Both the position numbers and the translations under genes were made by a program. From assembly GCA_000004695.1 (NCBI GenBank), contig CM000151.3:320001-384000 (forward strand): a stretch of DNA of 64,000 bases, in the 5' to 3' direction. How positions within the stretch are numbered: position 1 is the first letter of the stretch; each line of letters begins with the position of its first letter. This document shows, piece after piece, positions 1-64,000 of the stretch. Source of the stretch: Dictyostelium discoideum. Lineage: Eukaryota. Below the pieces are notes generated by a model that saw nothing but the letters and a program-made list of their open reading frames with translations, was not told the origin of the DNA and made no database searches.

Positions 1-1019
1 TCCAATTAAAGCTCAACAAATTGAAAAACAAAAACAAAAACAAAATCAAAAAGAAGTTTCTTTAAAAATAAAAAAAAATAAAAAAAATGAAAAAAAAAAA
101 AAAAAAAAAAAGAAAGGAGTGGAGTTAATCAATTACATGTTCATATGTTAATCACAACATTTGTTTTTTTTTTTTTATTTTATTTTATTAAATTTAAAAT
201 AAAAATAAAATAATCAAAAAAGAACTTTACATTTTAACATCAAAAAAGTTAAAATAGAATATAAGTAAGGGGTTAAATAAAAAAGGAAAAAAAAAAAAAA
301 GATCACTTTTATCCCATTTTTGGTATTTTAAAAAATTATTTCAGATATGGTAATTTTTATTACTTTTAATTTTTTTTTTATTATTTTTTATTTTTTTTTT
401 GGGAAATCGGATTTAATTAAAATGGAAATTTTCCTTTTTTAATTAATAGAAATTGAAATAATATTTAGTATAAATAGTAAAAAAAAAAAAAATTAAAAAA
501 TCATTTTTAACAAAGAAATAACAAATAAAAAATAAATATAACTTTAAGCAAATACATATAGTTTTTCCAATGTAATCTTTTTTAAATTAAAAAAAAAAAA
601 AAAAAATTTAATAAATCTAACATATCAATCTAATCAATATTAAAAGTTTAATACTATTAAAAAGTTTAGATATAGGTTTTTTATGGTTGCTTAATTGTAA
701 CAAAAAAAAAAAATAAAAATAAAAAAAAAAAAAAAAAAAAAGAATTTTTTTATAAATTTAAATGGTAAATAATAATAACTATAATAATAATTATAATAAT
801 AATAATAAAAATAATATTATTAATTAAAAAAAAAAGTAGTAATAAACTAATGGTAATTTTTTAATGGTTGCGAAAACCCTTTTTAAAATATTAAACTAAG
901 AAACATTTAAATAACTATTAAAGTAAAAAAAGTTTAGATTGAAGTTTTATTACTGGATTTCTAAAAGAAAAATTAAAAAAAAGGGAGTTTCTTTAATAAA
1001 AATGTAGATGATTATGTAA

Positions 1020-1380
1020 GCGATACCTCTCCGATGATAATATATCGTTGAGATACCACCCTCAAATGATAAGACCGTTGAGATCTCTCAAATGATAAGA
1101 TATCGTTGTTTGGTTCACCATATGATATTACAGATTAAAGTAAATCAAAGGGCGGGGCCATTGTTTGGGTTGGTAATATAAAATGAATCAATTCTGATCA
1201 AATTTTAGAGAACTAAAATTTTGAAAGTATTTGACCATATATTTAAAAATATTACCACAATGCAAGCAATTTTAGAAATCCAGATAAAACTTCAAAAAAA
1301 ATCTTACTGGAAACCAATTACACCCGTTTTGCTAGGCTAAAAATGAATGGTTTGGAAAACTCATCAGGGGAAAAAAGAAA
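1020..1380. other. GC-richer non-coding island in an AT desert, with three direct repeats of about 20 bp (AAATGATAAGAYMGTTGAGAT), each containing a GATA-type WGATAR motif
   Basis: Direct reading. Repeats at about 1033-1052, 1062-1081 and 1089-1108. No ORF in any frame after reverse-complement translation. Confidence 0.3.
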
Positions 1381-1642
1381 TTAATAAATTTAATTATAAA
1401 ATAATAAAATTACGCAATTTATAATTTTTTTATTGATTTTATCAGATATTTCTTATTTTTTAATAGTTTTTGTCATATTTTTTTTACATAAACATACACC
1501 AACTCATATACACATAAAAAGATGAATATAGAATAACAATAATACAATAAATAAAATAAAATAAAATAAAATAATATAATATAATATAATATAATATGTG
1601 TAATAGTAATAATAATAATAATAATTTTTTAAGCCCAATCCA

Positions 1643-2716
1643 TTGGTATTACAGAAAACTTTATTTGAGAAATCTATAATATTTTCACTCTTTAAAATGT
1701 TACCTGTATCATCTAAACCATACTCTTTCAAAAAGTTATCAATTGGAATTTGTTTTGAAAATTTCTCAACATTCCAATCACATTGCCCTTTAATTGTAAA
1801 TCCAAATCCTTTTACAACATCATCTAAATCTAAACCTTCTTCACCCTTAATTTTACCTCTAGTTTTCTTCCAATAAACATATTCTGTAAATCCAACAGGT
1901 CCTGCAAAAACATTACCAAAATAAATAAAATCTCTCTAAAAAATAAATTAAAATTAGTAAAAAAAAACCAAAAAAAACAAAATAAATTATTATTTTTTAC
2001 TTACTGGTTTACCAAGTACAGGTATAATTGGTGTTAATAAATCAGCCAATTTATCAATATTTGCCATTTTAACAGCAGATCTATTAATAAAGATTGAACC
2101 TTTAATTGATTCATAAGGATTTGATTTGTTTCTTGCAACATAGAATCTCTTTGAATCTAAAGTATCCAATGCATTTTTATGTTGATCTAATTCCCCTAAT
2201 AACTCTTCTGAACAATGACCTCTTATTGGTTTATCTGTTATTGAACCTTACCAACAAATTTAACAAGGGTATGATCAACTGAAAATCCTTCCCATGGATT
2301 ATAACATTCACTATTACAATTTATCCATTCAAATATTTGTTTTGATGGAAAACCAAGATCCTCATCCTCTAATATATGTTCAGTTTGTCTATAAAATTCT
2401 GGTAAATCTTTCTCTGCAAATGCAAGTCCTTTTGTACTTTGAAATCTATCAACTTTAATTAAATCATTTCTACCATCTTGTTCTTTACCTAATCCTTGAC
2501 CTTCAATATGCCCATGTTTTGCCTTTTTTTAAAAAAAAAATAAATAAATAAATATTAAATTATTTTAATTTTTTTTTGATAAGTGATACATACCAAAAAA
2601 TTTGCACCAAAACTTAATTTAGGTGTATCTTCTTCTTCTTTATCATCATCTTCTTCATATACGAAACTATCTTCGAAATCTTGATCATCGTTTTCACTTC
2701 TATTTGATGATAACAT
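1643..2716 (-). CDS. Cap-specific mRNA (nucleoside-2'-O-)-methyltransferase 1 (CMTR1)-like, G-patch plus FtsJ/RrmJ domain; 5' part only, with the 3' exons unresolved. ATG at 2716; exon 1 2594-2716; intron roughly 2530-2593. Apparent frame discontinuity near 2245. Last recognisable exon about 1643-1920.
   Basis: Minus-strand translation MLSSNRSENDD...KAKHGHIEGQGLGKEQDGRNDLIKVD (G-patch-like), then ...RFYVARNKSNPYESIKGSIFINRSAVKMANID... and RDFIYFGNVFAGPVGFTEYVYWKK...GFGFTIKGQCDWNVEKF. These match the conserved SAM-binding region of the CMTR1 family (FYxARSRSNP..NRAAMKMAN; YFADVCAGPGGFSEYVLW; GFGMTLKG). Introns have GTATGT/GTAAGT...AG boundaries. Confidence 0.55.
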
Positions 2717-2790
2717 TCAAATTGGACACCCAACAATGGGTGATAGATTTTAAAAAAGAATAAAATTAATTTGGTTGAATTAATTGTTAA

Positions 2791-2823
<33 letters not shown>

Positions 2824-2911
2824 TAAAAAATGTGAATTTGAATGTTTGAATTAATAAATTAAAATGAAAAAAAAAAAAAAAAAAAAAAATATTGATAAAA
2901 ACATTCAAATT

Positions 2912-3320
2912 GGACACCCAAAAAAATTTTCATTTTATTTTTCATTTTTTTTTTTTTTTTTTTTACAAACAATAATTTAAATTTATTAATTCTTAATATG
3001 AATTAAGTATAGATAAATAGAGCACTCAAAAATACACAAAATGATATAAAAATTAAAAAAAATGAATGTAATCATTCTGTTTTTTGAATTTTTTATTTTA
3101 CTTTTTAAATCAAAATAAATTTTAAAGGCATTTTTAAATATCTTAAAAATATCTTAAAAATCACCTTTAAAATTATTTACCATTCATTCGTTTTTATCAA
3201 TAAAAAATAAAATTAGAAAAAAAAAAGAAAATTGTGATTTTTTTTTTTTTTTTATTTTTTTATTTTTTTTTTTTATTTTATTTTTTTTTTTTTTTTGGTT
3301 GTCCAATTTGAATGCTGTTA
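2912..3320. mobile_element. MITE-like short repeat with inverted termini CATTCAAATTGGACACC (2914-2932) and GGTTGTCCAATTTGAATG (3301-3318), immediately upstream of the first family-1 gene
   Basis: Inverted 17-18 bp termini seen directly. The internal block (tttaaatttattaattcttaatatgaattaagtatagataaatagagcactcaaaaatacacaaaatgatataaaa) recurs at 11410-11520 and partly at 18760-18830. A solo terminus occurs at 2711-2730. Confidence 0.35.
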
Positions 3321-3359
3321 TCAACCAAAAAAAAAATATAACAACTTAAACAAAAAATA

Positions 3360-5456
3360 ATGTCAAAAAATAAAAAAACTAAAACAGATAATAAAATATT
3401 TCAAGATGTTATTGATTTTGAAATTTTAAGACCTATAATCAATTATTTATTAATCAGCAAAAATAAAAATAATAATAATAATAATAATAATAATACTAAT
3501 AGTAATCAATATAAAATTAATAAATTTTATTTAAATAGAAATGAAATATTAAATTATATATTAGTTTCAAAAAAGTGGTATAATTTTATATCATTAACAA
3601 TATCAAATAATATAATTAATAATAAATCATTTGAAAATTGGTTAGAAATTAATAATAATAATAATAATAATAATAAATCATTTATTGAAAATTATAATAA
3701 TCAAAATCAATATGATAAAAATAATTTAATTTTTAATATTAAAAATGAAAAACCAAATTATTATAATCAAAAACGAAATAATACAGTTTTTAATAACAAA
3801 GAAGATAAACAAAATAAAATTAGTTTTAATAAAGAGTTTTCAATTATAAAAATCAAAGAATCAATAATCGATGATTATTTTAAATTCAATTTATTTTTAG
3901 ATGATATTACAATTGATGATTTTAAAGAAATTAAAAATAAATTTGAAAATAACCAATTACTATATAATAGAATTGTAGTTAATCTTAAAACTAGTGGTAA
4001 TAATACTTTATTTGAAATAAATGAATATGTATCAAATGAAAATTCAGAAATCGTATCAAATTTATTTAAAATATTAGAATTAAATTTTGATTTTTGGTTG
4101 GAGGATGGTTATAGTGCAAAATATGAAGAGTTGGAGGAGGAGGATGATCATGGTGGTAAGAAATGTACTGAATTATTTTTAATAAATAATTTATCAATTT
4201 CTGGTTTTAATATTAGTATAGGTAATGATGAAACATTAAAGATATTCAAAAATTTCAAAAGTAAACATATAATATATGATGGGTCAGATGATGTTGATAA
4301 TTATCAAGCGCATGCCAATTATTCAGTATTATTCGATCCAGATAATTCAGGTCAACAAGTTGAATCAATTAAAGTACAAAGTAAACATGGTAATAAAGAG
4401 TCTGTTGAACCACTCCATTTGATCAACGTTAATCAATTTGAAAATTTACATTCAATTACAATACCAATAAATTCAATTCTATTATTATCAGAGATATCTA
4501 AAGAAATGGGCTTTTATGGATTCTATGATGGAAATGCATATTCAAGTTTTACTGGAGATGTCAAATCAGAATTAATCGAAATGGTCTTTTCAATCGCTAC
4601 AAGTGAATCTTTAAAGAATTTAAATATAACATCAATCAATTTTGAACAATATCCAATTAATTTCCAAGATTACGCTCACTATTATTTATCTCTTCCTGGT
4701 GGTGGTGGTCTTGAATTTTTTGCAAACAAAATAAATGAAATTATAGAACAATTTTCAAATTCATTTCAACCATTATTTTCAGAATTAAATACATCAATTG
4801 AAAGAATTGAATTTGATTGTTGTGGTTTATTAAATATCAATACATTTTCAAATTTATTAAATAATAAATCAATTAAATATTTATATTTATATAATAGTGA
4901 TTTCATTGTTTATTCATTAAAACAAAATGATAGTGGTAGTGGTAGTATGAAGCAAATGCATAAAGAACCTATTTCAATTAATCAATATTTATTTGAAAAT
5001 ATATTTTCATCACCATTAACATCAATTAGACATTATAAAATTAATTTCAAAGAATCAAAACAAATCAAACCAGTATTTAATTTAATATTAAATAATATTT
5101 TTAAATTACAATTATATTCATTAATATTTGTATTAAATAAAAGTAAATTAATTGGTGAATTTGTTAAAGAATTTAAAAATTTAATAAATAATATTTCAAT
5201 ACAACTACAACATCAACAAGAACAACAACAACAACAAGAACAACAAAAACAAAAATTAAATAATATAAATTTAAAAGAATTTAAAATTAAAATTGAAATT
5301 GAAAATAAAATTAAAATTAAAATCAAAGATAAAAATGAAATTAAAATTAATGAAAGGTATATTCAAGAATTAAATAATATTGATAATCCATATTTCACAA
5401 CAGTAATAAAGAAGATAGTTAGAAATGAAACCCCAAAAAAAAATTATCGAAAATAA
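3360..5456 (+). CDS. Family-1 paralog, copy 1 (698 aa, uninterrupted): putative F-box-like N-terminus and an Asn-rich protein of unknown function
   Basis: Long ORF. The N-terminal segment KIFQDVIDFEILRPIINYLL...FYLNRNEILNYILVSKKWYNFISL resembles the F-box consensus (LP.EIL..I...L...VSK.W). Paralogous to 14485-16395 and to the pseudocopies listed below. Confidence 0.7.
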   Translation: MSKNKKTKTDNKIFQDVIDFEILRPIINYLLISKNKNNNNNNNNNTNSNQYKINKFYLNRNEILNYILVSKKWYNFISLTISNNIINNKSFENWLEINNNNNNNNKSFIENYNNQNQYDKNNLIFNIKNEKPNYYNQKRNNTVFNNKEDKQNKISFNKEFSIIKIKESIIDDYFKFNLFLDDITIDDFKEIKNKFENNQLLYNRIVVNLKTSGNNTLFEINEYVSNENSEIVSNLFKILELNFDFWLEDGYSAKYEELEEEDDHGGKKCTELFLINNLSISGFNISIGNDETLKIFKNFKSKHIIYDGSDDVDNYQAHANYSVLFDPDNSGQQVESIKVQSKHGNKESVEPLHLINVNQFENLHSITIPINSILLLSEISKEMGFYGFYDGNAYSSFTGDVKSELIEMVFSIATSESLKNLNITSINFEQYPINFQDYAHYYLSLPGGGGLEFFANKINEIIEQFSNSFQPLFSELNTSIERIEFDCCGLLNINTFSNLLNNKSIKYLYLYNSDFIVYSLKQNDSGSGSMKQMHKEPISINQYLFENIFSSPLTSIRHYKINFKESKQIKPVFNLILNNIFKLQLYSLIFVLNKSKLIGEFVKEFKNLINNISIQLQHQQEQQQQQEQQKQKLNNINLKEFKIKIEIENKIKIKIKDKNEIKINERYIQELNNIDNPYFTTVIKKIVRNETPKKNYRK

Positions 5457-5794
5457 ATCAGGTTCTTCTCATTAATTGTATGGGATTTTATTATTATAAT
5501 AATAATTTTTTTTTTATTTCTATAATTCATTTTTAAGTATCAAGGTTGGTTATATTATTTTATTTATATATTTATTTTAATTTCAAAGGATGGAAAGAAA
5601 TGTGGAGGTGAATCTATTTCTACTTATTTGATAAATAGTGTGTAGTCCTGTATTTGACGTTTTACCACCACCATCACAACTACTTGATTTATTTCCAGTA
5701 GTTGATTGATGGTACAGCATGAATAGTTGGCAGACTTCCATGGAAGTTGATGAATGAATTTTAAATTTAAATGGTTTAAAAATTTAAATGTTGT

Positions 5795-5885
5795 TTATTG
5801 GTGTGCACACAGGGTCATAGGTTCCCCGTCATTTTTTGAAAATGGGCATATCCCCTTAAAATAAAAAACTATATGCTAAAATTTA
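5795..5885 (+). repeat. About 95-bp GC-containing dispersed repeat; an inverted copy lies at 18540-18632
   Basis: tgtgcacacagggtcataggttccccgtcattttttgaaaatggg..atatcccttaaaataaaaa.ctatatgctaaaatttatctcttttt is present in opposite orientations at both sites. Each lies just downstream of a family-1 copy. Confidence 0.5.
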
Positions 5886-6164
5886 TCTCTTTTTATGTCC
5901 AATCATTTCATTACAGTTAGTGGTGGTGGTGGTGGTGGAACTATTACCAATACTATCTACTATTTCCTTTACTTTATTGTTGTTGTGTGATATATTGTTG
6001 ATTATTTATTTTTTTGCTGCATATTTTGTTTATTTATTTATTTTTTTTTTTTATTTTTTTATTTTATTTTTTAATCTCGAACGAAAAATTTTCAAAAAAA
6101 AAAAATTAACCTCTTTTGACATTATTATTTGTTTAAATTAACTCACTCTTTATAATTTAAACAA

Positions 6165-6201
6165 ATAATAATGTCAACAAATAAAAAAATTAACCAGCAA
6201 A

Positions 6202-6234
<33 letters not shown>

Positions 6235-6410
6235 TATAATAATAATAGTAATAATAATAATAATTATACTTCTAATAATATAAAATTAGTAAATAATATT
6301 AATCAATATAAAATTAGTAAATTTTATTTGAATAGAAATGAAATATTTAATTATATATTAGTTTCAAAAAAGTGATAATTTTATATCATTAACAATATCA
6401 AATAACATTA
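6165..6410 (+). pseudogene. Family-1 N-terminal fragment with internal deletions
   Basis: Conserved leader aaacaaataataatgtcaacaaataaaaaaatt followed by degraded matches to copy 1 (caatataaaattagtaaattttatttgaatagaaatgaaatat...). Confidence 0.5.
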
Positions 6411-6564
6411 TTAATAATAAATCAACAAACCCGCTTGCATAAAATTTAATAAAAATAAAATATAAAAAAAAAATAAAATAAAAATTTCTAAAAGTTTGGC
6501 AAACAAAAAAAAAATAAGTTTTTTATTCAAAACATACTCTTTATAATTTTTAAAACAAATAATA

Positions 6565-6675
6565 ATGTCAACAAATAAAAAAATTAAAACAGATAATAAT
6601 AATAATAATAAAATATTTCAAGAAATTATTGATTTTGGAATTTTAAAATCTTTAATCGATTATTTATTAATCAAC

Positions 6676-6746
<71 letters not shown>

Positions 6747-8340
6747 TAATAATCACAATACTAGTAATCAATATAAAATTAATAAATTTTATTTAAATAG
6801 AAATGAAATATTAAATTATATATTAGTTCAAAAAAGTGGTATAATTTTATATCATTAACAATATCAAATAATATTATTGATAATAAATTATTTGAACATT
6901 GGTTAAACATTAATAATATTAGTAATAAATCATTTATTGAAAATTATAATAATCGAAATCAATATGATAAAAATAATTTAATTTCTAAAAACAAAGAAGA
7001 TAATCATAATAAAATTAGTTTTAATAAAGAGTTTTCAATTATAAAAATCAAAGAATCAATAATCAATGATTATTTTAAATTCAATTTATTTTTATATAAG
7101 ATTACAATTGATAATTTTAAAGATATTAAAAATAAATTTGAAAATAATCAATTACTTTATAATAGAATTGTTGTTAATGTTGATACTGGTTATGATGAAG
7201 AGAATCTAGATGAAATTTTATTTAGGATACATGTGTATCAAATGAAAATTCAGAAATCATATCAAATTGATTTAAAATATTAGAAAAAAATTATGATTTT
7301 ATGGTAATCGATGGTTATAATACAAACTCTGAAGAGGAGGAGGAGGATAAAAGTAATAAGAAATGTACTGAAATATATTTTAATAATTTATCAATTGTAG
7401 GTTTTGATACAAATATAGGTGAGGATAGAGAAGCAGTAAAGATATTCAAAATATTCAAAAGTATAAATATATTTTATGATGGGACCTTTCTTAATGCTAT
7501 TCCAACACATGTCAATTATTCAGCATTATTTGATCCAGATAATTCAGGTCAACAAGTTAAATCAATTATAGTACAAATTGGACGTGAAGAATATTCTGAT
7601 TTTGTTGAACCACGTCATTTAATCAAAGTTAATCAATTTGAAAATTTACATTCAATTACATTTTCAATCAATTCATTTCAAATATTATCCAATCTATCGA
7701 AAGAAATGGGATATTTTAGTTTCAAATGTATAAAATCTGATTTTGGTAATTCAGATAATATCAAATCAGAATTAAATCAAATGGTAAATTCAATCATTAC
7801 AAGTAAATATTTAAAGAATTTAAAAATAACATCCATTAATACAGAAAAACATCCAATTGATTATGATACTTATTATGATTATGGTGAACCTCAAGCTTTT
7901 GTTAATAAAATAAATGAAACTGCAGAATCATTTTCAAATTCATTTAAACCATTATTTTCAGAATTAAATACATCAATCGAAAGAATTGAATTTGATTGTA
8001 TGGATCAATACATTTCAAAATTATTAAATAATAAATCAATTAAATATTTATATGATAGTGATTTCATTGTTTACTCATTAAAACCAAGTGGTGGTGCTGG
8101 TGGTGCTGATGGTAGTCAAGTACATAAAGAACCTATTTCAATTAATCTATATCTATTTGATAACATATTTCCATCACCATTTACATCAATTAGACATTAA
8201 AGAATTAAATTCAAAGAATCAAAACAATTAAAATTCATATTTAATTTAATATTAAATAATATTTTTAAATTACCATTATATTCATTAATATTTGAAGAAT
8301 TAATTAATATTAATAGTCTATATTTCAAAATAGTAATAAA
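6565..8340 (+). pseudogene. Family-1 paralog, copy 3, disrupted by frameshifts and stop codons
   Basis: ORFs 6565-6858 and 7301-8200 are collinear with copies 1 and 5 (...FDPDNSGQQVKSI..., NTSIERIEFDC...) but the frame is broken at about 6850, 7250 and 8200. Confidence 0.6.
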
Positions 8341-8675
8341 GAATAACTATAAATATGAACGTGACATTTTTCAAAAACTCTTCATCAGTCCAAAAGCCCC
8401 AAAAAAAAATAAAAATAAAAATTGAATAAACACACTGCAAAAATTAATAATATTTTAATTTTTTATTATTTTTTTTTCAAATAGTTTTTAGCTTTTTCTT
8501 TATTTATCATTTTTTTAATTTCTTTTAAATTTATTTTTTATGTAATTTTAAAAACATTCAAACCAAATATCAATATTACACTTTTCAAATAAGCTTAAAA
8601 AATAATAAAATAATAAATAAAAAGTGTGGAATTTTAAAGATTTTTTGACTTAACCGATTTATTAATAAATTTTTT

Positions 8676-10048
8676 TTAAAGTTCAATTTTTGGTTCCCAA
8701 CCTAACATGGTAACATCACAATTTTTCACCTTTGGATGAGTGAGTTGTTGTTTATATTTTGGAGTTCTGTAAACAAAAGTTTCAAATGGGAAATTTGTTA
8801 AAGGAGTATCAAAAAGGTATAAATTAACTGATTGTGGTATTTCACTTTTTTCTTGATTAAATCCATCTAATAAAAACCAATTGGAAACACAATTTGGTAT
8901 TGAACCTTTTAATAATGGTTTTTTAATTGCACCAACGAGCAGATATGTAATTGATTCTGGTAGCATACCTTTTGTTAGTTGAATATTGAATCCATCAAGT
9001 AATAGTAAAAATTGAACCGATGTTGGAATTGAACCTATTTCAATTGTTTTAACACTTGGTGCAATCGCTACACGAATAGTACCTTTTGGAATGACAGAAT
9101 CATTTTTATAAAAAAAATATTCATATCCTAAAACTGTATATAATAATTTAATATTAATAAAATAATTTAAATAAACAAAACCACAATTATTATTATTGTA
9201 GTTTTATTTTTTCAAAATATTTACCAGTAACTCTTTTTGGATCCTTTACATTTGTAATAGAGGGGGAATCTCTAATTTCAAATATTTCTTTAATTGAATT
9301 TTTAACTTGTTCACTATTTACAATATTTACATTTTTATATTGATTCATTAATTCTTTGATTTTATTAACATTTTGATTATCTTTTATTAATAGTTGTGAT
9401 TGGTGACAATGTTTTAACATTTCAATATGTTGATAACTATTATTATTATTGTTTTTATTATTATTAATGATTTCATCAATATTTATTTGATTTATTGTAT
9501 TTTTATATTTATTTGTAATTAAATTAATAATATTTAAATTATCATGTATAGTGGTTGAAATATTTGTATTGGTATCTTTATTTTCATCATAGATTGTTAC
9601 TAATTGTTTGATTTTATCAATTTCAATGATTTGTAATAATTTGGAGAGTTCTTTAAATTCTTCTGTGATTGTATTTACATTTTCAGTGTGTTTATCTTCT
9701 AATGATTTAAATAAATTATTTGATTCTTTCAATAGCTCATTATTGATACCGATTTGGTTATTTAAATTTTGAAGGTGATTATTTTTGAATTCTTCAAAGA
9801 TTGCTTTTGAATTCTCTACATCTATATGATCAAATTTATGACCAATATGACCTGAAACAATACAATCATTACATACTACTGTCTGTTATAATTGTAATAA
9901 TATGAATGAAAATAATTAGTAAGAATTACTTTTTTTTTATTTATTAAAATGTAGAATAATAACTACCTTACAGGTTGAACAAATCAATTTAATATCATAC
10001 TCTTTATGTATTGAACATTTGTTATCATATTTATTTATATTATCCATT
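8676..10048 (-). CDS. B-box zinc-finger, coiled-coil, FNIP-repeat protein. Three exons: about 9970-10048, about 9193-9885 and 8676-about 9120.
   Basis: Translation MDNINKYDNKCSIHKEYDIKLICSTCK / TVVCNDCIVSGHIGHKFDHIDVEN... (B-box-type Cys/His pattern). ORF 9193-9732 is coiled-coil-like. The C-terminal exon carries FNIP-type repeats (IPTSVQFLLLLDGFNIQ...LPESITYLLVGAIKKPLLKGSIPNCVSNWFLLDGFNQ). Confidence 0.6.
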
Positions 10049-10229
10049 GTAAAAATTTTGAAATGATTTAAAAAAAATAAATTTTGGTGTTAAGATTCAA
10101 AAAAAAAAAAATAAAAAAAAAATAAAAAAAAATAAAATAAAATAAAAAAAATAAAAATTAAAAAAAGAAAATCTTATTATTATTATAGCAATGAATTAAA
10201 AATTTTTTATTTATTTATTTATTTGTTTA

Positions 10230-10923
10230 TTTGTTGTTTATGTAATCCGAAGTGATTTGAGGTTGTGATGGTGATTGTGTTGTTGGATATGTTTGTTGTT
10301 GTTGTTCTTGTGGTGATTTTTGAGTTTGTTCTACTGGTTATTGTGTTTGTATTTGGTGAATATTGTTGATGTATTATTAAAAGATTGAAAATCTTGATTT
10401 TTCCAATCACTGATGCTGAATTAACACTACCAAATCTAATACAATGTCGTTGTATTTGATTTTTGAAAATTTGCTAAAATATTTCACCACTAGTTGTGGC
10501 ACTATCGGTATCAACACCCCTCTGCTATGTCGTCAGGGAAAAGGAATTGAACTTTTAATGGTACCTTTTTACCAAGTGCTTCGATCTCTGTATCTACACA
10601 GGTGTTAATGAATGTGGACCCAATTGAGTGAGTGCATCCAACCTATAGAGACAATACTAGCGAAACCATCATCATCATCTCTACTTTATTTAAAAGAGTG
10701 TAAATAGTTTGAAACATACTTTGAAAGTCTTGATATCGGGTGCAAATGAACCACAACACCACAACAAAGTGATAACAATTCCCAACCTCTAAAGCTTTAT
10801 TCTCTCTCTCTTTTACCTGGATGACCTGTCAATTGTTTAATGATTTGACAATAGATTTCATCACGTAACTCTGGATGATTTAAACATTGACGAACATAAA
10901 TGTACAAATTTGATTATGTGGTT

Positions 10924-10966
<43 letters not shown>

Positions 10967-11100
10967 CCCATATATTATAAATTTGCAACAATTGATGCAT
11001 TTAAATTATTATTATTATTTATATTATCATTATTTGATGAAAATACTTTATTAACGACAACTGGTGATGTTGAAGGAAAATAAATAAATGATGGGTTACA
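10230..11100 (+). repeat. Segmental duplication, copy 1 (about 0.9 kb); second copy at 16640-17840. Contains a (TTTC)n microsatellite at 10921-10970.
   Basis: Long collinear identity between 10400-11090 and 16780-17840, e.g. ccaatcactgatgctg.attaacacta...ttcaccactagttgtggcactatcg.tatcaacacc...tacctggatgacctgtcaattgtttaatgatttga.aatagat.tcatcacgtaactctggatgattt. Confidence 0.65.
10816..10905 (-). pseudogene. Orphan exon fragment encoding a MyTH4-domain segment (..[30 protein letters not shown]), carried inside the segmental duplication. Second copy at 17612-17687.
   Basis: Minus-strand translation matches the conserved MyTH4 core ([16 protein letters not shown].np). It is followed by a GTAAAAG...AG intron-like segment and [10 protein letters not shown]. 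No upstream exons are present in the window. Confidence 0.45.
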
Positions 11101-11189
11101 AAAAATTTTCAGTGTGAGATTTGAAAAAAAAAAATTAAAAAAAAAAAAATAAAAAAAATAAAAAAAAAATAAAAAAAATAAAAAAAAAA

Positions 11190-11242
11190 GGATATATAAA
11201 AATCAAATCTAACCATTTGTTAGATTTGATTTTTATATATCC
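11190..11242. repeat. Perfect 24-bp inverted repeat (hairpin) with a 5-nt loop
   Basis: ggatatataaaaatcaaatctaac cattt gttagatttgatttttatatatcc. Confidence 0.6.
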
Positions 11243-12784
11243 TAAAAAGGATTTAGTAGATAAATTGTAAAAACATTCAAGATGGACAACCAAAAAAAAA
11301 AAAAAAAAAATTTTCTTTTAACGGGCGAATATATTTTATAAAAAATAATGTTTATATTGATGAACATTCAAATTAGACCCAAAAAAAAAAAAAAAAAAAA
11401 AAAAAAAATCGATAACAATTTAAATTTATTAATTTTTAATATGAATTTAGTATAGATAAATAAAGCACCCAAAAATACACAAAATGATATAAAATATATC
11501 AAAAACGAATTTAATTATTATTATTATTTTTAATTTTTTTTTTTTTTTTTTTTTTTTGGGTTCAATCGAGAAAAAAAAAATTAACTTGGCTGAAATAATT
11601 GTTTTATTTTTATTTTTTAATAATGAATTTAATCTTGATCAGTGTAAATATTTTTATTTTTTTAATTTTTTTATTTTTTTTTTTTTTTTTTTATTTTTTT
11701 TTTTTTTATTTTTTTTTGTTATCCCAGATTTTAATTTTTTATTTTTTATTCATCCCTTTTTTATTATATTTTAGTTATTTTATTTAACAACAAACACTGT
11801 TCTTTTTCTTTTATTTCTTTTAGTTTATCTTGGTCGAATTCAATGCCAAAACCATCATTATATGTTTCTTGAAGATCACCTAACATACAGAGTATTAAGA
11901 CGATTTTGTTTAAATGATCCAAATTTCCTCGGTATGTTGAAATTATTTTAAAATGATTAATTTTTTAAAAAAAAGTTTTCCACATACACACGGTTGGAGC
12001 TTACAAAATTAGGTAAAGATATATCTAGAAAAAAAAATAATAAAATAATAAAAAATAAAAAATACCAATAATATAATTATTTTAATAATAATAAAAAAAA
12101 AAAAAAATAAAAAAAATAAAAAAAATAATAATAAAATAAAATTAATAACAAAGTATTATAAGAAAGAGATTTGGTTATTTAAAATAATTACCCAATATTG
12201 GAAAGCTATCATGTTTACGAATAATTTGACCATTATTATAGTATTGTGGCTCTCTATTTTGGTCTTTTATAGTATATATTTGATCATGATCAGGAACCTG
12301 GGAATCCCTCAGGATGTAGTAAAATAATCTGTATGATCTAGTGCATACCTTACAATGAAATTTGACCACATGACTTTGCTTTTACCAGAATAGTATTTTT
12401 TTTTGGATTTGGTAATCAGTGGGAGTTTAAATATCAATAGGAGCAAGGAGCACAATTGGCAGAAGGATTTGATTTTCTTGGTGTTGGCATTTGTTTTCTT
12501 TTTTTTGGAATATGCATTTGCCGAGTATCAAGTATCATATTTTATTACCCACAAGAGAGCAAATAAGCGTTTTATTTGGGTCTGATGTGGCCAATAAATG
12601 GTCAATCAAAAATAATTGTTTACCTTTAAAAACAACATTGTTTCCTTTTTTACACTGTTCAGCAATTGCAAGTGAAAAAGCTAATATAAAACCCAATATA
12701 GATGCTTTTGGAAATATTGATGTGTTGATCCAACCAAAGGAAATAAAAAAAGTTGATGAAGAAGAATGGATCGAGAATTAATTA

Positions 12785-13040
12785 ATTGGAAAAAAAAAAT
12801 CAAAAAAAATCAAATCAAATCAAATCAAATCAAATCAAATCAAATAAAATCCAATCCAATAAAATAAAATAAAATAAAATAGAATCGAATTAAATTAAAC
12901 AAAATCAAAAAAAAAAAAAAAAAAAAAAAAATTAATTAATTAATTAAATAAATAAATAAAATTGGATAATGCAAATTAATCTTTATTTTGTTTTTAAATT
13001 ATTATTTATTATTATTGTTTTTTATTATTTATTATTTTTT
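12785..13040 (+). repeat. About 250-bp dispersed repeat: a (CAAAT)n microsatellite plus a conserved unique tail (..ataaaattggataatgcaaattaatctttatttt.tttttaaattattatttattattattg..). Second copy at 20085-20310; partial at 51320-51440.
   Basis: Direct comparison of the two regions. Confidence 0.55.
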
Positions 13041-13148
13041 GAAATATTGCGATTTCTCGCAACTCTATTGTTTTTATCAATTTAATAATAATAAAAAAAA
13101 AAAAAAAAAAAAAAAAATTTTCATTTACAATTTTTACAAAAAATAATA

Positions 13149-13960
13149 ATGTCAACAAATAAAAAAGTTAAAACAGATAATAATAATAAAATATTTCAAG
13201 ATTTAATTGATTTTGAAATTTTAAGATATTTAATCGATTATTTATTAATCAGCAAGAAAAATAAAAATAAAAATAAAAATAATAATCAATATGAAATTAA
13301 TAGATTTTATTTTAATAGAAATGAAATATTAAATTATATATTAGTTTCAAAAAAGTGGTATAATTTTATATCATTAACAATATCAAATAATATTATTGAA
13401 AAAAAATCATTTGAACATTTGTTAGAAATTAAAAATAATAATAAAAAATCATTTATTAAAAATTATAATAATCAAAATCAATATGATAAAAATAATTTAA
13501 TTATCAAGGATCTATATTAGTTTTAATAAAGAGTTTTCAATTATAAAAATCAAAGAATCAATAATCGATGATTATTTAAAATTTAATTTATTTTTATATG
13601 GCATTACAGTTAATGATTTTAAAGAAATTAAAAAGAAATATATTTGATAATAATCAATTAGTTTATAATAGAATTGTATTTGATGTTTACTAATGATACA
13701 GATTATGATTATGGTGATTATAGTATTTTATTTAAAATACATAAATATGTATCAAATGAAAATTCAGAAATCATATCAAACTTATTTAAAATATTATAAT
13801 TAAATTTCGATCCTTTTTTAACCACTGGTTATAGCCCAAAATCTGAACATGATGAAAGTTATAAGAAATGTAGTGAAATATATTTTAATAAATTATCAAT
13901 TATGGGTTCTGATAGAGATATTAATATGGTAATTTTAGACTCCTGAAATTGATATGGATG
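13149..13960 (+). pseudogene. Family-1 paralog, copy 4, degraded by frameshifts and stops after about 125 codons
   Basis: ORF 13149-13520 MSTNKKVKTDNNNKIFQDLIDFEILRYLIDYLL... followed by collinear but out-of-frame homology. Ends in a fragment of the 'aaattaatatggctgctgaaattaatatgg' terminal-repeat unit at 13935-14030. Confidence 0.6.
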
Positions 13961-14338
13961 CAAATTAAATTAATATGGCTGCTGAAATTAATATGGCTGC
14001 TTAAATTAAATTAATATGGATGCAAATTAATAAATAAATAAATAAAAAAAAAAAAAAAAAAAAATTTAATTTATAAAAAAATTTAGAATAATATTCATAA
14101 TCCATTTTTCAAAACAATAATAAAGAATAACAAATAATAACTATCAGTAATAATATTAAAAAAAATAAAAAAAATAAAATAAAAGAAATAATAAAATAAA
14201 AAAGAGGTACAATTCAGGTTTCTGAATTTCTTTTTTTTCAATTTATTAATAAAAAGAATTCTTTTTAAAAAAATATTCAAACTAAATATCAACATTACAC
14301 TTTTCAAATAAATTTAGAAAATAGTATTAAAATAATAA

Positions 14339-14375
<37 letters not shown>

Positions 14376-14484
14376 ACTTTCTAAAAAAAAAACCAACTAC
14401 CAATCAAAAGATTTTTTTTTTTTTTTTTTTTTTATTTTTTTTTTTTTTTTTAATTTGTCAGACTCTTAAAAATTTAAACAAATA

Positions 14485-16395
14485 ATGTCAACATATAAAA
14501 TTAAAATAGATAATAAAATATTTCAAGATCTTATTGATTTTGAAATTTTAAGATCAATAATTAATTATTTATTAACCAGCAAAAAAAATAAAAAAAAAAA
14601 TAGTACTAATAATAGCAATACTAGTAATCAATACAAAATTAATAAATTTTATTTTAATAGAAATGAAATATTAAATTATATATTAGTTTCAAAAAAGTGG
14701 TATAATTTTATATCATTAACAATATCAAATAATATTATTAATAATAACTTTTTTGAACATTGGTTAAAAATTAATAATAATAAATCATTTATTGAAAATT
14801 ATAATAATCAAAATCAATATGATAAAAATAATTTAATTTTTAATAACAAAGGTCGTAAACAATATAAAATTAGTTTTAATAAAGAGTTTTCAATTATAAA
14901 AATCAAAGAATCAATAATCAATGATTATTTTAAATTCAATTTATTTTTAAATAATATTACAATTTATGTTTTTAAAGAAATTAAATACAAATTTGAAAAC
15001 AATCAATTACTTTATAATAGAATTGTAGTTAATATGGATACAAATTATGGTGAAGGGAATAAAGATGAAATTTTATTTAAAATACATAAATATGTATCAA
15101 ATGAAAATTCAGAAATCATATTAAATTTATTTAAAATATTAGAATTAAATCATGATTTTATGATAACCCATCTTCCGGGTTCTGAAGAGGTGGAGGATGA
15201 AGGTAATAAGAAATGTACTGAATTTCATTTAAATAATTTATCAATTTGTTGTTTTGATAGATGTGTAGGTGAAGATAGAAAAACATTAAAGATATTCAAA
15301 AATTTCAAAGGTAAAAATATAATTTATGATGGACCCAATGTTACTTATGATATTACAACATATATCGATTATTCAGTATTATTTGACCCAGACACTTCAG
15401 GTCAACAAGTTGAATCTATTAAAGTAAAAAATGAATATGAGGATTGTGCTAATTTTGTTGAAGCACGTCATTTAATCAAAGTTAATCAATTTGAAAATTT
15501 ACATTCAATTAAAATACCATTGAATTCATTTCAAATATTATCAAACTTATCTGAAGAATTGGGGTTTGATGGTTTCGATTGTTTTAAATCAGATTTTGGT
15601 TATTCAGATAATATGAAATCAGAATTAAATCAAATGATAAATTCATTTATTACAAGTAAATCTATAAAGAATTTAAAAATAACATCCATTATTTCAACAG
15701 AAGATTCTCCAATTGAATATCATACTTCTTGTGATGAAAGTAATATTCAAACTTTTATTAATAATATAAATGAAAGTAAAGAATCATTTTCAAATTCATT
15801 TAAACCATTATTTTCAGAATTGAATACATCAATTGAAAGAATTGAATTTGATTGTATGGGTTTATTAAATATCAATACATTTTCAAAATTGCTAAATAAT
15901 AAATCCATTAAATATTTATATTTATATGATAGTGATTTCATTTTTTATTCACTAAAACCAACTGGTGGTGATAGTGATGATGATGATGATGATGATGGTG
16001 ATGGTGGTAGTGCAGTACTTCAAGAAACTATTTCAATTAATCAATATTTATTTGAAAATATATTTTCATCACCATTAACATCAATTAGACATTATAAAAT
16101 TAATTTCAAAGAATCAAAACAATTAAAATTCATATTTAATTTAATATTAAATAATATTTTTAAATTACAATTATATTCATTAATATTTGTATTCAATGAT
16201 AACGAATTAATTGGTGAATTTGTTAAAGAATTTAGAAATTTAATTAATAATATTTCAACACAACAACAACAAAAATCAAATAACATAAATTTGAAAGAAA
16301 TTAAAATTGAAATGTATGATGAAAACTATTTCCAAGAATTAAATAATATTAATAGCCCATATTTCAAAACTGTAATAAAGAATTACCAATATTAA
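14485..16395 (+). CDS. Family-1 paralog, copy 5 (636 aa, uninterrupted)
   Basis: Long ORF collinear with copy 1 (MSTYKIKIDNKIFQDLIDFEILR...SIRHYKINFKESKQLKF...). Conserved 5' leader (aaatttaaacaaataatgtcaaca) and conserved 3' flank (caaactaaatatcaacattacacttttcaaataa). Confidence 0.7.
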   Translation: MSTYKIKIDNKIFQDLIDFEILRSIINYLLTSKKNKKKNSTNNSNTSNQYKINKFYFNRNEILNYILVSKKWYNFISLTISNNIINNNFFEHWLKINNNKSFIENYNNQNQYDKNNLIFNNKGRKQYKISFNKEFSIIKIKESIINDYFKFNLFLNNITIYVFKEIKYKFENNQLLYNRIVVNMDTNYGEGNKDEILFKIHKYVSNENSEIILNLFKILELNHDFMITHLPGSEEVEDEGNKKCTEFHLNNLSICCFDRCVGEDRKTLKIFKNFKGKNIIYDGPNVTYDITTYIDYSVLFDPDTSGQQVESIKVKNEYEDCANFVEARHLIKVNQFENLHSIKIPLNSFQILSNLSEELGFDGFDCFKSDFGYSDNMKSELNQMINSFITSKSIKNLKITSIISTEDSPIEYHTSCDESNIQTFINNINESKESFSNSFKPLFSELNTSIERIEFDCMGLLNINTFSKLLNNKSIKYLYLYDSDFIFYSLKPTGGDSDDDDDDDGDGGSAVLQETISINQYLFENIFSSPLTSIRHYKINFKESKQLKFIFNLILNNIFKLQLYSLIFVFNDNELIGEFVKEFRNLINNISTQQQQKSNNINLKEIKIEMYDENYFQELNNINSPYFKTVIKNYQY

Positions 16396-16639
16396 CTGGT
16401 AACAATATTAAAAAAAAAAATAAAATAAAATAAAAATAATAATATTCGGAAAACATTGAAACCATAATGTTAAAAATAAAAAATAAAAAATAAAAATAAA
16501 AATAAAAATAAAAATAAAAATAAAAATAAAAATAAAAATTAAAAATAGTTATAAAAATAATAATAAAAATAAAAATAAAAAAATAATAATTAAAATAAAA
16601 ATTTTGTTTGTTTAAATTATCATTTTTATCTTTAAAATT

Positions 16640-17840
16640 GAAAAAAAGGTCTGAAGTGATTTGGTTAATCAGTAGTTGTGAACGTGATTATGTTGTTGGA
16701 TATGTTTGTTTGTTGTTGTGATGTTTGAGTTTATTGTATTGTTGATGTATTATTAAAAGAGTGAAAATCTTGATTTTTACCAATCACTGATGCTGCATTA
16801 ACACTAACGACTAATACAATGTCATTGAATTTGAAAATTTCCTAAAATATGACCTGTCTCTACCACCTAAACTACTATTTTCTCTTCTTATACCACAATC
16901 AATACTATTTCCATCAACAGAATTTAAACTTGATAAACTTGTTGTTGATGCTACTGTTGCTGTATATTGAATTGAAGACGTAGAGCTGATAATTTTACGA
17001 CTAATTGGTAAATGATCTTTTGAAACGGATCTTAATAATTGATGGAAATAGAAACCAACTTGAAACTCACGAGGCGGTCTCTCTGGTTTTAAGAATAATT
17101 GAATCTTGAAATAGAATTGAAAAGGTTCCAATAGAATTCGTTCTGTTGTTGTTACACATGAAGATTATAATGATTCAAATTAAAGTAATGAATTCTCCCA
17201 TTTACTAACTAGATATCTAAAATGAATTCACTATTGGATATGGATCTCTCTTTATTCTTTAAAACTTCAAAAACTGACAAAACAAAAGCATCCGATTTTA
17301 AACCTGCCAATTTGGTTAGTCTATTGGTAATTTCACCACTAGTTGTGGCACTATCGATATCAACACCGCTCTGCCACGTCGTCAGGGAAAAGGAATTGAA
17401 CTTTTAATGGTACTTTTTGCCAAATGCTTCGATCTCCATATCTACACAGGTGTGTTAATGAACGTGAACCCAATTGAGTGATTGCATAGAGATAATACTT
17501 CACCACCTCTACTTTGTTTAAAAGAGTGTAAATAGTTGAAACATACTTTGAAAATCTTTATATCAGGTGCAAAGTGATAACAATTCCCAACCTAGCTTTA
17601 TTCTCTCTCTTTTACCTGGATGACCTGTCAATTGTTTAATGATTTGATAATAGATCTCATCACGTAACTCTGGATGATTTAAATGTGGTTTCTTTCTTTC
17701 TTTCTTTCTTTCTCCCATATATTGTAAAATATGTGAAAATACTAATGCTATCTTTTTAAAATTTGCAATTTATATTATTATCATTATTTGATGAAAATAT
17801 TTTATTAACAACACCTGGTGATGCAGAAAGGGTAGTTGAT
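16640..17840 (+). repeat. Segmental duplication, copy 2. It carries an extra about 480-bp block (16850-17330) absent from copy 1.
   Basis: See 10230-11100. The extra block carries minus-strand ORF 16811-17131. Confidence 0.6.
16811..17131 (-). pseudogene. Orphan C-terminal coding fragment (...[50 protein letters not shown]). A paralogous fragment lies at about 30780-30990 (-), adjacent to an (AAC)n tract.
   Basis: Minus-strand translation at 30800-30900 gives TTTASTINLTSLSGLNSIDGSSICRG*, homologous to this ORF. Confidence 0.3.
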
Positions 17841-18011
17841 GGACAAAAGCCAAACTAGTAATACCTTGTGGTGTGAGGGTTTGAATAGAGAAAAATCTGG
17901 AATTTTTCTGAATATACCTTTACCAGTGGAGAGATAATCGATAGCCAACGTTCGGGAACAGAAAGCAACGATTGGAATTACAATTTACTATTACCGTACT
18001 ACTACTACTAT

Positions 18012-18059
<48 letters not shown>

Positions 18060-18296
18060 CACTTCTACAATCTTTACTATTCTTTCCAATTGGTGCTATC
18101 ATCTGGAGTTTAATTTCTATGAATCCATAACCTATCTGTTATTTTGTAACTAATTCGAGCGTATTATGCCTGCGAGAAACTCAAAAAGATATCTCAATTT
18201 TTTAATTTTTTTTTTTATTTTTTTAATTTTTTTTATTTTAATTTTTTTTTTTTTTTTTTTGAAATCTTCCCTCTTATATAATTTAAACAAATAATA

Positions 18297-18480
18297 ATGT
18301 CAACAAATAAAAAAGTTAAAACAGATAATAATAATAAAATATTCCAAGATATTATTGATTTTGAAATTTTAAGATCTATTATCAATTATTTATTAACCAG
18401 CAATAATACTAGTAATAATAATAATAGTAATCAATATAAAATTAAAAAATTTTATTTAAATAGAAATGAAAAAGCAGGTA
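18297..18480 (+). pseudogene. Family-1 N-terminal fragment (61 conserved codons), truncated at the 95-bp GC repeat
   Basis: MSTNKKVKTDNNNKIFQDIIDFEILRSIINYLLTS...FYLNRNE, then loss of homology at about 18475 followed by the inverted copy of the 5795-5885 repeat (18540-18632). Confidence 0.55.
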
Positions 18481-18872
18481 TCTATTGGTTAGATAAGCAT
18501 TCACTGATTTAGTCGATAATATTAAGATTGATGAATATAAAAAGAGATAAATTTTAGCATATAGCTTTTTATTTTAAGGGATAGGCCCCATTTTCAAAAA
18601 ATGACGGGGAACCTATGACCCTGTGTGCACCAAATACAGTAGGTTACTATGTCAACGATCTCCTTTACACAATGTCATCACCACATTCAACTTATTATGA
18701 GGCCACTGACACACCCAAAGGTACAACTTACTTTGTTTTAGTAGTTACAATAAAATTGTTCAAATTAATACACAAAATGATATGAAATATAAAAAAAATG
18801 AATATTATAATTCTATTTTTAGAATTTTTTTTTTTTTTTTAATTTATTATCATAAAAACATTTTTGGTTGTG

Positions 18873-18908
<36 letters not shown>

Positions 18909-18949
18909 AACATTAACCAGTCAGGTACGCTCTATAAACAAAATATAAT

Positions 18950-19039
18950 GTCAACAAGTAAAAAAATTAAAACAGATAATAATAATAAAATATTTCAAGA
19001 TCTTATTGATCTATAACCAATTATTTATTAACCAGCAAA

Positions 19040-19109
<70 letters not shown>

Positions 19110-19420
19110 TTTCTTTTTAAAGTTGAAAAAAAAAAAAAAAGGTATGCTACAAGAAATCAAAAAATTCTTCGAAAATTAATGAAGTTTTTTTACATTATAT
19201 AATGATAAGGAATTAGTTGATGAATTTATTAAAGAATTTAAAAATCTAATAAATAATATTTCAACAAAACAAGAACAAAAATCAAGAAACATATTTTTTA
19301 AAGAAATTTCTTTACGTATTAATATGATTCAATTCTTCTAAATACGTAAATAAGTATTTAGAAGAATTGAATCATATTAATAATCCATTTTTCAAAACAA
19401 TAATAAAGAGTTACCAATTA
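18950..19420 (+). pseudogene. Heavily deleted family-1 copy: start fragment at about 18953-19040 and C-terminal fragment at about 19195-19420
   Basis: aatgtcaacaagtaaaaaaattaaaacagataataataataaaatatttcaagatcttattgat...; later ...ttagttgatgaatttattaaagaatttaaaaatctaataaataatatttcaac...ccatttttcaaaacaataataaagagttaccaa. A 28-bp inverted duplication lies at 19318-19381. Confidence 0.5.
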
Positions 19421-20029
19421 CAATACAAAACTATCAGTAATTATATTTAAAAAAAATAAAATGAGGTACATCTTAATCAAGGTTTCTATTTCAATTAATT
19501 ACAATTACTAATAAATAATTTGAAAATTATCAAACCAAATATCAACATTCTATTTTTCAAATAAAATTAATAATATAATTTATTTATTTTTATTTGTTTT
19601 TTTATAATTTATTAATTTACTTTTTTTTCACTATTTTTTTTTAATTGAAAAGGGGTAGGGGTGAAAAAAAGAAAAAAAAAGGGAAAATGTAAAGGTGAAT
19701 AATTTCTGAAAAAAAAAAAAAAAAAAAGTGGAAAATTCCACAATAAAATTTTAACTCAATCTAATAAAAATGCCTCAATAATAATGTTTTAAATTTCAAA
19801 TGTATCATTCTTCCATATGATGTTTCTGAAACCAATAAATTCCCTTCCCATGGACTTCTGATGATCCTCTTGATATAGCCATCAACCTTCCAGATTGTTA
19901 TGAATATAGTATACAATAGTGTTAGCCAATTTCCGGAAAAAAAATCCAATTTATGGCGGAAAATGGAAAATGGAAGATTTTCCAATATATTTTTAAATAG
20001 TGGAAATAATTGGAAAAAAGATTATAATG

Positions 20030-20091
<62 letters not shown>

Positions 20092-21329
20092 AATCAAATC
20101 AAATCAAATCAAATCAAATCAAATCAAATCAAATCAAATCAAATCAAATCAAACCAAATCAAATCAAATCAAATAAAATAGAATCTAATCAAATTAAACA
20201 AAATCAAAAAAAAAAAAAAAAAAAAAAAAAATAAATAAAATTGGATAATGCAAATTAATCTTTATTTTATTTTTAAATTATTATTTATTATTATTGTTTT
20301 TTTTATTATTTTACCTTTATTTTTTTTTTTTTTTAATTAATAATCGTCAAGATATTACAAAAAAAAAATAAAAAATAAAAATTAAATTTAGTAATAGTTT
20401 AAAAAATAAAGAGTATTTTTATTATTTATTTTTTTTATTTTAAAAATTTTACCAAAACAAAGTCTGCTAGTTTTTTTTTACTTTTTATTTTTAGCCTTAT
20501 TTTTATAAAAATAATTAGTCGTTAAAACATATCATTTATGTTCAATATACAAACTATACTTACTCAGAATCTACAAATTTTTATCCGTTAATTGTGGTTA
20601 TAAAGTGTTTTTAATTTCAAATATTATATAAAAAAAATAAAATTTTAAAAATAACCAATTTGTAATAAAAACAAATAAAAATTATGTAACTATTTGTAAA
20701 ATAAACTTTTCAAATAAATAATATTAATAATTATAGAAAAAGATTTTTAAGTTATCATTATTTTTTTTTTTTTTTTTGGTTTTGTTATTTTTTTTTTAAT
20801 ATGAAATTTGTAATATTATTAAAATGGTATTTTTAGATGATAACTGTTAAAAAATGTGGTTAAATTTTATGAAACTTTTATAAAAACTTAGTGTGTTTAT
20901 TTGATTTTTTTTTTTGTTTTTATTTTTTTTTCTCACTTTAGTAAAAAAAAAAATAAAAAAAAAAAATAAAAAATTAATGAATAATAAATAAATTGAATTG
21001 GGTGACCCATAATTAATAAATAATTAAAAAAAAAAATTTTTTGCTGACCCTGGTTAATTGAAAAAAAAAAAAATGGAAAAAATATTATATTAATATGGAA
21101 GTTTTTAAAAAAAACATGGAATGGAAGGGAAATTAAAAAAAACACCCTTTTTTTCCAAAAGTGGAAAAAGGTCGAACACTGGTATACAAGTTTGAATGAT
21201 AATTTTTTGATCACTTTAAACCTTACCAAAAAAACACATATTTTTTTTTTAATCATAATTTTTTTTTTATTACAATTCAATTCTGAAAAAATTTTATAAT
21301 TTTTTATTTTTGTTTTCATTGTTTCAGAT

Positions 21330-21751
21330 CTAATAATGAAAAACTTTTTTTGGTTGTCTACTTAGATATATTGTAACAAAGATTAAATTCATTAAGTTAT
21401 CTGCTCTTCTCCATGAGCCCTTAGATGATGGAGGAATATCAAATTCTTCTCCTCCGTATTCAATTTTACCTGTTATTACTTTAAATTCTTTATTGGTTAA
21501 AATTGGGCCTTCAATTGTGTATCCAGAAAGTCTAAAAGTATATGGTGCAGGATAAGGTAATATAGGTAGAGGATACTCTATATTTTTAAAAAAGCCAGAA
21601 GAATGAAATTAAATGTTTATTTTTTAATATATAAACTAAAATTAAATATTTATAAATTAATAATTCTAATTAACCTACCTGTACCACTTATTGTTGATCT
21701 CCCTTTATCAGTAAATATTGTAATTTTAAATTCAGGCACTTCTTCAGCCAT
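21330..21751 (-). CDS. Small 2-exon gene of unknown function (about 106 aa): exon 1 21679-21751, intron 21578-21678, exon 2 21330-21577
   Basis: MAEEVPEFKITIFTDKGRSTISGT / EYPLPILPYPAPYTFRLSGYTIEGPILTNKEFKVITGKIEYGGEEFDIPPSSKGSWRRADNL.... Canonical GTAGGT...ATAG intron of 101 nt. Non-repetitive composition and normal codon usage. Confidence 0.45.
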
Positions 21752-22280
21752 TCTATAATTTATTTATTTATTTTAATTTAAAGTTAAAATTTAAATAAAT
21801 ATTTTTTTTTTATTTTGAAAGATGAAAAAAAAAGATTAAATACTAAAAAAAAAAGAATGAAAAGAAAAAAAAAAAAGAAAAAAAAGAAAAAAATTAAAAA
21901 TATTGTTTTATTACTATGATCCAATTATTCAAAATATCATAATAATCTCTCTCATATCTCCATTAAAAAAAAACAGAACTAAAATTATTAAAAAATTACA
22001 ATAAATCATCTTCACCCCATTGTTAACCAAAACAGTTTTTTTTTTTAATATTGGCTGAAAAAAAAATTTTAGAAAATTCATTATTTTATTAGATATTTTA
22101 TGACACGTAATTTCTCACTTTTAATAAAGAGATTGTAATTTAATAAAATTTTTAACAAATTAATATTAATTAATAATATATCATATTTTAATATAAAATT
22201 ATCATTAAATAATAAAAAAAGAATTAGCCCATAATAAAAATACAAATAAATATTAATTACACCCCCAACGAGCAAAATGA

Positions 22281-22394
22281 CTACGTAACCCCTGTAAGCG
22301 GCTAATAGGCCTGTAAGACGAATAGCCGGATTTGTGGGCTACACTGGTTGTAAGGATTACAAGGGCTACTAACCGCTTATAGGGGTTATGTAGT
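22281..22394. ncRNA. Candidate structured RNA or repeat remnant: a GC-rich island (22255-22400) that can form an approximately 30-bp stem closing a 52-nt loop
   Basis: ctacgtaacccctgtaagcggctaataggcc ... ggctactaaccgcttataggggttatgtag form an imperfect inverted repeat with 4 mismatches; on either strand 2 of the 4 are G-U-compatible. No coding potential. Confidence 0.25.
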
Positions 22395-22421
22395 TATTTG
22401 AATTCGTTTAAAAATAATATT

Positions 22422-22499
22422 CAACGAAATTTCAAACAAAGAAATAAACAAATATATTTATATATAAATTTGCTTATTTCTTTGTTTGAAATTTCATTG
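22422..22499. repeat. Near-perfect 38-bp-arm palindrome immediately downstream of the GC island
   Basis: caacgaaatttcaaacaaagaaataaacaaatatat | atatataaatttgcttatttctttgtttgaaatttcattg (3 mismatches). Confidence 0.55.
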
Positions 22500-22850
22500 A
22501 AAAAAAATAATAAAATTTCATTAAAAAAAATAAATAAACGGAATTCCATAAAATAAATAAAAAATAAATAAACAAATAAACAAATAAATAAATAAATAAA
22601 TAAATTTAATTTTCAATAACATTTAATTCCTTTATTTTTAAAATTTTTTAATCTGAACTAAAATTTTTTTTTTTTTTTTTTTTTCTAAAATTAATATTAG
22701 TATATCATAATAAAGATTGTAAAACTTTTGTTTATTTTAAGTGAATATTTATGAATTACAATTTTTTTTTAAATGTTACAAATGTCGCTGTATTTTTTTA
22801 AGTGTTACAAAATGTTTTTTATTGGTTTTTTTTTTTTTTTTTTTAAATTT

Positions 22851-22883
<33 letters not shown>

Positions 22884-23049
22884 CTAAATAAAATCCGTTA
22901 CACCATAAAAATGTTTTTTATTTGTTTTTTTTTTTATTTTTTTTTTTATATTTTTTTTTATATTTATTTATTTTTTTTTTTTTTTTATTTTTTAATTTCC
23001 CCCACCACCACAACAATGAAAAATAATTTATATATTTAAATTATTTTAA

Positions 23050-25790
23050 TCATCTTTAATTAATAAGATGATAAAGATAATGATAATAATTGTGAATTAG
23101 AGAAAAAGAATTTAAAATCAATTAAAGAAATTGCAAAATCATATTGTATAGAAATAAATCACTTAAATAAACAAGAAATAATTGAAAGGATTAAAATTGT
23201 AAAAAAAAAGAAAAAGAGAATATGAAGAAGAACATGAACGAAAAGAAAATACTAATTCATTCAATAAAATTAACAATTACAGATAATATAGAACCAATTG
23301 AAATATTATTTTGGAAATTGTTTAGAAATAAAGCAATTTATAAAAAGATATTCTCATTTATGTATAACCAATATTCATTTAGTTACGATTCAGTATCGTC
23401 AATAACTAAACTAATAGATTCAAATCAAATTAGTATTTTAAGAGAAAAAGCTTATAGAAATTGTAGATATTTAGAATTTGGTGAAACTTGTTGGCGTAAA
23501 GAGTCTGATCAATCTAGTTGGCGTAAAGATTTAATTTTAATTTATTTAAAGAAATTATTTGAAATAATTAAAAATGATTTCAAATTTTATAGAAACTTTT
23601 TCAAAATTCAAAGGTATTATTACTCTTCACCAATTTATGTATCAACTGCAATAATACAATCAAAGAATTTAGAAATTTAGAAATTATTTATAAATGAATT
23701 CAATTACCAACCAACAAAAACAGATCTTTTAAATTCAATCGAGACAGGTTCAAATAAAATCATCAAATATATATTAGAATTAAAAAAATCAAACTCACCA
23801 TCATCAACATCATTTGAAACATCATTAAATAACACTGATTTTGGTGAGAAATCAATCGGGTTAGATGAAATTCCAAAAAATGATAATATTTTTAAAGGAT
23901 TATTATGTTAAATAACATTGGTAATGTAATAATAATAATAATAGTAGTAGTTGTAATAATAGTAAATTAACAATAATTAAAAACCTCAAAACTAAATATC
24001 AGATTAATGAAAGATCAACATTAAAAAGATGAATTACCACTTGTAAATTAATAATAAAATTAAAGATATTATCTGAATCAGAAAAAGAAAAAGAAAAAGA
24101 ACAAGTTTCAACTTCAATAATATTATTAAAAGTATCTTTAGAATCAGTTCCAACAACAATTCAAGAATTGAAAATTTTGAAGTAAAATTAGATAATAATA
24201 GATTAAAATCAATGCTAGATGACCCAATAAACTACACTGCTACTGATTATAATGATAGTGAAATTAAAATTTTTATAAAGAAATCATTAATATTTATATT
24301 ATTCAACAACAAATATTACAAATTCTTTATATTTACATCAATATTATAATAATGAAATTAGTAACGTTAATTTAAATTTCATTAAAGAAATTCATTTTAT
24401 TGAAATTGCATTTAGATTTGGAAATTGTGAAATTTTATCAAAGGTTACCGATGTAAATAATATATATGGACTATTCAATTCTAAAACACTATTATTACCA
24501 AATAATAATAAAGATATTAGTAGTTTAGGAAATTATAATATTCTATTCTCACATTGTTGTAATGATAATAAAGAGAAAAAGATGAAATTCATGGATCAAC
24601 TATCAATTGAAAGTGTATACCAAACAACATTATCCTACTATATGTTCATTATGCTCATAGTTCATAATGATATTGAACTATTGAGATATTATTGCAGGAA
24701 TAGGGGAATGAATTTTAATTTTTATATTGATTTTCAAAGTTTAGATGTTCAACCAACTTATTATATAGAATCAACAGAGATGTTAGATTATTTATTTAAT
24801 AACCATATTAGATACTTTTTAGATCCTTTTTATACTGGGAATTATAGTACACATTTTAAAAGTTTAATACTATTAAAACATTTTGAATCATTATTGTTTA
24901 AAACAGGACAGCTTCAATTAGAGGAAAATGATAATCTTGTTTGCTTTATAAAAAAAGAAGATAAAAGATATAATAATATTCAAAATAAAAATTCAAGAAA
25001 TATCAAGATTTTGTTGATTAATCATTTTTCATCAAATCCATCAATATACTATAATGAAAGATTAGATCATCAATTATTTTTAGTACTCACCAGCAGTAAT
25101 GACGATTCATCATCATCTTCATCATCACCACCAATCAACTTTGAAGTATTAAAAGATTTAGCAATCGATGCACTCAAATTTGATATTAATCTATTTCATT
25201 CAAGAACATTAACAAAAAATCATTATACCAAGAATTATTTGAAATTTATAGAATGGATGTTTTTAAACTATAATGATGAAATGAAAAAAGGTGGTCATTT
25301 TTATCATAATGAAGTCTACTATTTCCATTTATTAATGTCAATTGATCAATTTGATTATAATAATAATAGTAACGATTTAAAAGAAAAAGGTGGTACTACT
25401 ATTAATATTGAAAAAAATGCTTAAATTAATTATTCTAGTTAAAGAATTAACACCTTATTTATTTGAAGCAAATAATTTTAAATTTTTAAATTGGTTTTTA
25501 ACAAACATTAAAGATTATCATCATCAATTAAAATTATCATCATCATCACTCAAAACAAAACCAGATAAGGAATCAACTACGGTAGGAGATATTGTTTGTT
25601 CAATTTTATCTTTTATTTCAAGCAATTCAAGATTAAAAATACTTGAATATATTCAAAACTTTAGTTTCATTTTAAAGAATAAACCAAATAATGGAGTTTT
25701 AAATCCTGGTCAATTTTATTTTTATCACTTTCTTGTTCAATTAATATTTCAGAATTTCTTTTACAATTCATTCCAATCATGAATTTAATT
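23050..25790 (+). pseudogene. Family-2 paralog, copy A, degraded (multiple frameshifts and stops)
   Basis: Collinear with the intact copy 38067-40898 (…LKSIKEIAKSYCIEINHLNKQEIIERIKIV...; ORFs 23222-23680, 24582-25424 and 25390-25782 lie in different frames). Confidence 0.6.
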
Positions 25791-26283
25791 CAAATGAAAT
25801 CTTTGAACCATACTTTAAAAATAATTTTAAATATCTAACAAATTAATAAAATAATTGATGATGACCATTCTTCATACAAACCAGCATTACCAAAATTATT
25901 GGACATAATTATTTATTTATTTACTTATTTAGATTTGGATGATTTGGATCAACAACAGCATCAAGTTATTTAGTAGTGATAGTGGAACATCAAAAACTAC
26001 TAATACTACACAGCTAACCAAAAGCAATAATAATCAATAATAAAAAAACTCATGGATTAATTATAGTAACAATGTTGATGACAAGAATAATTATAATTTT
26101 AATAAAAAAAAAAAAAAAAAAAAAAATCTTTTATATCTTTTTATTTTTATATTTTATTTATGACTATTAAATATTAATAAATAAAGATAAAAATGGAAAT
26201 ATATAAAAAATTTTTTTAATATTTAATATTTAATCTGAATTTTACAATCTTTTTTTTTTTTTGTTACTCTAATATTCAATTTT

Positions 26284-26480
26284 TTTTTTTTTTTTTTTTT
26301 TATTAAATTAACAATTACAGATAATATTGAACCTACTGAAATATTATTTTGTTTAGAAATAAGGCAATTTATTAAAAGATATTCTCATTTATGGATATCC
26401 AAATCTCAATAACATATGATTCAATGTCATCAATAACACAACTAATAGATTCAAATCAATATGGTATAATTAACTCTTAC
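26284..26480 (+). pseudogene. Family-2 internal fragment (region LTITDNIEPTEILF..KIFSFMD..TYDSMSSIT.LIDSNQ)
   Basis: Homology ends abruptly at 26480, where a GC-richer unrelated segment begins. Confidence 0.5.
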
Positions 26481-26760
26481 AAAAGATCCGAGTAATTTTA
26501 AAAGACCCAGAGTAATTTCCTTAAACTAACAATCAAATTAAGGAAATTAACTTTCAAAGTATTTTGTATTAAAGATTTGCATAGTCTATGTTAACTTCAT
26601 GAAGGATCCTTCTTCATATTTGGTGGGATTATAGGTTTAATTGCGTTATTCGTGGGTCAAGATCCCATGTTTTCCGCGGGCTGTTGTAATGTATATAAAT
26701 TTTTTCAATCTAATGTCTTTTTTTATTGATTAAACAAGTTCTCCCAGTATATGAATAAAA
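26480..26760. other. GC-richer non-coding segment, possibly a transposon end or LTR fragment, lying on the 3' side of the tRNA gene
   Basis: Compositional break; abuts the truncated family-2 fragment; no ORF. The identity of the element cannot be determined from this window. Confidence 0.2.
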
Positions 26761-26958
26761 AATAATTAATAGTTTTATAAATGGATTTAAATTTTAAAAA
26801 TTATTCCTTTTTAATACTTGTAAGGTTATTATTATTATTTTATTTTATTTTTTTATTTTTTTTATATTCAAAGGAATTTTAAATTATTAAAATGTTGTAA
26901 TAAATATTATATGAATTAATCGAATGAAAAAAGATTTGCAAGCATCAACTAGTTTTCT

Positions 26959-26998
<40 letters not shown>

Positions 26999-27021
26999 CA
27001 ATAAATTTTTAAAATTGAAAG

Positions 27022-27095
27022 TATTCAGAGCGGGAATCGAACCCACGACCTAATCCGTGTTAAGGATTCGTGATAACCGACTACACCATCCGAAC
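27022..27095 (-). tRNA. tRNA-Val (anticodon AAC)
   Basis: Minus strand reads GTTCGGATGGTGTAGTCGGTTATCACGAATCCTTAACACGGATTAGGTCGTGGGTTCGATTCCCGCTCTGAATA. Acceptor stem 7 bp including G-U pairs; D-arm GTGT/TCAC; anticodon stem AATCC/GGATT with loop TTAACAC; T-arm GTGGG-TTCGATT-CCCGC; A and B box-like elements present. Confidence 0.8.
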
Positions 27096-27190
27096 TAATT
27101 GATAAAATTTTTGAAAAACCAACAGTACATGCAATTAATTTTATTCCAATTCAAAAAAAAAAAAAAAAAAAAAAAAGCAATTAATTTTAA

Positions 27191-27460
27191 ACAGATCGAA
27201 AAAAAACAAACAACAACAACAATCTTTTTTTTTGATTATTTCATTTTTCATATAAAAAAGACTTAAAAAACAAATAAATAAATAAATAAACTATTTTAAA
27301 AAGCCATCTTTTTACTTTATTGGAATTAATTATTTGTTCCGTTTTGAGAATTTTGCGTAGCAAAATTTTCAAAAAAAAAGCAAAAAATAATCAGATCGAA
27401 AAAAAACAAACAACAACAAAAATCTCTTTTTTTGATTATTTCATTTTTCATATAAAAAAG
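27191..27460 (+). repeat. Two copies of an about 70-bp direct repeat (27191-27270 and 27392-27460) on the 5' side of the tRNA gene
   Basis: cagatcgaaaaaaaacaaacaacaacaa.aatct.tttttttgattatttcatttttcatataaaaaag occurs twice. Confidence 0.5.
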
Positions 27461-27819
27461 TAAACTAACCCCTCTTTTAGAGACCCTGTAAAAAAAAAAA
27501 AATTACAAATAAAATGAGATCTAGCATCTCAAGAAGAAGCAACTAATAATTGCGTTATCCAATTCAAAAAAAAAAATAAAAAAAAATTTAATTTTATTTA
27601 ATGGTATTTAATTTTTATATATTTATTATACAATTTTTAATTTATTTTAATACAATTTGAAATAAAATTTTATTTTGTTTTTATATTGAAATTTTTGTAA
27701 TTTTAATTTTAGATTTTTATAATTATAAGAATTGGTGTTTGTAAATTTGTAATTTGTAAATTGTGAGTTTTTAGAAATACAGAGTTTATGACTTTTGATA
27801 TTTATATTAAATCAATAAT

Positions 27820-28022
27820 TTTAAATTTTTAAATTGGTTTTTAACAATCATTCAAAAGTATCACAATTACCCGTTCCTTGCAGCACCAATGATTGTATTA
27901 AAATTTTGGTTATCACACTTTTGGATCGTTTTATATTAAATTTTAAATTACATATATTTGAATACATTCATCAAAATTTCGATTTTATTTTAAAGAAAAA
28001 CTCAGAAGGTGGAATATTAACT
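27820..28022 (+). pseudogene. Family-2 C-terminal fragment, interrupted by the terminal-inverted-repeat element; it continues at 30200-30300
   Basis: ...FKFLNWFLTIIQKYHN...LQILEYIHQNFDFILKKNSEGGILT | element | IKELKYFLFSSLQRDKVKISKFLFQFISISE. The two halves are collinear with 40540-40830 of the intact copy. Confidence 0.6.
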
Positions 28023-30199
<2,177 letters not shown>

Positions 30200-30900
30200 A
30201 ATTAACTATTAAAGAATTAAAATATTTTTTATTTTCATCACTTCAAAGGGATAAAGTTAAAATTTCTAAATTCCTTTTTCAATTTATTTCTATTTCCGAA
30301 ATTTGAAGCACATAAAAAATCACATAAAAATAATAAATATAATTAATAATAAAAAAAAAAAATAAAAAAAAAAAATAAAAAAAAAAAATATTGAAAATTA
30401 AAAATTTTGGTTGGGAATTAAAAAAATAAAAAATGCAGCAAAAAGCATTATTAAAATTAAATCAAACAAAAATAAATTAAATTATATTAAATTAAATCAA
30501 ATAAAATTTTTATTTTTTTTTTTATTTTTATTTTTTTTCGTTTTTATTTTTATTTTTTTTTTTTTTACTTTTATTTTTTTATTTTCATTGCCCTGCAAAT
30601 AAATCCTCACTCTTTCTTCGAATTTTATTTTAATTTGACCGTTTTATTAGCGAGAGAATTAAAAAAAAAAAAAAAAAAATTAAAAAAAATAAATAGAATT
30701 GACCTTGTAACGCGATATATACTATTATAATTATTGTAGTAGAAGTTGGTGCTACTGTATAACTACCTAAACTTTCATTTTTACAATTATTATCATTACC
30801 AAAATATCTGAATTTGATTTTAGAAAATTTAACCTCTACAAATACTACTTCCATCAATTGAATTTAAGCCTGATAAACTTGTGAGATTTATTGTTGATGC

Positions 30901-30973
<73 letters not shown>

Positions 30974-31449
30974 GAAGTAGACTAATAATTTGGTGGATGT
31001 GGTTTTTGAGTCTAATTAATTTTGATGTATTGTTACTAACTTTCATGTCAACCTTTGTTCTACCTCTAGCTAATTGATAGTAATTTTATGAATAATATTG
31101 TTAATTAATGTATCTGTAGTGCACCTAAGAAAAGCTGGATAATCTATTGTTGGTTGTGATGATAATTGTTACTAATTTAATTGAATCTCTATTTATTGTT
31201 TTCATTGTGATTATTGATATAATTTTTTTTTTTTTTTGAATTTAGTAATTGTGACAAAAAAAAAAAATAAAAAATAAAAAATGTTGAAACAAGGCTGTGG
31301 AAACCAAGAAAAAAAAAAATAAATAAAATAAAATTAAAAAAAAAAATGGTGAAATTTTAATAAAAAAAAAAAAAAAAATTTTATTTTTAAGAGCAAAGGG
31401 ATTTACTTTTTTTATTTAATTTTATTTTATTTTATTATTTTTAAAATTT

Positions 31450-31779
31450 TTGCCACAGCATCACACATCAATGAACAACAATATAGAAAATGAAGATGGT
31501 AGTGAATTAGATAAATTTGATGATAGTGAATTAGAGAAAGAGATTGCTCAATCATACAGTATTTCAACAAGTAGATTAAAAATAGCAGAAATCATTGAAA
31601 AGATTAAATCAGTAGTTAAAAGGATAAGAGAAAATGAAGAACAAAAACAAAATGTTAATTCATTTAATAAAATTATTAAATTAACAATTACAGATAATAT
31701 TGAACCTACTGAAATATTATTTTGGAAATTATTTAGAAATAAAACAATTTATAAAAAGATATTCTCATTTATGGATTGA
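31450..31779 (+). pseudogene. Family-2 N-terminal fragment (109 codons, then stop)
   Basis: MPQHHTSMNNNIENEDGSELDKFDDSELEKEIAQSYSISTSRLKIAEIIEKIKSV...LTITDNIEPTEILFWKLFRNKTIYKKIFSFMD*. Confidence 0.55.
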
Positions 31780-31937
31780 AACAATCTGATAAAAATTTAA
31801 ATAAAAAAAAAAAGTAAAGGTAATATCACTATTTTTTTTTATTTTTTTTTTTATTTTTTTTTTTTGAAATTTCGTAACTTTTTTTTTATTTTTTATTTTT
31901 TATTATTTTCATAATTTTTTGACAGCGCTTCATAACA

Positions 31938-34690
31938 ATGAACAATAGTGTAGAAAATGAAGATGATATTGATGATTGTGAATTAGAAAAAAAGAATTTA
32001 AAATCAATTAAAGAGATTGCTCAATCATTTTGTATATCAATAACTAAATTAAAAAAAGCAGAAATCATTGAAAAGATTAAATCAATAATCAAAAGAAAAA
32101 GAGAATATGAAAAAGAACAAAAACAAAAACAAAATGTTAATTCATTTAATAAAATTATTAAATTGACAATTACAGATAATATTGAACCAATTGAAATATT
32201 ATTTTGGAAATTATTTAGAAATAAAACAATTTATAAAAAGATATTCTCATTTATGGATAAACAATTCACAATAACATATGATTCAGTTTCATCAATAACA
32301 AAACTAATAGATTCGAATCAATTTGGTATAATAAAAGAAAAAGTTATCAGAAATTGTAGATATTTATATTTCAATTCAAATCCATATTCAATTAATCTTA
32401 CTCAAGATATGGAATATTTAGTGAAATTATTTTCAACGATTAATCAAGATGAAGATGAAGATGATGATGATGATGATTATTATAGATTCTATAGAAACTT
32501 TTTTAAAATAGAGAATGATTATTACAAGTCATCTGGTGCTGTATCATGTGCACTAATTTTATCAAAGAAATTACAAGTTTTCAAATTATTTGTTAATGAA
32601 TTCAATTATAAACCAACAAAAACAGATCTTTTGCATTCAATTTTTAATGGATCAAATAAATTCATTAAATATCTATTAGAATTAAATTCACCAAACTCAT
32701 TTTTATTATTAGAAAAAGAGTGCACTGAAGTTATCAAAGATTTTAATCATTTCTATACTCATGGACTTGTTCAAAGAAATAGTTTTTACAAAGGATTGTT
32801 ATGTTATTTAAATAGTATTGGTAATGATAATTATGATAGAAATCAGTACTTTGAATTATTAATAGATTGCGCTGATGAAGGAAATTATGAAATTAATGAA
32901 AAATCAACATTAAAATCATTAATCACCACTGCTAGATTAATTTTAAAATTAAAAACACCGCCACCAGAACCGATAAAAGATGAAAAAGAAGATGAAGAAG
33001 AAAAAGAACTTTCAAAAAAGGTAATCAAACCAATTACAACAATTGATGAAATTGATAACTTTATAAAGAAAATTGATAAAGTTAATTTAAAATCATTATT
33101 AGATGATCCAATCATTTTCAATAATAATGAAATTAAAAATTTTATTAAGAAACTATTGATATTATCTCAACCGATATTTTATATCCTCCTAAGAATGAAG
33201 TTTGTAATTTAATTGAAATAGCATTTAGATTTGGAATTTATGAAATTTTAGAATCATATGTAACAAATAATAGAGAAATAAAGGAATATTTTGAAAGAGT
33301 ATTATCAAGAATCATTAAATATAAATGTAGAGATGATGATTTAAAAGTTTTATTTTCACATTGTTATGATAGAAATAAAAAGATTAAATTCATTGATCAA
33401 ATAGTTGGAAGAAACATTATACAAGCCGAACCTCAATTTCAGAGTTATTTCTTGTATTTACTTGTAATTCATAATGATATAGAGTTGGTAAAATATTATT
33501 CAAATAAAGTTGGTAATCACATACAAATACAGTATACCATATCATTACTTCCACCAACCTATTATATCGAATCAATAGAGACGTTAGAATTTTTATTTTA
33601 CAATCAATGTAATTACTTTAAAGATATTTTTTATAATGATTACATCAGTACATATTATAAAAATTTAGAATTATTAAAACATTTCGAATCATTATTCAAT
33701 AAATCAAAATCATTAAATCAATTAGGTAGTGGTAGTGTCAGTGGTAGTGATGGTAGTGATAGTAGTGATGGTAGTGGTAGTGGTAGTGGTAGTGGTATAC
33801 ATGCTTATAATGGCCTTGTTAGCTTTGTAATTGATGGATACTTTAAAGATAAAAGAAATTATTATTTGACATTTAAAAGAAATAATAATTATTCTGATTT
33901 TGTTAATCACTTTGCTTCAAATGCACAACTCTACTGTAATGATAAATTTCGTTTTGAACTTTTATTCACTACTTCAGATTTATCATTTAAACATTCAATC
34001 AACTTTCAAACATTAAGAAATTTAGTAATTAATGGACATGCTTTTGTGAAGGAGCCAAATAGTCAAACAGAATCTTATTCAAAGGAGCTTTTAAAATTTA
34101 TGGATTGGATATATACAAATTATAATAATGAATTGAAAAATGGTATATTTGGTTTCAAAACACAAAGATATAGATATCATTTACTCATTGCAATTGATAG
34201 CTTTGATTCCAACAACAACAACAACAGTATCGTTAATAAATACTTTAATGGTAATGAAGAAGAGAATGATGTTTATATTCAAAGATTAGGATTATTATTA
34301 AATGATGTCATCCTACTCACTCCATATTTATTTGAAATTAATAATTTGAAATTTTTAAATTGGTTCTTAACAATCATTCAAAAGTATCACAATTCTTCAT
34401 TATTAATTCCTACAGGTACATTTTATTATATTAAAAATATGGTTTTGATATTTGGGGATCATATTATACTTTATTCAAAATTACAAATACTTGAATACAT
34501 TCATCAAAATTTCAATTTCATTTTAAAGAAAGAATCAGATGGTGGAATATTAACTATTAAAGAATTAAAATCTTTTTTATTTTCATCACTTACCAGAGAT
34601 GCAGTTAAAATTTGTAAATTCCTTTTTCAATTCATTACCATTACAAAAAAAGAATTTGAAACATATTCAAATAAAAAATATAATAAATAA
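31938..34690 (+). pseudogene. Family-2 paralog, copy E. Near full length but with a frame discontinuity at about 33170-33200 (ORFs 31938-33212 and 33452-34690 lie in different frames).
   Basis: Collinear throughout with 38067-40898. The segment IEIAFRFGIYEILESY... is encoded out of frame with the upstream ORF. This could be a genuine frameshift pseudogene or a sequence error. Confidence 0.55.
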
Positions 34691-35092
34691 AATAAATATA
34701 ATTAATAATATTAAAAAAAAAAAAAAAAAACGAAATCAGGGAAGTTCCAAACAAAAAATCATATTTCTATTTTTTATTATTGTTTTTAATTCTTTACAAA
34801 CTATCATTTACTAATCGAAATTGATAGATTTGATTTCAATCGCTCCACTTGTGAATGTTGTTACTTACCTCGTGACGAAACTGTTGGACCAAACAGTAGA
34901 CATCATGATGCAATGGTAAATATCTTTGAAACATAATTAAAAACTAAATTATTTTTATCATATTGATTGATTATTATCATTATTATTATTTTTATAATTA
35001 ATTTTTAACCAATGTTCAAATGATTGATTATTATTTGAAATTGTTAATGATATAAAATTATACCACTTTTTTAAAACTAATATATTACATTT

Positions 35093-35134
<42 letters not shown>

Positions 35135-35406
35135 TGCACTTGATCAATATTTTTAATTTTTTTTTATTTCTTGCCCAGTTATTATTTAAAATAAAAAATT
35201 CATCTCGCTTGAGAAATACTATTTTTAATTTTTAATTTTTTCAAGTTACAACTGAAAAATTTAATTAAATTTGGCAATTTCTTATTTTTTAAGTTTTTGT
35301 CGCACTAAAAGAAGTTTTTTCATTTTTTTTTAAATTTTTTTTTAATTTTTTAATTTTTATTTGTTAATTTTTTCATTTTTTCTTTTTTGGACAGTATCAC
35401 ACAACA

Positions 35407-36600
35407 ATGAACAATAATATAGAGAATGATGATAGTATGGATGATGGTGAATTAGAGAAAAAGGATTTAAAATCAATTATAGAGATTGCTCAATCATATA
35501 GTATTTCAACAATTAGTTTAAATAAAGCAGAAATCATTGAAAAGATTAAATCAATAGTTAAAAGAAAAAGAGAATATGAAGAAGAACAAAAACAAAAACA
35601 AAATGTTAATTCATTTAATAAAATTAATAAATTAACAATTACAGATAATATTGAACCTACTGAAATATTATTTTGGAAATTATTTAGAAATATAGTAATT
35701 TATAAAAAGATATTCTCATTTATTGATAATCGATTCTCGTTAACATATGATTCAATGTCATCAATAAATAAATTAATTGATTCAAATCAATTTGGTATAA
35801 TAAAAGAAAAGGTTTATAGAAATTGTAGATATTTACTTTTGAATCCATTTACTATTACTTTAGAAATAGAATATTTATTGAAATTATTTTCAACAATTAA
35901 GAGTTGGTAAAATATTATTCAAATAAACTTGGTAATCACATACAAGCAAATGTTAACATATTATTACTTCCACCAACCTATTATATCGAATCAATAGAGA
36001 TGTTAGAATTTTTATTTTACAATCAATGTTATTACTTTAAAGATATTTTTTATAAGTTCAAAACGAAATTTATCATTACAGTAGAGTTGTGCATTTGAAA
36101 CAAAGTGATTTACAAAATCTGAATAATTCTTATTTCTTTTAAACATTTTGAATCATTATATCCACTGCTTTAGAATTATCATGTAAACATTCAATCAACT
36201 TTCAAACATTAAGAAATTTAGTAATTAATAGACATGCTTTTGTGAAGGAGCCAAATTATCAAACAGTATCTTATTCAAAAGAATTTTTAAAATTTATGGA
36301 TTGGATGTATACAAATTATAATAATGAATTGAAAAATGGTGGTTTCACTGAAGAAATACATCAATATCATTTACTCATTTCGATTGGTAGATTTGATTCC
36401 AACAACAACAATTACAACAACAACAACAACAACGACAGCATTAATAAATACTATAATGGTAACGAAGAAGAGAATGATGTTTATATTCAAAGATTACGAT
36501 TATTATTAAATAATGTTATCCAACTCACTCCTCATCTATTTGAAGTTAATAATTTTAAATTTTTAAATTGGTTATTAACATTCATTATTTAAAAAGCAAA
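35407..36600 (+). pseudogene. Family-2 paralog, copy F, with large internal deletions (fragments 35407-35910, 35904-36098 and 36242-36592)
   Basis: The N-terminal 167 codons are intact-looking, then jump to the LVKYYSNKLGNHIQ segment, then to the KEPNYQTVSYSKEFLKFMDWMYTNYNNELKNGG... segment. Confidence 0.55.
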
Positions 36601-36656
36601 CATGGAGAACAAATCTTTTTTTTATTCATACTTCTTTTAATAATTTATTATATAAT

Positions 36657-37039
36657 TTAATTATCTTGACAATATTTTCCACCCTGTGTTGTATCATATG
36701 ATTGTCCATTATTATTGCTATCATCAACCAATACACCATCATTTGAGGTTGAGTCACGATAACATTCCTCTATTTGGGTATTTTCTGATTCTTTGATTCT
36801 TTCAATGGTTTGTTGATCACGAGCATCTTGTCTGTTGGAAGAAGCATCTCTATTATTTGGATTACTATTGTTGGTTTCATCTCCTATTCCAAAGATATTT
36901 TGTACGACTTCAGCTCCCTTTTCAAAAACTACGTCTCTTACTAATAATAATTATTATTGTTAAGTTTAATAGTTAATAAATCTAATATTTAATGACTTGG
37001 AATTGAATATTTAATCCCATACTAATACATACTACCCAT
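36657..37039 (-). CDS. Small 2-exon gene (about 97 aa), unknown function, N-terminal Met-Gly: exon 1 37033-37039, intron 36941-37032, exon 2 36657-36940
   Basis: MG / IRDVVFEKGAEVVQNIFGIGDETNNSNPNNRDASSNRQDARDQQTIERIKESENTQIEECYRDSTSNDGVLVDDSNNNGQSYDTTQGGKYCQDN*. The intron is GTATGTA...TTATTATTAG (92 nt). This exon has no Met, so the ORF track misses it. Confidence 0.4.
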
Positions 37040-37521
37040 TTTTATTATTGATGATGATTTTATAGTTTAAATTATTTTGATAGAGGAATAAAATATATAT
37101 TTTTAATTTTAAATGATAAATTAATGAATGAATGTTTTTTTTTTATTTTTAATATTTTTTTTTTTTTTTATAAAATTAATAAAATAAATTTTCTTCGAAC
37201 TAATTATAATAATTAATTCAATTTTCATCACACAAAAGAAATTAACAGTTTGAAAATTTTCAAACGTCAAGTGTGGGTAAAATAAAAAAATACAAACAAG
37301 TAAAACAGATAAAAAAAAACTAACACTACTCAGGAGATATCTCCTGTGTTGTACAGTGTGTGGGGCGATGTTTTTTTTATTTATTTTTTTAATTAAAAAA
37401 AACTATTTGAATACCACAAAACTTAAAAATAAAGAAGCACTTGTGTGATGAATTTATCAGTTTTATGTTCAATTTTTTAGGGTATAAATAAAAATTGTAT
37501 TATGAAGAGTATTACATAAAT

Positions 37522-37567
<46 letters not shown>

Positions 37568-37786
37568 TAAAATTATTAATTAATTTAATTATTTATATAT
37601 TTGAAAAAAAAAACGATGTAATTTTTTAAAAAATTGGATGTTGAAATTGTTGAGGAAACGTTTTCATTGTGACTTATATAATTAGAAAAAAATACTTAGA
37701 TATAATAAAAAATTAAAAAAAAAAATTAAAAAAATATTCTATATTAAATAATAAATTTTTTTGTTATTTATTAATAATAAATTTTA

Positions 37787-37820
<34 letters not shown>

Positions 37821-38066
37821 TAAAAATTCATTTTTTAGAAAGTTATGAGTTTTATTTTGTAGTTCCGATAAAAAAAAAAAAAAAAACATTTGAGACCTGT
37901 CAATTATATTTGTTTTTATTTTTATAATTTATTTATTAAAGCACTAATAAATAAAAATAAAAATAAAATAAATAAAAAATAAAAATAAAATTAATAAAAA
38001 CACTTTTTTTTTTTTTCACATTTTCATTAATTTTTTTTTTTTTTTTTTGTAAGACAGTATTGCACA

Positions 38067-40898
38067 ATGAAAAATAATAATAAAAATAATAATAATAATA
38101 ATTTAGAAAATGAAAATGATATTGATGATAGTGAATTAGAAAAAAAGAGTTTAAAATCAATTAAAGAGATTGCTCAATCATATAGTATATCAACAACCAA
38201 TTTAAAAAAAGCAGAAATAATTGAAAAGATTAAATCAATAGTTAAAAGAAAAAGAGAATATGAAGAAGAACAAGAACAAAAAGAAAATGTTAATTCATTT
38301 AATAAAATTATTAAATTAACAATTACAGATAATATTGAACCCACTGAAATATTATTTTGGAAATTATTTAGAAATAAAGCAATTTATAAAAAGATATTCT
38401 CATTTATGGATAACCAATTCACAATAAGTTATGACTCAATAGATGATATATGTAAATTAGTAAATTCAAATCAAGTCAATTTAATAAGAGAAAAAGTTTA
38501 TAGAAATTGTAGATATTTACACTTCCATCCAAATCAGTATCATAACCATATTGCGGATATTCATTTTTTAGTGAAATTATTTTCAACAATTAAAGAAGAC
38601 GATTATAGATTCTATAGAAACTTTTTTAATGAAGAGAATGATTATTTTAGTTCACCAAATCATATAACACAAGCATCAATTATTTCAAAGAGATTACAAG
38701 TTTTTAAATTATTTGTAAATGAATTCAATTATGAACCAACAAAAAAAGATCTTCTATATTCAATTATTTCAGGTTCAAACAAATTCATTAAATATATATT
38801 AGAATTAAATTCACCAAATTCAGTTTTATTTGATAGAAAAATAGTTGATACTGATTTTAAAGATTTCTATGCTAAAGGATTTGGAAGTAATTATCCTACT
38901 AAAGAAGATAGTTTTTTCAAAGGGTTTTTATGTTTTTTAAATAACATTAACCTTGATGAAAATGATAGAGATCAATATTATAAGTTATTAATTGGTCAAT
39001 CCATTCATAACCCATATTCAGGTTATGGTTTTCAAATTAATGAAAAGTCAACATTAAAATCATTAATCACCACTGCTAGATTAATTTTAAAATTAAAAAC
39101 ACCATCCGCATCATACAAAGTACAATTTAAAGAAGAATGTTTCCCAAAAGTATTAAAAAAAATCGAAGCAGTCGCAACAATTGAAGAGATTGATAATTTC
39201 ATAAAGAAAATTGATAAAGTGAACTTAAAATCATTTTTAGATGATCCTATCAATTTTAATAATAGTGATGATAATAATGAAATTAAAAATTTTATAAAGA
39301 AATTATTAAAATTATATTATTTAAATTTTAGTATTGAACTATCAAATACTTTATACTTTTGTTATTATCATGAAGATTCCAATGATGATTATAAAGTTTT
39401 TCATTTTCATCATTTAATTGAAACTGCATTTAGATTTGGAAATTATGAAATTTTAGAATCATATGAAACAATCAATTGCCTACATTTTTTACCAGGAATT
39501 GGTCAAGATCATAGTAATCAAAATCACGATAGTCATCGTTATAAAGTTTTATTTTCACATTGTTTTAATAAAGGGAAAAAGATTAAATTCATTGATCACA
39601 TAATTCAAAGAACCATTCAACAACCAGAACCTGGATTTCAAATTTATTTCTTGTATATGCTTGTAATTCATAATAATATAGAGTTGGTAAAATATTATTC
39701 AAATAAAGTTGGTAAAAATATACAAGTAGAATCTATTGGAAGATTAACTCCACCAACCTATTATATCGAATCAATAGAGATGTTAGAATATTTATTTTAC
39801 AATCAATGTAATTACTTTAGAGATGTGTTTTTTGATGGCAAAAAAAGTACATTTTATAAAAATTTAGAATTATTAAAACATTTTGAATCATTATTAAATA
39901 AATCAAAATTAGGATGTGGTAGTGGTAATTGTAGTGGTATGCATTCTTATAATGGTCTTGTTAGCTTTATAAAAGGTATGGGCTTTGGAAGTGGTATATA
40001 TGGCTCTTTTGAGTATAAATCAAATAAGAATTATGTAGATTTTGCAAAACACTTTGCTTCAAATCCACAAATTTACAAGGGTTATACATTTGATTACGAG
40101 CATTTGTTTTTATTATTTACTACTCCTGTATCATCATCATCATCATTTTCATCTAAAATTTCAATTAACTTTGAAACTTTAAGAAATTTATTAATTAACG
40201 CATATTCTTTTGGAAGAAGCCCAATCTTTGAAAGATCAAAACCAACACACACACAACACCATTATTCAAGGGAATATTTAAAATTTTTTGATTGGATGTG
40301 TATAAATTATAGTCATGAAATTGGAGATCGAAGTTGTAGATTCTTGTATACAAATGAAGAAAGATATAAATACCATTTACTTATTGCAGTTGATAGAATA
40401 GATCTTGACAAAGATAATTATTATAATGGAGGTAATGATCAAGAGGAAGGAAATATTAGTGTTTATATTGAAAGATTGAATTCCTTAACATATGATGTCA
40501 TATATTTCACCCCATATTTATATGAAATTAATAATTTTAAATTTTTAAATTGGTTTTTAACAATCATTGAAAAGTATCACAATTCCAAATCAACATCATC
40601 TCATGATAAATCTATTATGGAGTCAATGGTTTTCACATTTATGGAATATATTACATTACATTCAAAATTACAAATACTTGAATACATTCATCATAATTTT
40701 CATTTCATTTTAAAGAAACAATCAGATGGTGGAATATTAAATATTGGAGAATTAAAATCTTTTATATTTTCATCACTTAAAAGAGATTCAATTAAAATTT
40801 CTAAATTCCTTTTTCAATTTATTACCATCACTAAAAATGAATTTGGTAAATATTCAAATGAAAAAACAAAATCATATTTTAAAAATATGTTTAAATAA
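38067..40898 (+). CDS. Family-2 paralog, copy G (943 aa, intact): SAP/HeH-like N-terminal motif, ankyrin-like repeats, conserved C-terminal domain of unknown function
   Basis: Single uninterrupted ORF. LKSIKEIAQSYSISTTNLKKAEIIEKIKSIV fits the SAP helix-extension-helix pattern (L..L.V.EL...A.....GKKAELIERL). Segments such as LLYSIISGSNKFIKYILELNSP and LVIHNNIELVKYYSNKVGKNIQ resemble ankyrin repeats. Conserved leader gacagtattgcacaATG. Confidence 0.7.
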   Translation: MKNNNKNNNNNNLENENDIDDSELEKKSLKSIKEIAQSYSISTTNLKKAEIIEKIKSIVKRKREYEEEQEQKENVNSFNKIIKLTITDNIEPTEILFWKLFRNKAIYKKIFSFMDNQFTISYDSIDDICKLVNSNQVNLIREKVYRNCRYLHFHPNQYHNHIADIHFLVKLFSTIKEDDYRFYRNFFNEENDYFSSPNHITQASIISKRLQVFKLFVNEFNYEPTKKDLLYSIISGSNKFIKYILELNSPNSVLFDRKIVDTDFKDFYAKGFGSNYPTKEDSFFKGFLCFLNNINLDENDRDQYYKLLIGQSIHNPYSGYGFQINEKSTLKSLITTARLILKLKTPSASYKVQFKEECFPKVLKKIEAVATIEEIDNFIKKIDKVNLKSFLDDPINFNNSDDNNEIKNFIKKLLKLYYLNFSIELSNTLYFCYYHEDSNDDYKVFHFHHLIETAFRFGNYEILESYETINCLHFLPGIGQDHSNQNHDSHRYKVLFSHCFNKGKKIKFIDHIIQRTIQQPEPGFQIYFLYMLVIHNNIELVKYYSNKVGKNIQVESIGRLTPPTYYIESIEMLEYLFYNQCNYFRDVFFDGKKSTFYKNLELLKHFESLLNKSKLGCGSGNCSGMHSYNGLVSFIKGMGFGSGIYGSFEYKSNKNYVDFAKHFASNPQIYKGYTFDYEHLFLLFTTPVSSSSSFSSKISINFETLRNLLINAYSFGRSPIFERSKPTHTQHHYSREYLKFFDWMCINYSHEIGDRSCRFLYTNEERYKYHLLIAVDRIDLDKDNYYNGGNDQEEGNISVYIERLNSLTYDVIYFTPYLYEINNFKFLNWFLTIIEKYHNSKSTSSHDKSIMESMVFTFMEYITLHSKLQILEYIHHNFHFILKKQSDGGILNIGELKSFIFSSLKRDSIKISKFLFQFITITKNEFGKYSNEKTKSYFKNMFK

Positions 40899-41029
40899 AT
40901 AAATAATAAATTAAATTACTTTTTTTAAAAAATTGAATTTCTTATTTTGGAAATTGTGATTGAAAATAATTGTTTAATTTTATTTATTTATCTGATTTTA
41001 TTTTATATTTTTTTTTTTTTACCACTTCA

Positions 41030-41235
41030 CTATCAGCGCTACCACCACAACTTCAATCAGCGCCGCCACCACTTCTACTATAAGCGCCACCACCACTTCT
41101 ACTATCAGCACTAACACCACAACTTTAATCAACGCTACCACCACAACTTTAATCAGCGCTAACACCACTTCTACTATAAGCGCCACCACCACTTCTACTA
41201 TCAGCACTACTACTTCTATTAGAACTACCACTATA
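41030..41235. repeat. GC-richer minisatellite, about 9 tandem copies of a 24-bp unit (ccaccac[at][at]ct[at]c[at]at[ac]agcgc[tc]a)
   Basis: Direct reading. ORF 41019-41240 (VVVALIVEVV...) is a translation artefact of the repeat. Confidence 0.6.
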
Positions 41236-41761
41236 AACACCCCATTTCTATTATTATACTGCAGTTACTGTCACTGTTATTATCACTGTTGCTATTACTA
41301 TTATATTCAGTAATACGATTCCCAATGCTATTTTAAATAATTCTTTAATGTTATTACCAAAATGATGCTCATAAATTAATGATTTTAATAATTCTCTGAA
41401 TCTTTTTAACCAACATTTTAGTGAAAATGAAAAAAAAAAAATAAAAAAAAATAAAAAAAAAAAAAATAACCACAAGTCAGCAAAATTATAGTGCGTTTTG
41501 AGCAAATTAATCATAAAAAAAAAAATTAAAAAAACTCACCCAAGTCAAACAAAAAAAAAAAAAAAAAAAAAAAAAATAAAAAAAGGGTTTAAACTCGCCA
41601 TAAAATATTAAAAAACTTTCTAAGTTAATTATTATGAATATTTTTTTTTTATTTTAAAAATTTAAAACTATACAATAAAAATATTTTATACTAAAATTTT
41701 TTTGAAAATAAAATAAATTGAATTTTATTTATTTATTTATTTTTATTATTATTATTATTAA

Positions 41762-41810
<49 letters not shown>

Positions 41811-41836
41811 AATAAAAAAGGCAACTAAATGGCCGA

Positions 41837-42700
41837 TTACTCTGAATCAATATCAATTATTGTTGGTGATTCACCAATAATTACACAATCATCATCATCA
41901 TCACTGAATATGATGGATAAGTCATCTCGAAGCTCAATCATCAAGCCTATAAAGCATTTGACCACCTTTTGATCATTTGTTATAAAAGGTGGTATATTAT
42001 TGATGATTGAGTGACACTTTCCCATTTTTGTGAGAATAAATTCTGATGATTCTTTATACTGATCATAGTGAAGTGAAGCGAGGTGATTACTGAATACATG
42101 GATATCGCCACATTTATAACAACTCTTGTTTCTATTTGCATATACTAACTTTGTCATTATACCAATAATATAAACAATTGAGTTAACACATAATAATGTT
42201 TTATCTTCTTTAAGATTGTTAAAATAACCCAACACACTATTGTACTGGTCTACATCTGAGATCAATTTACTCATCATAAATGACCCTTTGGTGCCTTCAG
42301 ATTTTGAAAAAATCGAAGAATCACCACAAAGGCATTTTTTTGTTTGTGATGAGGAGGTTGTTGGGGACATAAATGATGAATGTGATGAAGTTGAGGTAAT
42401 TGTTGTTGTTGAAGAAGAGGATGTAGATATTGATGGTTTGGTTAATGAAGAGGTGGTAAATGTTGTTGTTGTGGTGTTTGTTGTGGGTTTCAAATACTCT
42501 TCATTACTTGATTGGTTGTTTTCAAACAAAAGGTGCATGGAGCCAATATTTACAACTTCAACTTCTTTTTCTTCAATGTTATCTGGTGATAGGATGGCCT
42601 TAAGCTCATCACTGATCTTACCAGCAAAACTTTTTTCACCCACGGTTCTGATTTTATCTATAAAAAAATTAATAAATAAATTTATTATTATTATTATTAC

Positions 42701-42749
<49 letters not shown>

Positions 42750-43197
42750 ATTTATATATAAAATTATATATTTACCAAGTCTCAATCTCTTTTTATCTCT
42801 AATGTCTTTTTCTTCTTTTTCTTTTTCAATTTGTTTATCCAATTTGAATTTGTCCTTGTCCAATTTTAATTTCTCTTTTTCAAGCTTAATTCTAAGCTTT
42901 TCTTGTTGTTCTTGAATTTTTGATTGATTTCTTTTCTCCCTGTCCGAGAAAATTCTTTCGGTCTCTTTTGCTATATATAAAAAAAAATTAATAAATTATT
43001 ATTATAAGTATAATTATCTATATTATAAACAAATTACCTTTTAACATTGTTTTATATTCCTTTGGATGAAAGGAACAACTCAAACAAATTTCATATCCTG
43101 GGCATGGTTGGCATGGTGTAGCACCCCTTCTTTTTTGGCTGGTACAATTGCTATTGAGTTTGTGACATGATTTACAATATAGTTTGGTTGAGTCCAT
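41837..43197 (-). CDS. Putative transcription factor-like protein with an N-terminal Cys-rich Zn-cluster-like motif, a basic coiled-coil, and an S/T-rich C-terminal domain. Exons 43038-43197, 42776-42970 and 41837-42657.
   Basis: MDSTKLYCKSCHKLNSNCTSQKRRGATPCQPCPGYEICLSC... (CX2CX6CX10CX2CX5C), then AKETERIFSDREKRNQSKIQEQQEKLRIKLEKEKLKLDKDKFKLDKQIEKEKEEKDIRDKKRLRL, then DKIRTVGEKSFAGKISDELKAIL.... Introns of 67 and 118 nt with GTAATT/GTAAAT...AG boundaries. Confidence 0.5.
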
Positions 43198-43439
43198 TAT
43201 AAAATAATGAAAAATGATTTTAAAAAATAATTAATAAATAAAATAAATATGAAAAAAAATAATAGATAAATAAAATATGAGTGAATAAAATAATTAAAGT
43301 TTTAAAAAAAACAATTTAAATACTTAAAATATTTCATTGTAACTGAGTTATCTTTGTTTTGATAAAAGATTTTATTTTTATTTTATTTTATTTTTCTTTT
43401 TTTAATTTAAAAAAAAGTGGGGGAAAATATCTCCAACTG

Positions 43440-44990
<1,551 letters not shown>

Positions 44991-45061
44991 AACAAATCTT
45001 CAACCCCTCTCAAAAAAAAAAAAAAAATGAAAATAAAAAAAAAAAGTGAAAATAAAAATAA

Positions 45062-46283
45062 AAATACCAACCAAAAAAAACAGATCTTTTGCATTCGATT
45101 GTTTCAGGTTCAAATAAATTCATTCAATATATATTAGAATTAAATTCACCGGATGCAGTTTTATTTGAAAATAGTTGATACTGATTTTAAAGATTTCCAT
45201 TCCAGAGGATTTAGTAAAAACTATCCTACAAAAAAAGATCGTTTTTTCAAAGGGTTTTTATGTTATTTAAATACCATTAAAGTTGATGACAATAATAGAT
45301 CAATATTATCAATTATTAATTGGTACATCCATTCGTAATCTATATTTGGATAATTGTTTTGAAATTAATGAAAACTCAACATTAAAAACATTAATCACCA
45401 CTGCTAAATTAATTTTAAAATTAAAAACACCACCATCACAATCATCACCATCTTTAGATTTAAAAGTAAAAGAAAAAGTAGAACAAGAAAAAAAAGAAGA
45501 GGAAGAAGGAAAAAAAGAAAAGGTTTTTCCAAAATTTATAAAAAATATCAAAGCAGTTGAAACAATTGAAGAAATTGATAATTTCATAAAGAAAATTGAC
45601 AAAGTGAACTTAAAATCATTTTTAGATATTCCAATCAACTTCAGTAATAGTGATAATAATGAAATTAAAAATTTTATAAAGAAATTATTAAAATTATATT
45701 TTTCAAATTCTGATACTAAAGTATCAAAAATTTTATATTTCTGTTATTACCATGAAGAATCCAATTATGATTATAAAACTATATTCCCCTCTACTCTTCA
45801 TTTGATTGAAACTGCATTAAGATTTGGAATTTATGAAATTTTAGAACCAAAAAAAACAATGGGGTGTCATAATTTCTTACCAAAAATCGGTCAAGATTCT
45901 AATTATCAATATTATAATAGTCATCGTTATAAATTTTTATTTTCACATTGTTATGATAAAGAGAAAATGATTAAATTCATTGATCGTATAATTCAAAGAA
46001 CCATTCAACAACCTGAACCTGGATTTCAAATTTATTTCTTGTATATGCTTGTAATTCATAATGATATAGAGTTAGTAAAATACTATTCAAATAATGTTGG
46101 TAAACATCTACAAATATATTCTCCTCGGGAAATATTTCCACCAACCTATTATATCGAATCAAAAGAGATGTTAGAATATTTATTTTACAATCAATGTAAT
46201 TACTTTATAGATGTTTATTTTAAATCTTACAAAAGTTCATATTTTAAAAATTTAGAATTATTAAAACATTTCGAATTATTATT
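45062..46283 (+). pseudogene. Family-2 paralog, copy H, 5' half (5'-truncated at about 45062). Interrupted at 46283 by the Tdd-4-like transposon; the 3' half resumes at 50128-51153.
   Basis: 45062-46283 is collinear with 38740-39900 of the intact copy (…PTKKDLLHSIVSGSNKFIQYILELNSP... to ...NLELLKHFELL). 50133 onwards gives ...SKSVNQLGDSCGGSIGICSGRGIHSSNGLVSLIKG..., matching ...NKSKLGCGSGNCSGMHSYNGLVSFIKG... of the intact copy. The ORF-track Met at 50131 is fortuitous. Confidence 0.65.
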
Positions 46284-46486
46284 TGTTGTAGGGAATTTTC
46301 CATAAAATTTCACTACAGTAGCGTAGTGAATTTTATTATTTAATTTCACTACAGTAGCGTAGTGAAAAAAAAAAATCACTGACCTTAAATTTTTTTTTTT
46401 TTCAAAAAACAAATAAAGTTTATTAAATTGAAATTTTATTTTTTGTTTTAATTATTATTTTATTTATTTTTATTATAATTATTGTT

Positions 46487-46526
<40 letters not shown>

Positions 46527-46667
46527 CAATTTTTTTTTTTTAAATTTTTTTCAATTTTTATTTGTTTATTAAATTGTAATTTTATTTTTTGTTTTAATTA
46601 TTATTTTATTTATTATTATTGTTAATTTTTTTTTTTTTTCAATTTTTTTTTTTTTATTTTATTTTTA

Positions 46668-47010
46668 TTAATTTATTTTTATTAACTCCCTGAGTTGTTC
46701 AATTGCTTGATTTACCATATCACTGTAAACACTGCACACAATTGAATTTTTTCTAGCTTTGTTACCTCTGGTGCATTTGATGTTTTTGCATTTTCCTTTG
46801 TATACAAAAAAGTCCAAATATAATTCGTTTTCTATTACAGTTTTTACACAATGTTGGTGAAATTGTTTTGATTTTAATTTTAATGCTTCTAACATCATAT
46901 TTGGATTTTTAACGATTAAAGCATCACCACTATTTACATATAGTACTTTGGCTGCTTTTTCGAGGAATTTAGTCAAATTTTCCTCTGAATCTAACTATTC
47001 TTCATTGCCA
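46668..47010 (-). CDS. Second small ORF inside the Tdd-4-like element (about 100 aa, unknown function)
   Basis: ORF 46668-46976: MTKFLEKAAKVLYVNSGDALIVKNPNMMLEALKLKSKQFHQHCVKTVIENELYLDFFVYKGKCKNIKCTRGNKARKNSIVCSVYSDMVNQAIEQLRELIKIN. A possible upstream mini-exon (MIEELIDSIKLLRNLAIEYGNEE) lies at about 46985-47055. Confidence 0.3.
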
Positions 47011-47302
47011 TATTCAATGGCTAAATTTCTTAAGAGTTTTATCGAATCTATTAATTCTTCGATCATTCTTTTTTTTTGAAATTTTTTTTTATTTTGTTTT
47101 TTCAATTTTTTTTTTTTATTTTGTTTTTTCAATTTTTTTTAAGTTTTATTTTTTTTTATTTTTTTTTATTTTTTTTAACAAATGTAATTTTTTTTTATTT
47201 TTTTCAATTTTTTTTTTTTTTTAATTTTTAATTTTTTTTTTTTTTTTTAATTTTTTGTGTTGATTTGTGTTTTTTTTGTTTTTTTGATTTGGCCACTTGT
47301 TT

Positions 47303-49800
47303 TTATTTTCTAATTTCCCCATACCCCCTTCTATTAATTGCAACCAAATCAAGTTCTAATTTTTGTGTCCTTGTTAACTTTGTTTTTGCAACTTTTTTTG
47401 AAGGTATCACATTAACGATTTTTCCTATTGATGGTGATTTGGAAGGTGATTTAAATGGTGATTTAAAAGGTGAATTGGAAGGTGATTTAAATGGTGAATT
47501 GGAAGGTGAAATGGATGGTGATTTGGAAGGTGATTTAAATGGTGATTTGGAAGGTGATTTAAATGGTGATTTAAATGGTGAATTGGAAGGTGAAATGGAT
47601 GGTGATTTGAGAGGTGATTTGGATGGTTTAGAATGTGATTTTAAAGGAGGTTTATTAACAATTGGTATCTTATGAGGACGGCCTCTGAGACGTTTAACAG
47701 TTGTTACTATACCACTACCAGATTGTGGTATAGTATACGATGGTATTATTTGCACTTGAGGTATTGGTGGTACTATTTCTTTTAAATTCATATCCTTTCT
47801 CAAACAATTCATTAAATTTGGCGCTGTTGGATTATTATTTAAAAATGGGAGTATTTCTTCTTGTTCCATTTCATTATTGAGTTTGTGTTGAAATGGATTA
47901 TCGTTAATGATAGGTGGAATATTTGATGGATTGTTAAGAGCATCTTCCAAAACCCTAAATGGATCATTTTGTGTTACCAATTGATGCAAGTTGAAATTGG
48001 ATAAATCCTTACCAAGATTTTTAATAAACTGAACCAGAAATTCAATAACTTTCCCATCATTATTTAAATAAAGACCAGAAGTAAAAGAATCAATATCTTT
48101 TTGTATGTTTGGCGATGTTCTAAAAATATCAACTGTTGATTGTTTATAAAGAACCAACTTGTTACCTCCTACAAAACCAGAGTATAAACCTTTTTTTTGA
48201 AGGCTATTGATTCCATCTTCCAAAAATTCAAGTTTATAAAGTTGTTTAGTGTCTTCCTGTATTACCTTATGAATTTTACACAAAATCAATATTTTCTATT
48301 AGAATTAAATATAAAATTTGTTAATTATTACTGTTTCATATATTATTAATCTTTATGTTTTAATTACTTACATTATTTTTTTTAATTTCTAGAAAGAGTA
48401 CAGTATCACCAACTTTCAATCCCTTTGGTGGTTTTGAATTCCATTGATTTTGGTAACTTGTGAGATTTTCAAGAATAATAGCTGTTCTTTCTTCTTTTGA
48501 AACATCTGAAACACCAATTGATTGAGAGTCTTGTTCTGATTGAACATTAATAAACAAAGGAACAATACCAACAGCTTGAGATGGTTTCATTTTAATTGTT
48601 CTTGTTTTTGTATTATTGTAATCATACAAAGCTTGTTTTAATAGTTCAGAAAGAGACCTAGAAGTACCATCAAGAAAACTAAAATTTATTTATAAATGAT
48701 TAATTAATAAACATATCGATAATTTATATTGTTCACAATATCATACTCTTGTTGTTTTAATTTTGAGATCCTCTCCTTGATAGTTCGATTCAATCTTTCT
48801 ACCATACCTTGAGTTGTTGGTGTACGAGGAGCTCCATGTGCTGACTTGGAGCCTGGAAAAAGTTTTAGGAATTCTTTTTGGACTTTGTTTTTAAATTCAC
48901 GTCCATTATCGCAGTGCCATACTTTCACAGGTTTGCCAAAGTACGTGAGAGCCAAAAAATTGTATATGGGAACTGTTCTCTTTGTTGTCAAACATCTAAA
49001 AAATAAATGATAATTAAAATAAAAAAAGAAAACTAATAAATTAATAAATAAAAAATAAATACCTTCCAGTAGCAAATTTTGTAAAAGAATCTATGCATAG
49101 AATAATGTAAACAACATCGGTGTCGTACGGTTGTACAGAGTCATATTGGATAAGATCATCTAGTTTAGTTAGTATCTTTTCATTATCATCATCGTATGTA
49201 ACTTTTTCTTTATGTTCACCTTTAATTGATGTTAAATCATAAACCAATCTTGAGTATTCCTCGGTATCTACAATTGGAGCAAAATCCTTTGTTATACCTA
49301 TTAATTTATTTAAATTATTAAAAGAGTTTTAATATAAAAGTTACAAAACATCATATAAAAATGATTGATACCAAACCTTTTATTCTATTTCGTTGGCAAA
49401 TGTCACACGTATCTACTGCATCAGATACAAAAGAATACAATCCCATATTATAATATTTAGTCTTGTAGTTCCCATAGGTTGCATCTCTTCCTATATGACC
49501 TTTATGCATTTCTTCCCAGAGTGATACCATTCTATAATCATTAATTACTTCTAAACACACTTCTTTTGATATATTTCTATCTCCGCCACAATTCATGACT
49601 TTTTTTTCAATTCTAAATAATTTTTCTTTTCTGTTTCTGTTTTTTATTGGTCAGAATTTAAAAAATGATTGTGTTATTGTAAGGAAAAATATTTACTCAT
49701 CATGTAAAAATTTATAATTTTTATGTTTAGTATTTTCAAAATTATTATCTTCAATAAATTTTAAATAATTTATAATTTCATTTATTTTATCTTGTTTCAT
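47303..49800 (-). CDS. Retroviral-type (rve) integrase-like transposase of the Tdd-4-like element, about 6 exons. HHCC zinc finger, DDE core, C-terminal extension with an RGRP AT-hook-like motif and (S/P/K)-rich repeats.
   Basis: Exon 1 49696-49800 (MKQDKINEIINYLKFIEDNNFENTKHKNYKFLHDE). HHCC: ...WEEMHKGHIGRDATYG...CDICQRNRIK. Core: ...YIILCIDSFTKFATGR / CLTTKRTVPIYNFLALTYFGKPVKVWHCDNGREFKN...HGAPRTPTTQGMVERLNRTIKERISKLKQQE / SLSELLKQALYDYNN...GLKVGDTVLFLEIKKNN. Tail: ...VTTVKRLRGRPHKIPIVNKPPLKSHSKPSKSPLKSPSISPSNSPFKSP.... Introns 60-120 nt with GTAAAT/GTATTT/GTATGA/GTAAGT...AG boundaries. Confidence 0.7.
47440..47640. repeat. Tandem 18-bp coding repeat (ggtgatttaaatggtgat / ttggaaggtgat...) encoding the KSPSKSPFKSP tail of the integrase. 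The plus-strand ORF 47265-47675 is its antisense artefact.
   Basis: Direct reading. Confidence 0.6.
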
Positions 49801-49815
49801 TTTGGGAAAATGAAA

Positions 49816-49850
<35 letters not shown>

Positions 49851-50127
49851 TGTTGGGGAAAAAAAAAAAAAGTTTTGGCGCAAAAAAAAAAAAAAAAATA
49901 AAATAAAAAAAAAAAAAAATAAAATAAAAAAAAAAAAAAATAAAAAAACTTATATAGAACTAATAATCAAATAAAAGATAATAATTTAATAAACTTTATT
50001 TGTTTTTTGAAAAAAAAAAAATTTAGGGTCAGTGATTTTTTTTTTTCACTACGCTACTGTAGTGAAATTAAATAATAAAATTCACTACGCTACTGTAGTG
50101 AAATTTTATTGAAAATTCCCTACAACA

Positions 50128-51153
50128 TTATTGGATATATCAAAATCAGTAAATCAATTGGGTGATAGTTGTGGTGGTAGTATTGGTATTTGTAGTGGTA
50201 GAGGTATTCATTCTTCTAATGGTCTTGTTAGCTTAATAAAAGGTATAACCTTTGGAATTGGTAGTAATGATTTTTTCGACTTTAAAAGAAATAAGAATTA
50301 TGCAGATTTTGCAAAACACTTTGCTTCAAATCCACAAATTTACAATAGTGATAAATTAGATCACAATGAATTGTTTTTATTATTCACTACTGCTGTATCA
50401 TCATCATCATCATCATTTTCATCTAAAATTCCAATTCACTTTGAAACATTAAGAAATTTATTAATTAATGCAAAAGCTTTTGGAAGAAAACCAATCATTG
50501 AAAGAACAAAACCAACACCCATACAATGCCATTATTCAAAAGAATATTTAAAATTTTTGGATTGGATGTATATAAATTATAATAATGGAATTGAAGATCA
50601 AGATCAATTCTTAGGTATGATTAAAGAAAGATATAAACACCATTTACTTATTACAATTGATAGATTAAATCTTAACAATAACAATTATTTTGATGGTAAT
50701 GAAGAAGGAGATACAATTTATATTGAAAGATTAGGTTTCTTAACAAATGATGTCATACGTTTCACCCCATATTTATATGAAATTAATAATTTTAAATTTT
50801 TAAATTGGTTTTTAACAATCATTCAAAAACATCACAATTCTATGCCAACAACCGAACATCATATTTTATGTATTAAAGAAATGATTTACACATTTATGGA
50901 ATATATTATATCAAATTCAAAATTAGAAATACTTGAATACATTCATCAAAATTTTCATTTCATTTTAAATAAAAAATCAAATGGTGGAATATTAAATATT
51001 AAAGATTTGAAATCTTTTTTAATTTCATCACTTAATAGAGGTTCAATTAAAATTTCTAAATTCCTTTTTCAATTCATTACCATCACTAAAAATGAATTTG
51101 AAAAAAATTTAAATGAAAAAACAAAATCTTATTTTAAAAATATGTTAGAATAA
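50128..51153 (+). pseudogene. Family-2 paralog, copy H, 3' half (C-terminal about 340 codons), downstream of the Tdd-4-like insertion
   Basis: See 45062-46283. Ends ...ISKFLFQFITITKNEFEKNLNEKTKSYFKNMLE*, as in the intact copy. Confidence 0.65.
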
Positions 51154-51441
51154 ATAAAAATAAATAGTACTTTAAAAAAAAAAAAAAAAGGGAAGATTTA
51201 TCATAGACTTTTATTATTTTTTTAATATTAAAATTTTATTATTTTTTTAAAAAAATACTGTAATATAATAATAAAAATAAACATTTTTTGAATAAAAAAA
51301 AAAAAAATAAAAAAATAAAAAAAATCAAATCGAATCAAATCAAATCAAATCAAATCAAATCAAATCAAATCAAATCGAATCAAATCAAATCAAACCAAAC
51401 CAAATCAAACCAAATTAAATACAATTAAATCAATTTAAATT

Positions 51442-51485
<44 letters not shown>

Positions 51486-51689
51486 TCACATTGGGATACC
51501 AGAGTTTCTTTTTAAATTTACTTCAATGATAAAAATGAATTTGAAAAATTAAACTTTTTAAATAAATTTAATTATAATAATATTATAAAAAAAAAACAAA
51601 CAAGTTTTAATATTATTTAAAAAAAAAAAAAAAAATATTTTCACAAAAATAAACTTTTTTTTTCTTATTTATTTATTTCAACAAAATAA

Positions 51690-52239
51690 TATACACTTCA
51701 TATAAATGAAACCAGTAAAATTGTTATTAAGAAACATAGTATTTGAAATATTGCTTAAAAATTTTTGCATTCTTGTTTTTTGATTTTTAGTAACGGATAT
51801 TAAATCATATACAACTAATAAAGAAACCTATTATAATATATTTAATTAAAAACAATTATAAGTTTTTTTTTTTTATTTATTTTTTTTATTTATTTATTTT
51901 TTTTTTTATTTATTTTTTTTTTTTTTTTTTTTTTCTTTAATTTTTTTTAAAAAGACATAAAAATAGTCAATGAAGATTTAAAATGAGATTCATAATCACA
52001 ACAATAATAGTTTTTTAATATAATTTAAAGGTGGATAGTATTGTGGAAGAATAGATTTGGGTGGTGGTTGTATATTTGGTGAATATTGTGTGGCTACAAT
52101 TGGTTTAACTTGAGACGAAAATGTTTGGTCATAGTGTGAATCAAATTTTTCAAGTGGAGGAGTATATGTTGTATTTATTTACATTGTTCGAGTAAATATT
52201 ATTATTAATATTATTACTATTATTATTATTATTATTATA

Positions 52240-52298
<59 letters not shown>

Positions 52299-52300
52299 TA
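51690..52300 (-). pseudogene. Degenerate third copy of the small tail-anchored-protein family (see 55278-55858 and 56705-57284). The frame is broken and the 5' end is replaced by (ATT)n at 52200-52300.
   Basis: Minus strand 52020-52200 encodes ...NNVN.YN.YTPPLEKFDSHYDQTFSSQVKPIVATQYSPNIQPPPKSILPQYYPP... with a 4-bp insertion. The C-terminal transmembrane exon homolog is at 51700-51800. Confidence 0.35.
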
Positions 52301-52544
52301 TTATCTTTTGGGTAAAAAAAAAATAAAAAAAAAAAAAAAAAAAAAAATTTTATTGTGCTTATTATTAAATTTAAATGATATAATATAATTTAATTATCTT
52401 TATATTTAATCCATGGATTTAAAATAAAGATAATTAAAATATGCAATTGATTTTATAAAACATAATACGAAAGTAATAAAAAGAAATTTGGTTATTTTTT
52501 ATTTTTTTTGGCGATATTTTAGCTGACAACAATTTTGTTTTAAA

Positions 52545-52568
<24 letters not shown>

Positions 52569-52576
<8 letters not shown>

Positions 52577-54000
52577 TGGCATGGGACTTATGTCTGCCAA
52601 AATTACCATATTAATTTCAGCAGCCATATTAATTTTGGCATGGGACTAATGTCTGCCAAAATTACCGTATTAATTCCAGCAGTCATATTAATTTCAGCAT
52701 GTACATAGCAGCCAAAATTAATATGGTAATTTTGGCATAGAAAAAAAAAAGTCAAAGTCATTTAATTAATAATCATCTCAAATATAAACAAAATTTTAGT
52801 ACTAAAATTATTATTATTATTATTTTTATTATAATAATTATAATAATAAAAAAAAAAAAAAAAAAATTTTCATATTATTTTATTTATATCTTTTATTTAT
52901 TTTTATCTTTTTATTTTTATTATTAATTTTATAATTTATTTTCATTTCTTTTTTTTTAGTTGATATATATTTTTTTATTATTCATTTATGTCCACAGCTC
53001 ACAAAAAAAAAAATTAAAATAAAAAAAAATAAAATAAAAAAAAAAAAAAAAAATAATTTTTTTTTTTTAATTATTGGCTCTTCTACTAACTCTTTTGTTA
53101 CTAACAGATGAAGTTTCGTTTGAAAATCTTTTGGTGAAAAAATCAGCATCAGATTGTAATTGATTAGCTCTTTTTTTACCCGTTTTGTTTTTGTTTGATT
53201 GAGTTGTGATTCCACCATTATTGGAAGTTGTTGCAGCTTCATGTGTTGATCTAACTTCGGTGGTAGAGTGCTCGATTGCTTTTTCAACTAGGTCATCTTT
53301 TGATTTTCTTTTGGTTATTTCGATATCCCTTTGCAATTTATTTTTACTTGAGAGTTTGGTGGCCTCTATTCTAGAAGTAGGCTCAGTATTGTAATAAGCT
53401 TTTATAATAGCAGAATGATTATCTGCTTTATAATGATTACTGATGTGCTGTTGACACTGGTTTTGATTAATCATATGAGAGACCATCTTCATCTTTGTTA
53501 AGCCTAACCTTCTCTATAATCTTCACTAAGTCTTTTGAATTTTTGGGTACCAATTTTTTCTTTTTATCTTTATCAATATAAAACACTTCTTTAATAGTTG
53601 CCGTACCATATTCTACATTCTCAACAACATACTGTTTATCCAAAATGTTTTTCCAATAGCTTATATTTGGTCCACTCAATTTGGTATTATGAAATTTATA
53701 ATCTATTTTAAATTTTACATCTTCATCATATTTTTTCAAAAGTTTTTTTAATTTATTATTATTATTTTTTTCAATTTCTGTTGCAGATTATTTAATTTAT
53801 TGTTTCACTGTAGACCATTTTTTGGAACGAAAACTTTAAAAAAATAAAAAAAAAAATACTTTTTAATTTTTTTAATTTTTTTTTTTATATTTTTTTTTTT
53901 TATATTTTTTTTTTTTATATTTTTTTTTTTTAAATTTTTTTTTTTTAATTTTTATTATTGGTATGGTAATTAAAAATCTTATTTTTACTATTTTTTGAAA
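52569..54000 (-). mobile_element. Second, inverted and probably truncated copy of the unclassified terminal-inverted-repeat element (homolog of 28023-30199). It lies next to a minus-strand family-1 pseudogene.
   Basis: 52569-52745 is the reverse complement of the right terminal repeat of copy 1, with one extra sub-repeat unit. 52740-53960 is collinear with the reverse complement of 28900-30050. Homology is lost at about 54000 at a (CAAAAA)n tract. Confidence 0.55.
52982..53739 (-). CDS. Element-borne ORF, copy 2 (same about 255-aa protein), with a single frameshift near 53470 at a different site from copy 1
   Basis: ORFs 53467-53739 (MKKYDEDVKFKIDYKFHNTKLSGPNISYWKNILDKQYVVENVEYGTATIKEVFYIDKDKKKKLVPKNSKDLVKIIEKVRLNKDEDGLSYD) and 53067-53492 (MKMVSHMINQNQCQQHIS...RVSRRANN). 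Confidence 0.5.
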
Positions 54001-54099
54001 GTTAAAAATAAAAAAAATAAAAAAATATGGAAGAATAAAAACAAAAATTAAAACAAAAACAAAAACAAAAACAAACAAAAACAAAAAAAAAATATTTTT

Positions 54100-55060
54100 G
54101 AGCTATTAATTTAACAAATTCACTAAATAATTTATTTTTATCGAATTTAAATATTAATGAATATAATTGTAATTTAAAAATATTATTTATAATTAAATTA
54201 AATATGAATTTTAATTGTTCGGCACTACTTAAATTAATTTTATAATGTCTAATTCATGTTAATGGTGATGAAACTATATTATCAAATAAATATTGATTAA
54301 TTGAAATTGTTTCATAATAATATGATTTCAAGTTATTTTTACAATCATCAATGTATAAACAATGAAATCACTATCATATAAATATAAATGTTTAATTGAT
54401 TTATTTTTAATAAATTTAAAAAAGTATTGATACTAAATAAACCATAACAATCAAATTCAATTCTTTCAATTGATGTATTTAATTCTGAAAATAATGGTTT
54501 AAATTAATTTGAAATGTTTTCTTTAGTTTCATTAATTTCCTTTATATTATACCTGGATCTTCTTCTTCACTATCATCACTTTCTTCCAAGATATCATAAA
54601 TACTACCAGTTTCTCCATTACTCAAGGATGATATTTTAACATTTTTTAAAGATTTACTTGAAATCAATGAATTGATCATTTTTTTTAATTCTGATTTCAT
54701 ATTCTTGAATATTAATTGGGCAAAGTCTAACTCTTTTCCTTCTGATACACCAAATAATATATTATTTAATTCAATAGGAAATTTAATTGAATGTAAATTT
54801 TAAAATTGACCAATTTTCATTTGATTTCCTGGTTCGGCAATTTGAGCTATATTCAATCTATTTTTAATTTTAATTGATTCAATATGTTGACCTGCCATAT
54901 CTGGGTTAAACATTGGAGTTAGATTTACATGTGTTGGGGAACCACAAGCTACATCAGATCCATCATAAATTAAATTTTTACATTTATAAAATTTTAATAT
55001 TTTTAATGTATTTTTATCATGTATCATTTCAGAATTAAAACCAAATATTAATAAATTATT
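54100..55060 (-). pseudogene. Family-1 (F-box-like) divergent pseudocopy on the minus strand
   Basis: ORF 54800-55027: ...KNLIYDGSDVACGSPTHVNLTPMFNPDMAGQHIESIKIKNRLNIAQIAEPGNQMKIGQF, homologous to ...NIIYDGPNVTYDITTYIDYSVLFDPDTSGQQVESIKVKNEYEDCANFVEARHLIKVNQF. Downstream collinear homology contains stops. Confidence 0.5.
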
Positions 55061-55277
55061 AAATTGAAATCCTTTTTTATATAGAATTATTAAAAAAAAT
55101 AAAAAATAAAAAATAAAAAATAAAAAAAAATAAAAAAATAAAATTAAAAAATAAAATTAAAAAATAAAATAAATTAATGAATGTTTTATTTTATTTTACA
55201 TATAACAATAAATTTTTTTTTTATTTTTTTTTTTAATTAGTCAAAGGCTTTTAAAAAAAAAAAAAAAAAATTAAATA

Positions 55278-55858
55278 AAAAATTTGATTAATAACTATAT
55301 GTTGATGAAGCTCCTGCAGAAGAAATAATTAATATTAAAAACAAAACCATGGAAATAATAAACAAAACAATTGAAGCAGTGGCTAGAGTTTTTGCATTCT
55401 TGTTTTTTGATTTTAAGTATCTGATATTAATTAACCATATACAAGAAAAAAAGAAACCTTTTATAAATGTATTAAATTATAATAATAATTAGTAGTTTTT
55501 TTTTTTTTTTTTTTTTTATAAAAGACATACCAATAATAAAAATAATTAATGAAGAATTAAAATGAGACTCATCATCATCAGCACTAATAGTTTTATTTAC
55601 ATTTGGAGGTGGATAGTATTGTGGAGATTGAAGAACAATTTTTGGTGGTTGCGTTTCTAATGAATATTGTGCGGCTATAATAGGTTTGATTTGTGGTGAA
55701 AATGTTTGGTCATAGTGTGAATCTAATTTTTTTTCAATTTGAGGAGTATATGTTGTATTTACATTGTTAAAGTAAATATTATCATTAATATTATTATTTA
55801 AATTTTGGTTATGAGATGAAGAATTTTCTTCATTTAATTGAATATAATCTGTTCCCAT
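55278..55858 (-). CDS. Small tail-anchored membrane protein, tandem family copy 1: exon 1 55531-55858, intron 55458-55530, exon 2 55278-55457
   Basis: MGTDYIQLNEENSSSHNQNLNNNINDNIYFNNVNTTYTPQIEKKLDSHYDQTFSPQIKPIIAAQYSLETQPPKIVLQSPQYYPPPNVNKTISADDDESHFNSSLIIFIIG / FFFSCIWLINIRYLKSKNKNAKTLATASIVLFIISMVLFLILIISSAGASSTYSY*. The C-terminal hydrophobic helix is in exon 2. GTATGTC...AAAAG intron. Confidence 0.5.
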
Positions 55859-56704
55859 TTTAATTGATTAAGCAGGAAATTAAAATTTAAAATTTAAATA
55901 AAAATTTTAGATTGGAAAATTAAAAAAACAACGTAGCACTTTTTTTCTAGTAGTCTAGAAAAAAAAAAAAAAAAGAAAAAAAAATTTAAATTAAAAACAA
56001 TTTTTTTTTAAAAAGACAAATTTGCAGGTTCTTTGATTTTTGAGAAAAAAAATTTTATTCAATCAGTTCCTTAATAAAAAAAAAAAAAAAAAAAATTAAT
56101 TAATTTTTTTAATTTTTTTTAATTTTTTTTATTTTATGGCGATAATAAGAATGACGATTCAAAAAATTAGAAATTTTTTTTTTTTTTAAGAAAAAATGAT
56201 TGATGGGAATGAAACATTTAAAAAAAAAAAAAAAACGAAAGATAGTTTTTTTTTTTTTTTTTAATTTTTTTTTGGCTGATATTTTGTTTTCCAAGAATAT
56301 TGTAATAAAGATACGATTTTTAAAAGTTGATAAATTAATAAAAAAAAAAAAAATGGATAGAGATAAAAATAATAATAATAAAATTAATAATAATTTTTTG
56401 AAAAATAAAAATGAAACTTTTATCGAAGAAAACAATGAATAGAAAAAAGGATTTGTAATCAAATAAAGAGATTTAAATAAATTTTATAATATGCCAACAA
56501 CTAATTAAAAATATCATTGTTGTAAAAATAAATAAATAAATAAATATATAAAAAATAATAATGAGATTAATAAAAGTTTTTTTTTTTAATTTTTTTTTTT
56601 AATGATTAATTTATTTTAAGAAGATTAATTTTTTTAATGATTAGTTTATTTTAAGAAGAACTTTTTTTTTTCTAATTTATTTTTTAATTAAAAAAAAAAG
56701 GATT

Positions 56705-57284
56705 TTATGAAGCTGAAATAATTATAAAGAAACCCAAAATTATGGAAATTACAAACAAAACAATTGAAGCAGTGGCCAAAGCTTTTGCATTCTTGTTATT
56801 TGATTTTAAGTAACGGATGTTAATTAACCATATACAACTAACAAAGAAACCTTTTCATAAACATATAAAATAAAAATAATTACTATTATTAGTTTTTTCT
56901 TTTTTCTTTTTTATTTATTTTTTTTTTTATAAAAGACATACCAAGAATAAAAATAATCAATGAAGAATTAAAATGAGATTCATCATCATCAACACTAATA
57001 GTTATAATAGCATTTGGAGGTGGATAGTATTGTGGAGATTGAAGAACAATTTTTGGTGGTTGTTGTATTTCTTGTGAATATTGTGTGACTACAATTGGTA
57101 TACCTTGGGATGAAAATGTTTGGTGATGGTGTGAATCTAATTTTTCAATTTGAGGAGTATATGTTGTATTTACATTGTTTAAGTAAATATTATCATTTCT
57201 ATTATTATTATTATTATTATTATTTAAATTTTGGTTGTGGAATGAAGAATTTTCTTCATTCAATTGAATATAATCAGTTCCCAT
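56705..57284 (-). CDS. Small tail-anchored membrane protein, tandem family copy 2: exon 1 56942-57284, intron 56851-56941, exon 2 56705-56850
   Basis: MGTDYIQLNEENSSFHNQNLNNNNNNNNRNDNIYLNNVNTTYTPQIEKLDSHHHQTFSSQGIPIVVTQYSQEIQQPPKIVLQSPQYYPPPNAIITISVDDDESHFNSSLIIFILG / FFVSCIWLINIRYLKSNNKNAKALATASIVLFVISIILGFFIIISAS*. Confidence 0.5.
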
Positions 57285-57534
57285 TTTTTATTGAATTTGG
57301 TGAGTAAATAAAATTAAAAAATTAAATAGAAACTTTTACAAATTAAAAAAAAAAAACAAATTTAAAAAAAAAAAAAAAAAAAATTAAATTAAAAAACAAT
57401 TTTTTTAAAAAGGCAGTTCTTTGGTTTTTGAGAAATTCTGATCGATTTATTTATTAGAATAACACAGGTTGGTGGTAACACAAAAAATTGAAAATTTTTT
57501 TTTTTTTTTTTTTTAATCGATTTATAAAATATGG

Positions 57535-57665
57535 GTGTATTTTTCTTGAGAGATTATCATCATTAATTCATTATGTGTTAACCGACTCACTCCATTTTCA
57601 TATGAAATTAATTTTTTTAATTTTTAAATTGGTTTTTGACAAAGATTAAAAATATTCTTTTTTCA
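57535..57665 (+). pseudogene. Family-2 C-terminal fragment (ERL..L..DV..TPY.YEINNFKFLNWFLT) abutting the 3' end of LINE copy A
   Basis: gagagattatcatcattaattcattatgtgttaaccgactcactccattttcatatgaaattaatttttttaatttttaaattggtttttgacaaag is homologous to 40470-40560 of the intact copy. Confidence 0.45.
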
Positions 57666-57675
57666 TTCAAAGGTT

Positions 57676-60000
57676 TTTTTTTTTTTTTTGATATAAATAA
57701 ACTATTGTAGTATAAAATTAGTATGTTATTTTTATTTATTTATTTTAGGTTTTTTAGTTTTTGTGAATTTAAAATGGTATGTTATTTTAGATTAGGTAAT
57801 TAATAATTAATTGGTGGTGTAATTGTTGGAATTGGTTCATTTGTGTTTATGCTCCATTCTTTTTTAAATTTTTTGATGGTTTCGGACCATTGGGTTTCTT
57901 TTTGAGTTTTTATGAGGTTGTTTTTAATTGAGTATTGGTTAAAGTTTGATAATGTTCTTGAATATTCCAATCTTATTAGCTTGTGCCATTTTGATTTTAA
58001 TATATCATAATCTAGTGTTGTGTTGTTTATTTGGTTGTTCCAATTATCAATTGATTGAGTTATATTGATGTCAAATAATGATTTGAATAACCATATCCAT
58101 ATTTGGTGAATAACTAATGAGATTATGTTCCAATATGCATGTGTTCTGACTAGATCAAGATTTGTGTTTATATAATTCCAGTTGAACCTGTATTTTTTAT
58201 ATTGTGCGTTTTCTGCAAAATGAAAATTAATATTGATAGTTGGATCTGGTTTAAATGCTTTGTTGTTTGTTTGTGGTTTATAAATGAGTGTGTATAATTT
58301 TGTTGTTTGGTTTTTTGTTAGTGACCAGTTTTTGTTTCCATTGCAATTTTTATATATAAAATATTTTAATTTGTCGTGGTTTATGAAGTAGATTGTGTGC
58401 TGACAATTGAAAAACAAATGACCATAGGGATCATTATTCATTTCATTGTTGCAAATGGGGCAAACTTTGTTGAGTAGATGATTAATCGGAAGACATCTAG
58501 CATGGAATCTTTGCATTGTATCACGGCCTTTTGGATCTTTTAGCTTTTGAATTTTGACAAATAGTTGGTCGTATGTGTATTTCCATAATAGTTGTATTGA
58601 TTGTTGGTGCGAAGTAAGAAGTAGATCTGAATATTTCTTTCCAATATAGTCTTTTGATTTACATTGATGATTGTTGAGTATTGTCGAGTAGATTTCTTTG
58701 AGTGTTGGTGGTAGTGAAATATTATTTGTTGTTAATGTTTGAGAGGTTTGGTTTTTTATTAATATTGGTTAAAGGGTTTGAACTTTATCTTTTAGATGTC
58801 CAATTTGAGTTGCATAGTTTTCCCATTCTTTTTTTATTTTTATAAGGTATGGAGAAGAGATTGATTTGTTAATAATTTGATCCATCCAACTTATCATGTA
58901 TATTGAATTGTTTGCAGATTTATGCATTTGTAAAAATCTGTTGTATATCCAAATCTTTTGAGCAACTTGTCGTAATTGTATATTCCACATACCCCAACCA
59001 CCTTCTTTTAATGGTTTTAATGATCTATCATAACACATCAAAGGTATTTTTGCACGTGAATGGATGGTTGATGTGTTATTTTCAATGGAATTGGTATTGA
59101 GAGTTGGTGATTCAGAATTTGCGGGAGAATTCATAAACCATGAGATTAATTTATTAATTTGAATTTCTTCATCTTTTGTAAATTCTTCAAGGTATGATAA
59201 ATATGTTATTGGTGATAGTGAGTAGGTGTTTATGATGGTTGTTTTTGTTTTTAATGTTGTGCCACTAGTTTTCCATAGTACTAATGATTTGATCAGTGTT
59301 TTCATTGTTTCTGGTAATTTCCTATGTAAACCATTATGATTAAAGAAATAGCCAATGAACTCTTTCTGATTGATCTTTTTTGGTTATTGGAATTCTTTTT
59401 GATTGTGGAATGTTGTTTATTATGTGTTTATCAGTGATTTTGTGGTGGTTGATTTCTATTATTGCACTTTTGTCAAAATTTAATGATGATGATGTTGAAG
59501 CGCAGAAATTATTTGAAATGTTTGATTGATTGTTGTTGTTGTTCGTAGGTGATGTTGTATGTTGTAGAGTCGTCTGCAAATTGGGTAAATTTAATTTTAA
59601 TTTGTGGTAATCCAATTATTGTATTGTCTGCATTTATTGTTCTTGCTAATATTTCAATTACAATTACAAATAGAGTGGCTGAGATTGGGTCACCTTGTTT
59701 TACACCTCTTTTAATATCGAATTTTCTGGTCGTTTTACCATTAATTGAAATTTTTGCTTGTGGAGTCAGATAATAGCTTGTGGATTAAATTTATTAATTT
59801 TATTGGTATACCAATATGAATTAATGTTCTTTTAATACTATCGTGAGAGATAGAATCAAATGCTTTGAAGAAGTCAAATAGTGTGATGATACCAGGGAGG
59901 TTTTTAGATTTGAGGTAGTTGATTAATTCATTGATGTTGATGATGTTGTCTATGATGAATCTGTGGGGTACGAAACCAGTTTGGTTGATGTTGATGATCT
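57676..60000 (-). mobile_element. Non-LTR (LINE-type) retrotransposon copy A, 5'-truncated. Poly(A) tail (T16 on plus strand) 57676-57692; 3' UTR to 57800; ORF2 C-terminal Zn-finger domain (57800-58516) and reverse-transcriptase C-terminal half (58769-about 60000).
   Basis: Minus-strand ORFs: MQRFHARCLPINHLLNKVCPICNNEMNNDPYGHLFFNCQHTIYF... (the CCHC-type C-terminal domain typical of LINE ORF2) and ...LVLWKTSGTTLKTKTTIINTYSLSPITYLSYLEEFTKDEEIQINKLISWF..., paralogous to copy B. The plus-strand ORF 59549-59773 is an antisense artefact. Confidence 0.65.
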
Positions 60001-60059
60001 GACTACAGTGAGAATTGGTTTAACTTGGTTTAAATGATTAATGTAGAATGCATTTGTAA

Positions 60060-60730
60060 CGTGCATTCTACATAAACATAAGAAAAGATGGATATTATCA
60101 CCTGGTACTGCAAATGACCATGAAGCAATCAATATTATCAATCATTTAATAACTAATCACAATAACACATCAATCAATCAATTCCCAAACTGGTCAAAAG
60201 TAAAATCAAAAATTATTAAAACTCTAAAAAACTATCAATATAACAAAGACAAACAAACTCAACGTGCAAAACAAATACTATTAGAAAAAGCAGCAAAATT
60301 CAAACATCTTGAAGAACAATGCATCGCTGAATACAACATTATATGTAACAAAAACAAATTACATCAAAACCACACAAACATATTAAAAAACATATAAATG
60401 GAGAAATACCTAGCAAGTATCTATCAGCAATACTAAACAAAAGATCAAAAGATGCAAAAATTGCATCAATCTAATATGGTAACATCATTACATCCGACCC
60501 CGACCAAATTGAAAATGCGTTTGTTGAATTCTACACAAATCTATATAGCTTACAAATATGTTGTCCAATTACTCACCAGCTCATGCTAAACACATGGCCC
60601 ATCATAAAAAATGAATATTGGAATGGTTTAGACTCACCATTTATACAAGATGAAGTTGAAGCTGCAATTAAAACCTGTAACCCCAACAAATCACCCGATA
60701 CAGTTGAAATCTCCTGCGATAATAGATACA
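60060..60730 (+). mobile_element. Plus-strand LINE ORF2 fragment (the linker region between the endonuclease and the start of the reverse transcriptase), inverted relative to the flanking copies
   Basis: Plus-strand translation, with one frameshift: ...AKQILLEKAAKFKHLEEQCIAEYNII... GEIPSKYLSAILNKRSKDAKIASI.YGNIITSDPDQIENAFVEFYTNLYSLQ...WNGLDSPFIQDEVEAAIKTCNPNKSPDTVEISCDNR. This is the conserved pre-RT region. The junction with copy A carries a palindrome tgtagaatgcatttgtaacgtgcattctaca (60041-60071). Confidence 0.5.
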
Positions 60731-61015
60731 TGTTGGGATTGGTTTGGTATTGGGTTTGTTGAGTGGTTGTGGAGAAGTGTTTGTAGTGAAGTTGCATATG
60801 AATTCTTTTTGATGGTATTATTTGATGCTGGTGCGTAAATTCCAAGAATACCAATTGGTAATTGATTTGGAAATATAACGTTTGCTAAAATAACTCTACC
60901 ATCAATTGTTGATATGTGTTTGAGTTTGAGTGTGTTTGGGTTATGGTTAATGATGATTACACCATTTCCTCGTTTGGTGACAGAGATGATGTGATCGGGA
61001 AAATCATGTTTAAGT
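60730..61015 (-). mobile_element. Minus-strand LINE ORF2 fragment: N-terminal apurinic/apyrimidinic endonuclease (APE) domain
   Basis: Minus-strand translation QLKHDFPDHIISVTKRGNGVIIINHNPNTLKLKHISTIDGRVILANVIFPNQLPIGILGIYAPASNNTIKKNS...IIAGDFNCIG, a typical APE N-terminal region including the GDFN motif. Confidence 0.5.
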
Positions 61016-61017
61016 TG

Positions 61018-61020
<3 letters not shown>

Positions 61021-61095
<75 letters not shown>

Positions 61096-64000
61096 TGGAT
61101 TAACAAGATTGATATATGTCCATCTGTGTTAATACGAGTTTTATTTAATATTTATTTAAAGGCTTATCGTTTAAGCTGAAGGGTTATTTTAATCATATGA
61201 ATTGATCAAAAGATATAATATTTGGGAGAGATGATTCTGGAATACAATAGTAATTAGCTGTTGTTTTTCTTAGCTTGATCGTTGAAGTGAGAAGGATCTT
61301 AGGATCTTTGAAGTTATTATGGTCTTTTGCAGATAAGTTTTTCAGATCTTTTGCTTTTTTGATGTATTCTAGAGTGGCCAATTTGTGCCATTTCTTTAGA
61401 AGGGAGCTGTATGATAGTGATTCATCTGTTAAAGGATCTTTACTGTATATTTGATTGCAAATTCAAATTCAAATGTTGTGGAGGATAAGGGCCATTAAGT
61501 TTCTATATGCGAATGATCTGGTTAGATCATAGTCTATTGCTTTATATTTTCATTCAAAGTATTCTTTGTGGAATCTGTGGTTGGCGTAATCTGCATTCAC
61601 TTCTTGATCTTTTTTGGCTGTCGGTGATAATTTTGGAGTTATTCTATTAATGAAATTGTTATTTTGCCTAATTCTTGTATGGTGCCAGTTTTTACCTTTG
61701 CCTGTGGTAATATAGATGAAATTTTTGAGTTTATTTATTTTTATGAATTGTTTTGTTTTCTTACATGAGAAGAACAGGTGGCCGTATGGGTCTTTGCTCA
61801 TATCTTCTTTGCAGAGTGGGCATTGTTTGTTGTGAAGGTAGTTTATTGGAAGGCATCTGGCATGGAATCTAAATATTGTGTCTCTTGTTTTAGGGTCTTT
61901 TATCTTCAGTATGTTGTTGAAGAGTTGATTATAGCTGTAGCCTCTTAAGTTTAGAGATGATTGGAATTCCGTTTTAGGGATGGTTGGATTTTGGTCTTGA
62001 ATTGTTGTATACCATTCTGCCAGTGAAAGTGGTTGTCCATTTTCGTTTTTTATGGATGTGAGATTATTGTTGAAGATTGCTTTTGTGATTCTTATTTTGT
62101 TCCATTCGTCTAAGTTTTCTTTTAGGTATCTGGATGTGAATTTGTTTTTTTGGATCTGATATTCCCAGCTTTTGTCATAGCTAAAAGTAGGGGGCTGGAA
62201 CATTTGGAATATAGAATTGAGACAACTGGCGCAGAAACTTTGGATCATAAACCAGTTCATCCTAGCACTAGAAACCAAACAAACAAACTCATCTCATCAC
62301 AGAATAACTTGAAATCCACTAGCATTTTTGTTGTTTGGTGCCGATAAAAACCATTCGACTAATTTATTGATTTGGTTTAATTCCTCTTCCTTAAAGTTCT
62401 CTACATATGAATAGTAGGTTAATTTAGAGAGTGCGAATGCTTTGAGGATGTTGGTTTTGGTTTTGATTGTTGAGTCAGTGGTTTTCCATAGTACTAAGGA
62501 TGATCTTATTGTGTTTAATATTTCTGGCATTTTTCTTGTTATCCCTTTACCTGTGAAGAAGTATCCCAAGTATCTTTCTGGATTTGTAGATATTGGAATT
62601 CTTTGGTTGGTATTGTCTGGGTTGCCTATAAGAATTGATGAAGATTTGTCGATGTTTAGTTTTGAGGAAGTGGCTTTGCAAAATGAATTGAAGTGTTGTA
62701 GTACTAATTCAAGTTGTTGAGAGTCTGGGACCATTGAAGCCGAGTCGTCTGCAAAGCTTTGGAATTTCTCTCTGTGGTTGCTGTTGTTTAGAGGAAGGCC
62801 AGTAATTCGATCATCTTGTAAAATTTTTCTAGCTAAAGCCTCTATTACAAGGACGAACAGTGTGGGTGATAGTGGATCTCCTTGTTTAACTCCTCTTTTG
62901 ATCTCAAAGGGTATAGTAGTTCTACCATTAATTTCAATTCTTGCTTCAGATTTGGTGAGTAGATTCATTATCAGGTTGATTATATTGGTTGGAATGTTGA
63001 TGTGTTGTAGTGATCTAAGTATTGAACCGTGTGAGATCGAGTCAAAAGCTTTTTCGAAATCATATAGTGTAATTATTCCGTTAATTCTTTTATCATTACA
63101 ATAGTTGATTAATTCGTTCATTGATATGATATTATCTATAATGAATCTGCCTGGTACGAAACCTTTTTGATTGTGGTTGATCACTTTCGTTAGTATTGGG
63201 ATTATTCTATTGTTTATTAGCTTTGAGTGGATTTTATATATACAGTTAGCCAGTGTAATTGGTCTTCTGTTTTTGATTAGTTCGGGGTCTCCCTTTTTAG
63301 GTATCGTGATAATGAGGCCTTCTTTGTAATTTTTGCTAATTAGATGAGGATTTCTTAGAGTGTCGTTGAATGCTGAGGCCAGTATTGGAGCTAGTTTTTC
63401 TTTGTGTGTTATGTAGAATAAGTTTGGAATTCCATCTGGACCTGGAGATTTGTGTGGGTTCAGTTGTTTTATTACTTCTAGGATTTCTTGTGAGGTGAAT
63501 TCATTTTCAAGGTTGTCCCATGTTGAGTCCCTGGTCACTGTCCAATTTTCCAACATTTCGTAATGAGATAGTGGGTCATCTTCTTTGTAGTCATAAAGAT
63601 TTGAGTAATATTTTACGTATTCTTCTTCGATCAATTCCTGTTTGTTAATTGTTCTACCTTGTGCATCTTTTACTGCGTTGATGGTGAAATCATTGTGTCT
63701 TTTCTTGATTCTCGCGGAGATGTACTTGAGTGAGGTTTCTTCGCAATAGTTGTTCAATTCTTGTTTAAGTTGTTCTTCTCTTTTTTTAGATTCATTTATT
63801 GCTGAAAGGGTTGCGAAGGCTTGGTCTTTAAATTCTGTCTCTAGTAGGGAGATTAGATTTTTGATGTTTGCCTTATTGTTGTAGTCGTTTTGTTTTTGAA
63901 ATTCGGTGTATAGTTGTTTTATTTTGTTTAGTAAGCTGTTGAGTTGAGAGAAGGAAATAGAGTTATGGTTGGATGACAGCTCCCTTGAATAATCGTTAAG
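61021..64000 (-). mobile_element. Non-LTR (LINE-type) retrotransposon copy B, extending beyond the window end. Poly(A) tail (T about 70 on plus strand) 61021-61090; 3' UTR; ORF2 C-terminal Zn-finger domain 61550-62278; reverse transcriptase 62297-63757; upstream endonuclease region continues to 64000.
   Basis: Minus-strand ORF 62297-63757 has RT motifs: ...SPGPDGIPNLFY..., ...GFVPGRFIIDNIISMNELINYC..., ...ITLYDFEKAFDSISHGSIL..., ...FQSFADDSASMV... (FADD = the YXDD box). ORF 61550-62278: ...RFHARCLPINYLHNKQCPLCKEDMSKDPYGHLFFSCKKT.... The plus-strand ORFs 62442-62720 and 62778-63104 are antisense artefacts. Confidence 0.75.

What the first reader, a model, noticed from the sequence alone, without database searches (positions are those of the whole stretch)
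3360..19420. Birth-and-death tandem array of an F-box-like gene family with conserved 5' and 3' flanks
At least seven collinear copies share the leader 'ataatttaaacaaataat(a)ATGTCAAC' and a 3' flank 'caaac.aaatatcaacattacacttttcaaataa'. Two are long uninterrupted ORFs (3360-5456, 14485-16395). The others are N-terminal stubs, frameshifted copies or deletion remnants. An eighth copy lies inverted at about 54.1-55.06 kb. The N-terminus (KIFQDLIDFEILR…NEILNYILVSKKWYNFISL) resembles an F-box, and the remainder has conserved blocks (FDPDNSGQQVESIKV; NTSIERIEFDC; SIRHYKINFKESKQ) with no recognisable fold. The duplication unit co-amplified flanking segments: a MyTH4 exon fragment block at 10230-11100 and 16640-17840, and a 95-bp GC repeat at 5795 and 18540. 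This indicates unequal crossing-over.
Basis: partly seen in the sequence, partly recalled or inferred. Interest (0 to 1): 0.5.

Follow-up and report, generated by a model that had tools for sequence, protein, structure and literature searches.

The report
Tandem F-box/LRR gene array, Dictyostelium
This stretch of Dictyostelium discoideum chromosome 2 is the decaying end of a larger tandem array of genus-specific genes for F-box/leucine-rich-repeat proteins that have already been reported to bind Skp1, so it is a real but fairly ordinary gene family evolving by duplication and loss.

Summary
The repeats are real. Seven same-strand copies share the leader …TTTAAACAAATAATAATGTCAAC. Two are intact ORFs (3360-5456; 14485-16395 = DDB_G0271434). 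The rest are frameshifted, truncated or internally deleted. There is also an inverted dead copy (54110-55069) and an unreported fragment (34936-35110). Copies are only 71-81% identical. An independent assembly reproduces window 4467-26435 at 99.7%, with no difference inside any copy, so this is not an assembly artefact.

- The 3' flank is shared by three copies, not seven.
- The two GC repeats are inverted relative to each other.

The F-box call fails Pfam thresholds because an Asn/Lys-rich loop splits it. It is still the top sub-threshold hit, and a profile comparison supports it (hhalign P=2.6e-5; 0 of 150 shuffles reach it). Boland et al. 2022 (PMC9485057) co-purified DDB_G0271434 and six paralogues with Skp1.

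All 20 of the 55 cluster representatives whose source I checked, and all named hits, are Dictyostelium. At least 41 sequence clusters are named from one wild isolate, against about 14 genes in AX4. dN/dS is about 0.9, yet ORFs stay open where 10-14 stops are expected under neutrality. Low novelty.

The parts
3258..3359 (+). Conserved upstream leader/promoter region of copy C1
   Evidence: Aligned to the C4 upstream region 14412-14484 by blastn. Leader alignment.
3360..5456 (+). C1: intact family gene, 698 aa (split F-box plus LRR solenoid)
   Evidence: Uninterrupted ORF. Residues 1-665 are identical to database protein P0047.
5803..5896 (-). Conserved GC-richer intergenic element that normally follows a family gene
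   Evidence: 95.8% identical to 18537-18630 in inverted orientation. The same element lies 3' of family genes in L001 (three times) and L003.
6152..6424 (+). S1: leader plus N-terminal remnant lacking F-box helix 1; dead
   Evidence: Exact leader match. The Trp codon is disrupted (AAAAAGTGATAA), read. 8 stops in the HSP. A 27-nt leader fragment lies head-to-head at 6115-6141 (-).
6565..8356 (+). C2: full-length pseudogene
   Evidence: Reading frame changes 1>3>2. 1-nt deletion near 6826 and 4-nt deletion near 7231 relative to C1, C3 and C4. 2 stops. Identical in the independent assembly.
8550..8623 (+). 3' flank block containing AAATATCAAYATTACACTTTTCAAATAA (C2 copy)
10088..11069 (-). MyTH4-like pseudo-exon block 1, co-duplicated with the family gene
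   Evidence: Direct repeat of 16468-17823 at 70-74% identity. The minus-strand translation reads [38 protein letters not shown].
13149..13916 (+). C3: N-terminal ~260 codons only (123-aa ORF, then decay); truncated pseudogene
14269..14345 (+). 3' flank block (C3 copy), lying directly upstream of the C4 leader
14485..16395 (+). C4: intact family gene, 636 aa, = DDB_G0271434, a published Skp1 interactor
   Evidence: ORF. Matches P0001, DDB_G0271434. Structure model. Listed in Fig. S3 of PMC9485057.
16468..17823 (-). MyTH4-like pseudo-exon block 2
   Evidence: blastn. PF00784 E=5.2e-12 for 17563-17718 (-).
18297..18470 (+). C5: N-terminal stub of 58 codons, broken inside the F-box helix 2 codons (NRNE)
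18460..18729 (+). Inverted copy of the intergenic GC element, fused to stub C5
18948..19447 (+). C6: internal-deletion remnant (N-terminal 27 aa joined to the C-terminal ~110 aa)
19530..19565 (+). 3' flank block (C6 copy)
34936..35110 (-).
   Evidence: tblastn and blastn, 77-82% identity to C2, C3 and C4.
54110..55069 (-). C7: inverted dead copy covering aa 247-603
   Evidence: About 72% nucleotide identity; 11 stops in the aligned frame.

Best explanation
The region is the distal, decaying end of a tandem array of at least 70 kb on Dictyostelium discoideum chromosome 2.

Each intact unit encodes a cytosolic protein of about 600-700 aa. At the N-terminus is a split F-box. Helix 1 is residues ~17-30 (IDFEILRSIINYL). 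A low-complexity Asn/Lys loop of 25-45 residues follows. Helices 2-3 are residues ~59-81 (NEILNYILVSKKWYNFISL). After the F-box comes an irregular LRR solenoid of about 15 repeats (residues ~150-636), with a conserved scaffold interrupted by hypervariable loops.

The most likely mechanism is that the F-box docks on Skp1, so the protein acts as an interchangeable substrate receptor of an SCF (Skp1/cullin-1/Rbx1) ubiquitin ligase. The LRR surface would select the proteins to be ubiquitinated.

The array grows by unequal exchange between the conserved leaders and flanks, which carries neighbouring fragments along (the MyTH4 pseudo-exons and the GC element). It shrinks by frameshift, truncation, internal deletion and inversion.

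What is shown:
- the copies and their defects;
- the predicted LRR fold;
- the weak but specific F-box similarity;
- the restriction to one genus and the copy-number differences;
- published physical association with Skp1.

What is inferred:
- direct contact between the F-box and Skp1;
- ligase function;
- the substrates, which are unknown;
- that the variable loops bind the substrate.
For: Family and distribution:
- An exhaustive profile search of 1.84 billion representatives gave 55 hits. All 20 that I looked up are Dictyostelium: discoideum, citrinum, dimigraforme, firmibasis and purpureum.

Fold:
- In the AF2 model, residues 150-636 are confident apart from short hypervariable loops, and form alternating strand and helix.
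- Foldseek finds NLR LRR domains, ribonuclease inhibitor, SKP2 and FBXL3.

F-box:
- PF00646 is the top hit for the native N-terminal 106 aa (E=0.038).
- With the loop excised, PF12937 scores E=4.5e-4 and PF00646 E=0.0045, covering profile positions 6-36.
- F-box is the family most often matched across members and across distant relatives.
- hhalign of the family N-terminal profile against ten Pfam-validated F-boxes gives P=2.6e-5 over 42 columns spanning both halves. None of 150 column-shuffled controls reaches it.
- UniRef names the paralogue DDB_G0272490 'F-box domain-containing'.

Experiment (PMC9485057, Fig. S3): DDB_G0271434, 0271418, 0271408, 0271228, 0271202 and 0347826 are coded as found in Skp1 co-IPs, and 0271404 is listed as a Skp1 interactor without a co-IP code. 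All are drawn with an F-box-like sequence, with a loop between helices 1 and 2 for most of them, and most are marked 'LRR+'.

Selection:
- 11 intact genes have no stop codons.
- Neutral simulation at the same divergence gives 10-14 stops per lineage, with a minimum of 4 in 60 runs.

Array dynamics.
Against: - No Pfam F-box or LRR model reaches its gathering score.
- The core family lacks the canonical Leu-Pro; it has Q14 or I17-D18 where relatives have F-P or L-P.
- AF2 models the N-terminal 147 residues at pLDDT below 50, both alone and in the full-length protein, so the three-helix fold is not shown.
- A profile search of PDB sequences found nothing.
- Co-IP does not prove direct or F-box-mediated binding. 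Mass spectrometry may also not separate close paralogues.
- Pairwise dN/dS of about 0.93 is within the neutral baseline of the method (0.93-1.21). Constraint on amino-acid sequence is therefore weak on average.
- No substrate or phenotype is known.
Confidence: 0.75

Rival explanations
1. The proteins are LRR proteins whose N-terminal helices are not a working F-box. They meet Skp1 indirectly, as substrates or as passengers, and act outside SCF ligases, for example as scaffolds or binding proteins.
For: F-box scores are below Pfam thresholds. The canonical Leu-Pro is missing in the core family. The N-terminal model has low confidence. The paper itself calls some of its predicted F-boxes speculative.
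Against: The F-box similarity is specific: it is the top sub-threshold Pfam family, hhalign gives P=2.6e-5, and 0 of 150 shuffles reach it. It sits at the N-terminus in front of an LRR, the classical FBXL layout. Several paralogues were recovered with two different anti-Skp1 antibodies.
Confidence: 0.12
2. The family is largely functionless DNA. A recent burst of segmental duplication produced copies that now drift neutrally towards pseudogenes, and the intact ORFs are simply the youngest survivors.
For: dN/dS is about 0.93, inside the neutral baseline. 7 of the 9 copies or fragments in the window are dead. The tree is star-like. The neighbourhood is rich in transposons.
Against: At the observed divergence (dS about 0.18), neutral drift should give 10-14 stop codons per lineage. 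The 11 intact genes have none. Proteins from at least six members were detected by mass spectrometry. The scaffold and F-box blocks are much better conserved than the loops.
Confidence: 0.08
3. The copies are cargo of a mobile element and spread by transposition rather than by unequal exchange.
For: Dispersed members exist: DDB_G0269084 on chromosome 1, fragments at 34.9 kb and 54 kb in the window, and members on other contigs. A conserved GC element with a hairpin accompanies many copies.
Against: Copies are head-to-tail in one orientation with co-duplicated non-mobile flanks (the MyTH4 block). No terminal repeats, target-site duplications or transposase lie inside the unit. Unit boundaries differ between copies.
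Confidence: 0.03
4. The repeats are an assembly artefact, that is, a collapsed or expanded repeat.
For: None beyond the repetitive, low-complexity context.
Against: Copies are only 71-81% identical. An independent assembly reproduces 22 kb at 99.70%, including every frameshift.
Confidence: 0.01

Closest known systems
FBXL-type F-box/LRR substrate receptors of SCF ligases (SKP2, FBXL2, FBXL17, TIR1/COI1/D3)
   Different: The F-box is split by a 25-45-residue Asn/Lys loop and lacks the Leu-Pro. The LRR is irregular, with strand spacing of 23-56 residues and hypervariable inserts. Neither part is recognised by Pfam models. There are no orthologues outside the genus Dictyostelium.
Lineage-specific F-box gene expansions evolving by birth and death in plants and Caenorhabditis (for example PMC8665587, PMC8120010, PMC12951971, listed; I read only their titles and abstracts)
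   Same: Tandem arrays, many pseudogenes, large copy-number differences between close relatives, and fast protein evolution outside the F-box.
   Different: The substrate-binding domain differs: a divergent LRR here, against FTH/FBA/DUF or kelch domains there. The host is an amoebozoan. I ran no formal test of positive selection.
Other Dictyostelium candidate F-box proteins found as Skp1 interactors (Boland et al. 2022, PMC9485057), including FNIP/IP22-type LRR proteins
   Same: They come from the same experimental list and show the same tolerance of inserts between F-box helices. Most carry LRR-type receptors.
   Different: This family is a single recently expanded clade clustered on chromosome 2. 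Its tandem organisation, pseudogenes and copy-number variation are not discussed in that paper's main text.
NLR-type and ribonuclease-inhibitor-type LRR domains
   Different: There is no NACHT/NB-ARC or other nucleotide-binding domain. The resemblance is to the repeat fold only.

Membership tests
F-box proteins (SCF substrate receptors) | Sequence matches an F-box profile (PF00646 or PF12937) at or above the curated threshold | tested here: not met
   The full-length proteins give no hit. The native N-terminus scores 14.4 bits against a threshold of 20.5. With the loop excised it scores 20.4 bits against 24.3. 5 of 53 members give weak hits.
F-box proteins (SCF substrate receptors) | Profile-level similarity to bona fide F-boxes across helices 1-3 | tested here: met
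   hhalign gives probability 75%, P=2.6e-5, over 42 columns on both sides of the insert. None of 150 column-shuffled controls reaches the score (maximum 15.8 against 29.1).
F-box proteins (SCF substrate receptors) | Three-helix F-box fold | tested here: inconclusive
   Helices are predicted at residues 10-31, 59-68 and 70-81, where expected. However, pLDDT is below 50 in the full model and averages 50.7 in the N-terminal model.
F-box proteins (SCF substrate receptors) | Physical association with Skp1 | not testable with these tools
   Literature only. DDB_G0271434 (this window) and paralogues were recovered in anti-Skp1 co-IPs from vegetative cells and slugs (PMC9485057 Fig. S3). Direct binding through the F-box was not shown.
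F-box proteins (SCF substrate receptors) | N-terminal F-box followed by a protein-interaction domain | tested here: met
   The F-like motif is at residues ~17-81 and the LRR solenoid at 150-636.
F-box proteins (SCF substrate receptors) | Recruits substrates for ubiquitination | not tested
   No substrate, cullin association or phenotype is available for this family.
Leucine-rich repeat (RNI-like) solenoid proteins | Repeated strand-turn-helix units forming a curved solenoid | tested here: met
Leucine-rich repeat (RNI-like) solenoid proteins | Sequence match to LRR profiles | tested here: not met
   No Pfam LRR family matched at E<=10 for the window proteins or at E<=1 for the 53 aligned members.
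Birth-and-death tandem multigene family | Several same-orientation paralogues with shared flanks, plus pseudogenes and fragments | tested here: met
   The window holds 2 intact and 7 degraded copies. 8 further intact genes lie upstream, one of them on the opposite strand.
Birth-and-death tandem multigene family | Copy number differs between close lineages | tested here: met
   At least 41 clusters (90% identity) carry a representative from isolate ACTFIW, most on one 3.09-Mb contig. About 14 genes are named in AX4. There are 10 copies in 23 kb of L001. These counts are lower bounds taken from cluster representatives.
Birth-and-death tandem multigene family | Paralogues diverge independently rather than being homogenised (no strong concerted evolution) | tested here: inconclusive
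   Pairwise dS is 0.08-0.25 and the tree is star-like. However, there are islands of 93-99% nucleotide identity, shared by pseudogenes, and the trees of the N- and C-terminal halves disagree. This suggests some gene conversion.

The most novel reading that the evidence does not exclude
The array could be a rapidly diversifying set of SCF receptors whose hypervariable LRR loops track fast-evolving targets. Candidate targets are proteins of bacterial prey or symbionts, of selfish elements, or of other Dictyostelium strains. On this reading, copy-number and sequence differences between isolates would contribute to innate defence or to strain incompatibility or conflict in chimeras and crosses. 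That would be analogous to what has been proposed for the F-box expansions of nematodes and plants. The reading fits four observations. Amino-acid change is as fast as synonymous change while reading frames are kept open. Variation is concentrated in discrete loops. The family is restricted to one genus. Copy number differs about threefold between isolates.
Probability: 0.12. Interest if true: 0.7.

Novelty: new member of a known kind. Interest (0 to 1): 0.3.

Why it matters
At the protein level the point is already made. The gene in this window and its paralogues were published in 2022 as Skp1-associated, F-box-like, LRR-containing candidates.

This analysis adds the genomic and evolutionary picture:
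- The family forms a tandem array found so far only in the genus Dictyostelium, with many dead copies.
- Copy number differs about threefold between isolates.
- The F-box is split, which standard domain searches miss.
- Amino-acid change is nearly as fast as silent change even though the reading frames are kept open.

If the variable loops are under positive selection, the array would be a candidate recognition system in a social amoeba. That would be worth testing for roles in defence or strain conflict. Otherwise it is one more example of the well-known turnover of F-box gene families.

The analysis also flags a probable mis-annotated intron in the 615-aa database model of DDB_G0271434 that deletes part of the F-box.

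Tried and rejected
- Pfam on the full-length proteins gave no families.
- A profile search of PDB sequences gave no hit at E<=10.
- AF2 of the N-terminal 126 residues with a broadened alignment gave pLDDT 50.7. This was too poor for a fold search, so I ran none.
- The afdb50 fold library was unavailable.
- Exact-protein look-ups for P0001 and for the C1 ORF found nothing.
- A full-text search for the gene identifiers found no paper. The identifiers occur only in a supplement.
- A search for a Dictyostelium pangenome or copy-number paper found none.
- I suspected the GC repeat might be a tRNA or a known RNA. ARAGORN and Rfam found nothing there. The alignment shows a hairpin but no covariation.
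- I considered that the low synonymous divergence in conserved blocks proves gene conversion, and did not adopt it. These blocks are made of two-fold AT-ending codons, so strong protein constraint plus AT mutation bias could give the same pattern.
- I considered reading '11 stops' in C3 and C7 as a sign of great age, and rejected it. One or two frameshifts in AT-rich sequence produce many out-of-frame stops.
- I tested whether the neighbouring 23-51 kb family is also F-box-like. There was no F-box signal, only a weak Rho_N/SAP-like motif, and it is absent from the Skp1 list.

Full report
**Where the window comes from**

The window is about 80% A+T. The 636-aa ORF at 14485-16395 is DDB_G0271434 of Dictyostelium discoideum AX4, on the 8.48-Mb chromosome 2. 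An independent D. discoideum assembly (GCA_054883475.1, contig JBTAPE010000001.1) overlaps the window at 99.7%.

**Checking the observation**

Leader. The leader is real and non-random. The 27-mer matches 4 times against 0 expected, and the 20-mer 7 times against 0.26 expected. An alignment of the seven + strand starts shows …TTTAAACAAATAATAATGTCAAC in all of them.

Copies. tblastn and blastn define the following copies.

| Copy | Coordinates | State |
|---|---|---|
| C1 | 3360-5456 | intact, 698 aa |
| S1 | 6152-6424 | remnant without helix 1; the Trp codon is destroyed |
| C2 | 6565-8356 | full length; 1-nt deletion near 6826, 4-nt deletion near 7231, two stops |
| C3 | 13149-13916 | 123-aa ORF, then decay |
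| C4 | 14485-16395 | intact, 636 aa |
| C5 | 18297-18470 | 58-codon stub |
| C6 | 18948-19447 | N-terminal 27 aa joined to the C-terminal ~110 aa |
| C7 | 54110-55069 (-) | aa 247-603, many stops |

Three details in the finding are inaccurate:
- The 3' flank motif occurs only at 8565, 14284 and 19537, as a 35-77-nt block. It is absent after both intact genes.
- The two 95-nt GC repeats (5803-5896 and 18537-18630, 95.8% identical) are inverted relative to each other.
- The MyTH4-like blocks are correct, but they are coded on the minus strand. PF00784 scores E=5e-12 for 17563-17718, and both blocks carry stops and frameshifts.

An assembly artefact is excluded. Copies are only 71-81% identical. 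A 21,911-nt locus from the independent assembly aligns to window 4467-26435 in a single piece. It has 8 mismatches and 6 indels, all in A- or T-rich runs, and none lies inside a family copy. The frameshifts are therefore reproduced.

**The array is larger than the window**

Window position 1 corresponds to position 20471 of locus L002. Upstream, within about 47 kb, lie eight more intact members. They include DDB_G0271408, 0271412, 0271418 and 0271424, and one of them is on the opposite strand. The finding therefore covers the distal, most degraded end of an array of at least 70 kb.

In another isolate (GCA_054859355.1, locus L001), ten copies fill 23 kb. About half of them have frameshifts or stops.

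**Distribution**

A word-indexed search returned 86 homologues. All the named ones are D. discoideum or D. cf. discoideum, and none has a precomputed Pfam domain apart from one apparent fusion protein.

An exhaustive HMM search of 1.84 billion cluster representatives found only 55 hits. I looked up 20 of them, including the weakest. All belong to the genus Dictyostelium: discoideum, cf. discoideum, citrinum, dimigraforme, firmibasis and purpureum.

At least 41 clusters (90% identity) have a representative from isolate ACTFIW. Most sit on one 3.09-Mb contig, with locus tags 010987-011136. About 14 genes are named for AX4. These are lower bounds from cluster representatives, but they indicate copy-number variation of about threefold.

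**Fold**

AF2 with a 53-member alignment gives pTM 0.69. Residues 150-636 are confident apart from short hypervariable loops (pLDDT mostly 70-95). They form about 15 alternating strand-helix units.

It is a divergent LRR solenoid that Pfam LRR models do not detect.

**The F-box question**

Evidence against:
- Full-length proteins give no F-box hit, even at E<=10.
- AF2 does not resolve the N-terminus (pLDDT below 50).
- The core family lacks the canonical Leu-Pro, although relatives keep F-P or L-P.

Why the profiles fail: an Asn/Lys-rich insert of 25-45 residues separates IDFEILRSIINYL (helix 1) from NEILNYILVSKKWYNFISL (helices 2-3).

Evidence for:
- The native N-terminal 106 residues give PF00646 as top hit (E=0.038, 14.4 bits).
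- With the insert removed, PF12937 reaches E=4.5e-4 (20.4 bits, threshold 24.3) and PF00646 reaches E=0.0045. Both cover profile positions 6-36.
- F-box is the family most often matched among the 53 members and among distant relatives. These include a D. purpureum SAP-domain protein with F-box-like E=1e-3.
- I validated ten recalled F-box sequences against Pfam; all are above threshold. I then compared them with the family N-terminal profile. hhalign gives 75% probability, P=2.6e-5 and score 29.1 over 42 columns on both sides of the insert. None of 150 column-shuffled controls exceeds 15.8, and the reversed alignment scores 9.9.

Decisive outside evidence comes from Boland et al. 2022 (J Biol Chem 298:102305, PMC9485057), Fig. 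S3:
- It lists DDB_G0271434 (class 'pvs', 'LRR+', PhyA-enhanced in slugs), 0271418, 0271408, 0271404, 0347826, 0271228 and 0271202 among Skp1 interactors.
- The class codes v, s and u record recovery in anti-Skp1 co-IPs from vegetative cells or slugs. 0271404 carries no such code.
- For most of them, the predicted F-box-like sequences are drawn with a loop between helices 1 and 2, for example LINKKNNNNNNNTSNQYKINKFYF.
- The main text does not discuss the family's tandem organisation.

**Evolution**

Across 11 intact genes (window, L001, L002, L003), Nei-Gojobori estimates are dN 0.168 and dS 0.181, a ratio of 0.93. By region the ratio is 0.82 for the F-box, 0.85 for LRR helices and 1.05 for LRR loops.

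Neutral simulations in this base composition give a method baseline of 0.93-1.21. They predict 10-14 stop codons per lineage at this divergence, with a minimum of 4 in 60 runs. The 11 genes have none. The reading frames are therefore maintained by selection, although amino-acid change is on average about as fast as silent change.

Variability is concentrated in discrete patches, separated by almost invariant scaffold blocks. In C4 numbering the patches are residues 184-196, 223-240, 256-264, 284-293, 315-323, 361-374, 401-424 and 491-514.

Nucleotide identity is mosaic. It is 99% at C4 nucleotides 181-240 and 93-98% at 1321-1440, against 60-75% in the patches. Pseudogenes C2 and C3 share the high-identity islands. 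Trees of the two gene halves disagree and are star-like. Some gene conversion is possible but not proven.

**Duplication mechanism**

The C2 and C4 units each carry a MyTH4-like block downstream, in direct orientation. The block follows C4 immediately. After C2 it is separated by a 1.7-kb segment that holds a B-box/FNIP gene.

The GC element is a regular component 3' of family genes, in one orientation, in L001 (three times), L003 and after C1. The copy at 18.5 kb is inverted. It is fused to stub C5 inside the NRNE codons, so it marks an inversion or illegitimate junction rather than simple co-amplification.

Same-orientation units, shared flanks and copy-number variation fit unequal exchange. 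This mechanism is inferred, not shown.

**Verdict**

The finding is real and its main interpretation is right. At the protein level it is already published. At the genome level it is a further example of a well-known kind, lineage-specific F-box gene arrays evolving by birth and death. I rate interest at about 0.3. The upside is the untested possibility that the variable LRR loops are under diversifying selection for recognition.

Noticed in passing
window 5803-5896 (-) and 18460-18729 (+); L001 4485-4682, 8630-8893, 15657-15841; L003 14913-14952: A GC-richer intergenic element of about 100 nt (…GGGGATAGGCCCCATTTTCAAAAAATGACGGGGAACCTATGACCCTGTGT…) is 88-96% identical between repeat units, although the genes in those units are only 72-81% identical. 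It can form a 13-bp hairpin. It matches no Rfam family, and its function is unknown.
   Followed up: partly
window 14626-14688 (within C4, 14485-16395): The 615-aa database model of DDB_G0271434 (P0001, with NCBI and UniRef sources) splices out 63 nt. These encode SNQYKINKFYFNRNEILNYIL, that is, F-box helix 2. All paralogues keep this stretch as coding, at about 99% nucleotide identity. The newer assembly calls the full 636-aa ORF. This is probably a spurious intron.
   Followed up: partly
window 23222-51153 (for example the intact ORF 38067-40898, 943 aa; copies at 23222-25782, 31938-34690, 35407-36592, 45283-46305, 50131-51153): A second, unrelated tandem family lies here, also with intact, split and truncated copies. 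It has a weak Rho_N/SAP-like N-terminal motif (E=3.7e-4). It shows no F-box signal and is absent from the published Skp1 interactor list.
   Followed up: partly
window 29003-30193 and 52595-53770; 28039-28125: A pair of inverted repeats of about 1.2 kb, 95-100% identical apart from one ~320-nt segment at 86%, brackets 22 kb. Each arm carries an ORF (29161-29697 and 53067-53492). Next to one arm is a perfect-hairpin match to Rfam mir-7131. The same repeat occurs upstream of the window (L002 7303-8662), so it is probably a transposon family.
   Followed up: no
window 44427-44852, 46275-50136, 57800-63757, 27021-27095: The region holds transposon debris. There is a DDE_3 transposase fragment, and a retroelement piece with an integrase fragment that is 97-100% identical to a copy about 30 kb upstream (L002 12192-17535). 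There are also non-LTR reverse-transcriptase ORFs at the right end. A tRNA-Val(AAC) gene lies at 27021-27095 (-).
   Followed up: no
window 8676-10047 (-): A gene annotated in the newer assembly with B-box zinc-finger and weak FNIP-repeat hits sits between pseudogene C2 and MyTH4 block 1. It has no counterpart after C4, so it is an insertion into one duplication unit or a deletion from the other.
   Followed up: no
window 6115-6141 (-) and 6152-6178 (+): Two leader fragments, including the ATG, lie head-to-head 10 nt apart. This is a small inverted duplication at the start of stub S1.
   Followed up: no
C4 nt 181-240 and 1321-1440 (window 14665-14724 and 15805-15924) and the matching parts of C1, C2 and C3: There are islands of 93-100% nucleotide identity among paralogues that are otherwise 20-30% divergent, and the frameshifted pseudogenes share them. 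Trees of the N- and C-terminal halves disagree. This is compatible with local gene conversion, but strong constraint plus AT-biased codons is an alternative explanation.
   Followed up: partly

Follow-up and report, generated by a model that had tools for sequence, protein, structure and literature searches.

A young GC-rich inverted repeat in the 5' regions of four csb-family genes of Dictyostelium discoideum, a possible promoter module

What is a block of nearly half G and C, able to fold back on itself along almost its whole length, doing in one of the AT-rich intergenic regions of Dictyostelium discoideum? An initial annotation, made from the sequence alone, regarded this locus as either a candidate structured non-coding RNA or a novel small element, and pointed to a second palindrome next to it. 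Here we describe the composition and folding of the island, the copies of it that accompany related genes, and the readings that these data favor or make unlikely.

Composition and folding of the island

The window, a contiguous stretch of 64 kb that was analysed as a whole, belongs to D. discoideum chromosome 2. It has a GC content of 21.8%, contains an Rfam mir-7131 hairpin, and carries AX4 genes. The 140-bp island at 22261-22400 reaches 46.4% GC (45.2% over 22255-22400), compared with 12-15% in the left flank (21950-22254) and 11% in the right one (22401-23000), and its best 100-nt window, with a GC fraction of 0.49, belongs to the top 0.1% of all 100-nt windows. The GC island in DNA of more than 85% AT, from which the initial annotation had started, is thus well founded. 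It is defined by its composition and by three further copies described below, and as a DNA feature it is assigned to neither strand; in the following, the copy in the window is called copy A of this four-copy paralogous element.

Folding of the + strand yields a complete, imperfect foldback of 141 nt (22268-22408). From its base upward, it consists of an outer helix, a core stem, and an imperfect upper stem topped by an apical region. The outer helix comprises 6 bp (22268-22273 with 22403-22408). The core stem pairs 22275-22301 with 22373-22399 in 27 uninterrupted pairs, of which 24 are Watson-Crick and three are G.U on the + strand (22279/22395, 22285/22389, and 22294/22380); two of these three G.U pairs go back to C-to-T changes private to copy A. 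The imperfect upper stem and the apical region occupy 22302-22372 and contain the small internal palindrome TTGTAAGGATTACAA as well as TGGTTGTAAGG (22345-22355, + strand), which reads CCTTACAACCA on the - strand. The stem had first been described as 22281-22311 paired with 22364-22394 (27 of 31 positions) around a 52-nt loop. The hairpin is real, but its 3' arm was placed one base too far downstream, so that only 11 of 31 positions pair in that register. In the correct one (position i with 44674-i), 22281-22311 faces 22363-22393 across a 51-nt loop, with 26 Watson-Crick pairs, two G.U pairs on the + strand, two A.C oppositions that would be G.U on the - strand, and one G.G, a result not far from the 27 of 31 first counted. 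The stem is also longer than the roughly 30 bp that had been claimed, with a 27-bp core reaching further out and the 6-bp outer helix added to it.

The foldback is highly stable on both strands. For the + strand, the predicted folding energy amounts to -73.8 kcal/mol (z = -8.6 to -9.6; none of 200 shuffled sequences was equally stable), or about -0.5 kcal/mol/nt over 149-156 nt, and on the - strand it is -57.5 kcal/mol (z = -6.1 to -7.6). Dinucleotide shuffling of the entire 64 kb, repeated 10 times, never gave rise to a hairpin like that of the island or like the neighboring AT-rich palindrome. The feature is real and unusual for the D. discoideum genome. Elsewhere in the window, 27 uninterrupted pairs are reached only by copies of thug-S, a family of miniature palindromic repeats (Rfam mir-7131) that is represented three times in the 64 kb.

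Four copies upstream of csb-family genes

The intergenic region that harbors the island is a divergent one. About 515 bp separate the island from the start codon of DDB_G0271178, the csb-family gene to its left, which was identified by protein search on the - strand (21326-21747; chr2:341330-341751 in strain AX4, where the island is located at approximately chr2:342,265-342,404) and has the island in its 5' intergenic DNA. Its two exons, spliced by hand, encode a product of 106 amino acids with a Dicty_CAD domain. The loci of its three closest paralogs each proved to have a copy of the island as well, which brings the number to four. All four copies precede their csb genes by about 440-515 bp and have the same orientation with respect to them; the assignment of copies to genes was checked by protein alignment. 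Copy A (22255-22410) is intact, and so is copy B (positions 9328-9484 of paralog locus L002), which precedes staC (DDB_G0271196) and matches copy A at 96.8% over 156 nt. Copy C (L004, 3688-3844), upstream of DDB_G0271326, is 93% identical and has a damaged stem, and copy D (L004, 9407-9493), upstream of DDB_G0271320, is truncated by two deletions of 24 and 38 nt. On chromosome 2 of AX4, copy C is placed at about chr2:101,438-101,594, and extrapolation puts copies B and D near 305.5 kb and 107.2 kb, respectively. Over about 3.2 kb, the loci of A and B align colinearly with about 91% identity, which identifies the island copies as segmental duplicates.

Four more distant csb paralogs, grouped in a separate locus cluster (L003), have neither the island nor the heptamer CTGTAAG that recurs in it. 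Searches for csb-family orthologs in other species retrieved four protein clusters, all from D. discoideum only, and a published orthogroup table lists the family in D. discoideum together with two proteins with XP_ accessions. These two proteins we tentatively take to be from D. fasciculatum. The gene staC has been marked as restricted to D. discoideum (PMC9117722). Judged from these sequence comparisons, the copies show the island to be a young, D. discoideum-specific inverted repeat in the 5' regions of a recent four-member csb/Dicty_CAD subfamily. Whether it is a repeat or a unique sequence had also been raised at the outset. It is not unique, but all four copies are linked to csb genes, none unlinked to csb duplications occurs in the roughly 125 kb examined, and within that range the alignments show that the island spread only by riding with the segmental duplications that made the four genes.

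The same comparison separates the island from its neighbor. The AT-rich palindrome at 22422-22499, likewise assigned to neither strand, pairs 22422-22460 with 22461-22499 in 35 of 39 Watson-Crick positions and is extremely stable on both strands (z about -12), more so on the - strand, whereas the GC-rich hairpin is more stable on the + strand. As a palindrome it was correctly recognized; it is, however, no conserved partner of the island, because it is present in only two of the four copies. A and B contain it, and C and D retain only a portion of the left arm; the right one belongs to a segment of about 410 bp (approximately 22441-22850 of the window) that is unique to A and B, and the corresponding indel among the copies starts inside the palindrome. 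Judging from the distribution of its arms, the palindrome originated later than the island and independently of it, by a local inverted duplication confined to the A/B lineage. Matches to miRNA families at 22425-22496 (Rfam) were rejected as reflecting only the shape of an AT-rich hairpin.

Other rearrangements mark the region as well. The second deletion of copy D (corresponding to 22340-22377) is flanked by a direct TACA repeat, as read from the sequence, and the copy C locus contains a small inversion. Together with the A/B-only palindrome, the deletions in copy D and the inversion at copy C show the region to be structurally unstable. In this respect the second possibility offered by the initial annotation, a small element or a site of hairpin-mediated rearrangement, fits better than an RNA gene, since the copies differ by microhomology-flanked deletions, the indel of about 410 bp, and the small inversion.

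The island as promoter DNA

Dictyostelium developmental promoters carry GC-rich upstream elements known as G-boxes or C-rich boxes. The island shares with these that it is a short GC-rich block in AT-rich intergenic DNA, situated a few hundred bp upstream of a developmental gene. It also has a motif of this general type and repeated motifs in a dyad arrangement. In contrast to such boxes, it is 140 bp long and contains a near-perfect 27-bp inverted repeat, and is thus far larger and more palindromic. The G-box- or C-rich box-like motif lies at the gene-proximal edge of the island (22259-22269, - strand) and reads ACACCCCCAAC on the + strand and GTTGGGGGTGT on the strand of the gene. Copies A and B have it in intact form, copy C has a mutated version (GGCGG), and copy D has lost it by deletion. 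We presume, from its resemblance to sites of the G-box binding factor, that GTTGGGGGTGT may be of that kind. The repeated motif is CTGTAAG. Two direct copies were read on the + strand (22292-22298 and 22311-22317, together spanning 22292-22317), a third unit, TGTAAG, is located at 22349-22354, and a mirrored unit stands on the 3' arm at 22376-22382, as CTTATAG in copy A and as CTTACAG in copies B and C; in copy D its first two bases (22376-22377) disappeared with the second deletion. The direct and mirrored copies show that the arms are built from a repeated unit. CTGTAAG has only one further occurrence on both strands of the 64-kb window. To our knowledge it is not an established site, and we know of no transcription factor that binds it.

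The genes downstream of the four copies are expressed late and strongly. One of them, staC, is a c-di-GMP-responsive stalk marker (PMC9117722; PMC8808424), and a lacZ reporter under the control of its full 5' intergenic region, copy B included, is expressed in the stalk (PMC9117722). According to developmental RNA-seq data, none of the four paralogs is expressed before 18 h, and all reach their maximum at 24 h (PMC5295588 File S5). The polyA values at that time amount to 460 for A, 413 for B, 212 for C, and 20.7 for D, and in the rRNA-depleted series of the same study they are 197, 218, 93, and 22.9, respectively (PMC5295588). This ranking tracks the integrity of the island, which is intact in A and B, has stem lesions and a mutated edge in C, and has lost 58 nt including the edge in D. 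The link is correlative and based on four genes, whose promoters also differ in other, confounding ways, as copy C is followed by a promoter lacking about 110 bp of its proximal part and the copy D promoter has other small changes.

If the island has a function, it most likely acts as DNA, and would then be a lineage-specific promoter foldback that serves as a cis-regulatory upstream activating module, a reading to which we give a probability of roughly 0.4. Such a module would be characterized by its high GC content, by motif repeats in dyad symmetry, and by the G-box-like GTTGGGGGTGT edge. It would stand about 350-450 bp ahead of the inferred start of transcription, and may contribute to the strong expression of the four genes late in development (18 h onward), during culmination and in the stalk. 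The ability of the sequence to form an RNA hairpin would be a by-product of the inverted repeat. The state of GTTGGGGGTGT in the four copies, the rare CTGTAAG repeats, and the expression ranking all fit this DNA-level reading. Three observations speak against it: conservation of the island does not exceed that of its flanks, CTGTAAG is not known to have a factor and the G-box nature of the edge is putative, and all four transitions at paired sites preserve G.U pairing on the + strand, which would weakly favor an RNA.

The first of these objections leads to the reading that we consider next in likelihood, namely that the island is a neutral relic. Between copies A and B, the island differs by 4 substitutions in 140 nt, whereas the flanks differ by 1 in 111 and 1 in 45. 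Among the copies the divergence of the island is about 3-6%, and the synonymous divergence of the genes (dS) is 0.02-0.06. Since the island diverged near or above the synonymous rate and at least as much as its flanks, it bears no signature of purifying selection. This is what one would expect if the foldback had come into being in the common ancestor of the subfamily, through local inverted duplication or ancient insertion, and had been drifting without function ever since, eroded by point mutations and slippage deletions. In line with such decay, two of the four copies have stem-destroying lesions, and the TACA repeat around the second deletion of copy D suggests slippage. The region itself also makes palindromes, as the AT-rich one arose in the A/B lineage only. 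The high GC content is no obstacle, because at 3-7% divergence a GC-rich neutral segment would not yet have decayed to the AT content of the genome. However, drift leaves unexplained where an internally repeated sequence of 46% GC came from in a genome of 22% GC, and it does not account for the expression of the four paralogs dropping in step with the integrity of the island. Moreover, the polarized substitutions, counted by hand, show a ratio of GC-to-AT over AT-to-GC changes of 5:3 instead of the approximately 5:1 expected under AT-biased mutation, a difference that is not significant. All in all, a neutral relic appears somewhat unlikely.

The island as an RNA gene or a mobile element

If the island acted as RNA, the most plausible product would be a hairpin. 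In this scenario, the + strand would encode a young pri-miRNA-like or hairpin-siRNA precursor that is made late in development, possibly from a promoter region common with the csb gene, and whose 27-bp stem would be diced by DrnB/RbdB to about 21 nt. The geometry is suitable. With 27 uninterrupted pairs and -0.5 kcal/mol/nt, the hairpin lies well below the -0.2 kcal/mol/nt that delimits D. discoideum miRNA precursors (Liao 2018 Table S1), and its 141 nt fall within the 105-180 nt range of the loci in the same table. Like the published precursors (Liao et al. 2018, PMC6161686) it is an intergenic hairpin of comparable length and per-nucleotide stability, and like the miRNA loci derived from mir-7131/thug-S it is multicopy. 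It differs from them by being far more GC-rich, by its absence from the published tables, and by the degraded stems of half of its copies. In particular, its 46% GC exceeds that of most mature D. discoideum miRNAs as they appear in the Liao 2018 table. No miRNA locus of Liao 2018 Table S1 (PMC6161686) coincides with the island, and the supplements of PMC6161686, PMC11014262, and PMC4894637, as far as searchable, contain no 11- or 12-mers from its arms. A full-text literature search for 17-mers of both arms found no match, and an intergenic lncRNA at chr2:342 kb was not among the matches listed in a published supplement. The absence from all searchable miRNA tables counts against a hairpin RNA, but the small-RNA libraries behind these tables represent 0 h and 16 h only. 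Both time points precede the switch-on of the neighboring genes at 18 h, so that a hairpin regulated together with them might have escaped detection. Neither the window nor the related loci yielded a sequence complementary to the arms.

The evolution of the stem was followed in a sample of three closely related paralogs, which has low power to detect covariation. RNAalifold, applied to the three full-length copies, predicted 58 pairs, of which none had changed in a compensatory way, four had a one-sided change that preserves wobble pairing, and six were broken; the covariation term was +1.12. Covariation of the stem in homologs, the lack of which the initial annotation had named as a ground for rejecting its proposal, therefore did not emerge from this small sample of three paralogous copies. 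On the + strand, the folding energies of copies A, B, C, and D are -73.8, -70.6, -54.5, and -30.2 kcal/mol, respectively. The transitions at paired sites (four of four) all preserve G.U on this strand (one-sided p about 0.06), which is suggestive and leans weakly toward a + strand RNA. The advantage of the + strand in copy A stems largely from the two C-to-T changes specific to this copy. On the other hand, the ancestral stem had as many A.C as G.U positions, and the preference of the AT-rich palindrome for the - strand makes the strand bias inconsistent, which speaks against an RNA gene. Taken together, the alignment contains no evidence of selection on RNA structure, with low power. The lack of compensatory changes and the degradation of two of the four copies weigh against a hairpin RNA gene, and we regard it as unlikely. 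Slightly less likely still is a more specific version, according to which the four copies might be a species-specific newborn family of hairpin RNAs (proto-miRNAs or hairpin siRNAs) that was co-amplified and is co-regulated with diversifying stalk adhesion-like genes and would be expressed at culmination only, from 18 h onward.

Searches for known RNA classes did not point to any other product. With Rfam 15 at gathering thresholds, the whole window gave nothing at the island; the families covered include snRNA, snoRNA, SRP, RNase P/MRP, tRNA, ribozymes, and miRNAs. Lowering the threshold to E<=10 for 22100-22600 on both strands produced only noise there, such as GlsR6 (11.9 bits vs. a threshold of 75) and drum (15.3 vs. 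43). ARAGORN found no tRNA at the island, and no convincing A and B boxes of RNA polymerase III were recognized there by eye. Class I RNAs deserve closer inspection, because the island resembles them (Kjellin et al. 2021, PMC7919456) in being GC-richer than the genome, in having a DUSE-like motif nearby, and in that CCTTACAACCA on the - strand (22345-22355), which adjoins a short helix, agrees in 9 of 11 positions with the Class I motif CCTTACAGCAA, which in that class neighbors the 5' stem; the nearly invariant A10 of this motif is replaced by C. We therefore trained a covariance model (R1) on 26 curated D. discoideum Class I RNAs (PMC7919456 supplement) and applied it with a score cut-off of at least 15. 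No match was obtained at 22200-22450 on either strand (Infernal, filters off, E<=10), and the best score in the window, 10.7 bits, lies elsewhere. Class I RNAs are recognized by a 5' G/AAG start, a terminal stem, a CUGU end, and a short length (PMC7919456). Around CCTTACAACCA on the - strand, none of a 5' G (AAG) start, a 6-bp terminal stem, a CUGU 3' end, or a length of about 42-65 nt was found. Unlike Class I RNAs, the island has no 5' G/AAG, no terminal stem of the GTTGAC/GTCAAC type, and no CUGU end; it measures 141 nt compared with about 60 nt, and no DUSE precedes it on the - strand. A Class I RNA was therefore rejected. Coding potential is likewise lacking, as the initial annotation had concluded: one open frame of 46 codons on the - strand of the island has no start codon, and the sequence is palindromic. 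The RNA-gene reading, which the initial annotation had put forward, gained no support from the tests made, since the Rfam, tRNA, and Class I searches were negative and the locus is absent from the miRNA tables.

As for its origin, the island might be the remnant of a miniature inverted-repeat (foldback) transposon that had entered the 5' region of the ancestral csb gene ahead of the family's expansion. This origin would be compatible with both a cis-regulatory module and a neutral relic. With foldback elements such as thug-S, the island shares that it is short, non-coding, and almost entirely inverted repeat, and the thug-S/mir-7131 palindromic family occurs three times in the same window. In contrast to these elements, no target-site duplication is visible at the ends of the foldback and no dispersed copies were found: none exists outside the csb-linked duplications in the roughly 125 kb examined, and the known copies are explained by segmental duplication. 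The island has no similarity to the thug-S copies. Likewise, the two-arm hairpin pattern, a single-arm 23-mer, and an apical 22-mer yielded no matches in metagenome, prokaryote-genome, and viral collections, in which dictyostelid genomes are not included; these searches thus give no sign of a foreign origin. An origin from a foldback transposon is accordingly improbable.

Finally, a stable structured RNA, comparable to other DUSE-dependent small RNAs of Dictyostelium, could be driven by a DUSE-like element. Upstream of the foldback, GCCCATAA is found on the + strand (22227-22234), 34 nt from the base of the foldback and 41 nt from the core stem, and is kept in copies A, B, and D, whereas copy C reads GCGAATAA. 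The DUSE consensus is [AT]CCCA[AT]AA at about 63 bp upstream (PMC3188802). The search for such an element, suggested by the initial annotation, thus turned up a motif with a matching CCCA[AT]AA core (present 12 times on the + strand of the 64 kb), but with an off-consensus first base and a non-canonical distance. A transcript starting about 60-63 nt past GCCCATAA would begin at approximately 22290-22297, within the 5' arm, and would cut the stem. No run of at least four T follows on the + strand within 100 nt downstream of the foldback; on the - strand, TTTT stands directly after the stem (AAAA at 22274-22277 on the + strand). A panhandle RNA of about 85-140 nt transcribed from this element would agree with the rare core, its retention in A, B, and D, and the GC-rich islands typical of ncRNA genes in D. 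discoideum, but is very improbable given the off-consensus motif, the predicted start inside the 5' arm, the missing T run, the negative Rfam and Class I results, and the loss of the motif in copy C and of the stem in copy D.

Whether the island acts as DNA or as RNA, it illustrates that in an AT-rich genome the presence of a GC island does not, by itself, indicate an ncRNA gene. If it is transcribed, it would represent a hairpin RNA gene caught soon after its birth. If it is, as we favor, an upstream activating module, the four natural variants (two intact, one point-damaged, and one truncated) would constitute a ready-made allelic series. For c-di-GMP-responsive stalk genes such as staC, no cis-element or factor has been defined yet, and this series could then be used to dissect how their expression is switched on.

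Other GC-rich and palindromic elements

Only one stretch of the window, 40994-41255, has a higher GC content (0.51) than the island, the GC-rich stretch at 22261-22400. Situated just downstream of a 943-aa ORF, this tandem repeat contains many ACCACCAC and ATCAGCGC motifs and appears to be a repetitive coding region of the minus strand. A tRNA-Val gene (anticodon AAC; 27021-27095, minus strand) was found by both ARAGORN and Rfam. Outside the window, a GC-rich insert that presumably resembles a fragment of large-subunit rRNA occurs in two long Class I RNAs, DdR-66 and DdR-67. In both curated sequences it reads GGTGGGAGAC...GTGAAA.ACCACC (supplement to PMC7919456).

Palindromes also occur elsewhere in the window. 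One palindromic repeat is present in three copies (28025-28193, 30050-30194 and 52588-52744), the first of which is hit by the Rfam mir-7131 model in either orientation, with scores of 98.9 and 95.8 bits; according to the literature, multicopy miRNA loci reside inside the thug-S repeat. Two further palindromes, at 6111-6182 (27/30 matches, 12-nt loop) and 19316-19383 (29/30 matches, 8-nt loop), are of a kind absent from ten dinucleotide shuffles of the whole 64-kb window.

Promoter architecture of the four paralogs

DDB_G0271178 and staC both carry, in their upstream DNA, a segment of ~410 bp (window ~22441-22850) that is missing at DDB_G0271326 and DDB_G0271320. The AT palindrome (22422-22499) adjoining the island owes its right arm to the left end of this segment. 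The DDB_G0271326 locus also lacks ~110 bp from its proximal upstream region, and with them the DUSE-like motif (~3850-3960 of L004, the fetched locus that also carries DDB_G0271320; equivalent to window ~22100-22225), and BLAST revealed in the same interval a short inverted segment whose counterpart is window ~22073-22153. At 22010-22030, ~270 bp upstream of the DDB_G0271178 start codon, lies another C-rich box, CACCCCATTGTTAACC (read along the gene strand, GGTTAACAATGGGGTG). It is largely kept in all four promoters; at DDB_G0271326 and DDB_G0271320 it carries one substitution, and 6 nt are deleted immediately outside it.

Antisense transcripts and divergence of the csb-family genes

DDB_G0271178 is overlapped by a published antisense lncRNA, CUFF_744_1 (chr2:340803-341874, window 20799-21870, plus strand), whose expression correlates with that of the gene (0.89), and DDB_G0271326 has a comparable antisense transcript (supplement to PMC5295588). 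By its published coordinates, CUFF_744_1 ends ~390 nt short of the island.

The four csb-family genes compared were the window copy (21326-21747, minus strand) and three paralogs, at 10001-10423 of L002 (the fetched staC locus) and at 4280-4702 and 10001-10423 of L004. In all six pairwise comparisons dN/dS exceeded unity (1.7-5.5), with dN of 0.04-0.12 versus dS of 0.02-0.06. Introns of equal length occur in only three pairs, those among staC, DDB_G0271326 and DDB_G0271320, where intron identity is 97-99%. Upstream of DDB_G0271178 and staC, the DNA shares ~88-100% identity over most of its length. From this pattern the stalk-expressed Dicty_CAD proteins appear to be under diversifying selection, possibly accompanied by gene conversion in the flanks.

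Follow-up and report, generated by a model that had tools for sequence, protein, structure and literature searches.

Introduction

Tdd-4 of Dictyostelium is, by published account, the first eukaryotic DNA transposon that was found to carry a retroviral-type integrase. Wells (1999) reportedly described it with 145-bp inverted terminal repeats and ~15 SPXX repeats, and the element is said to contain, besides five GT-AG introns, a sixth one that is non-canonical (AT-AA) and to undergo alternative splicing. In the survey of Bao et al. (2010; PMC2836005), TDD-4 is listed in Table 2 as AAFI02000006.1(356458-352615), 3,844 bp on the minus strand, and is credited with >10 copies, a 5-bp target site duplication (TSD) and terminal inverted repeats (TIRs) of 260 bp. 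According to the same source, Tdd-5 likewise has a 5-bp TSD, while metazoan Ginger2 elements have a 4-bp TSD, an RTATAY target preference, TGTNR termini and transposases without GPY/F or YPYY motifs.

Here, we examined a 64,000-nt stretch of Dictyostelium discoideum AX4 chromosome 2 (the window), which almost certainly harbors a full-length, recently inserted Tdd-4, the founding member of the Ginger2/TDD DNA transposons, with its integrase-like transposase. The identification itself is already known, and the copy lies in the annotated reference genome; what we add is modest, namely a polymorphism between strains and an odd second open reading frame.

Results

Read directly from the sequence, the transposon occupies positions 46284-50127, which bears out the 3,844 bp that a first-pass annotation of this DNA had assigned to it. 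Its ends pair as inverted repeats over ~146 bp with two mismatches and one single-base indel (left TIR, 46284-46429, plus strand; right TIR, 49983-50127, minus strand). The first-pass annotation had rightly called these repeats near-perfect, but its length of ~105 bp was an underestimate. Weaker AT-rich complementarity continues beyond this part to about 243-320 bp, and it is such a degenerate extension that the published 260 bp counts in. The left end starts with TGTTG, in agreement with the TGTNR rule, the termini read TG...CA, and the 16-nt terminus TGTTGTAGGGAATTTT occurs twice in the whole window, at the two element ends. Each TIR further holds a pair of subterminal repeats, (AA)TTTCACTACAGTAGCGTAGTGAA, located at 46308-46330 and 46344-46366 on the left (together 46308-46366, plus strand, 36-bp spacing) and at 50045-50067 and 50081-50103 on the right. 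These repeats—23-25 nt long, partly palindromic and present in four exact copies in the window versus none expected by chance—are candidate binding sites for the transposase.

TTATT stands on either side of the element (46279-46283 and 50128-50132), as previously claimed. By our own estimate, two 5-bp flanks match by chance in ~0.4% of cases in such AT-rich DNA, yet the question is settled by an empty site: in the D. discoideum assembly GCA_054883475.1, the orthologous locus lacks the element, contains a single TTATT and encodes an intact protein of 672 aa (17121-19139 of locus L004). When the element and one TTATT are removed from the window, exactly this orthologous sequence is obtained. The pre-insertion allele that had been suggested as a check on the TSD therefore exists, and its exactness identifies the event as a simple, evolutionarily recent insertion.

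The element sits antisense in one gene of an uncharacterised tandem family, splitting it into a 5′ half (45286-46283) and a 3′ half (50133-51153), both on the plus strand. The corresponding reading frames (45283-46305 and 50131-51153) connect without a frameshift to give ...KHFELL-L-DISKSVNQLGDSCGG...; the in-frame join had been recognized before, but LDI was missing from the junction as then quoted. Once joined, the protein runs collinear to the paralog encoded at 38067-40898, a single alignment with 66% identity crossing the junction, just as had been proposed for the host frame after removal of the element. A Pfam search of the host gene found no domain. The AX4 annotation includes the 3′ half in a chimeric model, DDB_G0271156, for which the right TIR of Tdd-4 supplies the first 38 residues.

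On the minus strand, a gene model of six exons and five GT-AG introns (60-79 nt) yields a transposase of 715 aa. Exon 1 (49697-49800) begins with the ATG at 49800, the start codon and junctions being the same in the independently annotated protein P0014. Exon 2 (49377-49636) contains the H2C2 zinc finger (H79, H82, C112 and C115, at 49384-49515), exon 3 (49063-49297) bears D142 (VYDLTS), exon 4 (48747-48995) bears D229 (WHCDNGREF) and E266 (GMVERLN), and these three acidic residues form the DDE triad. In the model, they are followed by exon 5 (48372-48678) and by exon 6 (47303-48295), which encodes aa 386-715 with the stop codon and whose product agrees with P0014. The introns lie at 49637-49696, 49298-49376, 48996-49062, 48679-48746 and 48296-48371 (GTAAGT...AG). 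In the tail encoded by exon 6, motif counts revealed an AT-hook-like RGRP motif (47675-47686) as well as SPXX repeats, 16 in tandem (47426-47617); a text search of the literature for SPXX repeats in a Dictyostelium transposon returned no match. All parts named in the first-pass annotation (HHCC zinc finger, DDE core, RGRPHKIP and SP-repeats) are hence present, and the integrase frame, as anticipated, is uninterrupted over about six exons.

The spliced product equals P0014, which is annotated independently at four loci of GCA_054883475.1, at 714 of 715 residues. The sole difference is residue 314, a lysine here and in the labelled protein XP_629668, and a threonine in P0014 as well as in P0001, P0002, P0003, P0015, P0018 and P0019. 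Substitutions diagnostic of the window copy are 48586 A and 46880 A (minus-strand reading).

Domain searches of the kind recommended earlier gave a graded outcome. Pfam Integrase_H2C2 scored 32.1 bits, over its curated cut-off of 25.5, with the finger having an H-x2-H spacing that is shorter than the usual H-x3-7-H. The DDE core was matched by rve (E 7e-6) and rve_3 (E 9e-5), but at 26.6 and 22.7 bits both remained under their curated cut-offs of 32.6 and 26.5, respectively, the matches being only partial because of a ~35-residue insertion between the first two core strands. By sequence, the core also matched the integrase catalytic cores of RSV, HIV-1, HTLV-2 and PFV in PDB (E about 1e-5). 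Integrase domains were the only ones that Pfam found in the product: neither reverse transcriptase (RT), RNase H, protease or polymerase B domains nor the chromodomain proposed as a search target were detected, and a regex search of the 715 aa for GPY/F and YPYY motifs came back empty.

A second small ORF had been noted in the element as well, and it is there, but not as a clean frame. ORF2 (46668-47066, minus strand) comprises 23 codons from an ATG at 47066 (MIEELIDSIKLLRNLAIEYGNEE) up to a TAG at 46995-46997, past which the same frame stays open for another 108 codons (46994-46671) before a stop at 46668-46670. This in-frame TAG is found in every copy examined, including the copy in locus L001 and the AX4 gene model P0003. 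With a GC content of 0.26-0.28, compared with 0.06-0.14 in the flanking spacers, ORF2 is real coding-like sequence. Gene callers offered GT-AG introns, either 54 or 66 nt long, that would skip the TAG and give products of 114 and 110 aa; we rejected them, since the segment removed is itself coding-like in composition and the donor (GTTAGA) is poor. No Pfam entry matched ORF2 at E ≤ 0.1, and an exhaustive representative search brought up no relatives outside Tdd-4, the sole other candidates, P0039 and P0040, being spurious matches to translated tandem repeats. Nor did we detect an ORF2 homolog in the Tdd-5 loci L003 and L009, both of which are truncated or interrupted. A single-sequence AlphaFold prediction was unusable (pLDDT 42). 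In ORF2, the window copy carries K where the copies in L001 and L005 carry E.

How does this element relate to described ones? Our product contains, at aa 74-329 and without a single mismatch, the 256-aa sequence labelled TDD4(XP_629668) in Additional file 1 of Bao et al. (2010), and the window element equals Bao's TDD-4 in span and orientation, while the other copies measured 3,815-3,831 bp. Species, size, 5-bp TSD, TG...CA termini and the 256-aa H2C2 and DDE sequence are all shared and nothing of substance differs, the window element being a copy of Tdd-4, in line with the Tdd-4/Ginger2-like label of the first-pass annotation, whose interpretation holds in nearly all respects. The ~146-bp TIRs, five GT-AG introns and 16 SPXX repeats seen here also agree with the figures reportedly given by Wells.

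The terminus is common to the copies in L001, L005, L006, L007 and L008. Three of the other copies have clean 5-bp TSDs (TCATC, CATAT and ATGAC), which with TTATT makes four independent copies; this count leaves out the copy in L006, whose 5-bp flanks do not match. That the TIRs would be conserved in other genomic copies is thereby borne out, with termini kept and duplications of differing sequence. The L006 copy adjoins another Tdd-4 fragment and looks rearranged. Between the window copy and that in L005, we counted five substitutions in 3,821 bp (0.13%, or 99.87% identity), whereas the two strains show a 0.30% difference in orthologous host DNA. Locus L002 holds a Tdd-4 copy that is 89.5% identical and truncated just before ORF2.

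Tdd-5 (AF298206) has the same 16-nt terminus (at 3665 of L003 and 1480-1495 of L007) and the same domain order, but is only 54% identical in the 256-aa zinc-finger/DDE region and about 43% overall, and the tail with RGRP and SPXX is not conserved. Metazoan Ginger2 elements such as Ginger2-1_NV share with Tdd-4 an H2C2 and DDE transposase devoid of GPY/F or YPYY, TGTNR termini and TIRs measuring tens to hundreds of bp; unlike these elements, with their 4-bp duplications at preferred RTATAY targets, Tdd-4 duplicates 5 bp, with no obvious motif among its four sites. The integrases of retroviruses and Gypsy LTR retrotransposons possess a homologous catalytic core and zinc finger, but Tdd-4 lacks a reverse transcription module, LTRs and GPY/F, and moves as DNA. 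A TIR-bounded element with TGTNR...CA ends, an H2C2 and DDE protein, no RT or RNase H and neither of the two motifs has the features of the Ginger2/TDD group, and it is the identity with the TDD4 sequence in Bao's tree on which we base this placement.

Discussion

How might this transposon work? Tdd-4 would encode a retroviral-integrase-like DDE transposase composed of an N-terminal H2C2 finger, an RNase-H-fold core (D142, D229 and E266) and a C-terminal tail, with the AT-hook-like motif and the 16 SPXX repeats, that is likely to bind AT-rich DNA. In this scheme, the paired 23-25-nt subterminal repeats of each TIR would be occupied by the protein, which would make its cuts at the TG...CA ends, upon which the ends would be joined to the target with a 5-bp stagger, whose repair would leave the 5-bp duplication.

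An integrase-like protein with weak database matches to Gypsy-type polyproteins (P0011-P0013) could be thought to derive from an LTR retrotransposon (Skipper/DGLT-like) or a Polinton, of which the feature would be a piece or derivative that retained the integrase only. Yet, the terminal repeats are inverted rather than direct, Pfam shows neither RT nor RNase H, protease or polymerase B domains in the product, and the element is 3.8 kb in size and has an exact empty site, making such an origin exceedingly improbable. The empty site could itself be read in the opposite direction, as a precise excision from the other strain with no insertion in the AX4 lineage: cut-and-paste elements do excise, and the locus was compared in only one other strain. 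Excision of DDE cut-and-paste elements, however, as a rule leaves behind the duplication, with some bases added or lost, whereas here exactly one TTATT, an intact frame and no footprint are seen, and we regard this course of events as very unlikely. This copy may have entered the AX4 lineage once that had separated from the lineage of the GCA_054883475.1 strain.

Is the window copy still mobile? Its transposase frame is intact and near-identical to the family consensus, and, as far as its sequence tells, this copy may be autonomous. Conversely, the element might be a structurally complete but immobile relic, disabled by K314, by the E-to-K exchange in ORF2 relative to L001 and L005, or by host silencing, given that K at position 314 contrasts with T in seven other proteins and that, according to a review (PMC5633606), there are no detailed studies of how these DNA transposons are expressed and controlled. 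However, K314 is no unique lesion, since the labelled TDD4 protein XP_629668 carries it as well; the frame is uninterrupted and all but one of its residues match a protein kept at four loci; the TIRs differ at just three positions; and another strain lacks the insertion, which is thus recent. Taken together, immobility appears rather unlikely to us. Transcription of the Tdd-4 ORFs is documented, with a collective 25-fold upregulation of 19 elements in an rblA mutant (PMC3386910). That family copies have diverged less (0.13%) than host alleles (0.30%) points to a recent spread and suggests that Tdd-4 is possibly active now.

With the TAG in its frame, ORF2—if needed for transposition—would have to be expressed by splicing or readthrough. 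Its 108 downstream codons may encode a Tdd-4-specific accessory protein, produced via unconventional splicing or stop-codon readthrough. The joint proposal, that Tdd-4 is currently active in laboratory Dictyostelium and that ORF2 gives rise to an accessory protein, is a tentative one, which we hold possible though short of probable.

For users of the reference genome, DDB_G0271156 is a chimera that begins in the terminal repeat of a transposon and ought to be handled as one half of a gene that has been disrupted. An empty site this exact, in turn, offers a clean sign of recent insertion and a marker of strain lineage. Historically, Tdd-4 anchors the Ginger2/TDD group, which published work has used in arguments on the origin of LTR retroelements.

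Insertion into a tandemly repeated host gene

A transposon of 3,844 bp occupies window positions 46284-50127 and is bordered on both flanks by a TTATT target site duplication (TSD; 46279-46283 and 50128-50132), coordinates that uphold the length and duplication given in the first-pass annotation. Does this arrangement reflect a simple insertion? Removing the element together with one TTATT brings the host ORFs at 45283-46305 and 50131-51153 into frame (...KHFELL-L-DISKSVNQLGDSCGG...). As previously proposed from collinearity with an intact paralog, the rejoined protein aligns with that encoded at 38067-40898 in one uninterrupted piece (66% identity); further upstream paralogs also align. The decisive evidence is the empty site, which the first-pass annotation had suggested seeking in other strains. 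A look-up of the paralog's protein by exact match located the orthologous region (L004) in D. discoideum assembly GCA_054883475.1 (contig JBTAPE010000001.1), which matches window 28000-54000 collinearly (99.1-99.9% identity) and lacks the element. Across the site, 80 bases are identical to window 46244-46283 joined to 50133-50172 and contain TTATT only once, and the host gene there is an intact 672-aa ORF. L004 holds the pre-insertion allele; the insertion is polymorphic between strains.

The window lies on AX4 chromosome 2, and the insertion has left its mark on the AX4 annotation. Gene model DDB_G0271156 (P0041, 372 aa; window 49960-50170) starts inside the right terminal inverted repeat (TIR; MIVLLTNNQIKDNNLINFICFLKKKKFRVSDFFFSLRY) of Tdd-4, which supplies residues 1-38, and is then spliced to the remaining 3′ half of the split host gene, with which it shares 99% identity: a chimeric model, and an annotation artefact of the insertion.

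As to the surroundings, a tandem array at 24164-40895 comprises four or more additional host-gene paralogs, complete or partial (35-66% amino acid identity), in which no Pfam domains were found. Just upstream of the host gene, on the plus strand, lie fragmentary ORFs from a Tc1/mariner-type DDE_3 transposase (43509-44852; …LLVMDNAPIHGG…FLPSYSPELNPIERFFGYIK…); both strains have them, with PF13358 assigned to the L004 gene at 15209-16693. About 195 bp at 28479-28674 are missing from the other strain's orthologous region, at a break between alignment blocks.

Termini and identity with Tdd-4

The element starts with TGTTGTAGGGAATTTT and ends with its reverse complement, a 16-nt terminus absent elsewhere in the window. 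In the inverted-repeat alignment (46284-46429 against 49983-50127), the TIRs differ by two mismatches and one single-T indel over ~146 bp; they are near-perfect, as noted before, but longer than the ~105 bp then assigned. Further inward, the match fades to ~80% AT-rich similarity, traceable to 243-320 bp. Wells (1999) reportedly described 145-bp terminal repeats for Tdd-4. A TIR length of 260 bp is listed by Bao et al. 2010 (PMC2836005). Within each TIR, a partly palindromic 25-nt repeat, AATTTCACTACAGTAGCGTAGTGAA, occurs twice in identical form at 36-bp spacing (four in the window, zero expected by chance). Directly inside the left TIR lies a ~70-bp AT-rich subterminal internal direct duplication (46405-46480 and 46561-46630), its units set apart by long poly-T runs.

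The identification as Tdd-4 holds at residue level: all 256 residues of the labelled TDD4 (XP_629668; Bao et al. 2010, Additional file 1), including K314, form an exact substring of the spliced product. The labelled TDD5 in the same file is 54% identical over this region and represents the group matching at 43-44% (proteins P0004 and P0005). Tdd-5 ends in the exact 16 nt of Tdd-4, TGTTGTAGGGAATTTT (L003 3665-3680; L007 1480-1495), whereas the transposases are only ~43% identical and the rest of the TIR differs. Table 2 of Bao et al. (PMC2836005) gives TDD-4 as AAFI02000006.1(356458-352615), with >10 copies and a 5-bp TSD. This minus-strand span of 3,844 bp shares length and orientation with the window element, while other full-length copies measure 3,815-3,831 bp because homopolymer tracts vary; this suggests, without proving, that the window element is the very copy tabulated. 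The initial observation and its interpretation were both correct, and element, family, evolutionary significance and genomic copy are already known from the literature and reference annotation.

Transposase and second ORF

The transposase is encoded on the minus strand in six exons (ATG at 49800, stop at 47303-47305; 715 aa), separated by five GT-AG introns of 60, 79, 67, 68 and 76 nt. Although derived from frame continuity only, these junctions equal those of P0014, a transposase annotated independently at four GCA_054883475.1 loci and differing only in having T for K314. In Pfam, Integrase_H2C2 scored above its cut-off; rve and rve_3 matched the DDE core below theirs, so that of the domains previously named for checking, rve found a sub-threshold counterpart and the chromodomain none, nor were RT or RNase H detected. 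A PDB sequence search matched the integrase cores of RSV, HIV-1, HTLV-2 and PFV, with the DNG and VER motifs aligned. The predicted catalytic residues are D142, D229 and E266, and the predicted zinc ligands H79, H82, C112 and C115. RGRP is located at residue 589, and residues 612-675 consist of 16 SPXX units in perfect tandem; GPY/F and YPYY motifs are absent from the 715-aa product. The integrase ORF of about six exons, HHCC finger, DDE core and AT-hook-like tail of the first-pass annotation were all recovered.

The second small ORF (ORF2) exists, but is interrupted. On the transposase strand, 236 bp downstream of its stop, 23 codons (MIEELIDSIKLLRNLAIEYGNEE) are followed by an in-frame TAG and 108 more open codons. 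This TAG recurs in the L001 copy, and AX4 model P0003, in which exon 6 is spliced to the MIEELID segment, terminates there; the TAG is therefore not a defect of the window copy. GC content is coding-like (0.26-0.28, versus 0.06-0.14 in adjoining spacers), and we estimate the chance of 108 stop-free codons in such AT-rich DNA at ~3e-5. ORF2 had no Pfam match, no relatives beyond Tdd-4 copies in an exhaustive search, and no usable model from structure prediction. Introns proposed by gene callers to bridge the TAG were judged unconvincing. ORF2 is probably a real coding sequence. Its 23-codon segment could represent exon seven of the transposase gene, which would agree with the six introns reportedly described for Tdd-4 by Wells in 1999.

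Proposed mechanism and probable recent spread

How did the element move? Its structure, the flanking duplications and the empty site are directly observed. The explanation with the best support is a conventional DDE cut-and-paste cycle, wherein the integrase-like transposase would recognise the subterminal repeats, presumably by binding them with the help of its AT-hook/SPXX tail, which would suit AT-rich DNA, and would cut the target with a 5-bp stagger. We infer this binding and chemistry, and likewise the competence of the window copy.

Three insertions of one 758-760-bp non-coding element (CACAGC...GCTGTG; two of the three 100% identical) interrupt the Tdd-4 copy L001 in GCA_054883475.1 (3108-3867, 5299-6056 and 7108-7867), the first flanked by TA/TA and the second accompanied by a 30-bp deletion; AX4 DDB_G0282355 (P0015) also runs into this element, within its SPXX region, and the window lacks it. 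L009 6800-8541 is a 1,742-bp internally deleted derivative that keeps both termini, joins the N-terminal part of the integrase to the C-terminal end of ORF2 and sits beside an interrupted Tdd-5. At L006 (5985-6589), an inverted fragment of another Tdd-4, from the exon-2 region to the terminus, abuts a full-length copy for which matching 5-bp flanks were not found, a rearrangement or recombination between copies. A third assembly, GCA_054859385.1, contains at L002 (1438-1823 and 3686-6840) an older Tdd-4 variant (89.5% nucleotide identity; protein P0002, 92%) and, adjoining it, an uninterrupted host-gene paralog; the variant is truncated on its 3′ side by an LTR-retrotransposon polyprotein gene.

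In AX4, ~19 annotated Tdd-4 elements show a joint 25-fold de-repression when rblA is mutated (PMC3386910), and Tdd elements make up ~0.5% of the genome (PMC5633606). Conservation of the TIRs extends to other copies: L001, L005 and L007 share the termini and differ in their duplications (TCATC, CATAT and ATGAC, respectively). L007 is orthologous to AX4 DDB_G0268958, so some insertions are common to both strains. Between the window copy and L005 there are 5 substitutions in 3,821 bp, compared to 65 in 21.8 kb (0.30%) when orthologous stretches of host DNA from the two strains are aligned. Tdd-4 copies at different sites are hence more alike than alleles of the host locus, which fits a recent spread of Tdd-4.
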